Assembly (NCBI GenBank): GCA_964360435.1
Contig: CAYHVQ010000002.1
Location: forward strand, 1-51,879
Source: an uncultured Gammaproteobacteria bacterium
GTDB lineage: Bacteria; Patescibacteriota; Patescibacteriia; CAYHVQ01
Direction: 5' to 3'
DNA length: 51,879 bases
Of this stretch, positions 1 to 51,879 are shown one piece after another (within the stretch, counting starts at the first letter, position 1; the number at the start of each line of letters is the position of its first letter). Both the position numbers and the translations under genes were made by a program. The notes under the pieces were generated by a model, which made no database searches, was not told where the DNA came from, and saw only the letters and a list, made by a program, of their open reading frames with translations.

Positions 1-205
1 CAGAACGACTCTGATCCGCAAGCGTCACGTCATCCAAAAAAACGCTGTAAAGATCTTCGTCTTTCAGCTTCTGGGCGAGTTCCAATTGCCGGTGGAGATG
101 ATCCGGCGGATCATCTGATGGTGCTATAGTAGCCGCTGGAGCTGGCAGTGCTGGCACTCCTGGATCCGGCGGACGTGGCGCGCTGGGGACGGGATCTGGT
201 GACAT
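1..205 (-). CDS. hypothetical Pro-rich protein, N-terminal part only (gene runs off the window edge)
   Basis: A minus-strand ATG (cat at 203-205) opens a stop-free frame to position 1: MSPDPVPSAPRPPDPGVPALPAPAATIAPSDDPPDHLHRQLELAQKLKDEDLYSVFLDDVTLADQSRS. It starts 9 nt downstream of the stop of the 215-544 gene. I recognise no family. Confidence 0.35.
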   Translation of the reverse strand, partial: MSPDPVPSAPRPPDPGVPALPAPAATIAPSDDPPDHLHRQLELAQKLKDEDLYSVFLDDVTLADQSRS

Positions 206-214
206 AGGATTGTC

Positions 215-544
215 TTAAACCGTTCCAAGATCCTTTCGGAGCTCGCCGGTCTTGCTCAAAAAATCTTTCGCAAAATCCTCACACGCCTTCATGAGTCGTT
301 TTTTGAGATCCGGAACCCGCTGATTCAAAAATTGATAAACCGCCTTCGCATCTTCCGTGGCTAAGGCCTGCTCAAACCCCTCCCATTCATTTTCCGGCAA
401 GGCATCCATCGCGATCATCCCCAGCCGCTGGGTGAGTTGCGTCTCGAGCTCCCGAATAAATCGCTCCCGAAAATTCGGCGGAAGATCTGTTAAGCTCGCT
501 TGATTGAGCAATTCGTCCATAAACTCCTGGATTTCATTGGCCAT
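215..544 (-). CDS. hypothetical small helical protein (109 aa)
   Basis: ATG-initiated ORF with a protein-like, acidic, helical sequence (MANEIQEFMDELLNQASLTDLPPNFRERFIRELETQL...). This resembles small conserved proteins of CPR genomes, but the family is not assigned. Confidence 0.6.
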   Translation of the reverse strand: MANEIQEFMDELLNQASLTDLPPNFRERFIRELETQLTQRLGMIAMDALPENEWEGFEQALATEDAKAVYQFLNQRVPDLKKRLMKACEDFAKDFLSKTGELRKDLGTV

Positions 545-631
545 AGAGATATTTCATTAAAAATGAGGAAAAACTGATATTTTAGAGTATACCACTTTCC
601 CGCCAGCCCGTCAACTTTCTCTAAAAAACCC

Positions 632-659
632 TTTACAAAACCGATCCAATTGATATGAT
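632..659 (+). promoter_or_regulatory. candidate sigma70-type promoter for tRNA-Asp
   Basis: TTTACA (632-637), a 16-nt spacer, then TATGAT (654-659), about 22 nt upstream of the tRNA 5' end. Confidence 0.35.
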
Positions 660-681
660 ACTCAAGACCAGAAAGATATAT

Positions 682-754
682 GGGGACGTAGCTCAGTGGT
701 TAGAGCGATCGCCTGTCACGCGATAGGTCGCGGGTTCAAGTCCCGTCGTCCCCG
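682..754 (+). tRNA. tRNA-Asp (anticodon GTC)
   Basis: 73-nt cloverleaf folded by hand. Acceptor stem GGGGACG/CGTCCCC, D-stem GCTC/GAGC, and anticodon stem ATCGC/GCGAT with loop CTGTCAC (anticodon GTC). Variable loop AGGTC, T-arm GCGGG-TTCAAGT-CCCGT, discriminator G. CCA is not encoded. Confidence 0.93.
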
Positions 755-828
755 CTCGCGTAAATCATCGCTTCTGTTCCGCGTCCGAGCAAAGCTCGTT
801 CGCTTCACATCCGCGATGTTCCCGCTCT

Positions 829-917
829 CCCCACAAAGGAGTTCTCGGTCTTTCTTTACGGAGACTTCTCGCTACACTCGAAGTCTCCTAAAAGACCTGC
901 GCTACCCCTTTGTGGGG
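829..917. other. 89-nt extended hairpin (three coaxial stems) downstream of tRNA-Asp; function unknown
   Basis: The outer stem is CCCCACAAAGG (829-839) / CCTTTGTGGGG (907-917). The middle stem is GGTCTTT (847-853) / AAAGACC (891-897). The inner stem is GGAGACTTC (860-868) / GAAGTCTCC (880-888) with an 11-nt loop. No U-tract follows on either strand. Confidence 0.4.
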
Positions 918-1006
918 GACTGACCCATCGTTCCTGCTAAGCTCGGAGTACTGTTTTGGTCCTAATATTCTTTTGAAATTCAAATATCATGATCGCCGCT
1001 CATAGC

Positions 1007-1621
1007 TTACTCCTCCATAACAAAGCTCCGCGCGATGGTATAGAACTCATCCTTGGATGCGCCCCACTTCTCCGTGGTCGTGTTGAATGACAAACTGTAA
1101 TATTTGTCGCCGGCGTCAATCAAAACCACCAAAACGGTATAGTCAACATCCTGCTGATTTAATTCCATAGCAGATAGTTTTGCGGGCAGGCCGCCGATTG
1201 TCTCATCGCTTGTGACAAAAACCTTTGCCGTCGGAATTGCGACGGTGATATTGTTTACTGTCAACGTGTTGACGTCTTCCAAGGTCTTCCCTTGCAGATT
1301 ATCAAACGATACGGCGATGTAGCTCTTAAAATTTATTTTTGCGGCGGAGCTTCCGCTAGGATGCGTTTCCGAATTGTTGTGAAACGAAACCAGTGTGCTC
1401 GGAATTTGACCCTGGATCCATCCCTGCGGTTGAAGCAAGGAAAACCCATCTCCCTGGTAACGCTGATCGGAAGGCGACGCATTCGTATTCAAAGCAAGAG
1501 CATTATTTGCCAGGACATTTTCTTGGGATGTACTCGGATTCGCCTTTTGAGTGGCGAAATACAAACCCACCACCGCGATCACGATGACCGTAATAATCAC
1601 GAAGGGGAAATATTTTTTCAT
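1007..1621 (-). CDS. membrane-anchored secreted hypothetical protein (204 aa)
   Basis: The ORF is trimmed to the internal ATG at 1621 (MKKYFPFVIITVIVIAVVGLYFATQK). It has an N-terminal TM helix, an N/S/T-rich linker and a mixed alpha/beta C-terminal domain (possibly PsbP/DcrB-like, not verified). Confidence 0.6.
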   Translation of the reverse strand: MKKYFPFVIITVIVIAVVGLYFATQKANPSTSQENVLANNALALNTNASPSDQRYQGDGFSLLQPQGWIQGQIPSTLVSFHNNSETHPSGSSAAKINFKSYIAVSFDNLQGKTLEDVNTLTVNNITVAIPTAKVFVTSDETIGGLPAKLSAMELNQQDVDYTVLVVLIDAGDKYYSLSFNTTTEKWGASKDEFYTIARSFVMEE

Positions 1622-1692
1622 ACTGGACTTTACAATGATGATGAGTGCATCATAAACCTTTATGGAAGCAAAGACAAACAAAAAAGGTGGGG

Positions 1693-2154
1693 TTACCACC
1701 AAAGGCGACAGAGTTCGATGCTTCCACCAGAGCGCGTCACGGGATCATAACCCGTCACAACCGCGTCCTGCCACGAGGATTCGACTTCCGGCGAGATCGG
1801 CCAGAACAAAACCTCTCCATGGATGACCAGTCGGCCATCCAACTCCTCAACATTCCCCACCATGAACTCGAGCCGCGCGTCCGGGCACTCCACCGCGAAT
1901 TGCACGGAAAGCTCGTCCGCCTCGGGATCGCCGCATTGCGCACGCAGATTTTGACAATAGACCGCCAAAACCTCATCCCGAGTCGGGTTTTCAGGATCGA
2001 ACCGAATGCCAATCACGAAACACCTCCCGTTTAACTCCCCCACCTGTCCGTAAGCATAGATCAGGCCAATTCCTACGTCAACTCGCTGGCTACCCCATGG
2101 CCACGATTTTGTTTTCCACACCCTCTCCAAAAATCGCTCTTGATTTTTATCCAA
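1693..2154 (-). CDS. hypothetical protein (153 aa if the TTG start is used)
   Basis: This is the longest ORF in a GC-rich patch, and the sequence is protein-like (GIGLIYAYGQVGELNGRCFVIGIRFDPENPTRDEVLAVY...). The first codon is TTG with no Shine-Dalgarno site. The first ATG is about 97 codons in, so the start is uncertain. Confidence 0.35.
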   Translation of the reverse strand: MDKNQERFLERVWKTKSWPWGSQRVDVGIGLIYAYGQVGELNGRCFVIGIRFDPENPTRDEVLAVYCQNLRAQCGDPEADELSVQFAVECPDARLEFMVGNVEELDGRLVIHGEVLFWPISPEVESSWQDAVVTGYDPVTRSGGSIELCRLWW

Positions 2155-2223
2155 AAAGGTGTAAACTGTCGCCCAGCATCAACCTCCCCCTCGGTTCTTT
2201 GGGGGAATTTCAGGAGGGCGTAT

Positions 2224-2670
2224 ATGAGTCGCAATCCCTGCGACGCGCTGGCCGTCTACTGCTACGACCACCGGCTGCGGCAACGGCATCTGGATCTTCT
2301 GGATGCGCTCGGCGTATCTGCAGATCCCTTCAGCCAGCCCGGTGGCGCTCGGCGTGTCCTTGCACTGGGAGGCACCGACCACAACGACATTATCGTCCGG
2401 GAGGCGATTGATCTCGCTGTGCGACTCCATCAGATTTGGCAGATTATCCTCATCAACCACGAGGACTGCGGGGCGTACGAATCCGCCGAAATGGGATCCG
2501 AAGAGACCCGCCATGTCCAGCACGCGGATCTCGTGATCGCAACCCAGCGCATCGAGGTCGCCTACCCGAACCGGTTCACGGTCAGGAGGTTCTACCTGAA
2601 CCTCGACGGCACCTTCGAGGAGCTCGAGGACGACAGCGTCCTTTCCGCCGCCAATGCCAATCCCCTCTGA
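2224..2670 (+). CDS. small beta-carbonic-anhydrase-like protein (148 aa)
   Basis: ATG at 2224 is preceded by GGAGG (2213-2217, 6-nt spacer). It carries the motifs CYDHR (CxDxR) and INHEDCGAY (HxxCG) with the spacing of beta-class carbonic anhydrase zinc ligands. The protein is much shorter than typical enzymes. Confidence 0.5.
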   Translation: MSRNPCDALAVYCYDHRLRQRHLDLLDALGVSADPFSQPGGARRVLALGGTDHNDIIVREAIDLAVRLHQIWQIILINHEDCGAYESAEMGSEETRHVQHADLVIATQRIEVAYPNRFTVRRFYLNLDGTFEELEDDSVLSAANANPL

Positions 2671-2700
2671 CCAACCATCAGAGGTATTTTTTTGTCGGCG

Positions 2701-3933
2701 CTACAAAACGTCGCGACCGTATCCGCAATCCGATCCCAGTGATGGATAATACTTGGTTTGCAACAATTCCATCCAGCGTCCAAAAGAATCCTTCCAATAA
2801 ACCAACGGATGATCCGCAGCAAATGCGCTTTGGGAAATTTTTAATTTCGTCGTCGCCAAATACTCATACGCACTCTTGTACAGTGCGTCGGTTTGACTCA
2901 CAGGCTCATAAAAATCGTCGCCATTGCTGAATGTCCCGCCTTTGGCAAGCCGACTGTCTTCAAGATCCGGCCGGATCCGATACCGCGGGGCCGGACACGG
3001 AAGCACTTCAAGCGGCGAATATGTTCCCGATGTCGTTGTCCCATCGTTCCATGTAAGCGTTAAATTGGACGCGGAAATCGTGTCCCCATCGCCCGACTTC
3101 GCGTCTTCCAAAACAAAGGGATAATCCGGACGATAGGACTTTGTGGTATGATCCGCCATCTTCAAAACAAAAATTCCGGAAGTCGCGTACTCGTACAGGT
3201 CGCCATACGCCTCGCTCGTGACCGGCGCCAACTTGGCCTTATTTGTCGGACTCGCAATGAAGGTTGTGAAAAGCACAGCCGGACTCGCCTTTTCCGCCTT
3301 CAAGGTCAACGCGGACTTTTCGTACGTCACAGCGAAAGTTTCCGGCAAATGGAGATCGGGAACATCATACGTATTGTCCACGGTAAAAAACGAGGAATCG
3401 TCCGGATCCATAACATTGGACAGATCCTTGAGGAAAATCAATTTTCCACTTTTCGTGTCATCAATGACACGATAGTGGCTGGTTGTGAAGGGATAATTCG
3501 TCCGCTCAATAAGCAACACACGTTCCCCGTCAAAAACCCCTCCGGAGACCGTCCCCACGTGCAAGACGTTATAAATCTGCGAAACCGTTGCGTTGCTTGG
3601 AAGATCTTTTGCCGTATCGACAATTTTAAACCCAAGAGATGCCGAATCCACCCCCACCGGATCCGAGAGCCAGTCCACTGCAAGGTCGTTTGCACCAAAC
3701 GCGGCAGTGTTCGTATTCGCAGCCCCCTCCTCCTCGACCAGCACGGAATTTGTATCGGACGTATTGATATTCGTCTCATCCGCATTCGCGGTCGCATTCG
3801 TATTCAGCGCAACGTCCGATGATGTGATGGGATTCGCCTGCTGATACAAATAAATGCCAACCGCGGCGCCGACGATCAGCCCCGCAATCGGCAAAAAGAC
3901 CAACAACGTATATCGGAGCACTTTAGAGTCCAT
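2701..3933 (-). CDS. membrane-anchored extracellular hypothetical protein (410 aa)
   Basis: ATG start, N-terminal TM helix (LLVFLPIAGLIVGAAVGIYLY), an N/T-rich low-complexity linker, then a large globular region. I recognise no family. Confidence 0.65.
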   Translation of the reverse strand: MDSKVLRYTLLVFLPIAGLIVGAAVGIYLYQQANPITSSDVALNTNATANADETNINTSDTNSVLVEEEGAANTNTAAFGANDLAVDWLSDPVGVDSASLGFKIVDTAKDLPSNATVSQIYNVLHVGTVSGGVFDGERVLLIERTNYPFTTSHYRVIDDTKSGKLIFLKDLSNVMDPDDSSFFTVDNTYDVPDLHLPETFAVTYEKSALTLKAEKASPAVLFTTFIASPTNKAKLAPVTSEAYGDLYEYATSGIFVLKMADHTTKSYRPDYPFVLEDAKSGDGDTISASNLTLTWNDGTTTSGTYSPLEVLPCPAPRYRIRPDLEDSRLAKGGTFSNGDDFYEPVSQTDALYKSAYEYLATTKLKISQSAFAADHPLVYWKDSFGRWMELLQTKYYPSLGSDCGYGRDVL

Positions 3934-4010
3934 AATGATGCTTTAATTTTTATCTTTTATTATTATATCACTCCGCGTTCAGGTATACAAATTCGGAGAG
4001 ATGCGATAAA

Positions 4011-4709
4011 ATGAGCTTACTCATGAATACGGTCCTCGCCATCAACAAGCCCAAAGGCCCCACCTCTCACGACATCATTGACGAAATCCGGCGCATCACC
4101 GGCATTCAAAAGGTTGGACACGCGGGAACGCTCGATCCGCTGGCGCATGGCGTATTGGTGGTTGGAATCGGCCGCGACGCGACCCGCCAACTCGCCGGCA
4201 TCGTCCAAGAGGAAAAAGAATACATCGCGCAACTCACGCTCGGACAAACAAGCGCCACGGACGATGCCGAGGGAGAAAAAACTACGGTTGCCATCAAAAC
4301 GATTCCCGATCGCGACACCGTCCAATCCGTTCTTCCCACCTTTGTCGGCCGAATTTCCCAAGTCCCTCCGGCATATAGCGCGATCAAAGTCCAAGGGATA
4401 CGTGCCTACCGCGCGGCGCGAAAAAGAAAGCCACTAAACCTTCAACCGCGAACGGTCACCATCGAACAGATCGAGATCCTGTCCTTTGCGTGGCCTCTTC
4501 TTACTCTGCGGGTTGTTTGCGGCCCGGGCGTCTACATCCGCTCGCTGGCGCGCGATCTTGGCGAAGTGCTCCAGACCGGCGCCTTCCTCTCTGATCTCAA
4601 ACGCACGCGCGTGGGACAATTCACGATAGAAACAGCCCTTTCCCTTGAAACCCTTAATCGAAACTGGCACCATGAGCATCTCGCTGGCTCGAAAAAACCT
4701 TCTGCATGA
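4011..4709 (+). CDS. truB: tRNA pseudouridine(55) synthase TruB
   Basis: TruB signature LAINKPKGPTSHDIIDEIRR...KVGHAGTLDPLAHGVLVVGIG, including the catalytic Asp in GTLDP. Confidence 0.85.
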   Translation: MSLLMNTVLAINKPKGPTSHDIIDEIRRITGIQKVGHAGTLDPLAHGVLVVGIGRDATRQLAGIVQEEKEYIAQLTLGQTSATDDAEGEKTTVAIKTIPDRDTVQSVLPTFVGRISQVPPAYSAIKVQGIRAYRAARKRKPLNLQPRTVTIEQIEILSFAWPLLTLRVVCGPGVYIRSLARDLGEVLQTGAFLSDLKRTRVGQFTIETALSLETLNRNWHHEHLAGSKKPSA

Positions 4710-5781
4710 AAAACTCCGATTTTTGATTAGCGTCGGAGGCGTGGCGTTTTCCGTCATGCTGATTTTAATGATCTTGGCGCTGTACCGAGGATGGAATGAA
4801 AAACTGGGCAGATATGTGGAAGACGTGGATGCCGATGTGTGGGTGCTCCAAGCCGGTGCCGCTGATATGTTCCATTCCACATCCATCTTCCCCCTTGCGC
4901 TGGTTGACGAACTTAAAACCATTGACGGAGTTGAGCGCGCGGATCCTTTGATCGGCTGGCGTGTCCCTGTGGAAAATACAGGACACGAGGCGATGACAAT
5001 TATCATGGGATACAATACCGAAACCGGTGCAGGCGGGCCGATGGAAATCGTGAAAGGACAAACGCCGAAAAAAGGAGAAATCATTATTGACGAGGGGCTG
5101 GCAAAAAAAATCGAACGCGGAATCGGGGACACGATGACGATTGTGGATCGCGAATTTAATGTTTCAGGAATCAGTCGCGGTGGAAATGTTGTCACCTTCC
5201 AATACTCCTTTATGCCGATCGAGGACGCGCGCGAATTTATGCAAATGGAAGGCTTGACCAATTATGCCCTTGTTACGTTTTCAAAAGGCGCAGATGCCGA
5301 TCGTGTCACCGCGAAAATCGAAACAAAATTTCCCGACCTTGGCGTTTTAACCAAAACCACGTTCGCGGATAATAACCGCAAGCAAATCATGGAAGCATTC
5401 CTTCCCATTATCAAAGTCCTCGTTGTGATCGGATTTATTGTGGGACTGGTTGTCATCAGCCTCACGATCTACACCGCAACCATTGAAAAAAGCCGCGAGT
5501 ACGGAATGCTCAAAGCCGTTGGCGCGAAAAATCGGCACTTGTATAAAATTATTTTCACGCAATCGGCGATCGCAGGACTTGGCGGTTTCGCGTGCGGACT
5601 CGGACTCACGTTCTTGAGCGCAGACATCATTGGCCGCATCGAGCCGAGTTTTGTCACAACAATCGCGGCAAACGACGTCGTGACGGTTTTTGGGATCACG
5701 ATTCTCATGATTCTGCTTTCTGCGTTTATCCCGATCCGACGGATCGTCAGCATTGACCCCGCCATGGTCTTTAAGGCGTAG
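4672..5781 (+). CDS. ABC transporter permease, FtsX/MacB-like
   Basis: The N-terminal TM helix is followed by a large extracytoplasmic domain and a C-terminal 3-TM FtsX-type bundle (LKAVGAKNRHLYKIIFTQSAIAGLGG...). I chose the ATG at 4672 over the TTG at 4645. The gene overlaps the truB 3' end. Confidence 0.8.
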   Translation: MSISLARKNLLHEKLRFLISVGGVAFSVMLILMILALYRGWNEKLGRYVEDVDADVWVLQAGAADMFHSTSIFPLALVDELKTIDGVERADPLIGWRVPVENTGHEAMTIIMGYNTETGAGGPMEIVKGQTPKKGEIIIDEGLAKKIERGIGDTMTIVDREFNVSGISRGGNVVTFQYSFMPIEDAREFMQMEGLTNYALVTFSKGADADRVTAKIETKFPDLGVLTKTTFADNNRKQIMEAFLPIIKVLVVIGFIVGLVVISLTIYTATIEKSREYGMLKAVGAKNRHLYKIIFTQSAIAGLGGFACGLGLTFLSADIIGRIEPSFVTTIAANDVVTVFGITILMILLSAFIPIRRIVSIDPAMVFKA

Positions 5782-5790
5782 AGCTCTAGT

Positions 5791-6612
5791 ATGAACACCC
5801 TCACCGTTCAGCATTTGAAGAAAACATTCGGAAAAGGGGAAACGGCGGTTAGCGCGGTGGATGATGTTTCTTTTGATGTTTCCGCGGGCGAAATTGCGCT
5901 CATTATGGGACCATCGGGATCCGGAAAAACAACCCTCCTTTCCATGATTGGCGGACTACTGACTCCAACCTCGGGCTCGATTGCGATCAACGGAAAGGAA
6001 ATCACCCGCATTCCCAAAAAACAGCTTCCGGACATCCGATTACGGAAGATTGGTTTTGTTTTTCAATCCTTCAACCTGTTCCAAAACCTCACTGGACTGG
6101 AAAATGTTCAATATGTCGGCGAGCTTGCTGCCCAGTCGTCTTCTGCGGCAAAGAAAAAAGCAACAGAGCTCCTCGAGAAGCTCCATCTTGAAAAACGCAT
6201 GCACGCGCTCCCTGCGCAACTTTCCGGCGGACAGCAACAGCGCGTCTCCATTGCCAGAGCGCTCATGAACGACCCCGCGATCATCTTAGCCGACGAGCCC
6301 ACGGGAAATCTCGACTCACGCTCCGGCCACGAGGTCATGATGCTGTTTCACAATATCGCAAAAGAAGAAGGCCGTAGTGTTGTGATTGTCTCCCATGACC
6401 AGCGGATTCGCGACATTTCGGATCGGACACTATGGATTGAAGATGGGAAAGTCTCTGCCGAGCCTCCGGAACCCGACGCGTTTGTCCGCGATCCGGTTTG
6501 CGGGATGCGTGTTGACGCAAAATATACTCCCTTTAGTATCGAAAAAGGCGACAAGAGCTACAAATTCTGCTCGGAGGATTGCCAAAAAAAATTCAAACAG
6601 TTGGGGATTTAG
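5791..6612 (+). CDS. ABC transporter ATP-binding protein (MacB/LolD type) with a C-terminal YHS/TRASH Cys motif
   Basis: Walker A GPSGSGKTT, signature LSGGQQQR, Walker B ILADEPTGNLD and H-loop SHD. The C-terminal tail is DPVCGMRVDAKYTPFSIEKGDKSYKFCSEDCQKKF. Confidence 0.9.
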   Translation: MNTLTVQHLKKTFGKGETAVSAVDDVSFDVSAGEIALIMGPSGSGKTTLLSMIGGLLTPTSGSIAINGKEITRIPKKQLPDIRLRKIGFVFQSFNLFQNLTGLENVQYVGELAAQSSSAAKKKATELLEKLHLEKRMHALPAQLSGGQQQRVSIARALMNDPAIILADEPTGNLDSRSGHEVMMLFHNIAKEEGRSVVIVSHDQRIRDISDRTLWIEDGKVSAEPPEPDAFVRDPVCGMRVDAKYTPFSIEKGDKSYKFCSEDCQKKFKQLGI

Positions 6613-6615
6613 AGG

Positions 6616-7578
6616 TCATCCAACGAGTTGCTTGAATTCCTCAACCATCGGAACCTGCTCGGACTCCAACCCGTATTGTTGTGCAGTATACAGCGCGGTC
6701 CAATCGGCCAGAAGGAGCGATCCAAACATCCGCTCCAAGCGTGTCGAACCATCAATATCTAAAACATATACTGGAAGTCCCCGATCTTCATAGAGTTTTT
6801 GGGTGACTTCCATCCGTTTCAAATTCTTCGGGTGATCTTCTGAATCACGGAGAAAGAGGAATGAAAAACGCTCCGAGAGATGCTTACTGGTTTCCTGAAG
6901 ATCAAACCCCGTCATTTCGTTGTGGTTCAATTCCGGAAACGCATTGCAGAACGCCGGAATCTTTCCAGTTTCATTCAGTTTGATTTTCCAGTTGTACGCA
7001 ATGGAAAAATTTCGCGCCGAAGCGCAGATGACTGGAACATGATCTTTCAGGGCTTTCGCAAGTTCCTGACCGCGCGACTGAAACGCCAATGACTGCAACG
7101 TCTCGGCTAACCGCCCGGACTCCACAAGCGCATCTTCCCTGCCAAGGAGTTTCGCCATCGCGCGAAAACTATACCCCAGCGCACACCGCGGCTGAATACC
7201 GGTATTCGGGAGTTGAATAAACGGTACGCCGAGTTGCTCGGCTCGCTCCAATAATTTTCCGCCCACCGCAATCACCGCAACATTCATCTTTGCGGCACGA
7301 GCTTCCTCAAATGCGCTCAACGTCTCCTCCGTATTTCCAGAATAGGAACTAGCAACAAACAGCGCATCGGAACCCGAAGATCCAGGCGGCAATCCATAAT
7401 CTTTGTGAATCATCACTTGAAACGCGGGATCATAGGACTGCAAAAGATCCGCGGCAAGATGGGATCCGCCCATCCCCGCGATGATCGCCATGGTTGCCGG
7501 TTTGAGTTGATCTGCGTTTCGAACCTCGGGATCAAACGCAAATTGACTCGCAAATTTTTCGATCGCTTCCTGCATCAT
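6616..7578 (-). CDS. bifunctional phosphoglucose/phosphomannose isomerase family protein (SIS domain)
   Basis: SIS-type motifs IIAGMGGSHLAADLL and ASSYSGNTEETL. The 320-aa length fits the PGI/PMI family. Confidence 0.8.
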   Translation of the reverse strand: MMQEAIEKFASQFAFDPEVRNADQLKPATMAIIAGMGGSHLAADLLQSYDPAFQVMIHKDYGLPPGSSGSDALFVASSYSGNTEETLSAFEEARAAKMNVAVIAVGGKLLERAEQLGVPFIQLPNTGIQPRCALGYSFRAMAKLLGREDALVESGRLAETLQSLAFQSRGQELAKALKDHVPVICASARNFSIAYNWKIKLNETGKIPAFCNAFPELNHNEMTGFDLQETSKHLSERFSFLFLRDSEDHPKNLKRMEVTQKLYEDRGLPVYVLDIDGSTRLERMFGSLLLADWTALYTAQQYGLESEQVPMVEEFKQLVG

Positions 7579-7588
7579 AGGAAAATTA

Positions 7589-9598
7589 TTAAGGTTTTTT
7601 TAACATTTTTCGTGCGGTTGCAACCACGCGTGCGGCCGTGAAGCCGAATTTTTCAAAAATGATCTCGGCTGGCGCAGAGACGCCAAACCGATCCATCGCA
7701 ATGACCGCACCCTCCGACCCGACGTACCGCTCCCATCCAAACGACGACCCCGCCTCAATCGCAATTCGTTTCGTGACCTGTTGCGGCAACACCCGCTGCT
7801 GATAGGTTTGAGTCTGCCGCCCAAAGAGCTCCCACGATGGCATGCTGACGACGCGAACGCGCAGACCCTCTTGCGCGAGTTTCTCTGCGGCGTCCAGGGC
7901 TAACGCAACTTCCGATCCGCTCGCAATCAAGATCAACTCCGGCACACCCGCGCTGTCTTTCAAAATATACGCGCCACGGGAGAGGTGTTTTGCGGGCGCA
8001 AATTGCGCTCGATCCAGCACCGGAACTTTTTGACGCGTCAGCGCCAAAATTGTCGGCCCGGAGTTTTTTAACGCCGCTCGCCACGCTTCCACGGTTTCAT
8101 TCGCGTCCGCCGGACGAATAACGGTCATCCCTGGCATGGCACGAAAACTTGCAAGATGTTCAACCGGCTGATGCGTTGTTCCATCTTCCCCAAGTCCCAC
8201 AGAATCGTGCGTCAAAACATAAATGACTCGCAACTTCATGATCGCCGCCAATCGCATGGCCGCGCGCATATAGTCGGAAAAGATAAAAAACGTTCCACCA
8301 TAGGGAATCATTCCGGAGAGCGCCATTCCGTTCAGCATCCCGCCCATCGCATGTTCCCGTACGCCAAAATGAAAATTTCGACTCTCGCGATCAAACACGG
8401 CAGGGGAGACGGATTTCCATTTTTTGAGTGTCGTGTTGTTTGACGGCGTAAGATCCGCAGAACCGCCAAAAAGTAAGGGAAGATCTTGTGCAATCGCATT
8501 TAGCACCTCTCCCGATGCTTGCCGCGTTGCCATCAAACCCTGTTTTGCGGAAAACTTCGGAAGATGTTGTTCCCATACTGAAGAGTGTTTCCCCGCCGAC
8601 ATCCCGCGAATTTCCTCTGCCAATGCGGGATATGCAGCCGCGTATGCTCGAAACGCCGCCTGCCATTCTTTTTCCAGTTGTCTGCCGCGTGTCGCAGCTT
8701 GCCGAAAATGCGCCCGAACGTCCGGCGGAATCACAAACGCCTGAAGCGGCCACCCCAGCGCGCGCTTTGTCGCCGCAACTTCTTCTTTCCCTAGTGGCGA
8801 CCCGTGCGCTTCTGCCATGTCGTGTTTATGAGGACTCCCCTCTGCAATGTGCGTCCGAATAAGGATGAGCGAAGGCTTTGCGTTTTTCTTTGCGGATTGA
8901 ATCGCGCACTCGATCGTGGACACATCATTTCCATTCGCGACGCGCTGAACATGCCAACCGTACGCTTCAAAACGCTTTGCGACATCTTCCGTGAACGTGA
9001 GCTCCGTGGATCCGTCAATGGAAATATGGTTCTCGTCGTACAACGCGATCAGCTTTCCGAGTTTCAATGAACCCGCAAACGAGGCCGCCTCGGACGTGAT
9101 CCCCTCCATGAGGTCACCGTCCGAAACAAGGGTGTAAATAAAATAATCAAACAGTCGAAAATTTCCCCGATGGTAGCGGGTCGCGAAGACCTTTTGAGCC
9201 AACGCCATTCCCACCGCGTTTGCAAACCCTTGCCCGAGCGGGCCGGTTGTTGTTTCCACGCCGGGTGTCAGTCCAAATTCCGGATGACCGGGCGTCCGAC
9301 TTCCCCACTGCCGAAATTTTTTCAAATCTGCGAGCGACAGGTCATAACCAGTCAAATGCAAAAGGCTGTAAAGGAGCATGGATCCATGCCCCGCGGAGAG
9401 AACAAATCGGTCTCGCCCAAGCCACAATGGATGCTTGGGATTGTGACGTAAAAACCGCGTCCACAACACATGGGCCATGGGCGCCGCTCCCATCGGCATG
9501 CCAGGATGACCCGACTGCGCCTTCTCAACCGCGTCAACCGCAAGCATCCGAATCGTATTGATACACCGCTCATCCATTTGATGGGAAGTCATTGGCAT
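7589..9598 (-). CDS. tkt: transketolase
   Basis: The N-terminal TPP-binding signature is [35 protein letters not shown]. Other motifs are GDGDLMEG-like (SDGDLMEG) and [16 protein letters not shown]. The ORF is trimmed to the ATG at 9598; 9592 is also possible. Confidence 0.92.
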
Positions 9599-9681
9599 GG
9601 AGAAAAGTATATCACGGATGCCGCCCGATGAAAATGACATCCTACGACAACCTATTGACCATAGGAGAAAAATACGATACC

Positions 9682-10062
9682 ATGGGATCACCTATGACAC
9701 TCGGAACATTAGAACGGCTCCTCATGGAAGTGATTTGGGAACACCACGATCGCGGAATTTTTTCCGTCCGCGAACTCACCCAAGAAATCAACACCTGCAC
9801 GCCGCGCCCATATGCCTACAACACCATTCTCACAGTCATGACGCATTTATACGAAAAAAAACTCCTCGACCGCCAGAAACGTGGAAAGACATTTTACTAC
9901 TCCGCAAACGTGAACAAAAAAAACTTCCTTCAGGCGGCGTCTCAAGCCATCGTGGATCAATTTCGTCAAGATTACGGCGACGTTGCATTAGTCCACTTCA
10001 TGACCTGCTTAGAATCTATAGATCCGCGCTTGCTTGAAAAAGCCCGTAAACAATCGCAATGA
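9682..10062 (+). CDS. BlaI/MecI/CopY-family transcriptional repressor
   Basis: Winged-helix pattern [28 protein letters not shown]...[36 protein letters not shown] lies 13 nt upstream of the ATG at 9682. Confidence 0.8.
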
Positions 10063-11042
10063 AACAGCACGCAATCTTCCTTCGACTGGCTCCCTACGGC
10101 GTCCTCATCGGCTTTGGACTCGTTCTTTGGAGTGTCGGAACACTTCTTCTGCACGCATGGCCCTATCTCTATCTTCTCCGATCCGCGCCAGCGCCGTGTG
10201 GATGCTCATCCCTCCAGACCATCTCCGATGACCCAAAATTTTTTTCAATGCTTTTAGGAATCGCGGGACTCATGAGCTTGTATCTTGTAGCTGCTGGCGT
10301 ATCGCTGATCTGCCAACTCCTTCAAACGCGACGTTTCCTCCGTACGCTGACTCCCAGCATGACCGCAAAAAATCAGCATCTGACATGGCAACGCGTTCAA
10401 CATTCCACGCCGTGGAGTTTCACAGCTGGCCTCATTCATCCCCAAATCTTTCTTTCCACCGCCACAACTTCCCAGCTGTCCGAACAGGAAACGGCAAGCG
10501 TTCTTGCGCATGAACAGTATCACGCCCGACACTTTCATCCGTTGGCGCGATGGCTTCTCCAAGGCCTATTCTCGCCCATTCGCTGGATTCCTGGCTTTCG
10601 AACGATTGAACAAACCGTCATTCTCGCACAAGAGTACGCGGCCGATACCTTTGCCGTCCAGTCCAACGGAAAACAAAACCTCCTTCGGGCATTCACAAAA
10701 CTCGCCAACGCCGATGCCCCAGCCATCCCCGTCCCGTCGTTTCACGTCACCAATCTTCGTCTACGACTCCTGCTTGGCGAGCCCATTCAACTCCCCGTAC
10801 GGAAATTTTCCGGCGCGCTTTTAAGTCTCGCGGGAATCTTTATCGCAACCCACGCAGTGATCGGTGCAGGGCCATTATCCTCGAATGAGCAGAACAATTC
10901 ATTATTGCCCACGCCAAAAATGTGTATTCAGCTCATCCAGCAGGAACGCACACTACAGTCTGAAATTTCTAACACAGCCTGTCCGATACTCCTCCAATCC
11001 CAACCAGCGGTGGGGATAACTCAGACGCACTCGCTTGAATAA
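10059..11042 (+). CDS. BlaR1-like M56 family membrane metalloprotease (no C-terminal sensor domain)
   Basis: It overlaps the repressor gene by 4 nt. It has multiple TM helices and an HExxH motif (LAHEQYHARH). At 327 aa it contains only the protease/transducer part. Confidence 0.75.
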   Translation: MKQHAIFLRLAPYGVLIGFGLVLWSVGTLLLHAWPYLYLLRSAPAPCGCSSLQTISDDPKFFSMLLGIAGLMSLYLVAAGVSLICQLLQTRRFLRTLTPSMTAKNQHLTWQRVQHSTPWSFTAGLIHPQIFLSTATTSQLSEQETASVLAHEQYHARHFHPLARWLLQGLFSPIRWIPGFRTIEQTVILAQEYAADTFAVQSNGKQNLLRAFTKLANADAPAIPVPSFHVTNLRLRLLLGEPIQLPVRKFSGALLSLAGIFIATHAVIGAGPLSSNEQNNSLLPTPKMCIQLIQQERTLQSEISNTACPILLQSQPAVGITQTHSLE

Positions 11043-11094
11043 TTTTAGGATCAACTATATAATATAGGAGATTTATTCTTCATCCTTTCGTTCT

Positions 11095-11889
11095 ATGAGT
11101 GAAAGTGAACAGAAAAGCTTTTTTGAGCAAATTCCGGCAAAATTCGCATTTGCCTTTGGGATCGTTTCCGCGACCGCGCTATTCAGCGTACTTGCGCTCG
11201 TGTTAATTCTGTCAAAAGGATTCTCGCTTCCGGGAACGGCGCAAAACGGAAATGGCGGTGCTGTTCTTGGAGCGACAGACACCACCGGCGATCCAACCCC
11301 ATCCCCTACTGATACTGCCCCGTCCGGCGGCGGAACCGCGCCCACTGTGCCCTCGGGAACCATTGAACCAAAAACACTAACGAACGTCCGAGGAACCGGA
11401 AAGTTAACTGTTGTGGAATACTCGGATTTCGAGTGTCCATTCTGCAAGCAATTCCACGCAACCCTTCAACAGGTCTTAAAGGACTTTGATGGAAAAGTTC
11501 GATGGTCATACAAACATCTGCCTCTTGAAAGTCTCCACTCGAAGGCACTTCGGGAATCCATGGCGAGCGAATGCGCCGCAAAACAGGATAAATTTTGGGA
11601 ATACGCCGATCAGATCTTTACTAAGACATCGTCAAATGACAGCCTTCCGGATGAAGAGCTCTTTACGATTGCAGATGCCGTTGGCCTCGATCGGAAAGCC
11701 TTTGATGCTTGCTTAGCCAACGAAGAAACCAAAACGAAAGTCCAAGCCGATGCCGCAGAAGCGCAGAAGCTTGGCGGAACTGGAACGCCGTACAGCGTGA
11801 TTATTGATGAAAAAGGAAAAATCCTGAATGTCATTCCGGGCGCGTACCCGTATGCCCAGGTTTCGTCCGTCATTCAGAAATATCTCTAA
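11095..11889 (+). CDS. membrane-anchored DsbA-family thiol:disulfide oxidoreductase (CPFC)
   Basis: N-terminal TM helix, Pro/Thr/Gly linker, and a thioredoxin-fold motif VVEYSDFECPFCKQFH. Confidence 0.8.
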   Translation: MSESEQKSFFEQIPAKFAFAFGIVSATALFSVLALVLILSKGFSLPGTAQNGNGGAVLGATDTTGDPTPSPTDTAPSGGGTAPTVPSGTIEPKTLTNVRGTGKLTVVEYSDFECPFCKQFHATLQQVLKDFDGKVRWSYKHLPLESLHSKALRESMASECAAKQDKFWEYADQIFTKTSSNDSLPDEELFTIADAVGLDRKAFDACLANEETKTKVQADAAEAQKLGGTGTPYSVIIDEKGKILNVIPGAYPYAQVSSVIQKYL

Positions 11890-11907
11890 CCGTTTGATGC
11901 ATCTCTT

Positions 11908-11935
11908 GCTGGCGGTGACAACAATCACCGCCAGC
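11908..11935 (+). terminator. candidate intrinsic terminator of the blaI-blaR1-dsbA unit
   Basis: 11-bp stem GCTGGCGGTGA / TCACCGCCAGC with a 6-nt loop, followed by TTTGT. The 3' arm overlaps the last codons of the convergent 11925-12581 gene. Confidence 0.5.
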
Positions 11936-12581
11936 TTTGTGCTTGAGCGTATTCCTCTGGCGTTCCCACCGGCTGCCAGTGCGTCATCATGACCGCCTGA
12001 ATGGGGACTCCAGAAGATGTCATGGTCTGCGGTAATCCCACCTCGCGATGCACGGTTCCCTGAATCGCGGTTGGTGCAACATCAAAAATACGCGCATCCA
12101 AGTGAAACGCGCCAATGCAAACATTTCGCGGGCGTCCATTCGGTGCCGTGCGATCAATCCTCAAAACGTGCTGATCCTCCACGACGAGATGGCTTCCGGA
12201 ATCGCGGCACTCCATCACCCCCATCGCCCACGCCGGGATTTGTGACAAACGCGCGAGATCTTGTGTGTCGTAAAGGTTGTCGCCAAAAAGAACCAAAAAC
12301 GAATCCGTGTGAATCGCCGTTCTTGCGACACGAAGCGCAGAAAAAGTTCCCCGTAAATCCGGCTGATCCACAAAAAATACGCGAGGATCTTTCACCGCCA
12401 ACCGGATCTGATCGGCATGGGTATGCACAACCATCACAACTCGCTCAACGGTCGCCGGAAGCGATTCCAATATCCACTCAATGGTCGGTTTCCCGCAAAT
12501 CGAAAGCAAACTCTTTGGCGTTTCATCGGTCAGGGGTCGCAGACGCTTGCCCTGGCCAGCAGTGAGGATGACAGCATCCAT
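11925..12581 (-). CDS. sugar-phosphate nucleotidyltransferase
   Basis: N-terminal NTP-transferase signature [26 protein letters not shown]. Confidence 0.75.
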
Positions 12582-12604
12582 GGTGGTGTGCTAAAGTAAA
12601 GGTG

Positions 12605-12916
12605 ATGCCGATCAATCTTTCATCATTTCATCTCACACTTCCGATCTGGATCCTCTTGGGTGTTTTAGGACTTCTGAACCTCGCAACATTCATCCTCTAC
12701 GGGGTGGATAAAACAAAAGCGCTTGCAAACACTCGGCGAATCCCAGAAAAAACACTGTGGCTCTTTGCGCTGTTGGGCGGATCGTTCGGCGCCATCTTGG
12801 GAATGAAATGTTTTCATCACAAAACCCGAAAAACGTCCTTCCAATTCATCTTCTCTTTAATCCTCCTCATTCAAACGGTCGTAGTCGTTGGGATTATTTG
12901 GTTACTTAGCCGCTGA
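12605..12916 (+). CDS. DUF1294-family small membrane protein
   Basis: Pattern [45 protein letters not shown], typical of DUF1294. ATG at 12605, with an in-frame GTG at 12602. Confidence 0.75.
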
Positions 12917-13522
12917 AACCGTCACGTCTTCAATAACAACGTCTTCCACTGGCACATCGCTTTCGTCTGTGGCCGTTTTTTCGATGGCGTCAACAACGTC
13001 CATCCCACTCATGACGCGACCGAACACCGTGTGTTTTCCGTCCAGCCATGGCGTGGATTCCGCGGTGACGATAAAAAACTGACTCCCATTCGTGTCGGAT
13101 CCAGCGTTCGCCATTGCAAGAACCCCACGGACGATTTTATTCGCATTGATTTCATCCTCAAACGTATACCCCGGACCGCCGGTTCCGTACGTTGCCCGAT
13201 TTCCAGATTTAGAGTTAGGATCCCCACCCTGAACCATAAAATCTGGAATCACCCGATGGAACAAGGTTTTGTCATAAAAATCGGAGCTCGCCAACGACAA
13301 AAAATTCTCTACGGTCTTTGGCGCGTCTTTAGAAAATAATTCCAAAACAATCTCACCCTTGTTTGTTTTCAGCGTTGCAGTGGGATTATTCATCGCACCC
13401 GCCACAGCTTCCTCCGCAGGCGCATTCCTCTTCACTGTCTCCGCAGGGGTCGTTTGACATCCGGCTCCCAGAAAAAGCAAAACGGCCACCAGTAGAAACG
13501 GCTGAACGTTTTTTGTAAACAT
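12902..13522 (-). CDS. cyclophilin-type peptidyl-prolyl cis-trans isomerase, probable lipoprotein
   Basis: Cyclophilin core [21 protein letters not shown]...[15 protein letters not shown]. The ORF is trimmed to the ATG at 13522, which gives the signal peptide [22 protein letters not shown] with a Cys lipobox-like end. Confidence 0.88.
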
Positions 13523-13539
13523 GAGACATGCTTGAATCG

Positions 13540-14334
13540 TTAATAATCTGTCGGTTGAGAGGCGCAAGGCGCAAACACTCGCTTCACCACAAAAATCAAA
13601 ACTCCGCCAATAGCCATAAGGATACTGAAATATTGCGCCGCTGTCAACCCCCACCACCGCAGATCTGACTCCGGAAGATCCGTTGCCCGCAAGAAATCCA
13701 AAAGAAATCGCACCGTGCCATACCAAACCATAAACGCCCCGAGATAAAATCCTTCGCGCTTGGAAGCAGGATACCGTTGAACCAGCCAAAAAAATGCAAA
13801 CAGGATCAGCCCATTGATCGAATCATACAATCCGGTTTCATGCCGAATAGCCCCGAAGTAACTAATCCCCCATGGCACAGATGTGAGTTTGCCTGGATGA
13901 TCGTGGATCGAGAAACATCCCATCCGGCCAATGAAGATCCCAAGGGGAAGCGCAAACGCGAGGACATCCGCGTGATCCCAAAACCGCCAGTGTTTCCACC
14001 GCATGACGAGCAGAGTTGCGACCGCGGCGCCAAGATACCCGCCGTAAATGGTTAACCCCCCCTCCCAGATGCGCAAAATCTCCAGTGGATGTGAAAGATA
14101 AAAAGATAGGTCGCCAACGATGTACGTCAACCGCGCAAAGACCATGGCGCCGAGGATAATCCAAAATCCGAGATCAAAAACCGCGTCCGCATTCACCCCA
14201 CGGCGGCGCGCCGTTTGAACCGCCAGCGCAATCCCCGCAAGAAACCCCAAGGCAACCCACAGACCCCACGCGTGCAAGGTGAGAGGTCCGATGGAAAATG
14301 TCGTGAAAGAAAAATATGGAATCGCTAATAACAT
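13540..14334 (-). CDS. lgt: prolipoprotein diacylglyceryl transferase
   Basis: A polytopic membrane protein of 264 aa with the Lgt pattern ([20 protein letters not shown]..., [17 protein letters not shown]). Confidence 0.9.
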
Positions 14335-14372
14335 ATAACGTCATCCTATATCATTCGAGTCAAACAAACAAG

Positions 14373-14404
14373 AATCCCGCACCGTTTTTCGGCAGTGCGG
14401 GATT
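14373..14404 (-). terminator. candidate intrinsic terminator ending the redox/pentose operon
   Basis: 10-bp stem AATCCCGCAC / GTGCGGGATT. On the minus strand it is followed by CTTGTTTGTTTG. Confidence 0.5.
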
Positions 14405-14420
14405 ACTCCTTAAAGACAAT

Positions 14421-14483
14421 CTACTCGCAAGTGCATTCTCCTGTATCCTTATCGCCTCCGCATGTTGGACATGTGTCGATCAT
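14421..14483 (-). CDS. possible 20-aa Cys-rich micropeptide (MIDTCPTCGGDKDTGECTCE)
   Basis: An ATG lies 11 nt after the rpe stop and TAG at 14421. The ORF sits between rpe and the terminator hairpin. It has no Shine-Dalgarno site, and an ORF this short could occur by chance. Confidence 0.2.
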   Translation of the reverse strand: MIDTCPTCGGDKDTGECTCE

Positions 14484-14493
14484 AGGATCGTTG

Positions 14494-15147
14494 TTAAGAA
14501 TTAGAGGTCAACTTTTTTAATTGCTCAATCGTCTTTCCAGGATTCGGTGCCTGAAAAATTGCGGATCCCACACAGAAAATCGTTGCTCCCGCGGACTTAA
14601 TCTCTTGGATATTCTCTGCCGTGATTCCGCCATCAACTGCAATGGGGATGCTCGGATTCATTGCACGAAGCTCGCGGATTCGATCGAAAACGCGACGGTC
14701 AAGGGGTCGGCCTTGCGCGCCTGGCTCGATCGCCATCAACTGCACAAGATCAACGGTTGGCAAAAGCTCTCGAACGGCCGCCACCGGCGTTTGAAGATTT
14801 AGCACGACACCCACCTCCACTCTATAATCATGCACCATAGAAATCGATTCTCGAAGATCCTGACATACTTTCCCGCCTTGACAAACTTCAAATTGAATGA
14901 GGATACGTTTCACACTCGGCTTCACCCACCGAATAGCCGCAATCTCCGGATCCTGCACCATGAGATGAATGTCATAATCGAGATCAGAAATCAAATCTCC
15001 CAACTGATCCGGATCATTAAACGTTGTTTCCGGAACAAATTGCCCATCTGCAACATCGATTTGGACGCGATTGACAAAAACCTCGACTTGACGGATGCGC
15101 TCTTGAAGTTCCGCCAACGTCTTTTCCATGATTGCGGGAATGATCAT
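14494..15147 (-). CDS. rpe: ribulose-phosphate 3-epimerase family protein
   Basis: TIM-barrel motifs IDVADGQFVP, HLMVQDPE, MAIEPGAQG and AVDGGI. It overlaps rpiB by ATGA. Confidence 0.8.
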   Translation of the reverse strand: MIIPAIMEKTLAELQERIRQVEVFVNRVQIDVADGQFVPETTFNDPDQLGDLISDLDYDIHLMVQDPEIAAIRWVKPSVKRILIQFEVCQGGKVCQDLRESISMVHDYRVEVGVVLNLQTPVAAVRELLPTVDLVQLMAIEPGAQGRPLDRRVFDRIRELRAMNPSIPIAVDGGITAENIQEIKSAGATIFCVGSAIFQAPNPGKTIEQLKKLTSNS

Positions 15148-15611
15148 CGTGAGGATATTAAATGCTTTTTTTCGTATGCGCGAATCTGCCCAAGTCGACG
15201 CCGATGCCTCGGGGCTGAATCTCGTGTGGTGTTCAAAAACGCATCAACGATCTTCTTCGCTTGAGGAAACGTCAAAAAGTCCGAAGCGAGAACCAAGACA
15301 TTCGCGTCATTTTTTTGCCGAGCAAGCCGCGCGATTGTTGGATTCCAGGCGTCAACCGGCCGGACACCAAAAACTTTTGCGGCCGCAATCGCCATTCCTG
15401 TTCCGCTCCGGCAGGCAAGGATTCCAAAACACTGCCCGCGCCCGCGTGCAATGGCCTGTGCAACCTCAAACGCAAAAACCGGATAATCGTCTTCAGCTAA
15501 GGCATCCGATGAACCAGATTCTTTCACCACAACGCCAAGAGAACACAGATACGCCCCGATCTTCTTTTTGAGCAAAACGCCGCCGTGATCTGCGCTAAGA
15601 TGGATCACCAT
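15144..15611 (-). CDS. rpiB: ribose-5-phosphate isomerase B (RpiB/LacA/LacB family)
   Basis: Motifs LSADHGG and ILACRSGTGMAIAAAK; 155 aa. Confidence 0.88.
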   Translation of the reverse strand: MVIHLSADHGGVLLKKKIGAYLCSLGVVVKESGSSDALAEDDYPVFAFEVAQAIARGRGQCFGILACRSGTGMAIAAAKVFGVRPVDAWNPTIARLARQKNDANVLVLASDFLTFPQAKKIVDAFLNTTRDSAPRHRRRLGQIRAYEKKHLISSR

Positions 15612-15616
15612 GTGGG

Positions 15617-16144
15617 TTACTCAACAATCAACTTCCCCGTCATCGTCGTGTGACCAGAACCGCAAATGATGTTACAAGAAAACGGGAATGTGCCAATTTT
15701 ATCAGGAGTAAATTCGACGGTCGTAGTCTTCCCTGGCGCAAGACTCGCACTGACATTGAACTCTGGAAGAGAGAACCCATGGGTCACATCCTGACTCGTG
15801 ATCAACAACTTCACCGGCGTCCCCTTCTTTACGGTGATCGCCGAAGGGCTAAATTCAAACTGCTTTGCAGTCATTGCAATGGTCTTTGTCTCGATCGCAT
15901 CTGCCACATCTTCTGCGACATCCCGAACCTCCTTTGCAACCTTATCCTTTACTGCTTCCGCCGCATCATCCGCAACATCCTTCGCTGCGTCTTTTGCCTC
16001 GTCCGCCACCTTTTCTGCGGCCTCTTGGGCAGCATCCGTAGCGCGATCAGCAGCTCGATCTGCAATATTTTCGGCCTTTTGCGCACATCCCGCACCCGTC
16101 AAAGCGACCGCAAGACCGAGGGAGAGAAACCATAAACGCTTCAT
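15617..16144 (-). CDS. lipoprotein with an A/D/E/K-rich repeat linker and a CuA-type (COX2-like) cupredoxin domain
   Basis: Signal MKRLWFLSLGLAVALTGAGC. The C-terminal domain is DVTHGFSLPEF...FSCNIICGSGHTTMTG, which matches H-x34-C-x3-C-x3-H-x2-M, the CuA ligand spacing. Confidence 0.7.
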   Translation of the reverse strand: MKRLWFLSLGLAVALTGAGCAQKAENIADRAADRATDAAQEAAEKVADEAKDAAKDVADDAAEAVKDKVAKEVRDVAEDVADAIETKTIAMTAKQFEFSPSAITVKKGTPVKLLITSQDVTHGFSLPEFNVSASLAPGKTTTVEFTPDKIGTFPFSCNIICGSGHTTMTGKLIVE

Positions 16145-16204
16145 AAAAAATCCATTAAAAATCATTAACGCTGTGGATATGATCTCATTATAGCGAATCT
16201 GGAA

Positions 16205-16459
16205 CTATCCGCCAAGAAGTTCTGTCAAGGCCTTCCGATCGTAACCGACGACAACATGATCCTTTCCCGCGTCATCCGTCAAGATGGTAACCGGAACTCC
16301 GGTCTGCCCGCTTTTGTGGCGCGATTCACTCGCCTTGGAAAAATCCTCTACAATGTTCCATTCTTCATACGCAATCCCCCGCTCCGCAAAAAACGCCTTT
16401 GTCTGATTGCAGTAGGCGCACGTTGGCGTTGTGTAAATTTGGACTCGTTTCATAACCAT
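16205..16459 (-). CDS. glutaredoxin-like protein (CAYC)
   Basis: 84 aa with VQIYTTPTCAYCNQTKAFFAERGIAYEEWNI and GVPV. Confidence 0.75.
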   Translation of the reverse strand: MVMKRVQIYTTPTCAYCNQTKAFFAERGIAYEEWNIVEDFSKASESRHKSGQTGVPVTILTDDAGKDHVVVGYDRKALTELLGG

Positions 16460-16469
16460 TTATTAACAA

Positions 16470-17228
16470 TCAGCGGACTTTTAATTCTGACGCAATAATT
16501 TGCTTCCACACATCCAGCGAAACATCGCCTTGAACGCGCTTTCCGTTCACGAAAAACGTCGGGGTGCCTCGAACACCCGCCGTCACCGCATCCGCCGTAT
16601 CTTTCTCAATTTCATCGAGCATGAGGCCGGAATTCAGACACGCAGAAAACAGCTCAACATCCAGCCCGATCTCCTTAGCATATTGTTCAAAAGCCGTCTG
16701 GGTGAGCGAAAACGGATTTTGATAAATCTTATCGTGCATTGGCCAGAAGGATCGTTGTGCATCCGCGCATTCCCCCGCTTGCGCGGCAAGTAGCGCACGC
16801 GGGTGAACATCTTGAAGCGGGTAATCGCGATAAACGAATCGAACCTCCTTTGGATACAAATAAGTCAGCTCGCGGAGTGCGGAAAAGGAAGCCTCGCTGA
16901 ACGGACATTCATAATCTTCAAACGCGATAATTTGAACGGGTGCCCCTACTGGCCCAAGAGAAGGGTCATCATCCGCGGACACATCGACAACTCGTCGCAG
17001 ATTCTCCGCCGCCTCTTTCGAAGAGGTCGTAAAACGATCCGAAACAAAAATTGCTGGATCCAGCGTTCCCGCTTGAATTTGAGCGTAATACGAACGAACG
17101 GTCAATGAAAATCCGCCAATAAGAATCAAAAAAAGAATCGCCCCGAAAAGCATCAGAACTCCCCACCAGCGGCGGTACCACTTTGGCGGTTCATAGAGGG
17201 GTAAATTCTCCGCAAAGACATCAGTCAT
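16470..17228 (-). CDS. membrane-anchored DsbA-family protein with a monothiol CPFS site
   Basis: TM helix WWGVLMLFGAILFLILIGGF. The thioredoxin-fold motif IIAFEDYECPFSEASF has CxxS instead of CxxC. Confidence 0.75.
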   Translation of the reverse strand: MTDVFAENLPLYEPPKWYRRWWGVLMLFGAILFLILIGGFSLTVRSYYAQIQAGTLDPAIFVSDRFTTSSKEAAENLRRVVDVSADDDPSLGPVGAPVQIIAFEDYECPFSEASFSALRELTYLYPKEVRFVYRDYPLQDVHPRALLAAQAGECADAQRSFWPMHDKIYQNPFSLTQTAFEQYAKEIGLDVELFSACLNSGLMLDEIEKDTADAVTAGVRGTPTFFVNGKRVQGDVSLDVWKQIIASELKVR

Positions 17229-17248
17229 GCGGGTATTATACCAGAAAT

Positions 17249-17710
17249 TTAGCGTAAACGCTCATCGAGTGTCCAGCGCACGGGCGTCATTGCCAGCCAG
17301 ACGAGCATCCCCACGAGCACAACGTCTCGCAGAAGAACTTCTTCTAGACTCGATCCCAAAAATTGCGCGTTGCCAAAACATCCGCAATCCTCAATCGTCC
17401 GCCCCCGCAGAAGATTCACTCCGAGTGCAATCATAAAACTGGCGAGCATAAGTCCGGTCACCGCCAAACTCCACTGAAAATACAAACCAACAACAAGAAA
17501 AATGCCGGTGATCACCTCAACCCACGGGAGCAATGTTCCAAAAAGAATCCCCAATGACTCGGGAAGAATCTGATACTGATGGACGATCGCGATGAACTCG
17601 GATCGCGGGGCAAGAAGCTTGAGCGTCCCTGACGTGATAAACAGCCCTCCTAAGAGCAGGCGCAAAATCAGATGTATCACAGGATGATCGAACCATCGGC
17701 GGAACGACAT
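17249..17710 (-). CDS. MauE/DoxX-family membrane protein
   Basis: Four predicted TM helices, LLRLLLGGLFITSGTLKL, and a CGCFG motif (IEDCGCFGNAQ). Confidence 0.7.
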   Translation of the reverse strand: MSFRRWFDHPVIHLILRLLLGGLFITSGTLKLLAPRSEFIAIVHQYQILPESLGILFGTLLPWVEVITGIFLVVGLYFQWSLAVTGLMLASFMIALGVNLLRGRTIEDCGCFGNAQFLGSSLEEVLLRDVVLVGMLVWLAMTPVRWTLDERLR

Positions 17711-17722
17711 GGCGACATAGCT

Positions 17723-18451
17723 CTAACGAATCTGGGAGTCAATTTTTTGCGAAAGACTTTCAACGGATCGAACACCATTGTACACCGACCCGTTGATGAT
17801 GACGGTCGGCGTTGCGCTAATTCGCCGCGAGCGCGCTTCCTGAACGTCCTGATCAATGGATGCTGTGATAGATTCGTCGTCTTGCGCAGTATCAAAGGCC
17901 GAAAGATCCAACCCCAGTTCAGCGGCATAGGATCGAAAAATTTCTTTCACGCGAGCCGAGGACTGCGTCGTCCAGTCTTCTTGATTTTCGTAGAGGAGGT
18001 CGTGATATTCCCAAAATTTACCTTGCGCGGCGGCGGCGGCGGCGGCGATTGCGGCCACTCGGCCGTAACGATGAATTGAGAGCGGAAAATCATTGTACAC
18101 CACTTTGATTTGATCGCCATACTTCGCCATCAATTCTTTTACCGTTGGTTGAAAAAATCCGCACGCTGGACACTGAAAATCTTCATATAATTCAATGACC
18201 ACCGATGCGCTTTCTCCGCCCTTAAATGGATCGGGAATTTCGGAAACGCCGCGAACCGTTCCATCCGAAGCTCCGGGCGACAGCTTGAGCAGCCCAAAAA
18301 CCACAATAACCAACGCCGCAATGACCCCCGCGCCGATGAGCCGACGATGACTCCGCGCATCCAACTGGGACTGTTGCTGTTCTGTCTGTTCTTCCTGTTT
18401 TTTCAGTTCTCGCCGTTGCTTTTTTGTGAGCGGCTGCTCTGGATTTTCCAT
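17723..18451 (-). CDS. membrane-anchored DsbA-family thiol:disulfide oxidoreductase (CPAC)
   Basis: K/E/Q-rich N-terminus, a TM helix, the motif VIELYEDFQCPACGFF, and a poly-Ala run encoded by (GGC)n. Confidence 0.8.
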   Translation of the reverse strand: MENPEQPLTKKQRRELKKQEEQTEQQQSQLDARSHRRLIGAGVIAALVIVVFGLLKLSPGASDGTVRGVSEIPDPFKGGESASVVIELYEDFQCPACGFFQPTVKELMAKYGDQIKVVYNDFPLSIHRYGRVAAIAAAAAAAQGKFWEYHDLLYENQEDWTTQSSARVKEIFRSYAAELGLDLSAFDTAQDDESITASIDQDVQEARSRRISATPTVIINGSVYNGVRSVESLSQKIDSQIR

Positions 18452-18483
18452 AAAAATATGTTAATTTGACTCGAATGACTCCC

Positions 18484-18512
18484 ATTATACTATACCGCAT
18501 AGGAGATGTCAA
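18484..18512 (-). promoter_or_regulatory. consensus sigma70-type promoter for the redox/pentose operon
   Basis: The minus strand reads TTGACA (18512-18507), a 17-nt spacer, then TATAAT (18489-18484). It lies 33 nt upstream of the ATG at 18451, and the -35 box overlaps the stop codon of the upstream gene. Confidence 0.55.
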
Positions 18513-19306
18513 CGATCCGCACGACAAATGATCGAAGTAGCAAAATCGCACACGATCGTTCCATCGTCTCGTGTTAACCACGCCTCAACCTTGTGATCCC
18601 GCAATCGGTCAAGCACGGCCTGGTGCGGGTGCCCATAACGATTGCGAAGGCCGGCGGAAATCAACGCAAATTTGGGTTTTACTGCATCGAGAAGGGCATC
18701 GCTCGTGGATGTCTTGGAACCATGATGTCCAACTTTTAAGACATCAATCTCCAAATCCGGATCGCGCGCCGCTATGCGATCCTCAACATGCACGGAAGCA
18801 TCCCCCATGAGCAACGCGCGGCCATACGCAGTCTCCCACAAAAAAACAAGGGACTGATCGTTGATGTCATTTTTCCCAAGGTCCTGCTCGTTTGCGAGCA
18901 ATGTTAAACGGGTCTGATCCATCTGCCATTGCTGACCCACGGACAAAATTAGGGAATCCCCGGAAAGATCCATTCCAATCTTGTATCGCTCCCGGACAAT
19001 ATTCAGTCCCGTCATGTGATCGGCGTGCGGGTGTGTGAGAATGATCATCTCAATCGTCCGATCCCAAAACGGCATCGCCTGACCCAAACAGGCAAGCACA
19101 GCGTCCCCCGGACCGCCATCAATAAGCACCGTGGCGTTCTTGGATGTCTGAAGGACAACGGCATCGCCTTGTCCAACATCACAGGCAATGACGCGATCCG
19201 GATGCGGCTCGGCTTCACGCCAAAAAGAAAAAAGAACCATGCCGCCGAGCACAAAAATCAACGTTATCCCCGCGTAATGGCGGCGAATGGAAGCGAGCTT
19301 CCCCAT
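18509..19306 (-). CDS. comEC: ComEC C-terminal module: TM helix plus metallo-beta-lactamase domain (separate ORF)
   Basis: MGKLASIRRHYAGITLIFVLGGMVLFSFW, then VIACDVGQGDAVVL...ILTHPHADHMTGL...KVGHHGSKTS. The ATG at 19306 overlaps the upstream ORF by 43 nt in another frame. Confidence 0.8.
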   Translation of the reverse strand: MGKLASIRRHYAGITLIFVLGGMVLFSFWREAEPHPDRVIACDVGQGDAVVLQTSKNATVLIDGGPGDAVLACLGQAMPFWDRTIEMIILTHPHADHMTGLNIVRERYKIGMDLSGDSLILSVGQQWQMDQTRLTLLANEQDLGKNDINDQSLVFLWETAYGRALLMGDASVHVEDRIAARDPDLEIDVLKVGHHGSKTSTSDALLDAVKPKFALISAGLRNRYGHPHQAVLDRLRDHKVEAWLTRDDGTIVCDFATSIICRADR

Positions 19307-20649
19307 AGAATCATCGTCAAAATGGTATTTAAGATGAGCCACACGGGAAAAAGAATAATATTCGCGAGTGCTGGAGCGATCAACGCGACAATCAGCAGTA
19401 AACTCCCAAGACCCATCGCCAAAGGAATGAGCGGGAGGACAATCAGATTGATGGGCAGGCTGATCAATGAAATTTGACCAAATAAAAGCCATGTCAGAGG
19501 GAGCGTGGGAAGAGATGCGGCCACCGTGGCAACACCAGACGCGCGAAGACCAAAACGATCCGGGATCCAGCCACATCGCCGCTCCAACGGTCCGGAAAGA
19601 AAAAGAAGGCCGGCCGTTGCCGCGACAGAGAGTTGAAATCCTGCGTCGTCCCGAAGAATCGCGGGTTCGAGCATCACCATGACGGTGACCGCTTCCAATA
19701 GGATGAGCCACGTAAATGCCATCCGATCCGCAACACCCGCCCACGCCGAAAGCAGCCCCATGATCCCCGCCCGCACCACCGAGGCCGACATGCCGGTGAT
19801 GAGCATAAACCAGATCACAACGAGCGTTGCAGCTCCAATGGCGTGCGGACGACGACCGCCGAGCCGAACAACAACAATCATCACCCATGCGATAAGGATG
19901 GTGATGTTAAAACCCGACAGCGCAAGGATGTGAGAGGTTCCGGTGCGCTGAAATGCTTGAACGATCGTTTCCGGCATACGATGACGCGTACCAAAGAGCA
20001 GACCCGAGAGAAACGCGGCGTGTGGTTCTTCCAGAACGCGTTGAATCCGCTCAACCCCCTGTTCTTTCCAAGAAAACAACACCGCCAACCAGCCGCGTTG
20101 ATGATCCATGAGCTGGACATCGGGAAAGGTCGCGAGCGCGTAGATCTCCCGACGCGAAAGATAACGATCGTAACGAAACGTTTCAAAAACCGGCACGGGT
20201 TTCAACGCGCCATTCCACTGCAACCGATCTCCCACATGACGCCGTGGAAATAATGGAAGCGTGAGAAGCACGCCGCCCGCGCGAAGCTCTCCATCTTTTT
20301 TCAGTTGACGAAGGGTTACTTTTTGATTCGTGGAACGGAGATCCGGTTCTTCCTCCACCACTCCCTCCCACGTGGCTGCCTCGCTCAAAACACGGCGGAC
20401 GTCATTTGCCGGAATGTTCTCTGTTTTCCAGGTCGCGTATAGCGTCCCCGCCAGCATTGCGCCACCAAAAACAATCATCACGACGGGTGTTAATCCTCGC
20501 CAAAACTTTTTCTTATACCCAAACAACACGCATGCCAACGCTCCAACAACAAAAACAATCATCCACGGCCATAAGCGACCAGCAACGCCCCAGAGATAGG
20601 AGAAACACAATCCGCCAATCCAGCCCGACCTGCGCAACGATCCTTGCAT
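19264..20649 (-). CDS. comEC: ComEC N-terminal module: OB/DUF4131-like region plus polytopic competence channel domain
   Basis: The polytopic membrane sequence has the ComEC pattern (SGLLFGTRHRMPETIVQAFQRTGTSHILALSGFNITIL). I chose the ATG at 20649; the track start at 20658 is TTG. Confidence 0.8.
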   Translation of the reverse strand: MQGSLRRSGWIGGLCFSYLWGVAGRLWPWMIVFVVGALACVLFGYKKKFWRGLTPVVMIVFGGAMLAGTLYATWKTENIPANDVRRVLSEAATWEGVVEEEPDLRSTNQKVTLRQLKKDGELRAGGVLLTLPLFPRRHVGDRLQWNGALKPVPVFETFRYDRYLSRREIYALATFPDVQLMDHQRGWLAVLFSWKEQGVERIQRVLEEPHAAFLSGLLFGTRHRMPETIVQAFQRTGTSHILALSGFNITILIAWVMIVVVRLGGRRPHAIGAATLVVIWFMLITGMSASVVRAGIMGLLSAWAGVADRMAFTWLILLEAVTVMVMLEPAILRDDAGFQLSVAATAGLLFLSGPLERRCGWIPDRFGLRASGVATVAASLPTLPLTWLLFGQISLISLPINLIVLPLIPLAMGLGSLLLIVALIAPALANIILFPVWLILNTILTMILWGSSLPFAAITRG

Positions 20650-20658
20650 AAAAAACAA

Positions 20659-20912
20659 TACGTCCCGTAAGGACGCACCAAGGAAAGGATAGCACAGGGT
20701 TCATGGTTTGTCGACCACTCGACAATGGAATCCATGAATGCTATATTGTCACCGGTTGCCCGCGGCTGCACCGACACACCCCCCACATAACAACATCCTT
20801 TGGGATACCGCTAACGCGGGCAACCACAACATTGCCTCGCGCGATCCTTCGTCCGCCGATCCCCACTCCCTACCAATGCTCCCGGGCGTCGTCGGCAACA
20901 TCGCGCGAGGCT
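20659..20912. ncRNA. candidate structured RNA or leader (unclassified) in the prfB-comEC spacer
   Basis: There are at least five stems. They are GCCTCGCGCGAT (20834-45) / ATCGCGCGAGGC (20900-11), GGTTGCCCGCG (20754-64) / CGCGGGCAACC (20815-25), and TTCATGG (20700-06) / CCATGAA (20732-38). The remaining two are GTCGA/TCGAC (20710-23) and CGTCC/GGACG (20661-75). No convincing ORF is present. Confidence 0.35.
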
Positions 20913-22020
20913 CTATTTTTTTTCTCGTCCAGCGAGCTTTCGGAGATACGCTTCAATAAATCCATCTAAATTTCCATCCAACACCGATTGCGGATCCGTC
21001 TCCTCATACTCCGTGCGGTGATCCTTTACGAGTTTGTAAGGTTGAAGAACATACGACCGAATCTGATTTCCCCACTCCGCGGACGTGTACTCTCCACGAA
21101 TTTTCTTTTCCTCCGCCAAACGATTTGTCCCCGCCAAATGCGCAAGTTTCGACTTCAACATCTTCAATGCAAACGCTCGGTTCTGCGCCTGCGACCGTTC
21201 ATTTTGACAACTAACGGTGAGTCCCGTTGGAAGATGCGTAATCCGAACAGCAGAATCCGTTGTATTCACGCTCTGTCCGCCATGTCCCGATGAACGAAAC
21301 GTATCAATTTTTAACTCCTCATCCTTTAATTCAAATTCTTGAATTTCTCCCAGATCCGGAATGACTTCAATCAATGCAAACGACGTCTGGCGCATCTTCT
21401 CCGCATCAAATGGGGAAATCCGCACCAACCGATGTACGCCGGACTCCGACTTGAGATTCCCGTAAGCATACCGTCCCTGAACATCGATGACTGCCCGCTT
21501 GATCCCGGCTTCATTTCCACGCTGTTCTTCCATAACGGTCGTTTTCCATCCCCGCCTTTCGCAAAAACGCAGGGTCATCCGAAATAGCATTTCCGCCCAA
21601 TCCTGCGCGTCTACACCTCCGGTTCCGGCATGAATAGCAACAATAGCCGAATGTGCGTCATGCGACCCGGAAAACATCATTGTAAATTCGAGTTGAGCAA
21701 AACGCTTCACCAAATCGCTCGTCCGCGCTTTCAAATCAACATCCATCGAGGTATCCTGCGCCTGCTGCGCCATCCGAATCAACTCAATCGTCTCCACGAC
21801 TTCCCGCTGAATCGTCTCCCAAGTTTGGATTTCACTCCGAAGTTCGTCCGCTTCTTGTGCCACCGCCTTCGCGCGATCCGGATGATTCCAAAACACCGGA
21901 TCGTTCATCTCCGCTTCTTTGACGTGAAGTTCTGCGGTTAATTGATCGAGGTCAAAGAGACCTCCGTGCATCAGAGATTTTGCCTTGCAAAGCCTCCAAT
22001 GTCGTTAGCAGTTCATTCAT
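20913..22020 (-). CDS. prfB: peptide chain release factor 2, with programmed +1 frameshift
   Basis: Frame 0 reads MNELLTTLEALQGKISDARRSL and ends at CTT TGA C (TGA at 21952-21954), preceded by GGAGG with a 3-nt spacer. The +1 frame continues DLDQLTAEL... and carries the SPF and GGQ motifs. Confidence 0.93.
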
Positions 22021-22029
22021 GCTCGGTGA

Positions 22030-23256
22030 TTATTCTTTTCGCTCTTGAAGGGTTACAGCTTCCTCTCGCTCCTCGCCATCATGCCAAATTTTTAGACGAA
22101 TCTCATCTCCAGGCTGATACTTCTGAATTTCCTTTGTTAAGCTGTTCTCGGCATCCAACTTCTGCCCATTGATCTCCAAAATGATATCGTTTTCCTCAAT
22201 CCCCACAAGATCCGCCGCAGACCCCGGAATGACCGCAAGTTCTGCAGGTGTTGAACCCCGAGCAACAAGCACGCCCTCATTGTACGGGAGTTGATTCTGT
22301 TTCGCAAGCACCTCATCAATCTCGATATACCGAATCCCAAGAACCGGACGAACAATGCGGCCGAAGGTCTTAACGCTTTCCACCGCAGACTTCGCTTGAT
22401 TAATGGGAATAGCGAATGCAATGGACTCCCCCCCGCGATCCACCGCTGTGTTAATCCCCACCACCTGCCCCGCCAGATTCACGAGCGGCCCGCCAGAATT
22501 TCCAAAATTGATCGCGGCATCCGTTTGCAGAACCCCCTCCAGCGTCTGACGATCTGTGCCCTCGCCCACGGTCACGGTTCGGTTCACCCCGCTCAACACG
22601 CCTCGCGTGACGCTGTTGCTGTACTGCCCTAAAACATTTCCAATCGCGATAACAGTTTGTCCGATCTTCAACCGGTCAGAATCCCCTAATGCCACGGCTG
22701 GCAATCCCTTAGCCTCAATCTTGAGAATCGCAATATCATTCACGGTGTCGCGGGACAACACCTTTGCATCATATTTTTTTCCATCGTTCATGACCACCGT
22801 GTAGTCCGCATCCTCTCGGCTCACAACATGACGATTGGTAAGAATAAGCCCATCTTCTTGGATAATAAATCCGGTTCCGCCGCCGACTTCCTGCCGCTGG
22901 GAACCGCCCTCTGGAAATTCAAACGGATTCCCAAAAAAATAATTTCCTGAACCGTAAATATTTTGAACTTCTGCAGTCACAACAATACTGACCGCGGACG
23001 GGGTGAGTTGATCAACAACATCCACCACTACGGAATCTTCCAAAAGGGATAGCGCCTGATCTGCGTTACCTTGATCTAGTGTGGACTGATCAATATCCAG
23101 GCGACCAGCGGCTTTCTGAATCCAGGACGACACACGGTTTTCCGACGCTTGGGTAACCAAAACACCTGCCACGCCGCCGGCAATCCCGCCGACGAGAAAA
23201 CTGCCCACGAGAAGAAGCGCGAGCATCTGTTTTAGAGGGTTGAAGGGGGACGACAT
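22030..23256 (-). CDS. htrA: HtrA/DegP-family serine protease with PDZ domain
   Basis: TM anchor, catalytic motifs TNRHVV, DIAILK and GNSGGPLVN, and a C-terminal PDZ-like region. Confidence 0.9.
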   Translation of the reverse strand: MSSPFNPLKQMLALLLVGSFLVGGIAGGVAGVLVTQASENRVSSWIQKAAGRLDIDQSTLDQGNADQALSLLEDSVVVDVVDQLTPSAVSIVVTAEVQNIYGSGNYFFGNPFEFPEGGSQRQEVGGGTGFIIQEDGLILTNRHVVSREDADYTVVMNDGKKYDAKVLSRDTVNDIAILKIEAKGLPAVALGDSDRLKIGQTVIAIGNVLGQYSNSVTRGVLSGVNRTVTVGEGTDRQTLEGVLQTDAAINFGNSGGPLVNLAGQVVGINTAVDRGGESIAFAIPINQAKSAVESVKTFGRIVRPVLGIRYIEIDEVLAKQNQLPYNEGVLVARGSTPAELAVIPGSAADLVGIEENDIILEINGQKLDAENSLTKEIQKYQPGDEIRLKIWHDGEEREEAVTLQERKE

Positions 23257-24404
23257 AAAAATTGTATTAATAATTGGTAAGGATAATGCAAAATGAGTTG
23301 GAGTGCAAATCCGATCGCCGCAATCTCCCAGAACGGATTCGGAGAAAGAACGAAAAGGACGAGGGCGATATTCGATGGCGCGCTCCAGAACGCGACCGGA
23401 CGGGAAACATGCAAAATTCGCTCTGCAAAAATGCCGGTTACTGCAACAACCATCACGCGCACCGCAAATAAAATGGCGAGGTCATTCCCTATAATACCTA
23501 GACGCCACCAAGTTACACCGAGCACAATAAAAAACAATTTATCCACCACAATGTCAAGCACACGACCTACTTCGGAGGTCTGTCGAAGTTTCCGTGCAAG
23601 AATTCCGTCCGCCAGATCAAGCGCGACAAAGGTGACTGCCCAGAGGAACCATGCCCAAGACCCCTGTTCAATCGCAAAAACCGCGGGAATGATCAAAAAT
23701 GCGCGTCCGAACGTGATCGCATTCGGAAAAGTCCACAGCCCCACCGCGCCCCGAAGTCCCTCCTTCCCGTGATTCCATCGCTCTCGAATCCACGCGAGGC
23801 GGCCGAGGCTTTTTCGCAGATGAGCGCGAATTATACGCCGCTGCAGTTCAGAAAACAACAGCCATCCGTAATAAAAAACATGATTCACGCTTGCAAGGAC
23901 GGCGAACCCATAGACGAATACTCGCACAGGAGAAGGGGAAAAAAACCCGACCACGAGCGCCGCGCCCATGAGCGATAAAAGATAGGTTGTCGGGAGTCGC
24001 CCAGACCGATGCCTCCCACAAACCCATGCCCAACCTGCCATCCCGAATTGCACAACGCAACAAAGTAGAATTGGCGCCACGACCCAAAGCGGAAACAACG
24101 CCAACCAAATCGCGACACCGAACAGCCCCATTGCCGTGATTTTGTCACAAGCAGAGTCCAGCAAACGTCCGACGCGCGTTTGCTCCCCTCGGATCCGCGC
24201 CCAATGACCGTCAAAACAATCGAGTAAAACGTAAAGTGCGATTCCAATAAAAAAAACGATCGTCCACCGCTGCACCATTGCCCAACCCAAAGGGATGACA
24301 AGAAAAAACCGACCAAGGGTAAAAAGATTGGGTAACGTTCGCCATTCTAAAGATTCCGGTTCCCGCACTGCGGAATTTTTTTTCTGAAAATACGACAAGT
24401 TCAT
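23232..24404 (-). CDS. tandem (duplicated) CDP-alcohol phosphatidyltransferase
   Basis: There are two complete D-x2-DG-x2-AR-x8-G-x3-D-x3-D motifs, DCFDGHWARIRGEQTRVGRLLDSACD and DLADGILARKLRQTSEVGRVLDIVVD. Each sits in its own polytopic half of about 190 aa. Confidence 0.85.
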   Translation of the reverse strand: MNLSYFQKKNSAVREPESLEWRTLPNLFTLGRFFLVIPLGWAMVQRWTIVFFIGIALYVLLDCFDGHWARIRGEQTRVGRLLDSACDKITAMGLFGVAIWLALFPLWVVAPILLCCVVQFGMAGWAWVCGRHRSGRLPTTYLLSLMGAALVVGFFSPSPVRVFVYGFAVLASVNHVFYYGWLLFSELQRRIIRAHLRKSLGRLAWIRERWNHGKEGLRGAVGLWTFPNAITFGRAFLIIPAVFAIEQGSWAWFLWAVTFVALDLADGILARKLRQTSEVGRVLDIVVDKLFFIVLGVTWWRLGIIGNDLAILFAVRVMVVAVTGIFAERILHVSRPVAFWSAPSNIALVLFVLSPNPFWEIAAIGFALQLILHYPYQLLIQFLCRPPSTL

Positions 24405-25552
24405 CCTCCGGAGTAAAAAGATTGATAGAGCTTCAAATGCCGCTCGGCAATAACATCAGCGGCGTAAGCACGGGGATCCAATCGAGCATGCAATCGAGAT
24501 TTTCGGCGGAGTCCTTCCATAATCCCGTCCGAAAATGCGCGAGACGTGAGGCCAGTGATCAATCCATTTTTTTCAGCTTCAATTGCTTCCCGCGCGGCCA
24601 TAGAATCCACTGCAACAATCGGTAACCCCGCGGCCAGCGCCTCATAAAGCACAATCGCTTGTGTGTCGGATGTTGATGGAAAAACAAACAAATCCGCGGC
24701 GTGATAATAGGATGGGAGGGCAGACTGCGATTGAATACCCATCCAACGCACGACATCCTGACATCCGTGTTTTTCCAAAAAGACGCGAAGACGACGCTCC
24801 TCGGTTCCCGAACCAATGAAAACCGTCACAACTTCCGGACGAATACGACGGATCCGAACGATGGCCTCGCACACAAGCCGGACGTTTTTCTCTTTTCCCA
24901 TCCGACCGACGTACAACAACATCGGCTGTTTTTGGCCAATCCGAAGCGACTGGCGAACCGCGCATAACGCTTGAGCTGATGGATGCGAAAGATAACGATG
25001 AAGCTGAATGCCGGTGGGAATAATTTTAATCGGGGTTTTAACGCCTCCGCCCTCAAGAACCCCTTGAATTGCGCGCGTTGGCACAATGACCCGATCCGCC
25101 GCCTGACAAACTCGAATACTCTGGCGCTTCATTTGCTCCTGCATCCAGAATTTCGCAAAACCGAGATACCCGGCATAGACATGATACATCGTGTGAAAAG
25201 TATACACGAGTGGAAGATTCCGCCGACACGCCTCTTGCATTCCAACCGTTCCCAATAAAAACGGCTGATGAATATGGACAACATCCGGCCGCAGACGATC
25301 CAACACCCGCCGGACGACCATGGAGCCAACCGGTAGAGGGATGGCAAACGAACCGAAAGAAAACAGCCGAAAGGCGGAAACTCGCGTGACCCCCGCTTCG
25401 CGAGGACGGGAGGAAAACACGGAGCTATACTCCGGAACAATCAACTGCGCCGTATGTCCATGCCGCCGAAGCCACGCGACGGTCTGCGAAATCGAAATCG
25501 AGGGGCCGCTTAGCCTCGGCAGATAGGTATTCGAAAAAATGGCAATCCTCAT
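24401..25552 (-). CDS. GT4-family glycosyltransferase, diacylglycerol glycosyltransferase (MGS)-like
   Basis: The N-terminus MRIAIFSNTYLPRLSGPSISI resembles glycolipid synthases. The C-terminal GT1/GT4 motif is FVFPSTSDTQAIVLYEALAAGLPIVA. It overlaps both neighbours by ATGA. Confidence 0.85.
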   Translation of the reverse strand: MRIAIFSNTYLPRLSGPSISISQTVAWLRRHGHTAQLIVPEYSSVFSSRPREAGVTRVSAFRLFSFGSFAIPLPVGSMVVRRVLDRLRPDVVHIHQPFLLGTVGMQEACRRNLPLVYTFHTMYHVYAGYLGFAKFWMQEQMKRQSIRVCQAADRVIVPTRAIQGVLEGGGVKTPIKIIPTGIQLHRYLSHPSAQALCAVRQSLRIGQKQPMLLYVGRMGKEKNVRLVCEAIVRIRRIRPEVVTVFIGSGTEERRLRVFLEKHGCQDVVRWMGIQSQSALPSYYHAADLFVFPSTSDTQAIVLYEALAAGLPIVAVDSMAAREAIEAEKNGLITGLTSRAFSDGIMEGLRRKSRLHARLDPRAYAADVIAERHLKLYQSFYSGG

Positions 25553-26535
25553 AAATGTTTGAAGGCGGATGAAAACGATTCCTCTTGCTCCAGCCACCGC
25601 AGACCCAGCTCCAAAACCTGTGAACCGCCAGTCGACCCAAGAAGTACGACACCGGCATACCGCACTGCCCGCTCTTCAATCTCTGCGACTTCAGATGCCT
25701 GAACGCCATGAACAATCATGGTTTCTAAATAATGCTCCAAAAAACGATTCATCATCCGAACCGAGCTCCGCCGACCTTTCAGCGAGGTGCTGGTGAGTGC
25801 CAACAACGTCCCGACAAACAATCCCAAATCCGCTGAAGGATCCCAGACCATGGATTGCTCGAAATTAATGGGATGAGCCCGTCCCCGTCCCTGAATCAGA
25901 ATATTCGCTGGCGTCAAATTTCCACATAAAAGCACTTTTGGTCGAGTTTTACTCTGATACCAAAGCTCCTCAACGCGACGGGGCGCGCGGGTGCGAGCGC
26001 TGGCGATCCGTGGAGTAAAATAATATTGCACCAGGGCGTCATTGATGCGTTCATTCCAAAAAAAATCACTTCCGATGCCGCGCGTCCGACCATGAATGGT
26101 GGCCATAATGCGACCCAAACTTCCACCAGCAGCCATAGGGATTTTTCCTAGAAGACAATGCCCCTCAAGCGTCTGCCCTTCTCCCAAATCTGAAAGCGTC
26201 ATCACATGATTTCCGCTATCATACGCAAGGACAGTAGCGACCGTATCAACTGGAAGAATCGTTTGAAGATAATACAAGGTTTTCATTTCAAACTCTTGCC
26301 GAGCAGGATCCATCGGCGTTCCGTCCGGCGCCTGATCCGCGGCCTGACGCAAAATCAATGTTTTCTTTCCCTTGTTCGTTTCCAATTCCACGCGAAAAAC
26401 CGTATTGATCGCGGAAGCGGAAGAAAGACGCCTCGCCCGGACAACCCGCTCTGTCACAAAACTCATGTATGGACACACATGACGCAAAAGATAGTCGTTG
26501 ATTGTTTTTTCGTTCAGAGAAATGATGTCCTTCAT
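25549..26535 (-). CDS. APH/MtnK-like kinase-fold protein with substituted catalytic residues
   Basis: The layout resembles methylthioribose kinase/aminoglycoside phosphotransferase (INTVFRVELE...LILRQA; VLLCGNLTPANILI; HPINFEQ). The HGD and D-x-E positions read CGN and N-F-E. Confidence 0.6.
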   Translation of the reverse strand: MKDIISLNEKTINDYLLRHVCPYMSFVTERVVRARRLSSASAINTVFRVELETNKGKKTLILRQAADQAPDGTPMDPARQEFEMKTLYYLQTILPVDTVATVLAYDSGNHVMTLSDLGEGQTLEGHCLLGKIPMAAGGSLGRIMATIHGRTRGIGSDFFWNERINDALVQYYFTPRIASARTRAPRRVEELWYQSKTRPKVLLCGNLTPANILIQGRGRAHPINFEQSMVWDPSADLGLFVGTLLALTSTSLKGRRSSVRMMNRFLEHYLETMIVHGVQASEVAEIEERAVRYAGVVLLGSTGGSQVLELGLRWLEQEESFSSAFKHL

Positions 26536-27395
26536 GAGTTGATTAACTGCCACAAGGGCATGGTTTGACAGGAAATAAATTGCTGGCAAGGATGGAGGGA
26601 TTCCAAGCGGAAAAACTGCTCCATACTTAACCTCAAATCTTCACGGCGATGAGCGATCCCCTGCCAAGGCAAGGCAACGGTTGAGAGCATTTCATATTCT
26701 TCCGCGGAAATGATATTTTTTTGTTTTAAAGCATGCAGAAGAATGGACGCCAAACGCCCATCCACCTTCTCTCGACGCTCGTCCATGATGGGCGAATCGT
26801 TTGCAAAAATGAGGAGGTGGGAAAGATCTGACGGATTTTGAATCTCGCCACGCCGCCATGCAACAACTAAATCCGCACAGGATGGAAAACGGTTGGCGGG
26901 CAATGAGATGATTTCTCGCGTCAGAACCACGCCGCCGGAAGCCATCCATGTGTGAAGCCGTTCATACAACTCTCCAATCAACACGCGGTCGGGAAGATGA
27001 AAAAGCAGAAGATCGGAAAGAACGACATCAAACGTACCGGGAACAAAATCCGCATCTCGCCAGTCCAACTTTTCATACATCTCATTCGGATGGCGGGGAT
27101 GTTCCATAAGCTCCGTCATGAAACCATAAACATCGTCATTCGGATCCAGCACCGTCAGCGCAAACCCTCGCTCTAAGAGAAGGTCGCGAAGCTCGGGGGT
27201 GCTGCCGAGACACAAGGCACTTGGGCGCTGAAGACCGCGGGCGACATCGTCAACCCGTTCTCCCCAAATCCGCAATTGCGCGCGACACGGACGGAGCGGT
27301 GCCTCAAGATAGCGCCATCGTTCGGCACACACGGTTTCGATCTGAACAGTGTCCAAGACCAGGTTCATAGGCAAAACATGAAGGACTTTCTTCAT
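26532..27395 (-). CDS. class-I methyltransferase-fold protein (divergent SAM motif)
   Basis: ALCLGSTPELRDLLLERGFALTVLDPNDD ... FDVVLSDLLLFHLP follows the Rossmann MTase order, but motif I is degenerate. The ORF is trimmed to the ATG at 27395 (MKKVLHVL). Confidence 0.5.
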   Translation of the reverse strand: MKKVLHVLPMNLVLDTVQIETVCAERWRYLEAPLRPCRAQLRIWGERVDDVARGLQRPSALCLGSTPELRDLLLERGFALTVLDPNDDVYGFMTELMEHPRHPNEMYEKLDWRDADFVPGTFDVVLSDLLLFHLPDRVLIGELYERLHTWMASGGVVLTREIISLPANRFPSCADLVVAWRRGEIQNPSDLSHLLIFANDSPIMDERREKVDGRLASILLHALKQKNIISAEEYEMLSTVALPWQGIAHRREDLRLSMEQFFRLESLHPCQQFISCQTMPLWQLINS

Positions 27396-27499
27396 GATAG
27401 CAAAAAATCCCAGTTTCGGCGATCCCGACGGAGCACGCGGCGGATGGACAAAAAAACCCGTGAGGCGCATTGTGCGGTCGTGATGACAAGCACAAGGCA

Positions 27500-27970
27500 T
27501 CAACGGGCGGAGAGATCCCAGACATTGAGCATCAGACTCCGACAGAATCGGATCGTACGCCCATCCGCATCCATCACCTCCTCGAATTCGGCGCGTGCCG
27601 TCACCTCCCGGCGGTGGCAATTCCGCGGGTCTCCGAAATAGTCCGCGCCAGCTTCGCTAGAGATCGTCAATTTGTCGCGGTCGGTGAGAATGCCCAGCGT
27701 GATGAAGTCCCCATTCGGACAGTACACATGGTAGCACCATCCATAGCGACTGTCCTGTGTCACGAGGAGCGTGCCGGTTGCCCGAATGTTCGTGAATTCC
27801 CCCGTCCCCACCAGCACAGATTTCGTGGAGCCGGCCGTCTGCGCTGTTGGGCGATCGAACTGGTGATCGAATCCCTTGACTCCCACGAACAACACGAACG
27901 CGGCGAACATGAAAGCGATAACGACAACCCCCGCGGAAAGGCGTGAATGGAACGCCACGCGATCATACAT
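27500..27970 (-). CDS. membrane-anchored hypothetical protein (156 aa)
   Basis: ATG at 27970 is preceded by AAGGGGG plus a 5-nt spacer. It has the TM helix AGVVVIAFMFAAFVLFVGV. I recognise no family. It lies in a GC-rich patch. Confidence 0.45.
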   Translation of the reverse strand: MYDRVAFHSRLSAGVVVIAFMFAAFVLFVGVKGFDHQFDRPTAQTAGSTKSVLVGTGEFTNIRATGTLLVTQDSRYGWCYHVYCPNGDFITLGILTDRDKLTISSEAGADYFGDPRNCHRREVTARAEFEEVMDADGRTIRFCRSLMLNVWDLSAR

Positions 27971-28133
27971 GTGAACCCCCTTATGGCAGACATTCGTGAG
28001 TCTGCCGCACTCATCCCCACACAAGGGCGAAAGCCGAAGTGGGAAACGAACGATTGATAATGCCATAAGCTGGAACGTGTGTCAAATTAGGCAGTTTCGC
28101 CGTTTGAAAAAAAGCCCTGATCATGGATCAAGA

Positions 28134-28655
28134 CTAGGGCGCGAACAAAAACTCGCACGGGACACCGGCCTCCCACTCTGCAGGCAAGCGCAGCTCAATG
28201 ATCCCCGGCAGACGCCCTTCTCTGCTGCCGACAATGGAGATCGCGCGGCGTTCGAGCGGTATCCCGCGATCCTGTTGGAATAGGAGCCATTTGAAATCCG
28301 CGACCAGCAACTTGCCGTAGAGAAGCTCGAAGTCCACGGAATAGATCGCCGAGTCCATCGCTTGATTCATGAACCACGCGGTCGTGTCCGGAGAAATCAC
28401 CGCGAAGACTCCGCCGCGGGGATTGAGCGGATTCAAGTGGGCATTGAGATAGCCTACGAGAATCGCCGGTGCGTCGTGGACCATGCGCTCGAGATCCGGC
28501 TCTGTGGAACCGCGGTCATCGTCCACGGAAAGATCGAACGTCAGCGCTCGGCCGCCGCGTTGCAGATCCGACGGAATTGCGCCGCCGGCGAACGCGGGCG
28601 CAAGCAGGATCCCTGCTCCAACCATGCCGAAGCATCTACTGAATGGTTTCCGCAT
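28134..28655 (-). CDS. secreted hypothetical protein (173 aa)
   Basis: ATG at 28655 is preceded by AAGGAGGAGG plus a 5-nt spacer. It has the signal peptide MRKPFSRCFGMVGAGILLAPAFAGGA. I recognise no family. Confidence 0.55.
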   Translation of the reverse strand: MRKPFSRCFGMVGAGILLAPAFAGGAIPSDLQRGGRALTFDLSVDDDRGSTEPDLERMVHDAPAILVGYLNAHLNPLNPRGGVFAVISPDTTAWFMNQAMDSAIYSVDFELLYGKLLVADFKWLLFQQDRGIPLERRAISIVGSREGRLPGIIELRLPAEWEAGVPCEFLFAP

Positions 28656-28783
28656 GACGACCTCCTCCTTCCAGATGGAAGGTGCGCGGACGGATATCCC
28701 CCCAGCACTACGGTCAGTGTGCCCGAGGGTTACGCCGCTGTCAAGAAAAAAAACCTGCCCAAGAAATGCTTGTGCAGGACCCG

Positions 28784-29863
28784 CTAGATCCAAGATCGCG
28801 TCGTCATCTCCTGAACGGCATCCACGATGCATTGTTTGAGGTTGTCGTCCTTGTACGCCTGCGGATTGCCGATCGCAATGCGCAGACCGACCGGAATCGG
28901 CGAAACCGAGTTCGGGAAATCCACACGCTCGAGCGGACGAATGGCAGTGAAGCGATGTCCGACAAGATCGGAAACCGCCGCCGCGCGCCGGTGACCCAAC
29001 CGGTCAAGCGCGTCTTCCAGCTTTCCGTAGTCCAACGAAGAGCTCCACAGCGTCACGACCATCGAACCGGGCGACTGAAACGTTCCGCCTACCGAGAATC
29101 CCCTCGCTTGTCCATTCGTTTGCAGAGCTTTCGCCAGCTCAAGTGCGTGAATGGCGCGGGCATAGCACTGCTGATGAATGGAGCGCTTCTGAAGACTCAA
29201 TGTCGAGGTCGGCGCCAGGAAATGGCAGCCGGTCACGAGCTGGGTTCGGCGCAGGTCTGACAGATCATGAACCGACGCCAGCGCACCGCCGAATGCGTCA
29301 TCCTGGAACCAGAACCGGTACATCGGAACAATCGCAATGGTCCGAAAGGAAGCTGCAGCCAGCGCCATCCAGATTGGCGCCATGGAATTGTAGACGACGA
29401 GATTTCCGCGGAACCGCTTCCGCTCCAAGTACTCCACGATTTCCTTCCACTCGAGACGCAGATCATGGACATCCAGCAAGAGCTGAACATCCGGAAGAAA
29501 GATCGTGCGAACCGAATCGCTGAACCCGCGCGTGACTCCGCGCAAGGACGGTTCGATCCATGTGATCTGGACGCCAGTTCTCTCGCGGGTGTGCGTCACG
29601 ATGTCCCGCGGAACCCCATATCCCACGATCATCTCTCCACCTACTGGGACGACCGACAGCGCAAGGGCGCAGGCAGATTCTGAGGTGCCGGTGAGGATAA
29701 CATGGGGAGCGTCATTGAGAATCTTCCCCACCTCCTCCTCCGCCTGATCGATGAGCGCGGCCGGTCGGTACAGATCCGATGAAAGATCCGTTGCACTGCC
29801 ACGCGCCGCACGGTAGTCCGATAGGCTGTTGTGAAAACCGGAATACCCTCCAAGCGTGCTCAT
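28784..29863 (-). CDS. Cys/Met-metabolism PLP-dependent-enzyme-fold protein, divergent
   Basis: ATG at 29863 is preceded by GGAGG plus a 5-nt spacer. By eye it is colinear with the MetB/MetC family (HVILTGTSESACALALSVVPVGGEMIV; VVYNSMAPI; LSLQKRSIHQQCYARAIHALELAKAL; PVGLRIAIGN). Confidence 0.55.
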   Translation of the reverse strand: MSTLGGYSGFHNSLSDYRAARGSATDLSSDLYRPAALIDQAEEEVGKILNDAPHVILTGTSESACALALSVVPVGGEMIVGYGVPRDIVTHTRERTGVQITWIEPSLRGVTRGFSDSVRTIFLPDVQLLLDVHDLRLEWKEIVEYLERKRFRGNLVVYNSMAPIWMALAAASFRTIAIVPMYRFWFQDDAFGGALASVHDLSDLRRTQLVTGCHFLAPTSTLSLQKRSIHQQCYARAIHALELAKALQTNGQARGFSVGGTFQSPGSMVVTLWSSSLDYGKLEDALDRLGHRRAAAVSDLVGHRFTAIRPLERVDFPNSVSPIPVGLRIAIGNPQAYKDDNLKQCIVDAVQEMTTRSWI

Positions 29864-29900
29864 GACAACCTCCATGGTGGGGTGGAACAAACCTTCCTCC

Positions 29901-29928
29901 ATCCTAAAGAATTTCTTTGATATGTCAA
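29901..29928 (-). promoter_or_regulatory. candidate promoter for the GC-rich three-gene insert
   Basis: The minus strand reads TTGACA (29928-29923), a 16-nt spacer, then TAGGAT (29906-29901), directly after the ftsZ terminator hairpin. Confidence 0.35.
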
Positions 29929-29932
29929 GAAA

Positions 29933-29955
29933 CCCTGACCCTAAACAGATCAGGG
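29933..29955 (-). terminator. candidate ftsZ terminator hairpin
   Basis: 6-bp stem CCCTGA/TCAGGG (with an 11-nt loop). On the minus strand it is followed by TTTCTT. It lies 22 nt after the ftsZ stop. Confidence 0.35.
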
Positions 29956-29976
29956 AACGCCATTATCCCGCAAAAT

Positions 29977-31206
29977 TTACATCATCTTTTTCCGGATAAA
30001 TGCCGGAATTTCCAAATCTTCTTCCGTTTGTTGCGGCGGCTGTTCGCGTTCTATGGAGCGGCGCGGCAATTGTTCGTTATCATCCACAACATTCGAGCGA
30101 ACAAATCGCGGCTCGGATTCCGGACGCCGAACATATTCATCTGCCACTTCGGTTTGAAGGAAGGAAGGCCGCGCATGCACAACCGGTTCCTCGGTTTCAA
30201 AGGCGCTTTTTGTGCGTCCGCCGATTTTATGCGTTGCTCGGCCGGAAGCGCCAAACCCCGTTGCAACAACGGTCACGCGCAACTCCTCGCCAAGAGTCTC
30301 GTCCACCACCGACCCAAAAATCACCCGCGCATTCGGATCCGCGTGTTCCGTGATAATCTTTGCCGCTTCATTCACCTCAAACATTCCCAGATCTGGCCCG
30401 CCGCTGATCGTAAAGAGAATTCCTTTTGCTCCCTCGATAGACAATTCGAGCAACGGACTGTCAATCGCGGCCTTCGCGGCCTCTATTGCCCGATTCTCGC
30501 CCGTCCCGATACCAATACCCATAAGCGCGGAACCGGTATTCTCCATAATCGAGCGGACATCTGCAAAGTCCACATTGATCAGTCCCGGAACCGTAATGAG
30601 ATCGGAAATCCCCTGAACCCCCTGACGCAATACATCATCCACCACCGCAAAGGCTTCCAGAAGAGACGTCTTTTTATCAATCACCTGCAGGAGGCGATCA
30701 TTTGGAATCGTAATAATGGCATCAACCTTTTCAGCGAGTTCGCGATAACCGGACTCGGAAATTTGCTTTCGCTGTTCCCCTTCAAAACTAAACGGCCGCG
30801 TTACAACAGCAACCGTGAGCGCGCCCTGCTCTTTGGCAATATCTGCCACCAGCGGCGAGGCGCCGGTTCCCGTTCCTCCACCCAATCCACAAGTAATAAA
30901 AACCATGTCAGCCCCCTTCAACGATTCAGAAATTTCTTCTTGATTTTCCTCTGCCGCCTTCCGACCAACGTCCGGATCCATCCCCGCGCCAAGACCGCGT
31001 GTCGTTGCTTTCCCAATATGGATTTTCGTGTCTGCGCCAGAGTGATGGAGCGCCTGGGCATCGGTATTGATCGCCAAAAACTCCACGCCTTTCACTTTCG
31101 ATATAATCATCCGATTAATAGCCGCTCCACCGGATCCCCCAACACCAATGACCTTAATTTTTGCAAATGTTTCGACTTCCGGTTTAACTTCCATACGTTT
31201 TTTCAT
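29977..31206 (-). CDS. ftsZ: cell division protein FtsZ
   Basis: Motifs [17 protein letters not shown] and [18 protein letters not shown], plus the C-terminal FtsA-binding peptide [11 protein letters not shown]. Confidence 0.97.
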
Positions 31207-31226
31207 AAGAAATATTCAGTGACTCC

Positions 31227-31255
31227 ATCTTAAACCTTTTTTGAACACTTGACAA
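31227..31255 (-). promoter_or_regulatory. candidate ftsZ-proximal promoter
   Basis: The minus strand reads TTGTCA (31255-31250), a 17-nt spacer, then TAAGAT (31232-31227). It overlaps an AT-rich 10-bp inverted repeat, TTTTTTGAAC/GTTCAAAAAA (31237-31268). Confidence 0.3.
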
Positions 31256-31322
31256 GAGGTTCAAAAAAACAACCGATCAAATTATGTGTTCAGTCGGACT
31301 ACTGTGCGCCATTTAGCGAACA

Positions 31323-31931
31323 CTACTTCAGTCGGAAGGTGTTGATGATGGATTCTAAAGAACCAACTTCTCGAAGTTCGTAAATCCATCCTCGACTCAC
31401 ATAAAGATGATAAACGACAACTCCAACATTCCTCTCCTGAACTTCCAGTCGAATGCCCAAGGGAGCAAACGAACGCTCCAGCCTTGATTCCTTCACCGTC
31501 CGTGACGACGCGCCGACCTGAATATCCTCCATCCGATCTTCAAGAAGTTGACCCTTGATGACTCTAACGATGACGGGTTCATCAAGTTGTTTCGTGGGTT
31601 GATAAATCTCCAGATGACCTTCCTGCTCACGGACGGCATACGCGGGGGGATAGGCAATGGCATAATGATCCTGTGCAGATTCATAAACCATCCACGACCC
31701 GTCAATAGACGGATCCCGCGACACGGTTGTATTGATATTCTGCGCCGATGACAAATTTGTATTCAACAACAGATCGTAAAGCGTGACGCTCCTTGCACCG
31801 TCGCCATCGGGGCTATTTTTAAGAAGAAAATAGTCGAACGAAAAAACAATCACCGCCATGAGAACCAAAACCCCTGCAACGAGGAATCCCGTTCGAAGGG
31901 ACATTTCACCTTTTCGGATATTTTGCGCCAT
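31323..31931 (-). CDS. bitopic membrane protein of unknown function between ftsA and ftsZ
   Basis: ATG start, one TM helix (TGFLVAGVLVLMAVIVFSF) and an extracytoplasmic domain of about 160 aa. I recognise no family. Confidence 0.6.
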   Translation of the reverse strand: MAQNIRKGEMSLRTGFLVAGVLVLMAVIVFSFDYFLLKNSPDGDGARSVTLYDLLLNTNLSSAQNINTTVSRDPSIDGSWMVYESAQDHYAIAYPPAYAVREQEGHLEIYQPTKQLDEPVIVRVIKGQLLEDRMEDIQVGASSRTVKESRLERSFAPLGIRLEVQERNVGVVVYHLYVSRGWIYELREVGSLESIINTFRLK

Positions 31932-31945
31932 ATATTTTCAAACCC

Positions 31946-33196
31946 TTAGGGCATGAGACCCTGAATCCATTTTTTCATTTTCCCCGTCACTTCTCCCACG
32001 GCGGAAAAACTCTGCCGTTGCCCGCCACGCCCTTTCTGCATGGGGCGAGCGGAAGAACCCCACAGCACGAGTCCAACCGCAGTCGTGAAGGAAGGATCCG
32101 CAACGTGATCAATGGCCGTAATGAGATCTCGGGAAATCCCGACGCTCGCAGGGAGCTTAAAAAGTTGCTTCGCCAGCATCACCATGCCGGGAAGTTTTGC
32201 GCCGCCGCCCGTGAGAACCACCCCGGCGGGCAACAAGCCGGAGCGATCAATGCGCTCCAGTTCTTTATCTACCATTTTGAAAATTTCTTCCGTTCGCGCT
32301 TCAATGATCTCCGCCACATGTTTTTTTGACACCCCTGCAGACGGCTCGCTCTCATGAATATCGTGAAGATCAAAAACTTCTTTTTTATCAACCTCTTCCG
32401 GCATGCACGATCCGTAGGTCAATTTAATCTTTTCCGCAATGTCAATCGAGGTGCGCAGTCCAATCGCAATATCGTTCGTAATATGCGCAGATCCGAGCGG
32501 AAAAATTTTGGAATACATCACGTCCCCTTCTTCAAAAACAAGAAGGTTGGTCGTGGCGCCACCAATATTGATTAGAGCTACCCCCAATTCTTTCTGCCGC
32601 TTCGTGAGCACAGCCTCCGCGCATCCCAAACTCCCCAAAACGAGATCATCAATATCCACGCTCGTTCGGTACACGCACTTCGTCAGATTCTTGATCTGCG
32701 ACATGAGACCGAGGATGATCTGCGCGTGAACTTCCATCCGGAGTCCGGTCATCCCAATCGGATCCTTAATGCCGTGCTGATTATCCACCGTAAAACTTTG
32801 TGGAATGACATGGATAATTTCGTAATTCGGCGGTGTCGCGACAGTTTGAGCCGCATCAATCACCCGCGCAACATCATCTTCCTTGATCTCCCCATCCGCT
32901 TTGGAAACCGCAACGACCCCATGGCCGCTCTGCGCCATAATGTGAGAACCATTGATATTCACATACGCATGTTCAATAGGGATCCCCGTCATGCGCTCCG
33001 CCTTCTCTAAAGCAGCAGAAACCGATGAGACGACATCTTCAATACTCGTAACCACCCCCTTCGACATTCCTTCTGACGGCACTTCTCCAACGCCAAGAAT
33101 ATGCACCCGCTCTTCCGCTCCAGTGATCTGCCCAACGGCAATTCGAACATAGTGTGACCCAACATCGAGTCCGGTCATGATGTCATCTTTTCCCAT
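31946..33196 (-). CDS. ftsA: cell division protein FtsA
   Basis: Actin-fold motifs MTGLDVGSHYVRIAVGQ, ALINIGGATTNLLVF and VVLTGGGAKLPG. ATG at 33196 (33178 is also possible); the track start at 33205 is TTG. Confidence 0.92.
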   Translation of the reverse strand: MGKDDIMTGLDVGSHYVRIAVGQITGAEERVHILGVGEVPSEGMSKGVVTSIEDVVSSVSAALEKAERMTGIPIEHAYVNINGSHIMAQSGHGVVAVSKADGEIKEDDVARVIDAAQTVATPPNYEIIHVIPQSFTVDNQHGIKDPIGMTGLRMEVHAQIILGLMSQIKNLTKCVYRTSVDIDDLVLGSLGCAEAVLTKRQKELGVALINIGGATTNLLVFEEGDVMYSKIFPLGSAHITNDIAIGLRTSIDIAEKIKLTYGSCMPEEVDKKEVFDLHDIHESEPSAGVSKKHVAEIIEARTEEIFKMVDKELERIDRSGLLPAGVVLTGGGAKLPGMVMLAKQLFKLPASVGISRDLITAIDHVADPSFTTAVGLVLWGSSARPMQKGRGGQRQSFSAVGEVTGKMKKWIQGLMP

Positions 33197-33252
33197 AGGA
33201 CTCAAACCTGAAGAAGTAAGGAGTAAACGAGTGTTAGTATACTAAAAATTGA

Positions 33253-33624
33253 TCAGGATGTAAATGAAAACAGTGAGCGAACATACGGCCAGAAGATCAC
33301 GATCCCAATGACCGCGGCCGAAAGAGAGGTGAGTAAGACCGCGGCCGCCATCGTGTCCTTGATAATTTCTACATAATGATGCATCCGAGGCTTTAATACA
33401 TCAATCATGGCCTCAAAGGTAGTGTTTAAAATTTCCAGTGTAAGAACGGCGGTGATCACAAGGATTAACACAATCGCCTCCGCCCGGCTCACATGAAACC
33501 ACCCCATCAGAAGAATCACGAAAGCGCCTACGGCAACCTGAAGGCGAAAATTCTGCTCATGCTGAAAGACGAACAGGAAACCTTTGAACGCGTATCGAAC
33601 GCTATGGAAAAACTTACGAATCAT
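33253..33624 (-). CDS. dgkA: diacylglycerol kinase / undecaprenol kinase family (DgkA)
   Basis: 123 aa with three TM helices and the motifs FKGFLFVFQHEQNFR and LEILNTTFEAMIDV. Confidence 0.85.
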   Translation of the reverse strand: MIRKFFHSVRYAFKGFLFVFQHEQNFRLQVAVGAFVILLMGWFHVSRAEAIVLILVITAVLTLEILNTTFEAMIDVLKPRMHHYVEIIKDTMAAAVLLTSLSAAVIGIVIFWPYVRSLFSFTS

Positions 33625-34064
33625 GTGAGTGATGAATGAAAGGGTTGGAGGATCCAGTGTTCCAGCCGTTCCATTTCTCGGGCATCACGTTCCCGCTCGT
33701 GATCGTAACCCGCGATATGAAGCAGTCCGTGAACAAACAGCCGACTCGCGTGCGAACGCAGGGTCCATCCTCCTGATTTTGCTTCTCTGCGAAGCACGCC
33801 GAGGGCAATAAGGACTTGTCCCATAAACGGACGCGCTTTCAGATCCCCAAATGAAAGGACATTCGTCGCTCGGTCTTTTCCGCGATACATTTTATTCCAT
33901 TTTCGGATCTGCGAATCGGACACAAAAACGATCTCAATCTCCGTGCGCTTCGGCCACCGAACCCGCCCCGCACTCCGCTGCAAAATTTTTTCCACAACAG
34001 AGAGGGTCAGCGGCATGCGGCCGGAACCCGCGATGGTGCATGTGGGAATGAAACGAGACGTCAT
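33621..34064 (-). CDS. ybeY: rRNA maturation endoribonuclease YbeY
   Basis: Zinc motif HGLLHIAGYDHE; 147 aa. It overlaps both neighbours by 4 nt. Confidence 0.9.
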   Translation of the reverse strand: MTSRFIPTCTIAGSGRMPLTLSVVEKILQRSAGRVRWPKRTEIEIVFVSDSQIRKWNKMYRGKDRATNVLSFGDLKARPFMGQVLIALGVLRREAKSGGWTLRSHASRLFVHGLLHIAGYDHERERDAREMERLEHWILQPFHSSLT

Positions 34065-35482
34065 GACGCTGGCGCATTTTGAGGAATTGCAAAGCTCGCA
34101 ACCATCATAAAGTAGGTCGTCATGAAATTGAGATCATCGCGAATGCCGCTATTGTAGGTGATGACAAACATTTTTTCTCCGCTCGCCAAATACGTACTCC
34201 GCTGATCCGGACTTCGAACCCCCGCAAGTCCCTTCACGGTCACCTCCACAATATCCGTCGAATCCACGCCTGGGGATGTATTTAGAAACCACGTTTTTGG
34301 ATCCAGTTGCGCCGTATTATCTTCAACGAGAATTTCCATAAACTCTCCGGTTGCGGATGTGAAGAACACTTTTGTTCCATCGGCAGACGGTGACGCAAAC
34401 CACTTCTCTGGAAAGAATACAGTGAAGGGTGTTTGAAGATGAGTATAGGTTTCCACCAACCCCGAATCCTGCAATTTCAGATTTTGATGCTTCGGACTAT
34501 AAAGCGCCGTAAGTTCCTTTCCATCCACATACCCATCGCCGTCAGAATCTGGATTGGTCGCAAGAACTCCGTACAGTTCCTCCTCCACATCCGTGAGACC
34601 ATCTTGGTCTTGATCCGCAGTTGATGGCAACGGAAGACTCACGTTTGTGTTTGTATTGACATTCATATTCGCATTTTGATTCTCATTGCCATTGCTTACC
34701 ACGTTCGTATTCTGATTGGTCGCGGACGGCGGAAGCGCGATCGGCAAGATCCCAACGTCCTTCCCACTGGGAAATTCCGTGATTTTTAGCGTTACGGTTT
34801 TCGCATTATTATCCACCACGCTTTTCGTGAGGATCGTCCATTCCACGGATCCCGCCCCCTCTCCAATCTTGAGAAAATTCTCATCGTAATCCAGTTCCAA
34901 CAATTCTCGATCTGTATATGTGAGAACGAGCGTTGCCGGTTTCAAAAGCTCTAACCCCGCGGGCAAGAGCGTATAAAACCCGCCCAAGACTGCGGTTTCA
35001 TTCAAACCCGTGGCCAGCCCACGACGAGACGGCGCATATCCCAATATTTCCACAACGGTTCCCGTAGGAATCGAACCCGGAGGGAGCTGAAGCAAGGCAT
35101 CGCCAACCACCTGTCCGTCGCGATTTTTGACTTCAACTTGAACGGCCTCAACGCCCACGGTATTGCTATTGTCCAAAGTATTCGTATTCGAAAAATTTCC
35201 ATTCGCATTATTGTTGACGGGCGGATTGGTCGGACTGGATGACATCAGCACAAGAACTGCAACCACCGCGCCAATCGCGACCACCAAAACCGCAGCAACC
35301 ACAATCAACCAAGCTGGTTTCTTGTGTTCTTTCGCAGTTTGAGGCTTCAAAAACTTCCGCGGCATGACGTGAACGGGTTCCTGATCTGAGATAGAAATCT
35401 TTGTGGGCGCCGACGTCGAACCAGCACTCGACTGTGACTGCGGCTTCTGTGGACTGGATGATAGAGATGGAAACAATGCCAT
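34061..35482 (-). CDS. bitopic surface protein with thrombospondin-type-3-like Ca-binding repeats
   Basis: S/Q/P-rich cytoplasmic N-terminus, the TM helix WLIVVAAVLVVAIGAVVAVLVLM, N-rich linkers, and DQDQDGLTDVEE...DSDGDGYVDGKE. Confidence 0.7.
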   Translation of the reverse strand: MALFPSLSSSPQKPQSQSSAGSTSAPTKISISDQEPVHVMPRKFLKPQTAKEHKKPAWLIVVAAVLVVAIGAVVAVLVLMSSSPTNPPVNNNANGNFSNTNTLDNSNTVGVEAVQVEVKNRDGQVVGDALLQLPPGSIPTGTVVEILGYAPSRRGLATGLNETAVLGGFYTLLPAGLELLKPATLVLTYTDRELLELDYDENFLKIGEGAGSVEWTILTKSVVDNNAKTVTLKITEFPSGKDVGILPIALPPSATNQNTNVVSNGNENQNANMNVNTNTNVSLPLPSTADQDQDGLTDVEEELYGVLATNPDSDGDGYVDGKELTALYSPKHQNLKLQDSGLVETYTHLQTPFTVFFPEKWFASPSADGTKVFFTSATGEFMEILVEDNTAQLDPKTWFLNTSPGVDSTDIVEVTVKGLAGVRSPDQRSTYLASGEKMFVITYNSGIRDDLNFMTTYFMMVASFAIPQNAPAS

Positions 35483-35491
35483 GAAAAATCG

Positions 35492-36208
35492 TTAAGATTC
35501 GTTTTGTAAAAATATGGAAAGATCCAAACGCCCAGGACCCAACGGATTATACCCTGCTCGAATTTCAAGACCGTCAAGGTATCCGTCGTTGTCCGTATCC
35601 GGATTCAGAGGATTTGTTTGATGGGTGGTCTCCATCAGATCACTCAAGCTGTCATGATCGGAATCCGAATCGTCCGGATCGGTTCCTAAACGAGCCTCTT
35701 CCTCCGCAGAGAGTCCGTCTTGATCGGCGTCCAATGGCGAAAGATTCACCGTCGCGACATTCGCATTGCTGTTTGAAGAATTCGTGATGACGGTTGGCGT
35801 ATTCGTATTCCTCACGGTGTTGGTATTTTCATTCCCACTTTCCTCTAAGACGGATTGCCGCAACACCCCGGTAAACATCCACAGCACAATGCCTAAAAGA
35901 AGAACCAGTACGATGACAAACGCGCCCCACAATAACACACGATTACTGACCCGGATCGTTGTCGACCTCCGGGAGGGATTTTCCGGAGCTAGGGGAACCG
36001 GTGGTGGCGGTGGTGGAGGCGGACTCGGACGCTGCCGCTCATGCGGACTCAATGTCCCTCCACCCTCCGCCATCACATCCTGTCGCAACACCTCGCCCAC
36101 CTTCTCTAGTGGCGCCTGCGGGGAAGGTTCCGAGATCGGAGGGGGCGATGAAGAAACCCCGGACGCGGGATCCGTATCTCCAAAAATATCTTCAAGGGGA
36201 TTCGGCAT
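35492..36208 (-). CDS. bitopic surface protein with a Pro-rich N-terminus and thrombospondin-type-3-like repeats
   Basis: A PPPPPPPPVP tract, the TM helix LLWGAFVIVLVLLLGIVLWMF, and DADQDGLSAEEE...DTDNDGYLDGLE. Confidence 0.7.
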   Translation of the reverse strand: MPNPLEDIFGDTDPASGVSSSPPPISEPSPQAPLEKVGEVLRQDVMAEGGGTLSPHERQRPSPPPPPPPPVPLAPENPSRRSTTIRVSNRVLLWGAFVIVLVLLLGIVLWMFTGVLRQSVLEESGNENTNTVRNTNTPTVITNSSNSNANVATVNLSPLDADQDGLSAEEEARLGTDPDDSDSDHDSLSDLMETTHQTNPLNPDTDNDGYLDGLEIRAGYNPLGPGRLDLSIFLQNES

Positions 36209-36211
36209 GGT

Positions 36212-39200
36212 TTAGAATGTTTCAGGAAGTGAAAACGCGGGATTGGACGGATCAATGCGATAATTATAGCATGAGCAATCACTGTCGCCGGAACAGTAAT
36301 CCACGCCTCGCACATCGGATTGAATCCAGTTGCCTTGCGGATGCGCATACTCCAGCGCGGTGAACAATTCTGCCGTGTCCGCATTACTGTACCGATAGTG
36401 ATACAGCCGCGCCCCGGTCTCGCATTGGAACAACTTTGCGCTTTCATTCCAGCAGGTTTCTTCGGCATAACCCAATTCCTCGACGCAACGGGATGCGTGA
36501 ACAAAGCCCGGAGCCGGATCATCTGGTAAACTTTTTTTCAAATCTCGACCGAGTGTCTGATTCCAAGACGGCCAGCGACTCGTCGAATGTGATGGGAGAT
36601 ACGTCCCAGCGTTGAGCATCGGGTAGGTGCTATTTGTTTCTTTATATTCCGCAAGAAAACTGCCGATTTCCCCCAAATCCGTAATCCGCTTGGTATCCCG
36701 AACAAGACACGCTTTATTCGAATCGCTTCCACACATCCCATCCACATTCGTGTTAAACACCGCCTGATCGAGAAGCTGTTCGTAAATTTTCACAAGATCC
36801 GAGTCCGTACTCCCGTCCGCGTTTTTCGCGTACGAGAATACCATGATATTCGGGAACGGTGCATACCCATTCATCAATGCGTTCGTAGCCAACGTGTACG
36901 TCGTGCGTCCTTGAAAAATCGCCGCGTATCCATCAACCGTGCGGCTACCCAACGACCCGGATTTCTCCAAAATACTTTCATTCAAATCATACCAGCGCTT
37001 GGGAGACAAAAAGCGATAATTTTCCCAAATCTGGACGCCGACCGCCAAATCCTCCTTCTCGCCTTCGCCCGGCAGAACAAAGAACCGCTGCTGCAACAGT
37101 TCATCTTTATCCGAATCGCGGGGGGTGTAATCCACAACGTAATCATTCCCCACATTGCCTTCTAAATAAGGAAGGAGGTTCGCTTCATCGTTTCCTCGGC
37201 AGTAGGAAAGACGATAATGATACGCGGCATCATCTTGAAATTCCCAAGGGTGTTCACAAAGATCCACCGTCACATTCACTGTCGAACTCCCTTCACCTGC
37301 ATAGCCGTACTCTTGTTCTGTAATCTCCTCATTCACGCTCGCTTCCACAATCGCCGTTCCATTCTCATTCGCGGCCGAAACATCCGTCCAATCCCACGGA
37401 AGATTCGGCCGGGTGTTCAGGGTCAAAAGATTGTCCGGATCGTCCGCCAAGACTACCCACGCAAATGCGGCGTTCAGGACATGATCATCCTCGCTGACGG
37501 CGCGCGCGGTATAGCGATGCGGAATGCCCGAAGCGGTAAAAAGATCGGAGGCCGTCTCTATGCCATCCACGTCAATCCGAACATCATCAATATTGCAAAT
37601 ATCCCGACCCACATCAAAGGTTTTGACGGCGTCGCCATTCATGCCAACATGTTGCTTGGAGAGCACGCCTTCAGGTCTGTTGTCGGATGTATTGGGATCT
37701 CCCTTGACGGTGATGCGGTACGTTGAGCCGGCATCGAGCAGGGCGGGATCGAGCGTGAAAACCGCACGCGTCTTGTGAATCACTTGTTCCCCAAGGGTCT
37801 CACTCAACACCTCTGGGAGCACGGAAAAATTTACCACACACCACTGCGCGGCATTTGCAGAAATGAACGGCCGCCGCAGGATGGCAAAAAATTTCTGCCA
37901 ACGAGATGTTCCCGCATCTACCACATCATTACAGGATTGGACATCCGTATAGTACTCGATCGCAAACTGATCTTCTGTGATCGTATTGACATCCATCTCT
38001 TGATCGAATGTCACCGAAACTTGCGAATTCCGGCAAACCGGATCTGGATCGCTCACGGGTTCATAACGCTCCACCGTCGGGCGCGGATAGCAACACTTCA
38101 CGGGACTCAACCCTCCGCATCCCAGTGTTGCAACATCGGAACATTCATTGTCGGCTTGGCACCCGCACTGCGGTGCCTGAACCGTAAACGGCGCAGGAGT
38201 ACTTGCTTGCGCGTCTTTCTCAACCGTCACCGTCCCCAATCCCTCCGTCATATTGCGCGGCACGCGACAACGGATCTCACTTTCGGACCAAAGGTCAATC
38301 GTGGACTGCCGAATGTCCCCGCCAACCGCAAAATCTACTTGCCCGTCTCCACGTGCATCGTCAAAATTCTTTCCACGCAGTTTCACCGCATCATCATCAT
38401 ATCCCACCTCGGGATCCACAGCGCACACATCCGGCCGATCCACCGACAACACTTCAAACCCCGGGAATGGACTGGACTGGGATCCGCCTTCCGACACATC
38501 GCGGGTCAACGTGACAGTTCCATTCACCGCGTCATCCGTAAGATCCGACGTCTGCTCATTCGGCACTTCAATCACCACGCGCGTATTGGTCCAGGTATTC
38601 GCGCCGCAAACATTTTCTGGAGGAGTAAGACCTCGAGTGGCCGGCGGACCGTTGAATGTCACGATTCCAGATTTTTTTCCGAGCAGACATCCATTGATCC
38701 ACATCCAATCGCCGATCGCGTTCTTTTCCTCAATATCATTCATCACCGGCGTACAGAAACCGTCCACGCATTGACTTCCTGGACATTGTAGACCCACCTC
38801 GCAATCTTGATCTGTCTTACATGTAAACCCACCGATGGTCACGGTTAGATGTGCGGCATCTTCTTTCCCGCCATCTTCAACGGCGCGAATATCCGACTCG
38901 CCGTCCTCGCTCGTCAATTTCACCGTCGCGGTATGATCAAAATCCGGAACACCTCCGCGCGTGATGGATTGAACGGCCGGAGAAACGCTCGCGTTCCAGC
39001 TGAATGTGTACGGCACTGGATCTCCCCGTTGTTCGCGTTCGGAGCAGGCGGTATTATCTAAATAAGCGTCCGCGCGATAAGGGATGTCGGCCGTCGTCAC
39101 TGCTAAATAGTCATCCGGCTCCACGGCAATCCGCGACAACGCGCACGGAGTCGCATCGTTCTTCGTCTTAAATCTCCATGAAAACGCATCAAACGCGATA

Positions 39201-41986
39201 TTGCGATCCTCGTCAAAATTCAAGTTTCCCAACGGTTGATCGCCGTCCGCGGATCGAATGGAATTCCGTACAAGCACGCGGTACCATGCATCCGGCGTCA
39301 AAGTCGCATTGGGTGTAAGGGTAAACTGTTCGGTCGGAGAACGGCCATCCGTATCCACGCGGGAAGGAACAGCGGACAAATTTCCGGCCTCGCACAAACT
39401 GTCCGCGCATCGGTAGAGCCCAATGGACGAGATGTTCACGCCGGACGTGACCACCGGAAGAGTAAATTCTCCATAAACCAATGCGTTGATGCAGGACAGC
39501 TGGCATGTCGGGCCGTAATTCGTCACTTGCGGCTTCCCCGGCTCCGGCTCGGTCACGGTGAATGGCACGGCATTACTCTTGGCGCCGGTTTTCGTTTGTA
39601 CCTGAACAGGATGACTAGCAGCCCACAGGACATCCGGAACGTCATTGCGCGTGATCAAAGTTTCCTCCCAGCCCCTCCACGTGGTCGAAGGGAAAAGTCC
39701 ACCGTAAAGAATGCGGCTCAATCCCGTGCCGTCACCAAACCGCTCACCCGTTAAATTCACTTGCGTGGAAATATCGCCTCGATTCGGTTGAACCATGTAA
39801 AGACAGGGGCCGGTATAATCACCCGCAATAATCGGAAAAGATTCAGGCGGACTGTCCAAAGACCCAATCGGAGACGGGTGAACCGCCCGCACAACCACAT
39901 TCGCGCTTCCCAATCCCACACCCGGAACCGTCGTAACAATGGATTGATCATTCCAGTTCTCTCCAAAAACATTCGCCGCGATCCCTTTAAACGTCACTTG
40001 CTCGCCGGCGTCCAAGATGGGAGTAAAATTCCGACCGAACACCGTCACACACCGGCCGACTTCGCCTTCCGGCGGATCAATCCGCGTGATGAACGGAGGA
40101 TTGGCGCACTGACCCGCGGGCTTGACGCCAAAACTCCAGTTGCAAGGCTGATCGCCGGTTGCGCCACACGTTGCTTGCGCCCGATCTTTTTCTGTCTGCG
40201 AGAGCGGCGCGGGACTCGCAGGCGACGTTCCCCCGTAAAGCAATGGCGTGCGATTCATGTTGACTGGCATATCTGTGCGCAGCCCCACGGCGTATGTTTG
40301 ATCTACAGGAAGGAAATCTCCATAAAATTCAAAATTACGACACTTATTCTCCGGATCCTCGCAGGCGAAACAGAAATCCTCGCCGTTCACATCCAGCTCT
40401 TTTGCGGAATTCGTGATTTCCCCTTCCAAAACAAACCCTCCATGCGTATCTCCCATTACTTGACATGTGCTTGCGGAGAGGCGATACATGGATTGATTAA
40501 ACTTTGCCGTCACTGGAATATCGGAGCATGCGTAAGGATACTGATCGGGCGGGGAGACAACCTGCACGCGCGGCTCTGTGGCGTTCGTCTGAAATCGCCA
40601 ATCCGAAAGCGGATCAGCACGATTGCCGCATAAATCCATGATTCCAGCGACCTCCATATCATACCAGGTAAATTTATCGAACAACGGATGCGAACCCTCA
40701 ACGCAGTTCGACGGAACTGTACAGGTATTCGGATTTTGGTCACAAGGAACCCCCGCATTCAGCTCGGAGGCATCTTCTTTGCACGCCTTTCCGACATTCA
40801 ACTGAAACAAAAGAGCGTTATTCTCTTTATAAACCATGTAATCCTGATACAAATACCGCACGTCCTCCGATCCTCCGATTCCATTAGGTGCTGGGGGGTT
40901 GGCGATCATGGGAGAAATGAACAAATTTTCCTGATTGAGCGCCACAATCGGCTCGCTGTATTCCACCTTCATCATCGGATACAAAGGAACCGCGCGATCC
41001 GGATATTCCGGGTCGCCGAGCTGAACCGGATAGATCTTCACGATCTCCGGAGGCGTCGTGTCATTTTGGGTTCCAGTAGAAAACTCCCAAATAAAATTGT
41101 CGCCGCGATCCTGACAGCCAGGGTCAATGCACTTCGTGAGGTATTTTGGCGCGGCGTCCGTATTAAAAATCTTCTGGTTACCTATGCCCTTCGGAATTAC
41201 GACCCGATAATCCCAATTCGGCTTGAAATCCAGCCCCACATGCCAAAACGCCAGCGTCTTCTGCTTGAGCGTCCACTCGTGCCGTCCGTCGCCAACAAAA
41301 TTCTTTCCGCTGTAAAACTGGACATTCGGATCCATCGCGCCATAATTATTCGTCCGGCTGCAATCCCCATCCGTTTCTAAACATTTTTCCAAATGGACTT
41401 GTTTGGGATCCGTCACAAGATTTCCCTCCCCTTGCGGAAAGATTAACCCCGCGTTCAGATTATGGTTGAAGTTCACCTGAACCGAGCTGCACAAAAACAC
41501 GTTCTTCTGATAATTCAGGCCATCACCGCAGGATGTTTCGATCTTTGTCACCGTCAGCTGGGTGGGATCAAGCCCTCCGCCACCGCAAGTTGGGCAATCC
41601 CCGCCCGGAGGATGATCATCCGTGACCGTGTCAAAAAAATTCTGCACAAAAAGCACAATCGCCCAAGAGAGGAGAATAATCACGAGTCCAATAACGGTAT
41701 TTCGAATCACTAGCTTCGCACGATCAATTTTGGCCTTATCCCCCGCGGCTGTCATCCACAAAAACCCCGCGTAGATCAGAAGAATTACCGCGACCAATCC
41801 TAAAAGACCCAAAACCCACTGGATGACGGTAATCACAATCTGGATTAAATCCCCCTCGACCAGTCCAAAAGTCTGTCCAAAATCCGCTACCTCAACCGCA
41901 AACACCGATGACCGCCAGAATCCAAACACAACCGCCCCCAGAAGCAAACCTCGAACAAATACGCGCGGAATGGTTTTTATTTTCAT
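36212..41986 (-). CDS. giant (1,924 aa) Cys-rich surface protein with a VirB2/TrbC-like pilin N-terminus and IPT/TIG and Ig-like arrays
   Basis: A single uninterrupted ORF. The N-terminal two-TM hairpin is WVLGLLGLVAVILLIYAGFLWMTAAGDKAKIDRAKLVIRNTVIGLVIILLSWAIVLF. IPT-like modules include PPFITRIDPPEGEVGRCVTVFGRNF and CAVDPEVGYDDDAVKLRGKNF. An Ig-like module is PTVERYEPVSDPDPVCRNSQVSVTFDQEMD. Confidence 0.85.
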   Translation of the reverse strand: MKIKTIPRVFVRGLLLGAVVFGFWRSSVFAVEVADFGQTFGLVEGDLIQIVITVIQWVLGLLGLVAVILLIYAGFLWMTAAGDKAKIDRAKLVIRNTVIGLVIILLSWAIVLFVQNFFDTVTDDHPPGGDCPTCGGGGLDPTQLTVTKIETSCGDGLNYQKNVFLCSSVQVNFNHNLNAGLIFPQGEGNLVTDPKQVHLEKCLETDGDCSRTNNYGAMDPNVQFYSGKNFVGDGRHEWTLKQKTLAFWHVGLDFKPNWDYRVVIPKGIGNQKIFNTDAAPKYLTKCIDPGCQDRGDNFIWEFSTGTQNDTTPPEIVKIYPVQLGDPEYPDRAVPLYPMMKVEYSEPIVALNQENLFISPMIANPPAPNGIGGSEDVRYLYQDYMVYKENNALLFQLNVGKACKEDASELNAGVPCDQNPNTCTVPSNCVEGSHPLFDKFTWYDMEVAGIMDLCGNRADPLSDWRFQTNATEPRVQVVSPPDQYPYACSDIPVTAKFNQSMYRLSASTCQVMGDTHGGFVLEGEITNSAKELDVNGEDFCFACEDPENKCRNFEFYGDFLPVDQTYAVGLRTDMPVNMNRTPLLYGGTSPASPAPLSQTEKDRAQATCGATGDQPCNWSFGVKPAGQCANPPFITRIDPPEGEVGRCVTVFGRNFTPILDAGEQVTFKGIAANVFGENWNDQSIVTTVPGVGLGSANVVVRAVHPSPIGSLDSPPESFPIIAGDYTGPCLYMVQPNRGDISTQVNLTGERFGDGTGLSRILYGGLFPSTTWRGWEETLITRNDVPDVLWAASHPVQVQTKTGAKSNAVPFTVTEPEPGKPQVTNYGPTCQLSCINALVYGEFTLPVVTSGVNISSIGLYRCADSLCEAGNLSAVPSRVDTDGRSPTEQFTLTPNATLTPDAWYRVLVRNSIRSADGDQPLGNLNFDEDRNIAFDAFSWRFKTKNDATPCALSRIAVEPDDYLAVTTADIPYRADAYLDNTACSEREQRGDPVPYTFSWNASVSPAVQSITRGGVPDFDHTATVKLTSEDGESDIRAVEDGGKEDAAHLTVTIGGFTCKTDQDCEVGLQCPGSQCVDGFCTPVMNDIEEKNAIGDWMWINGCLLGKKSGIVTFNGPPATRGLTPPENVCGANTWTNTRVVIEVPNEQTSDLTDDAVNGTVTLTRDVSEGGSQSSPFPGFEVLSVDRPDVCAVDPEVGYDDDAVKLRGKNFDDARGDGQVDFAVGGDIRQSTIDLWSESEIRCRVPRNMTEGLGTVTVEKDAQASTPAPFTVQAPQCGCQADNECSDVATLGCGGLSPVKCCYPRPTVERYEPVSDPDPVCRNSQVSVTFDQEMDVNTITEDQFAIEYYTDVQSCNDVVDAGTSRWQKFFAILRRPFISANAAQWCVVNFSVLPEVLSETLGEQVIHKTRAVFTLDPALLDAGSTYRITVKGDPNTSDNRPEGVLSKQHVGMNGDAVKTFDVGRDICNIDDVRIDVDGIETASDLFTASGIPHRYTARAVSEDDHVLNAAFAWVVLADDPDNLLTLNTRPNLPWDWTDVSAANENGTAIVEASVNEEITEQEYGYAGEGSSTVNVTVDLCEHPWEFQDDAAYHYRLSYCRGNDEANLLPYLEGNVGNDYVVDYTPRDSDKDELLQQRFFVLPGEGEKEDLAVGVQIWENYRFLSPKRWYDLNESILEKSGSLGSRTVDGYAAIFQGRTTYTLATNALMNGYAPFPNIMVFSYAKNADGSTDSDLVKIYEQLLDQAVFNTNVDGMCGSDSNKACLVRDTKRITDLGEIGSFLAEYKETNSTYPMLNAGTYLPSHSTSRWPSWNQTLGRDLKKSLPDDPAPGFVHASRCVEELGYAEETCWNESAKLFQCETGARLYHYRYSNADTAELFTALEYAHPQGNWIQSDVRGVDYCSGDSDCSCYNYRIDPSNPAFSLPETF

Positions 41987-42007
41987 ACCTCCATTGACAC
42001 TAGAACG

Positions 42008-42451
42008 CTAGGATGAGAGGAGTCGTTTAAGAATTTCACTCACGCGGCCGCCATCCGCTTGACCCTTCAAGCGCGCCATGGCCATTCCCATGGCCGAACC
42101 AAAATCTTGCACCGTCCACTCTTGCTCTGCAATGAGCTTTTGAACCGCCGTCTCGATCTCTGCATCACTCAATTGTTGGGGAAGATACGCCTCCAATATT
42201 TTTAACTCCGCTTCCTCTCGCGATCGCAAATCTTCCCGTCCCGCTTGCGCCACCGCCATAATCGTCTCTCGATGTTTTTTTGCCTCCCGCTGAATTTCCT
42301 TTAAAACCTCCTCATCAGCCAGTTCCTTCCCAGCCGCGATCTTCGCATTTTTGAGAGCCGCTTTCACCATACGCAAAACCGACACCCGAAGCTCCTCTTT
42401 TGCTTTAAGGGCATCAATGTAATCCTTCTCAATACGCGCAAGGACGGTCAT
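42008..42451 (-). CDS. yqeY: GatB/YqeY domain protein
   Basis: Pattern IEKDYIDALKAKEELRVSVLRMVKAALKN...EIQREAKKHRE; 147 aa. Confidence 0.85.
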   Translation of the reverse strand: MTVLARIEKDYIDALKAKEELRVSVLRMVKAALKNAKIAAGKELADEEVLKEIQREAKKHRETIMAVAQAGREDLRSREEAELKILEAYLPQQLSDAEIETAVQKLIAEQEWTVQDFGSAMGMAMARLKGQADGGRVSEILKRLLSS

Positions 42452-42471
42452 GGAAGGCTCTTGCCAAGGAG

Positions 42472-42729
42472 TTAACCGCGCGGGGAAGAACGATGATAGC
42501 GCCGATCCTTTGTCTCATCAAGTTTTCCAATCTTCTTCAGATATTCGCGTTTGGATCGGATCTTATTGCGACGAAGTGCGGAAACTCTACGTTGCTCGCG
42601 GCTCTTCGAGGGTTCTTGATATTGACCTTTTTTAACTTCAATAAGGACTCCAGAAAGCTGCACGCGCTTCGTAAATCGGCGCAGAAGAGACTCTGTGGAC
42701 TCATTATCTTTTTTGCGGACTTCTACCAC
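42472..42729 (-). CDS. rpsU: 30S ribosomal protein S21
   Basis: VEVRKKDNESTESLLRRFTKRVQLSGVLIEVKKGQYQEPSKSREQRR. GTG start with AAAGGTGG 10 nt upstream. Confidence 0.85.
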   Translation of the reverse strand: MVEVRKKDNESTESLLRRFTKRVQLSGVLIEVKKGQYQEPSKSREQRRVSALRRNKIRSKREYLKKIGKLDETKDRRYHRSSPRG

Positions 42730-42807
42730 TGATTGAACACCACCTTTCTTTGATTAAGTAAATGAAGATAAAAAAAATATACCACGAAGCCTTTGATCCG
42801 TCAACAG

Positions 42808-43137
42808 CTATTCTTTGAGTTTTTCCCCGCCTAAAATATGAATGTGAAAATGAAAAACACTCTGCCCAGCCTCGGCGCCCGTATTGATCACCACGCGAAA
42901 CGCCGGAAGTCCTTTTTGCTGTGCAACACTTCGTCCCACCATGAGCGCATGACCCAAGAGCGACTCGTCCGTAGGCTCCATTTCATCCAGGGACGCCCGA
43001 TGCTCGCGCGTTAGCACTAAGAGATGCACCGGCGCCTTCGGGTGAATATCCGGAATCACCGCCACCAGCTCATCTTCATAGACGAAGATCGAGGGTATTT
43101 CCCGACGAAGGATTTTGCAAAAAATACAATCGGTCAT
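42808..43137 (-). CDS. HIT-family (HinT-like) nucleotide hydrolase
   Basis: CIFCKILRREIPS and the histidine triad HFHIHILGG. Confidence 0.9.
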   Translation of the reverse strand: MTDCIFCKILRREIPSIFVYEDELVAVIPDIHPKAPVHLLVLTREHRASLDEMEPTDESLLGHALMVGRSVAQQKGLPAFRVVINTGAEAGQSVFHFHIHILGGEKLKE

Positions 43138-44567
43138 GATTCGCTCTCCTCGCTCACTTCTTCCCTTAAATCCTCAACGACCAACGCCTCATCTGGGGGT
43201 AGATCTTCCGGGGGAGTTTCCAGGATTTCTTCCGGGAGGCTTGTGGGGCGCGGGGAATTTGCCGCGCGTTCCAGACGCCGCTCCAGCTCCTTTGCAATCT
43301 TCCGCGCATCCACAATTTCCTGCGCGCCGTTTTCCATGTCGCGAATAATCACGGTGCGATCAATGATTTCTTTCTGCCCAAGAATAACCACAAATTTTGC
43401 TTGAAGCTTTGCCGCCATCGCCAGTTGCGGCTTCAACCCATTTTTTGTAAACTGCTGGGAAACGGCAAACCCCGCGCGCCGAAGGTCTTCAAACAACCGC
43501 AATGCTTTTTTCCGCGCACTTTCTCCGAGTTGCGAAACAAAAACATCAACGACATCCAGCGGGAGATCCGCGTGAATCGCCTGAAGTTTTGCTACCGTGC
43601 GATCCAAGCCCAAAGCGAAACCGCAAGCTGGCGTAGAACGGCCGCCCAAAAACTCAATCAGACCGTCATAACGCCCTCCGGCAAGTAAGGCGCTTTGACC
43701 GGTTTCATCGTCCGTAGCCCACAGCTCAAAGACCGTTCGTGTATAATAGTCCAACCCGCGGACAAGGCGCGGATTCAACGCATAGGTGATCTCGGATTCA
43801 TCGAGATACTCCAAAACCTGAACAAAATGCTCTCGCGATTCTTCATCTAAATAATCCACGATCTGTGGCGCCTCCTGGGCGATTTGCTGGCATGTCGGAA
43901 CCTTACAATCCAGAAGCCGCAACGGATTTTTCGTGAGGCGTTTTTGGCAATCCATGCATAGTTGGCGCTTTTTTGTTTTGTAATAATCCACCAGCACGTC
44001 TTTATATTTTTCGCGGCTTTGCGGCGTTCCAATGCTGTTGATTTGAACGACAACTTCAATTCCCAGGCTGTGATAAATCGCCACCGACAACACAATCAAC
44101 TCCGCGTCAACCATCGGTTGAGCGTCGCCGACCGTCTCAAAATCAAACTGCCAAAATTGCCGAAACCGTCCTGCTTGCGGCCGCTCATGCCGAAAACATG
44201 GACCACTGGTCATCAACTTCACCGGCTGGGGAAGATTCAGCATCCCGTGTTCAATATACGCGCGCGCAATCCCCGCGGTAAACTCGGGACGAAGGGAAAT
44301 ATGGTCTCCGCCCTGATCCACAAATGAATACATCTCCTTAGAGACAACGTCCGTAGAAGAGCCCAACGAACGTTGAAAAAGAGACGTCCGCTCCGCAATG
44401 GGAGGCAAGATCGTTTGAAATCCGTACGCCCGCCCAACTTGGTCAATCGTCTCCATCACATGCTTCCACATCCCCCCATCAGCAGGCAAAATATCCCGCA
44501 TCCCTCGCAAGAGCTGCGGCTTTGAAACTTTTCTCTGTTTTGTGCTCGATCGTTTTTGCGGTTGCAT
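43134..44567 (-). CDS. hisS: histidine--tRNA ligase (with an acidic C-terminal tail of about 50 aa)
   Basis: LRGMRDILPADGGMWKHV..., class II motifs (FRHERPQAGRFRQFWQ, GGRYDGL) and an anticodon-binding domain. The tail is EEILETPPEDLPPDEALVVEDLREEVSEESES. Confidence 0.93.
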   Translation of the reverse strand: MQPQKRSSTKQRKVSKPQLLRGMRDILPADGGMWKHVMETIDQVGRAYGFQTILPPIAERTSLFQRSLGSSTDVVSKEMYSFVDQGGDHISLRPEFTAGIARAYIEHGMLNLPQPVKLMTSGPCFRHERPQAGRFRQFWQFDFETVGDAQPMVDAELIVLSVAIYHSLGIEVVVQINSIGTPQSREKYKDVLVDYYKTKKRQLCMDCQKRLTKNPLRLLDCKVPTCQQIAQEAPQIVDYLDEESREHFVQVLEYLDESEITYALNPRLVRGLDYYTRTVFELWATDDETGQSALLAGGRYDGLIEFLGGRSTPACGFALGLDRTVAKLQAIHADLPLDVVDVFVSQLGESARKKALRLFEDLRRAGFAVSQQFTKNGLKPQLAMAAKLQAKFVVILGQKEIIDRTVIIRDMENGAQEIVDARKIAKELERRLERAANSPRPTSLPEEILETPPEDLPPDEALVVEDLREEVSEESES

Positions 44568-44585
44568 GAGTTCAATGTGAAAAAA

Positions 44586-45200
44586 TTATGATGCGTCCGT
44601 GGGTGTGTTGAAAATTTCTGCGCGAGACGGCGGCCAAGCACGAAGCCACACACGCCCAACGATTTCATTTTTTTGAAAAGCGCCGACGTAGCGCGAATCG
44701 TAACTATGCTCACGATTATCCCCCAGCACAAAATATTCTCCGGGTTTGAGCGTTACTGGCTCCCCATTCGATGTAGTGGTCGCCTCCTGGGGAATATAAC
44801 TCTCCTCCAACACCAGCCCCTTCGGATTTTCGGTGTTGATAATTTTGACCTGTCCGTTCTCGATTGCGACCTGTTCCCCGGGCAACCCAATCACGCGCTT
44901 AATAAAAAATTGTTTTTGATGATTCACGCGCGGATCCCGTAAAACGACAACCTCTCCTCGTGCGGGCTCGCGCAATCTGTAACTCAACTCGTCAACAATC
45001 AGATACTCATAATTATAAAAATTTGGCTCCATGGATTGCCCCTTTACATAAAACGGCTGAATTAAAAACGTCCGAACGGGGAGAATAATGGCGAGGGCAA
45101 TGGCCACCACTTTAATAATTTCCAAAAGAAAGACTGTTGTGGATCGCCAAACGGAAGGAGATTCCGGGACGCTCTGTGGTGAGCCCGTTTCATTCGTCAT
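44586..45200 (-). CDS. lepB: signal peptidase I
   Basis: Catalytic boxes KGQSMEPN and GDNREHSYDSRY. I chose the ATG at 45200; the track start at 45215 is TTG. Confidence 0.88.
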   Translation of the reverse strand: MTNETGSPQSVPESPSVWRSTTVFLLEIIKVVAIALAIILPVRTFLIQPFYVKGQSMEPNFYNYEYLIVDELSYRLREPARGEVVVLRDPRVNHQKQFFIKRVIGLPGEQVAIENGQVKIINTENPKGLVLEESYIPQEATTTSNGEPVTLKPGEYFVLGDNREHSYDSRYVGAFQKNEIVGRVWLRAWPPSRAEIFNTPTDAS

Positions 45201-45241
45201 GGCTGGAAGGATCAAAAAAAATAAAACACGGACATTGATCT

Positions 45242-45271
45242 ACTATACCAATAATAACCCTATAGCGTCAA
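45242..45271 (-). promoter_or_regulatory. candidate promoter at the head of the long minus-strand gene run
   Basis: The minus strand reads TTGACG (45271-45266), an 18-nt spacer ending in TGG, then TATAGT (45247-45242). It lies 42 nt upstream of the lepB ATG. Confidence 0.4.
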
Positions 45272-45286
45272 CCCCTGAAAATTTAT

Positions 45287-45314
45287 TTGCAAACTAAAGA
45301 TTTTCTTGTATAAT
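45287..45314 (+). promoter_or_regulatory. candidate promoter for the LCP-der-pth unit
   Basis: TTGCAA (45287-45292), a 16-nt spacer, then TATAAT (45309-45314), 17 nt upstream of the ATG at 45332. It is divergent from the lepB promoter. Confidence 0.4.
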
Positions 45315-45331
45315 AAAGGCTCAATTCGATA

Positions 45332-46834
45332 ATGTCTTCGCATACGACGCAACCAACCATTGACCTCCTCAAAGCAACGGCCGCGGTGGTACCGGATGAG
45401 CACCGGGCGCCACAACGCAAAGGCTGGGGAAAAATCATTGCCGGTCTCGTTTGTCTCATCGCCGCAGGGGGATTATTTTTTGGTGTTCGTACGTTTGCCG
45501 CCTTTGTCCAGGTCTTATCCTCCGAAGAAGGGCAGGCGCCGATTTTGGAACAACTCGGACATCTTGTGAGCAACGCGGATCGCAAACTGGACGGCGAGGA
45601 TGCTGGAAAGATCAATATTCTCCTCTTGGGAATGGGTGGCGACGGACATCCGGGAGGAAAACTGGCAGACACGATCCTTGTGGCGAGCATCAATACGGAA
45701 TCCAAGCAGACCGCGCTTATCTCGATCCCGCGAGATCTTGTGTATGATTTTGAAGGCCGCGGTTATACCTTTCGAAAAATAAATTCCGGTTATTATTTAG
45801 GGGAATCGCAGAAGGCAGAAGGGGGAGGCGTCGGTGTCATGCGGCGCGCTGTGGAAAACGTCACCGGCCTTACCATCCCCTACTGGGCGGGCATTGATTT
45901 TGAAGGATTCCGAAAAATGATTGATAATCTTGGCGGCGTGGATATTGTCGTGGACAAACCCTTCAGCGATCGCCTCTACCCTACCTATAGTTACGGTTAT
46001 CAAACCGTGACGTTTGAAAAAGGTCCACAGCACCTTAACGGAGAAAAAGCTCTGCAGTATGCTCGATCGCGTCACGGAAATAACGGAACCGGATCGGACT
46101 TTGATCGTTCTCGCCGACAAAAAATGATTCTTGGCGCGATCAAACAAAAAGCGCTGTCTCTCTATACCTTATTCAACCCCACGGCGATGACATCGCTCCT
46201 CGGAACGGTATCCGAGCATGTCCGCACGAACATCGAACTTTCGGAAATGGCGAGATTTTGGGAAGTCAGCCAATCCATCCAAACCGATGCGGTTCTCCAG
46301 CTTACGATTGACAATGGCGCAAGTAAACTTCTGCACAGCGAACGCGGAGATCAAGGAGCGTATACCTTAGTTCCCAATGCGGGACTGGGAAATTACAAAG
46401 AAATCCGCACAGCAGTTAAAAATATTTTCAGTCTGTCGGCGGGTGCGGTTGCAAAAGAACATGCAAAGATTGAACTCCAAAATGGAACCAAGCAAGCTGG
46501 GCTCGCGGGAGTATGGAAGGAAGAGCTGTTAAAAAAGAATTATCAAATTATCAATGTTGGAAATGCGGCGCGAACGGATTACGAACGCACGGTCATTTAC
46601 GATCTCACCGGTCAATTTCCAGAAACCATTAAACAGCTGAAAGCCGATTTAAACGCAAATGTTTCGACGATTGTTCCCCCATTTTTAAGCCAAGCCGTTC
46701 CCCCGGGGGAAAACGCGCTCTTAGCGACACAGCCTCCCGAAGAAATTCCCATAACGAACATCTCGGAAGGAACAGCGGATCTGATAGTCGTTATCGGTCG
46801 CGATCATCAACAAAATAATTTTTCCTTGCGATAA
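45332..46834 (+). CDS. LCP (LytR-CpsA-Psr) family cell-envelope phosphotransferase
   Basis: TM anchor, then INILLLGMGGDGHPGGKLADTILVASIN...LISIPRDL and ARSRHG, plus a C-terminal LytR_C-like domain. Confidence 0.85.
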   Translation: MSSHTTQPTIDLLKATAAVVPDEHRAPQRKGWGKIIAGLVCLIAAGGLFFGVRTFAAFVQVLSSEEGQAPILEQLGHLVSNADRKLDGEDAGKINILLLGMGGDGHPGGKLADTILVASINTESKQTALISIPRDLVYDFEGRGYTFRKINSGYYLGESQKAEGGGVGVMRRAVENVTGLTIPYWAGIDFEGFRKMIDNLGGVDIVVDKPFSDRLYPTYSYGYQTVTFEKGPQHLNGEKALQYARSRHGNNGTGSDFDRSRRQKMILGAIKQKALSLYTLFNPTAMTSLLGTVSEHVRTNIELSEMARFWEVSQSIQTDAVLQLTIDNGASKLLHSERGDQGAYTLVPNAGLGNYKEIRTAVKNIFSLSAGAVAKEHAKIELQNGTKQAGLAGVWKEELLKKNYQIINVGNAARTDYERTVIYDLTGQFPETIKQLKADLNANVSTIVPPFLSQAVPPGENALLATQPPEEIPITNISEGTADLIVVIGRDHQQNNFSLR

Positions 46835-46837
46835 ATA

Positions 46838-48202
46838 ATGCTTTTTTCTCGCCCCCTCTCTCGCAGGGATCGTTCCGTCGCCCTCGTGGGACGCGCAAAT
46901 ACCGGAAAATCCACGCTTTTTAATCGTCTTGTTGAAGAAGAACGCGCGGTTGTTTCGTCGATCGCCGGAACAACGCGAGATGTGAATGTCGCCTCTGCCA
47001 TCTGGCGAGGGGTTCCCATGACCATTTCCGACACCATTGGGTTAGATATTGATTCCACCCATGAAGTGGAAGAGCAGGCGCTTGAACGCGCACTAGTTGC
47101 CGCACGGGACGCGGCGGTGATCGTGCAAATTGTAGACGGTCAGGCGGGTCTAACCCCCTTCGACAAACAAATCACCAGATTTCTTCGCGGATTTCACAAA
47201 CCTTTTGTAATCGCAATCAATAAGGTGGATAGTCCAAAAATCCGAACAAAAATTGATCCGGCATTTTTCCAGCTCCATGACGAAGTGCACATCGTTTCAG
47301 CGATCCAGGGCATCGGCATCGGCGACCTTCTGGATCATCTGACGCTCCTCCTTCCCCCCGCGGAGGATGCTGAGACCGACCCCGAAGAAATTCTTTTGGC
47401 GCTGGTCGGCCGGCCAAACGTCGGAAAGTCTTCTTTATTTAATGCACTGGTGGGAGAAGAACGCTCCATTGTCAGCGCGCAACCTCACACGACCCGAGAC
47501 ACCCAGGACGCCGTGATCCTGTACGGAGATGCTCGGATTCGGCTCATTGATACCGCAGGGATGCGAAAACGGGGACGGGTTGGAAAAACCGCAATTCCCG
47601 AAGCCGGTGGCATTATTGAACGGGAGAGCGTAAAACGATCCTTGTACGCCATCCAGCACGCAAATATCGTGGGGCTCGTCCTCAATATTCGAGAAAAGAT
47701 CCAAGCGCAAGATCGCCACCTCGCCGAAACGATTCTCAACTATCGAAAAAGTCTTTTTCTCATCGCGAACCAATGGGATCGCATCCCGGATAAAGAAGCG
47801 GCAACCATCCACCGGTATACAGAATACCTCCACAGCGAGTTGCCCTTCCTCACATGGGCGCCCATCCTCTTTACATCCGCAACAAAAAAAATCCGCGTCC
47901 ACGAAATTTTAGAACTCGCAACACATCTCCATCGAGAACGCCATCGTACCATCTCCGACATAGAGGCAAAAACGTTTATCCGTTCGGTGATTTCCAAAAA
48001 ATTGCCTGTACAAAAAAAGGGCGTTCAACATCCTCGAATCATCAGCTTGCGCCAAACGCGAACAAATCCGCCGATGTTTCTCCTTCGCGTGGCTGGAAAC
48101 CAAGAACTTCATCCCTCCTACCTCCGTTTCCTCGAACATCAACTGCGGGAACAATTTGGATTCCTAGGCACTCCTCTCACCATTCGCTTATTAAAACGAT
48201 GA
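46838..48202 (+). CDS. der: ribosome biogenesis GTPase Der (EngA)
   Basis: Two tandem G domains (GRANTGKSTLFNRL..GTTRD and GRPNVGKSSLFNAL..HTTRD) plus a KH-like C-terminus. Confidence 0.93.
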   Translation: MLFSRPLSRRDRSVALVGRANTGKSTLFNRLVEEERAVVSSIAGTTRDVNVASAIWRGVPMTISDTIGLDIDSTHEVEEQALERALVAARDAAVIVQIVDGQAGLTPFDKQITRFLRGFHKPFVIAINKVDSPKIRTKIDPAFFQLHDEVHIVSAIQGIGIGDLLDHLTLLLPPAEDAETDPEEILLALVGRPNVGKSSLFNALVGEERSIVSAQPHTTRDTQDAVILYGDARIRLIDTAGMRKRGRVGKTAIPEAGGIIERESVKRSLYAIQHANIVGLVLNIREKIQAQDRHLAETILNYRKSLFLIANQWDRIPDKEAATIHRYTEYLHSELPFLTWAPILFTSATKKIRVHEILELATHLHRERHRTISDIEAKTFIRSVISKKLPVQKKGVQHPRIISLRQTRTNPPMFLLRVAGNQELHPSYLRFLEHQLREQFGFLGTPLTIRLLKR

Positions 48203-48768
48203 AACTGATTGTCGGGCTCGGAAACCCAGGGGAACAATACCACCGCACGCGGCATAACATTGGATTTCGCGTGGTTGATTTTTTTGGAGATACGCTGGGT
48301 ATGAAAGACTGGACGCCGAATCAAAAATTTCACGCTAGACTTTGCCGCGGACGCATCGGAAAGGAAGAGCTCCTCCTTGCGCTTCCAGAAACATTTATGA
48401 ACGACTCCGGCATCGCGGCCGCCGCACTCGCGACTTTCTATCACATCGCCCCCCAAGACTTTCTCGTCATCAGCGATGACAAAGATCTGCTATTTGGAAA
48501 AATCCGCGTTCGGACGCAAGGGTCGGATGGCGGCCATCGGGGATTGCGATCTATCCTCCAAAATATGGGAACGGTAAAAATTCCGCGCGTGAAAATCGGC
48601 GTCCTGCCCCCGAGTCGTGAAATCAAAGACACGAGCGCCTTTGTGTTGCGAAACTTCACGAAGGCGGAAGAGGCGGCGTTGGCGGCAATCATCCCAGAAA
48701 CCGCAACGTTTCTGCGAACCCTAATGATCCGAGGTGTCACGGACCAAACCGTCCGAATTAAAATGTAA
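48199..48768 (+). CDS. pth: peptidyl-tRNA hydrolase
   Basis: MKLIVGLGNPGEQYHRTRHNIGF..., with an ATGA overlap with der. This is the internal start of the 47854-48768 track ORF. Confidence 0.92.
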   Translation: MKLIVGLGNPGEQYHRTRHNIGFRVVDFFGDTLGMKDWTPNQKFHARLCRGRIGKEELLLALPETFMNDSGIAAAALATFYHIAPQDFLVISDDKDLLFGKIRVRTQGSDGGHRGLRSILQNMGTVKIPRVKIGVLPPSREIKDTSAFVLRNFTKAEEAALAAIIPETATFLRTLMIRGVTDQTVRIKM

Positions 48769-48772
48769 AAAA

Positions 48773-48796
48773 AGAGTGACGCATGGCGTTCACTCT
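48773..48796 (-). terminator. candidate intrinsic terminator of the UPF0182 gene
   Basis: 7-bp stem AGAGTGA/TCACTCT. On the minus strand it is followed by TTTTTTTACATTTT. It lies in the 21-nt convergent gap with pth. Confidence 0.45.
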
Positions 48797-51708
48797 GTTT
48801 CGATCGCTTCAGCCGTCTCGGGCTGGACGCGTTCGAATTGGGCTCGAAGCGCCTGCAAAACCTGTCCGGCCTCGCTGTACTTTCCCTCGGCCACGAGGGC
48901 ATTGTACTCGTTCATCCACGCCAGCGCGACCTGCGCAAGCTGGGCTACGGACTTCGGCACATAGTCGGACGGCAGGATGCTCGACGAAGCGGCAATAGGC
49001 GGTGTGGAACCCCCGAGGAGCGCGGTGAGCGCGCCACCCAGCGTTTCACTCCAGACGATCTGGTTATCCGCCGACGCGATGACTCGCCGGAGCTGGGGAT
49101 AAGACCTCCCGCCCATCGTGCTCTGGAGGTACACGGGTTCGACATGGAGAATGGCAGCAGTCGCCTCCTCTCCCATGAGCGGAACCGTGAGCATGTTCCC
49201 GCGGTAGACGCTGGATCCCTCCTGCCGCCAGAGCGTCATCTCGGCCGAGAACTCGATCTCCGCTTTGTTCTCGACGAGCATTGGCCCGAGCACCGGGTCC
49301 CCAATGCCGAATCGGTAGGACACGAGTTGCCCGTACGCGTCCCCGTCGCACAACCCCGCCAGCCACCCGGTCAAGTTCTCCTTTCCTTTGGGGCAGAAGG
49401 GCTGCATGATCAGGAACTGCGGCGCGCCGTTCGGCTCGAGTTGGAGCAGGATGTAGTAGGGCGCAACCGCGCGCGTTCCTTCCCAGTACTGCTCTTGCGC
49501 GATGTCGAAGTGGTCCTGATGACCGTAGAACCGTTTCGGATCCGTCACATGGTACTCGCGATAGACCGCCCGCTGGAAGGTGAAAAGGCCCTCGGGATAC
49601 CGGATGTGCCGCCGAAGCACTTCCGGCATTTCAGACGCGGGGTGGAAGAGCGTAGGGAAGATCTCCGCCCACGCCGCAAGGATCGGATCCTCGTTGTCAA
49701 ACCGCCAACACGTCACCGTCCCATCCACAGCGTCGAGCGTCACCTTGACGCTGTTTCGCGCGTAGTTGACCTCGACGTCTTTACCTCCCCAGATCGGCAG
49801 AGGCTGACGCTTGGCGGACGGATAGTTCTCCGACACCGTGTAGGCGTCGCACACGTACGTCGGGTTTATCCCCTCTTCGACCACGAGGAGCGGATCGGCG
49901 TCGAAGCGCAGGAACGGAAGCCGGTCCATCACGCGCTCTTTGACCGACCGCCACACAAGGATCCGGGTGGAATCCGGAAGCACCTTATTGGTGGCGAGGA
50001 TCTTGTACCCGTCGTACGCCCGCGCAAGCAGCAGGCGATCCAAGCCGGAACGCAGGCGAATTCCGCCAGCGCCGGTGTATCGCGTCATGACATCTTCCGC
50101 ACCTTCCCTTCCGTAGTGGAGTTCGTCGAGCCCCGCCTGAACGTAGACGGGATCCGAGGGAATCTCCTGGTAGTAGAACGAAGTACTGCTCGGCTGGGGG
50201 ACGTCTGGACTGAACGTCATCGGAATCCCTTGAGCCAGGAAGCTCGGGAATCCCGAACGATCCATCCCATTCGCCGCAGCCATCATCCAGCCGAATCCGT
50301 GGGTGAACAGGAAGTGGCGATTGAGCCACGTGTCTGCGCGCCCGTCGAGTTCGTTGTGGTCGAGGAAGCGAGCAGCGAGCATGACCTCTTGGAGGCTGCC
50401 GCCGATCGCATACCGATCCACGTCCACACCCCCTTCCGGAAACCGGTAGAACGGACGAAGCTCGTGGAACGCGTTGTACACGGTCTGGAGCGCTTCCCAG
50501 TCGTGGATCCGAAGATTGGAAACCGTCGGCTCGTACTGGGCCAGGCGATCCTGCGTGAGTGGCTCGATCTGGAGATCCCGCTCAACCATTCCGCTCAAAC
50601 CCGCGGCCTGGCGCGTGTACTGCATGTCGTTCTGGATGTACACCTCCTCTCGGTTGTACTCGTCATTCTTGACGCGGTACGCTTGCACGAACTCGGGCCA
50701 GATTGCGCCCAATGCGAGCCAGGACAGGAGAACGATGGCAAGACTTCCTCCTGCCCATCCGATCAAGAGACCATCTCGCTTGCGGCGGATGATCGAACCG
50801 GAAAACAGCATCGGGAATGTGGCCAGGCACGCCAGACCCACATAGATCCAGGACTGGACGACGGCCGCGACCGCTCGGACGTGATGATCGGTGTACCCGA
50901 CCCCCACGACCTTGCCGCTCTGATCCCACATCATCTCCGGAAGGTCGAGGCGAACTCCGTACGCCATGACGGCAAACAGCACCGCCGCAAGCAACCCGAT
51001 GTGGCGGAAACTGATGACTTCCGCTTTATCGGCGAGCTCGTCTTGACTCTGCAGCTTCTCTTGCATCACACCGAGAAGAGCAGCCACCGCGCCGATCAGA
51101 ATGAAGAGAAGTACGGTCAACCCATCCACGATCGAAATCTGAATCGGCAGCGCCGCCAAATAATCCGAGATCGGGATTCCGAAGACCGGATCTGAGGCAG
51201 ACGACGCCGGCAGATGGTTGGCGAGAAGCAGGTCTTGCGAAAGCGACGTGCCGACGATGCCGGCAACGAGGCCCGCAATGCCCATCACCCCCAACAGACC
51301 GAGGAGCAGTCGCTCGCAGTAACGTGGCATGAGCAGAACCGGAGCGCCGAGGACGCCGGCAAGAAGCGCGCCCACACCGAAGAATCGGAGGAACGCCTTC
51401 CACTTCGCCGCCCACAGGATCCAGAACACCTCGGGGTGTCCCCATTCGGTGTAGTGGAGATGCGTGATGTAGAGCGACTCGGCCCAGCGAAGCCCGCAGA
51501 GCGCGACGAAACCGACGACGCCGAACGCGAGGTACCACCGTCCGATCTGCCAGGCCTTCTTCATAGGCTCTGGGACATCGCGATTCCAGGGATCCCGCTC
51601 CGTGTAATTCGAGATTGCTGACAGTCCGACGAGGAGCCGAAGGATGAGCGGAAGGAACGGCAAAACCGGCCAGAGGCAGGTCAGGAAATAGACCACCGGG
51701 GAATCCAT
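48790..51708 (-). CDS. UPF0182-family large polytopic membrane protein
   Basis: About 970 aa, with N-terminal multi-TM region and a large C-terminal region with typical stretches (FTHGFGWMMAAANG, YYILLQLEPNGAPQFLIMQPF, LHVEPVYLQS). ATG at 51708 with AAGGGAG 6 nt upstream. The gene is GC-rich. Confidence 0.85.
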   Translation of the reverse strand: MDSPVVYFLTCLWPVLPFLPLILRLLVGLSAISNYTERDPWNRDVPEPMKKAWQIGRWYLAFGVVGFVALCGLRWAESLYITHLHYTEWGHPEVFWILWAAKWKAFLRFFGVGALLAGVLGAPVLLMPRYCERLLLGLLGVMGIAGLVAGIVGTSLSQDLLLANHLPASSASDPVFGIPISDYLAALPIQISIVDGLTVLLFILIGAVAALLGVMQEKLQSQDELADKAEVISFRHIGLLAAVLFAVMAYGVRLDLPEMMWDQSGKVVGVGYTDHHVRAVAAVVQSWIYVGLACLATFPMLFSGSIIRRKRDGLLIGWAGGSLAIVLLSWLALGAIWPEFVQAYRVKNDEYNREEVYIQNDMQYTRQAAGLSGMVERDLQIEPLTQDRLAQYEPTVSNLRIHDWEALQTVYNAFHELRPFYRFPEGGVDVDRYAIGGSLQEVMLAARFLDHNELDGRADTWLNRHFLFTHGFGWMMAAANGMDRSGFPSFLAQGIPMTFSPDVPQPSSTSFYYQEIPSDPVYVQAGLDELHYGREGAEDVMTRYTGAGGIRLRSGLDRLLLARAYDGYKILATNKVLPDSTRILVWRSVKERVMDRLPFLRFDADPLLVVEEGINPTYVCDAYTVSENYPSAKRQPLPIWGGKDVEVNYARNSVKVTLDAVDGTVTCWRFDNEDPILAAWAEIFPTLFHPASEMPEVLRRHIRYPEGLFTFQRAVYREYHVTDPKRFYGHQDHFDIAQEQYWEGTRAVAPYYILLQLEPNGAPQFLIMQPFCPKGKENLTGWLAGLCDGDAYGQLVSYRFGIGDPVLGPMLVENKAEIEFSAEMTLWRQEGSSVYRGNMLTVPLMGEEATAAILHVEPVYLQSTMGGRSYPQLRRVIASADNQIVWSETLGGALTALLGGSTPPIAASSSILPSDYVPKSVAQLAQVALAWMNEYNALVAEGKYSEAGQVLQALRAQFERVQPETAEAIETE

Positions 51709-51879
51709 GCGCAACTCCCTTCGCGTGCACGAGAACTGGAGGTTGAAGGAGCATCCCGACGGACGTCGGGAACTCGCAAAGACAGGCTTTGCGAACCGCT
51801 GAAAATACCACATCTGTATAAAATCTGTCAAACAATGTACTGTTGCAGAGTTCCAGTTACCTTCTGTGGATAAATGAAT

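Follow-up and report, generated by a model that had tools for sequence, protein, structure and literature searches.

Among the closest described systems, the mycobacterial operon that encodes the phosphatidylinositol-phosphate (PIP) synthase PgsA1 and PimA likewise combines a CDP-alcohol phosphatidyltransferase gene with a GT4 glycosyltransferase gene. Moreover, GpgS, the GlcNAc-phosphatidylglycerol synthase of the P. aeruginosa gpgSDF operon, has been shown experimentally to glycosylate phosphatidylglycerol and provides a precedent (NCBIfam model NF053787) for a glycosyltransferase of this type acting on the product of a PgsA-type enzyme (PMC12713373).

The locus compared here with these systems belongs to a contig of groundwater Patescibacteria (CPR) and lies on the minus strand of a stretch of 51,879 nucleotides that was analysed as a whole (the window); the organism is a Patescibacterium, in line with the CPR-like host proposed by an earlier, sequence-only reading. 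ORFs and sequence agree with that reading on four minus-strand genes, which code for a methyltransferase-like protein of 287 aa (26532..27395), an APH/MTR-kinase-fold protein of 328 aa (25549..26535), a GT4 (GT-B) glycosyltransferase of the lipid-glycosyltransferase type of 383 aa (24401..25552), and a tandem, i.e., fused double, CDP-alcohol phosphatidyltransferase of 390 aa (23232..24404). They are followed on the same strand by the gene of an HtrA/DegP-type serine protease with a PDZ domain (22030..23256; Pfam Trypsin_2 and PDZ_2), which shares 25 nt with the tandem transferase gene, as had been reported. ATGA stop/start overlaps join the methyltransferase-like and kinase-like genes (26532..26535), the kinase-like and GT4 genes (25549..25552), and the GT4 and tandem transferase genes (24401..24404, preceded by GGAGG), and bear out the proposed translational coupling. 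Such overlaps occur at 6 of the 32 same-strand junctions of the minus strand and are, therefore, unexceptional by themselves in this genome; their conservation across other lineages is the part that exceeds chance. All four genes have a dN/dS of about 0.09-0.24. The context includes, on the same strand, a prokaryotic diacylglycerol kinase gene (dgkA, 33253..33624; Pfam DAGK_prokar, E 7.8e-28) and the gene of the prolipoprotein diacylglyceryl transferase Lgt (13540..14334; Pfam LGT, E 7.9e-56), an enzyme that consumes phosphatidylglycerol.

With moderate confidence, the GT4 and the tandem transferase are interpreted as a two-gene membrane-lipid head-group module accompanied by two clade-specific accessory genes. 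The pair recurs in divergent Patescibacteria (26-35% identity), though so far not in most lineages. Over the window and loci L001, L002, L008, L087, L088, and L099, the identities span 26-42%, and the junction of the pair is an ATGA overlap in all of these loci except L008, where the two genes overlap by 14 nt. Furthermore, the order GT4 - tandem transferase - htrA is found in L001, L005, L008, L087, and L099, although the constant place upstream of htrA might mean plain synteny rather than function. Conversely, synteny of the methyltransferase-like and kinase-like genes is confined to the narrow clade of the window (L001, L005, L006), with both ATGA overlaps retained in L001, and neither gene is present in the more distant core-bearing loci L008, L087, and L099. 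The conserved unit thus consists of two genes, plus htrA, and not of four: the GT4/transferase half of the head-group module envisaged by the sequence-only reading is well supported, while the extension to a single four-gene unit does not hold. In a distant member of the tandem-transferase family, a 4-nt overlap couples the gene to a GT2 instead of a GT4, hence a glycosyltransferase partner recurs.

The GT4, whose N-terminus is MRIAIFSNTYLPRLSGPSISI, matches Pfam Glyco_transf_4 (E 2.5e-26) and Glycos_transf_1 (E 2.8e-32), and among NCBIfam models it scores 137.9 bits over its full length with MGlcDAGSynMgs and 92.6 bits with GlcN_PG_synth, both below cutoff. The same ranking, with the monoglucosyl-diacylglycerol (MGlcDAG) synthase first and GpgS second, is obtained for all four GT4s tested (window, L008, L087, L099), none of which reaches an NCBIfam equivalog cutoff. 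These ranks support a predicted grouping with lipid glycosyltransferases and not with cell-wall or protein glycosyltransferases, and uphold the likeness to diacylglycerol glycosyltransferases suggested earlier. The protein contains the motif GRMGKEKN (nt 24884-24907). At nt 24641-24667 its EX7E motif takes the form D-x7-E, the initial Asp of which is common to the orthologs from L002, L008, L088, and L099; identity among the orthologs is 33-42%.

The tandem transferase matches PF01066 in two stretches (122.5 bits). It has two CDP-alcohol transferase motifs, as had been noticed, and both are complete (D-x2-DG-x2-AR-x8-G-x3-D-x3-D): one lies at residues 62-87 in the N-half (residues ~1-198; motif at nt 24144-24221), the other at residues 263-288 in the C-half (residues ~199-390; motif at nt 23541-23618). 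An alignment of the two halves over 67 aa gives 40% identity (E 9e-11); both halves have hydrophobic segments, and a basic linker joins them (residues ~181-232; 10 K/R vs 3 D/E). Family members align end to end; orthologs P0011, P0014, and P0015 lack the conserved Arg of the N-half. In the C-half, every aligned member has the full motif, except for a conservative D to E change at the third Asp in P0016. The best PDB relative of the family profile is S. aureus PgsA (7DRJ), for the C-half (E 1.1e-12). Neither half meets any NCBIfam equivalog cutoff, and the top family alternates among ClsA, AIPS, PgsA, and PIPS across orthologs. Among 1.84 billion representatives, the family makes up some 25-30 clusters, and literature searches turned up no description of it; it is read, from its sequence features, as a separate subfamily of a known kind of enzyme, previously undescribed as far as these searches show.

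The two upstream proteins had been assigned to methyltransferase and kinase folds with degenerate motifs, and the degeneracy is evident in both, whereas the fold labels are less secure. The methyltransferase-like protein has no Pfam match at E<=0.01, and its sub-threshold matches, namely Methyltransf_25/11/12 (E 0.002-0.14), phosphoethanolamine N-methyltransferases in the PDB (E 0.0016/0.004), and PADLOC mad2 (E 1.9e-5), all fall on the class-I methyltransferase core at residues ~73-160, a core with a degenerate glycine loop for SAM (LGSTPE, nt 27192-27209). It has only 4 homologs among 5.8e9 proteins, and its gene is under purifying selection (dN/dS 0.11 vs L001 and 0.085 vs L006). The kinase-like protein of the window has no Pfam match and NCBIfam assigns it 28.9 bits with MTRK over residues 8-175 and an LxmK match at residues 188-261, but its 66% identical ortholog P0005 exceeds the Pfam APH cutoff (32.5 vs 23.2 bits). 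The sequence LILRQA (R63, nt 26341-26358) occupies the place of the catalytic K of APH kinases, CGNLTPAN (nt 25903-25926) replaces the HxD..N motif, and INFE (nt 25858-25869) replaces the DxE motif; a non-significant alignment to PDB 7S3L sets HCD against CGN and IDWD against INFE, and the substitutions are also kept in P0005. Only 2 homologs are detected, and this gene is under purifying selection as well (dN/dS 0.15). On these substitutions, the protein is likely a pseudokinase, and since the catalytic K/D/D residues are absent, it probably supplies no phosphorylated head-group precursor. AF2 models are unusable for both the methyltransferase-like (pLDDT 37.6) and the kinase-like protein (pLDDT 39.4).

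In the proposed mechanism, the GT4 would act as a peripheral lipid glycosyltransferase, and the tandem transferase would be an integral-membrane enzyme whose two CDP-alcohol phosphatidyltransferase domains are joined by a cytoplasmic basic linker. Solved members of the CDP-alcohol phosphatidyltransferase family are dimers, and the fusion may accordingly represent a covalent pseudo-dimer. The PgsA-like C-half most likely uses CDP-diacylglycerol as the phosphatidyl donor and glycerol-3-phosphate or a related alcohol phosphate as the acceptor, which would yield an anionic phospholipid. The N-half could be a further catalytic site that uses another acceptor, or it could serve as a structural partner. 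Next, the GT4 may glycosylate diacylglycerol, as MGS does, or the phospholipid product, as GpgS does. The 4-nt overlap would result in coupled, roughly equimolar synthesis of the two proteins, which fits two membrane enzymes that act in succession on lipid backbones obtained by salvage. Both dgkA and lgt share the window with the module. The window ORFs scanned include no cdsA, pgpA/B, or plsC, and as only 52 kb are available, the supply of CDP-diacylglycerol is assumed. Lastly, the upstream kinase-like and methyltransferase-like proteins are read, from the alignment of their motifs, as putative pseudoenzymes; they would bind ligands or regulate the module as partners without catalysis or of an atypical kind, rather than carry out precursor-making steps.

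The analogy with the mycobacterial pathway drawn by the sequence-only reading, in which one transferase half would make PI-phosphate and the GT4 would mannosylate PI as PimA does, is unlikely. A single-sequence PDB search with the tandem transferase of the window does retrieve the mycobacterial PIP synthase (E 3e-5), the best NCBIfam matches of the N-half are AIPS and PIPS (42 and 38 bits), and PimB' is among the PDB matches of the GT4 (E 4e-6). However, the tandem transferase reaches 58 bits with PIPS against a cutoff of 170, the top match of the ortholog halves shifts to PgsA or ClsA, and the family profile favours PgsA; PimA is not among the GT4 matches at E<=1e-5, the lipid glycosyltransferases MGS and GpgS outscore all others, and the window ORFs scanned showed no inositol-phosphate synthase. 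The analogy is thus left without specific support, as PIPS/AIPS, PgsA, and ClsA swap rank far below cutoff. To the same low degree of probability, the pair might serve an envelope polymer instead of bulk membrane lipid, with the GT4 making a glycolipid anchor and the transferase the phosphatidylglycerol that donates glycerophosphate to a lipoteichoic-acid-like polymer, an account that overlaps the two-gene module because it invokes the same enzymes for a different end product. In its favour, the LTA glycolipid-anchor family IagA/BgsA (51-85 bits) and TuaC are also among the matches of the GT4, the window contains an LCP (LytR_cpsA_psr) ligase besides dgkA, and in most loci the pair adjoins htrA, which codes for an envelope protease; yet IagA/BgsA and TuaC score below MGS and GpgS, and neither the window ORFs scanned nor the gene tables of the related loci hold an LtaS-like or TagF-like gene.

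Quite unlikely is a single novel pathway of all four genes, in which atypical but active kinase-like and methyltransferase-like enzymes would make a phosphorylated and/or methylated alcohol, e.g., a head group of the phosphoethanolamine-to-phosphocholine type, for the transferase to attach. The ATGA overlaps that join the four genes and are kept in L001, and the purifying selection on all of them, would fit such a pathway, as would the choline and ethanolamine kinases included in the APH fold and the match of the N-half to cholinephosphotransferase (E 8e-8). The phosphoethanolamine N-methyltransferases are the only PDB relatives of the methyltransferase-like protein, but their match is sub-threshold and confined to the generic methyltransferase core, and the SAM loop is degenerate; likewise, the kinase-like protein has R, N, and N for the catalytic K, D, and D, the operon has no cytidylyltransferase, and both upstream genes are gone from every more distant locus with the core. 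Very unlikely, finally, is a bifunctional tandem transferase that would combine a PGP synthase with a CDP-DAG-dependent cardiolipin synthase, two sites for two successive phosphatidyl transfers. The window protein and most of its family keep both motifs intact, and ClsA, the CAP-type cardiolipin synthase, is the first or second NCBIfam match of several halves; nevertheless, no ClsA score exceeds 56 bits, where the cutoff is 240, the PGP phosphatase needed between the steps was not seen among the window ORFs scanned, and the loss of the N-half Arg in some orthologs argues against an obligatory second reaction.

Compared with the mycobacterial PgsA1/PimA operon, the two-gene module has no acyltransferase gene between the two partners, its transferase is a tandem, and its GT4 is not PimA-like. 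The alpha-monoglucosyl-diacylglycerol synthase (alMGS, NF049988) is the best family for the GT4 and three orthologs, with near-full-length alignment and a shared N-terminal MK/RIAxFxxxYxPxxxG pattern, but the GT4 has Asp for the first Glu of EX7E and is not an alMGS equivalog, because these proteins score 138-182 bits against a cutoff of 400. Similarly, GpgS is second best for all four at 85-118 bits against a cutoff of 480, and the pair differs from gpgSDF in having neither deacetylase nor flippase genes. The kinase-like protein resembles pseudokinases of the APH/methylthioribose-kinase/choline-kinase fold at the level of the fold family (APH in the ortholog, MTRK in the N-lobe): it retains the catalytic-loop Asn as N211, while Arg, Asn, and Asn replace Lys, the catalytic Asp, and the Mg-binding Asp. 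PgsA and the tandem transferase share the Pfam family (PF01066) and the same eight-residue metal and CDP motif, although PgsA is a single domain of ~190 aa and the window protein a two-domain fusion of 390 aa, whose score of 51.7 bits falls short of the TIGR00560 cutoff (109); unlike PgsA, the tandem family has conserved residues of its own (PxT, NH..YY, P...WS...N, HYPYQ), which define it as a separate subfamily.

The object of note in this stretch is a rare, conserved pair of genes, a GT4 glycosyltransferase and a fused double CDP-alcohol phosphatidyltransferase, and not a four-gene pathway. The sequence-only reading had proposed a translationally coupled lipid head-group operon, and the arrangement that it described is borne out. 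Specifically, the methyltransferase-like (MTase-like) gene (26532-27395), the kinase-like gene (25549-26535), the GT4 gene (24401-25552), and the tandem transferase gene (23232-24404), all on the minus strand, are joined by three ATGA junctions, and the tandem transferase gene shares 25 nt with htrA (22030-23256), as reported. ATGA overlaps are found at 6 of the 32 same-strand junctions of the window and are thus frequent in this genome, so the overlap as such is ordinary here; scans for promoters and terminators yielded nothing above shuffle expectation. The operon proposal is supported in part: what stands is the observation itself together with the conserved GT4/double-transferase pair, whereas a four-gene pathway is unlikely.

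The distribution of the genes underlies this distinction, as the supposed syntenic unit of four genes is found together only in close relatives. All four genes and all three ATGA overlaps recur in the related contig L001 (JGI 3300045072), whose four proteins are 56-69% identical to those of the window and whose FtsZ is 93% identical; contig L005 also has all four genes, broken into fragments on an error-rich sequence, and the short contig L006 covers the first two genes only. These three contigs and the window form one narrow clade. In contrast, three more distant loci keep the GT4 and the tandem transferase alone, in the orders ftsZ - GT4 - tandem transferase - htrA - prfB (L008, Kerfeldbacteria CG08, PEXU01000030), GT4 - tandem transferase - htrA (L087), and ftsA - ftsZ - nrdR - RNR - cobA - GT4 - tandem transferase - htrA (L099). 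The pair is also present in locus L002, followed by a metallophosphoesterase gene, and in locus L088, where it is cut by the contig ends. Across the distant loci, identity to the window is 33-42% for the GT4s and 26-35% for the tandem transferases, and the junction between the two genes is ATGA in five loci (L001, L002, L087, L088, L099) and a 14-nt overlap in L008. The overlapping pair is deeply conserved and yields, by co-translation, members of two lipid head-group enzyme families.

At 45 loci of related Patescibacteria (among L007-L086), ftsZ and htrA lie between 154 nt and 9 kb apart, and the gap is usually filled by nrdR-RNR-cobA or empty; in the window, this variable slot, from htrA to ftsZ (29977-31206), holds seven genes, including the four-gene run. 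In an ftsZ-anchored scan, L008 alone among the 80 nearest species representatives has the pair at this locus, a rarity owing to which the pair gives no general answer for CPR lipid biology. A genome-contig search with a three-sequence transferase alignment returned no match, but its patterns were overly narrow: L008, recovered by the ftsZ-anchored scan, escaped it, so that absence from GTDB cannot be claimed; a metagenome-contig scan gave weak single-domain matches only. Separately, the segment 28001-30000, with a GC content of 0.575 against 0.50-0.52 on both flanks, is a possible acquired insert in the variable interval between ftsZ and htrA; its ORFs 28784-29902 and 28134-28832 are without Pfam or PADLOC match, the larger also without PDB match, and have counterparts in the window's clade alone (52-55% identical in L001).

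The tandem transferase matches PF01066 in two stretches, at 122.5 bits against a gathering threshold of 22. Searched with the pattern D-x2-D-G-x2-A-R-x7-8-G-x3-D-x3-D, it contains the two CDP-alcohol motifs noted earlier, complete as D-x2-DG-x2-AR-x8-G-x3-D-x3-D at residues 62-87 and 263-288; both are intact in the window organism and invariant in three orthologs. The two halves of the window protein share 40% identity across the motif region (E 9e-11), and the hydropathy profile has several hydrophobic segments per half and a basic linker, which counts 10 K/R versus 3 D/E. Members of the PF01066 family are dimer-forming polytopic membrane proteins with about 6 TM segments per domain, and because the solved members are homodimers, the fusion would represent a covalent pseudo-dimer. 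Searched exhaustively by HMM, 1.84 billion cluster representatives yield 15 proteins at E<=1e-30 and about 25-30 proteins that match both halves in one stretch, and a word-indexed search of 5.8 billion proteins finds 2 homologs besides the window protein. Family members align end to end; the C-half motif is complete in every aligned member, with a conservative Asp-to-Glu at the third Asp of member P0016, and the 'AR' of the N-half is AF or AK in members P0011, P0014, and P0015. The fused transferase is a natural experiment on whether both protomers of a homodimeric family must be catalytic, and the loss of the Arg from the N-half alone in some orthologs is a hint that a protomer can become structural.

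Outside Patescibacteria-type loci, family members sit in other gene contexts: the gene for P0017 overlaps that of a GT2 glycosyltransferase, not a GT4, by 4 nt and is coupled to it, and P0021 and P0023 have no glycosyltransferase among their called neighbour genes. At the loci of the distant GT2-coupled member (L090, 7381-9131; L091, 372-2197), an overlapping gene for a 215-aa protein of unknown function follows, and Ku, esterase, and enoyl-CoA hydratase genes lie nearby. Neither a tandem CDP-alcohol phosphatidyltransferase nor a GT4 + tandem pair in CPR turned up in the literature searched.

The GT4 protein has both domains of its fold (Pfam Glyco_transf_4, 93.2 bits; Glycos_transf_1, 112.1 bits) and the phosphate-binding motif GRxxxxK (GRMGKEKN), and the first Glu of its EX7E motif is Asp (DTQAIVLYE), a D-x7-E also present in the orthologs of L002, L008, L088, and L099. 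For this protein and the orthologs in L008, L087, and L099, alpha-monoglucosyl-diacylglycerol (MGlcDAG) synthase ranks first, at 138-182 bits over nearly the full length, and the GlcNAc-phosphatidylglycerol synthase GpgS ranks second for all four, at 85-118 bits and below cutoff; the two outrank MshA, TuaC, and polysaccharide glycosyltransferases, with all scores below cutoff. GpgS has been experimentally shown to glycosylate PG (PMC12713373). By this ranking, the GT4 groups with lipid glycosyltransferases, as the sequence-only reading had supposed, and not with cell-wall or protein glycosyltransferases. A marginal match to a GT4-conflict Pfam model (25.9 vs 26) was set aside as explained by general GT4 similarity.

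The two upstream genes code for proteins with very few relatives. Among 5.8 billion proteins, the kinase-like protein has 2 homologs, one of them a truncated form of the window protein itself from a sibling assembly, and the MTase-like protein has 4 (word-indexed search). The dN/dS of both against L001 or L006 is about 0.1-0.15, similar to that of the GT4 and approximate since dS is near saturation; given these low values, both are maintained proteins and not decaying genes. The kinase-like protein of the window has no Pfam APH (PF01636) match even at E<=10, and its 66% identical ortholog P0005 passes this model (32.5 bits vs 23.2). Among NCBIfam models, methylthioribose kinase matches the N-lobe of the window protein and LxmK its residues 188-261. 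The positions of the catalytic K, of HxDxxxxN, and of DxE with the Mg-binding Asp read LILRQA, CGNLTPAN, and INFE, strings conserved in the ortholog, and a weak, non-significant alignment to PDB 7S3L (E 1.7) pairs CGN with HCD and INFE with IDWD. Because the catalytic motifs are substituted, the protein is a probable pseudokinase, as judged from its motifs. A PDB profile search with the kinase-like alignment gave nothing at E<=1, and hhalign against Tn5 NPTII produced no usable alignment. In the sibling assembly L003, codon 285 of the kinase-like gene reads TAG instead of GAG (position 8722; window 25683). Decay of the gene was considered and rejected, the L003 contig having 3x coverage; since 5 of the 6 differences from the window are G->T, the TAG is probably sequencing damage or error and not a real nonsense allele.

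The matches of the MTase-like protein are all sub-threshold and fall at residues ~73-160 (Methyltransf_25/11/12, phosphoethanolamine N-methyltransferase, PADLOC mad2). Pfam Methyltransf_* models score 16.5 bits in the window and 19.1 in an ortholog against a gathering threshold of 27, one ortholog being without match, and PADLOC makes no defence-system assignment beyond the generic MTase-core match. The motif I loop reads LCLGSTPE in place of the expected E/DxGxGxG, and the acidic residue at the beta-2 end (TVLD) is present. AlphaFold2 models from shallow alignments reach a pLDDT of 37.6 for the MTase-like protein (4 sequences) and 39.4 for the kinase-like protein (2 sequences) and are unusable.

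The earlier assignment of the contig to CPR is right, given its FtsZ neighbours and its gene content: the nearest GTDB relatives by FtsZ are MAGs labelled Candidatus Kerfeldbacteria, Uhrbacteria or 'Patescibacteria group', and the window carries the housekeeping genes typical of a compact genome (ftsA/ftsZ, prfB, comEC, hisS, lepB, der, pth). No GTDB species representative has an FtsZ more than 70% identical to that of the window, whose sequence is also recorded as contigs in Hainich groundwater metagenomes (Hain_H52, 0.2 µm fraction). The presence of lgt (13540-14334), for the phosphatidylglycerol-consuming lipoprotein diacylglyceryl transferase, and of dgkA (33253-33624, diacylglycerol kinase, in a ybeY-dgkA-ftsA arrangement) indicates that the organism handles PG and DAG, as Lgt uses the former and DgkA recycles the latter.

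Elsewhere in the window, a small nucleotidyltransferase gene (11925-12581; NTP_transf_3 / NTP_transferase / weak IspD-like), unlinked to the operon, could make an NDP-sugar or a CDP-alcohol. A candidate giant surface or adhesion protein of 1924 aa (36212-41986) starts with a T4SS-pilin-like region, continues with TIG and Big_5 domains, and adjoins a TSP3-repeat protein (35492-36208). The extracytoplasmic disulfide toolkit is unusually rich for a small genome: a cluster at 15617-18451 comprises two DsbA-like thioredoxins (16470-17228, 17723-18451), a MauE/DoxX membrane protein, and a cupredoxin-like protein, and a third DsbA-like gene lies at 11095-11889. A UPF0182-family membrane protein gene (1013 aa, 48790-51831) lies within a second GC-rich stretch (0.58).

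To our knowledge, CPR/Patescibacteria are without fatty-acid synthesis and are assumed to be lipid scavengers. In the reading preferred here, the PgsA-like C-half would use CDP-DAG to make an anionic lipid of the PG type, the GT4 would glycosylate DAG or the phospholipid product of the C-half, the N-half would act as a second site or as a structural protomer, and the upstream pair would be non-catalytic accessory proteins. Such a salvage-and-rebuild scheme fits the context of Lgt and DgkA in the window. A more elaborate version is unlikely: the double transferase would be bifunctional, with two different active sites, and would build with the GT4 a compound phosphoglycolipid from salvaged DAG (candidates are phosphatidyl-glycosyl-diacylglycerol, glycosylated PG, and lipids of the cardiolipin type), and the two upstream proteins of the window's clade, a dead kinase and a degenerate methyltransferase, would be ligand-sensing regulatory subunits of this membrane complex. 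The pair bears on how CPR/Patescibacteria build and individualise their membranes, as a co-translated pair of predicted head-group enzymes suggests that some lineages at least determine for themselves which polar head groups their salvaged backbones carry, and it is a small, clonable two-gene target for lipidomics.

Four rival explanations are each unlikely. A four-step novel head-group pathway would use the whole coupled run, and has to be set beside the confinement of that run to one narrow clade and the substituted motifs of the kinase-like protein. For a PI/PIM pathway, the GT4 does match PimB' (4e-6), but PimA is absent from its PDB matches at E<=1e-5, and the earlier analogy with the PI synthase/PimA pairing is therefore without specific support; at the transferase, the tandem protein scores 58 bits against the PIP synthase equivalog NF045883, below its cutoff of 170. 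In an LTA-precursor supply, the lipids of the pair would serve as LTA precursors. The best family of the GT4 is the MGlcDAG synthase equivalog NF049988, at 137.9 bits far below the cutoff of 400. A bifunctional PGP/cardiolipin synthase would perform two phosphatidyl transfers in succession, yet the tandem protein reaches 56 bits against a cutoff of 240 for the CAP-type cardiolipin synthase ClsA (NF053678). Against the PgsA equivalog TIGR00560 (cutoff 109.1), it scores 51.7 bits, with each half at 30-31. No half reaches any NCBIfam equivalog cutoff, and the top matches of the halves flip among ClsA, archaetidylinositol-P synthase, PgsA, and PIPS (26-61 bits). A profile built from 10 family sequences gives a clearer picture: cholinephosphotransferase, PIPS, and PssA are matched to a similar degree by the N-half (E about 1e-7), and the best solved relative is S. 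aureus PgsA, matched by the C-half at E 1.1e-12.
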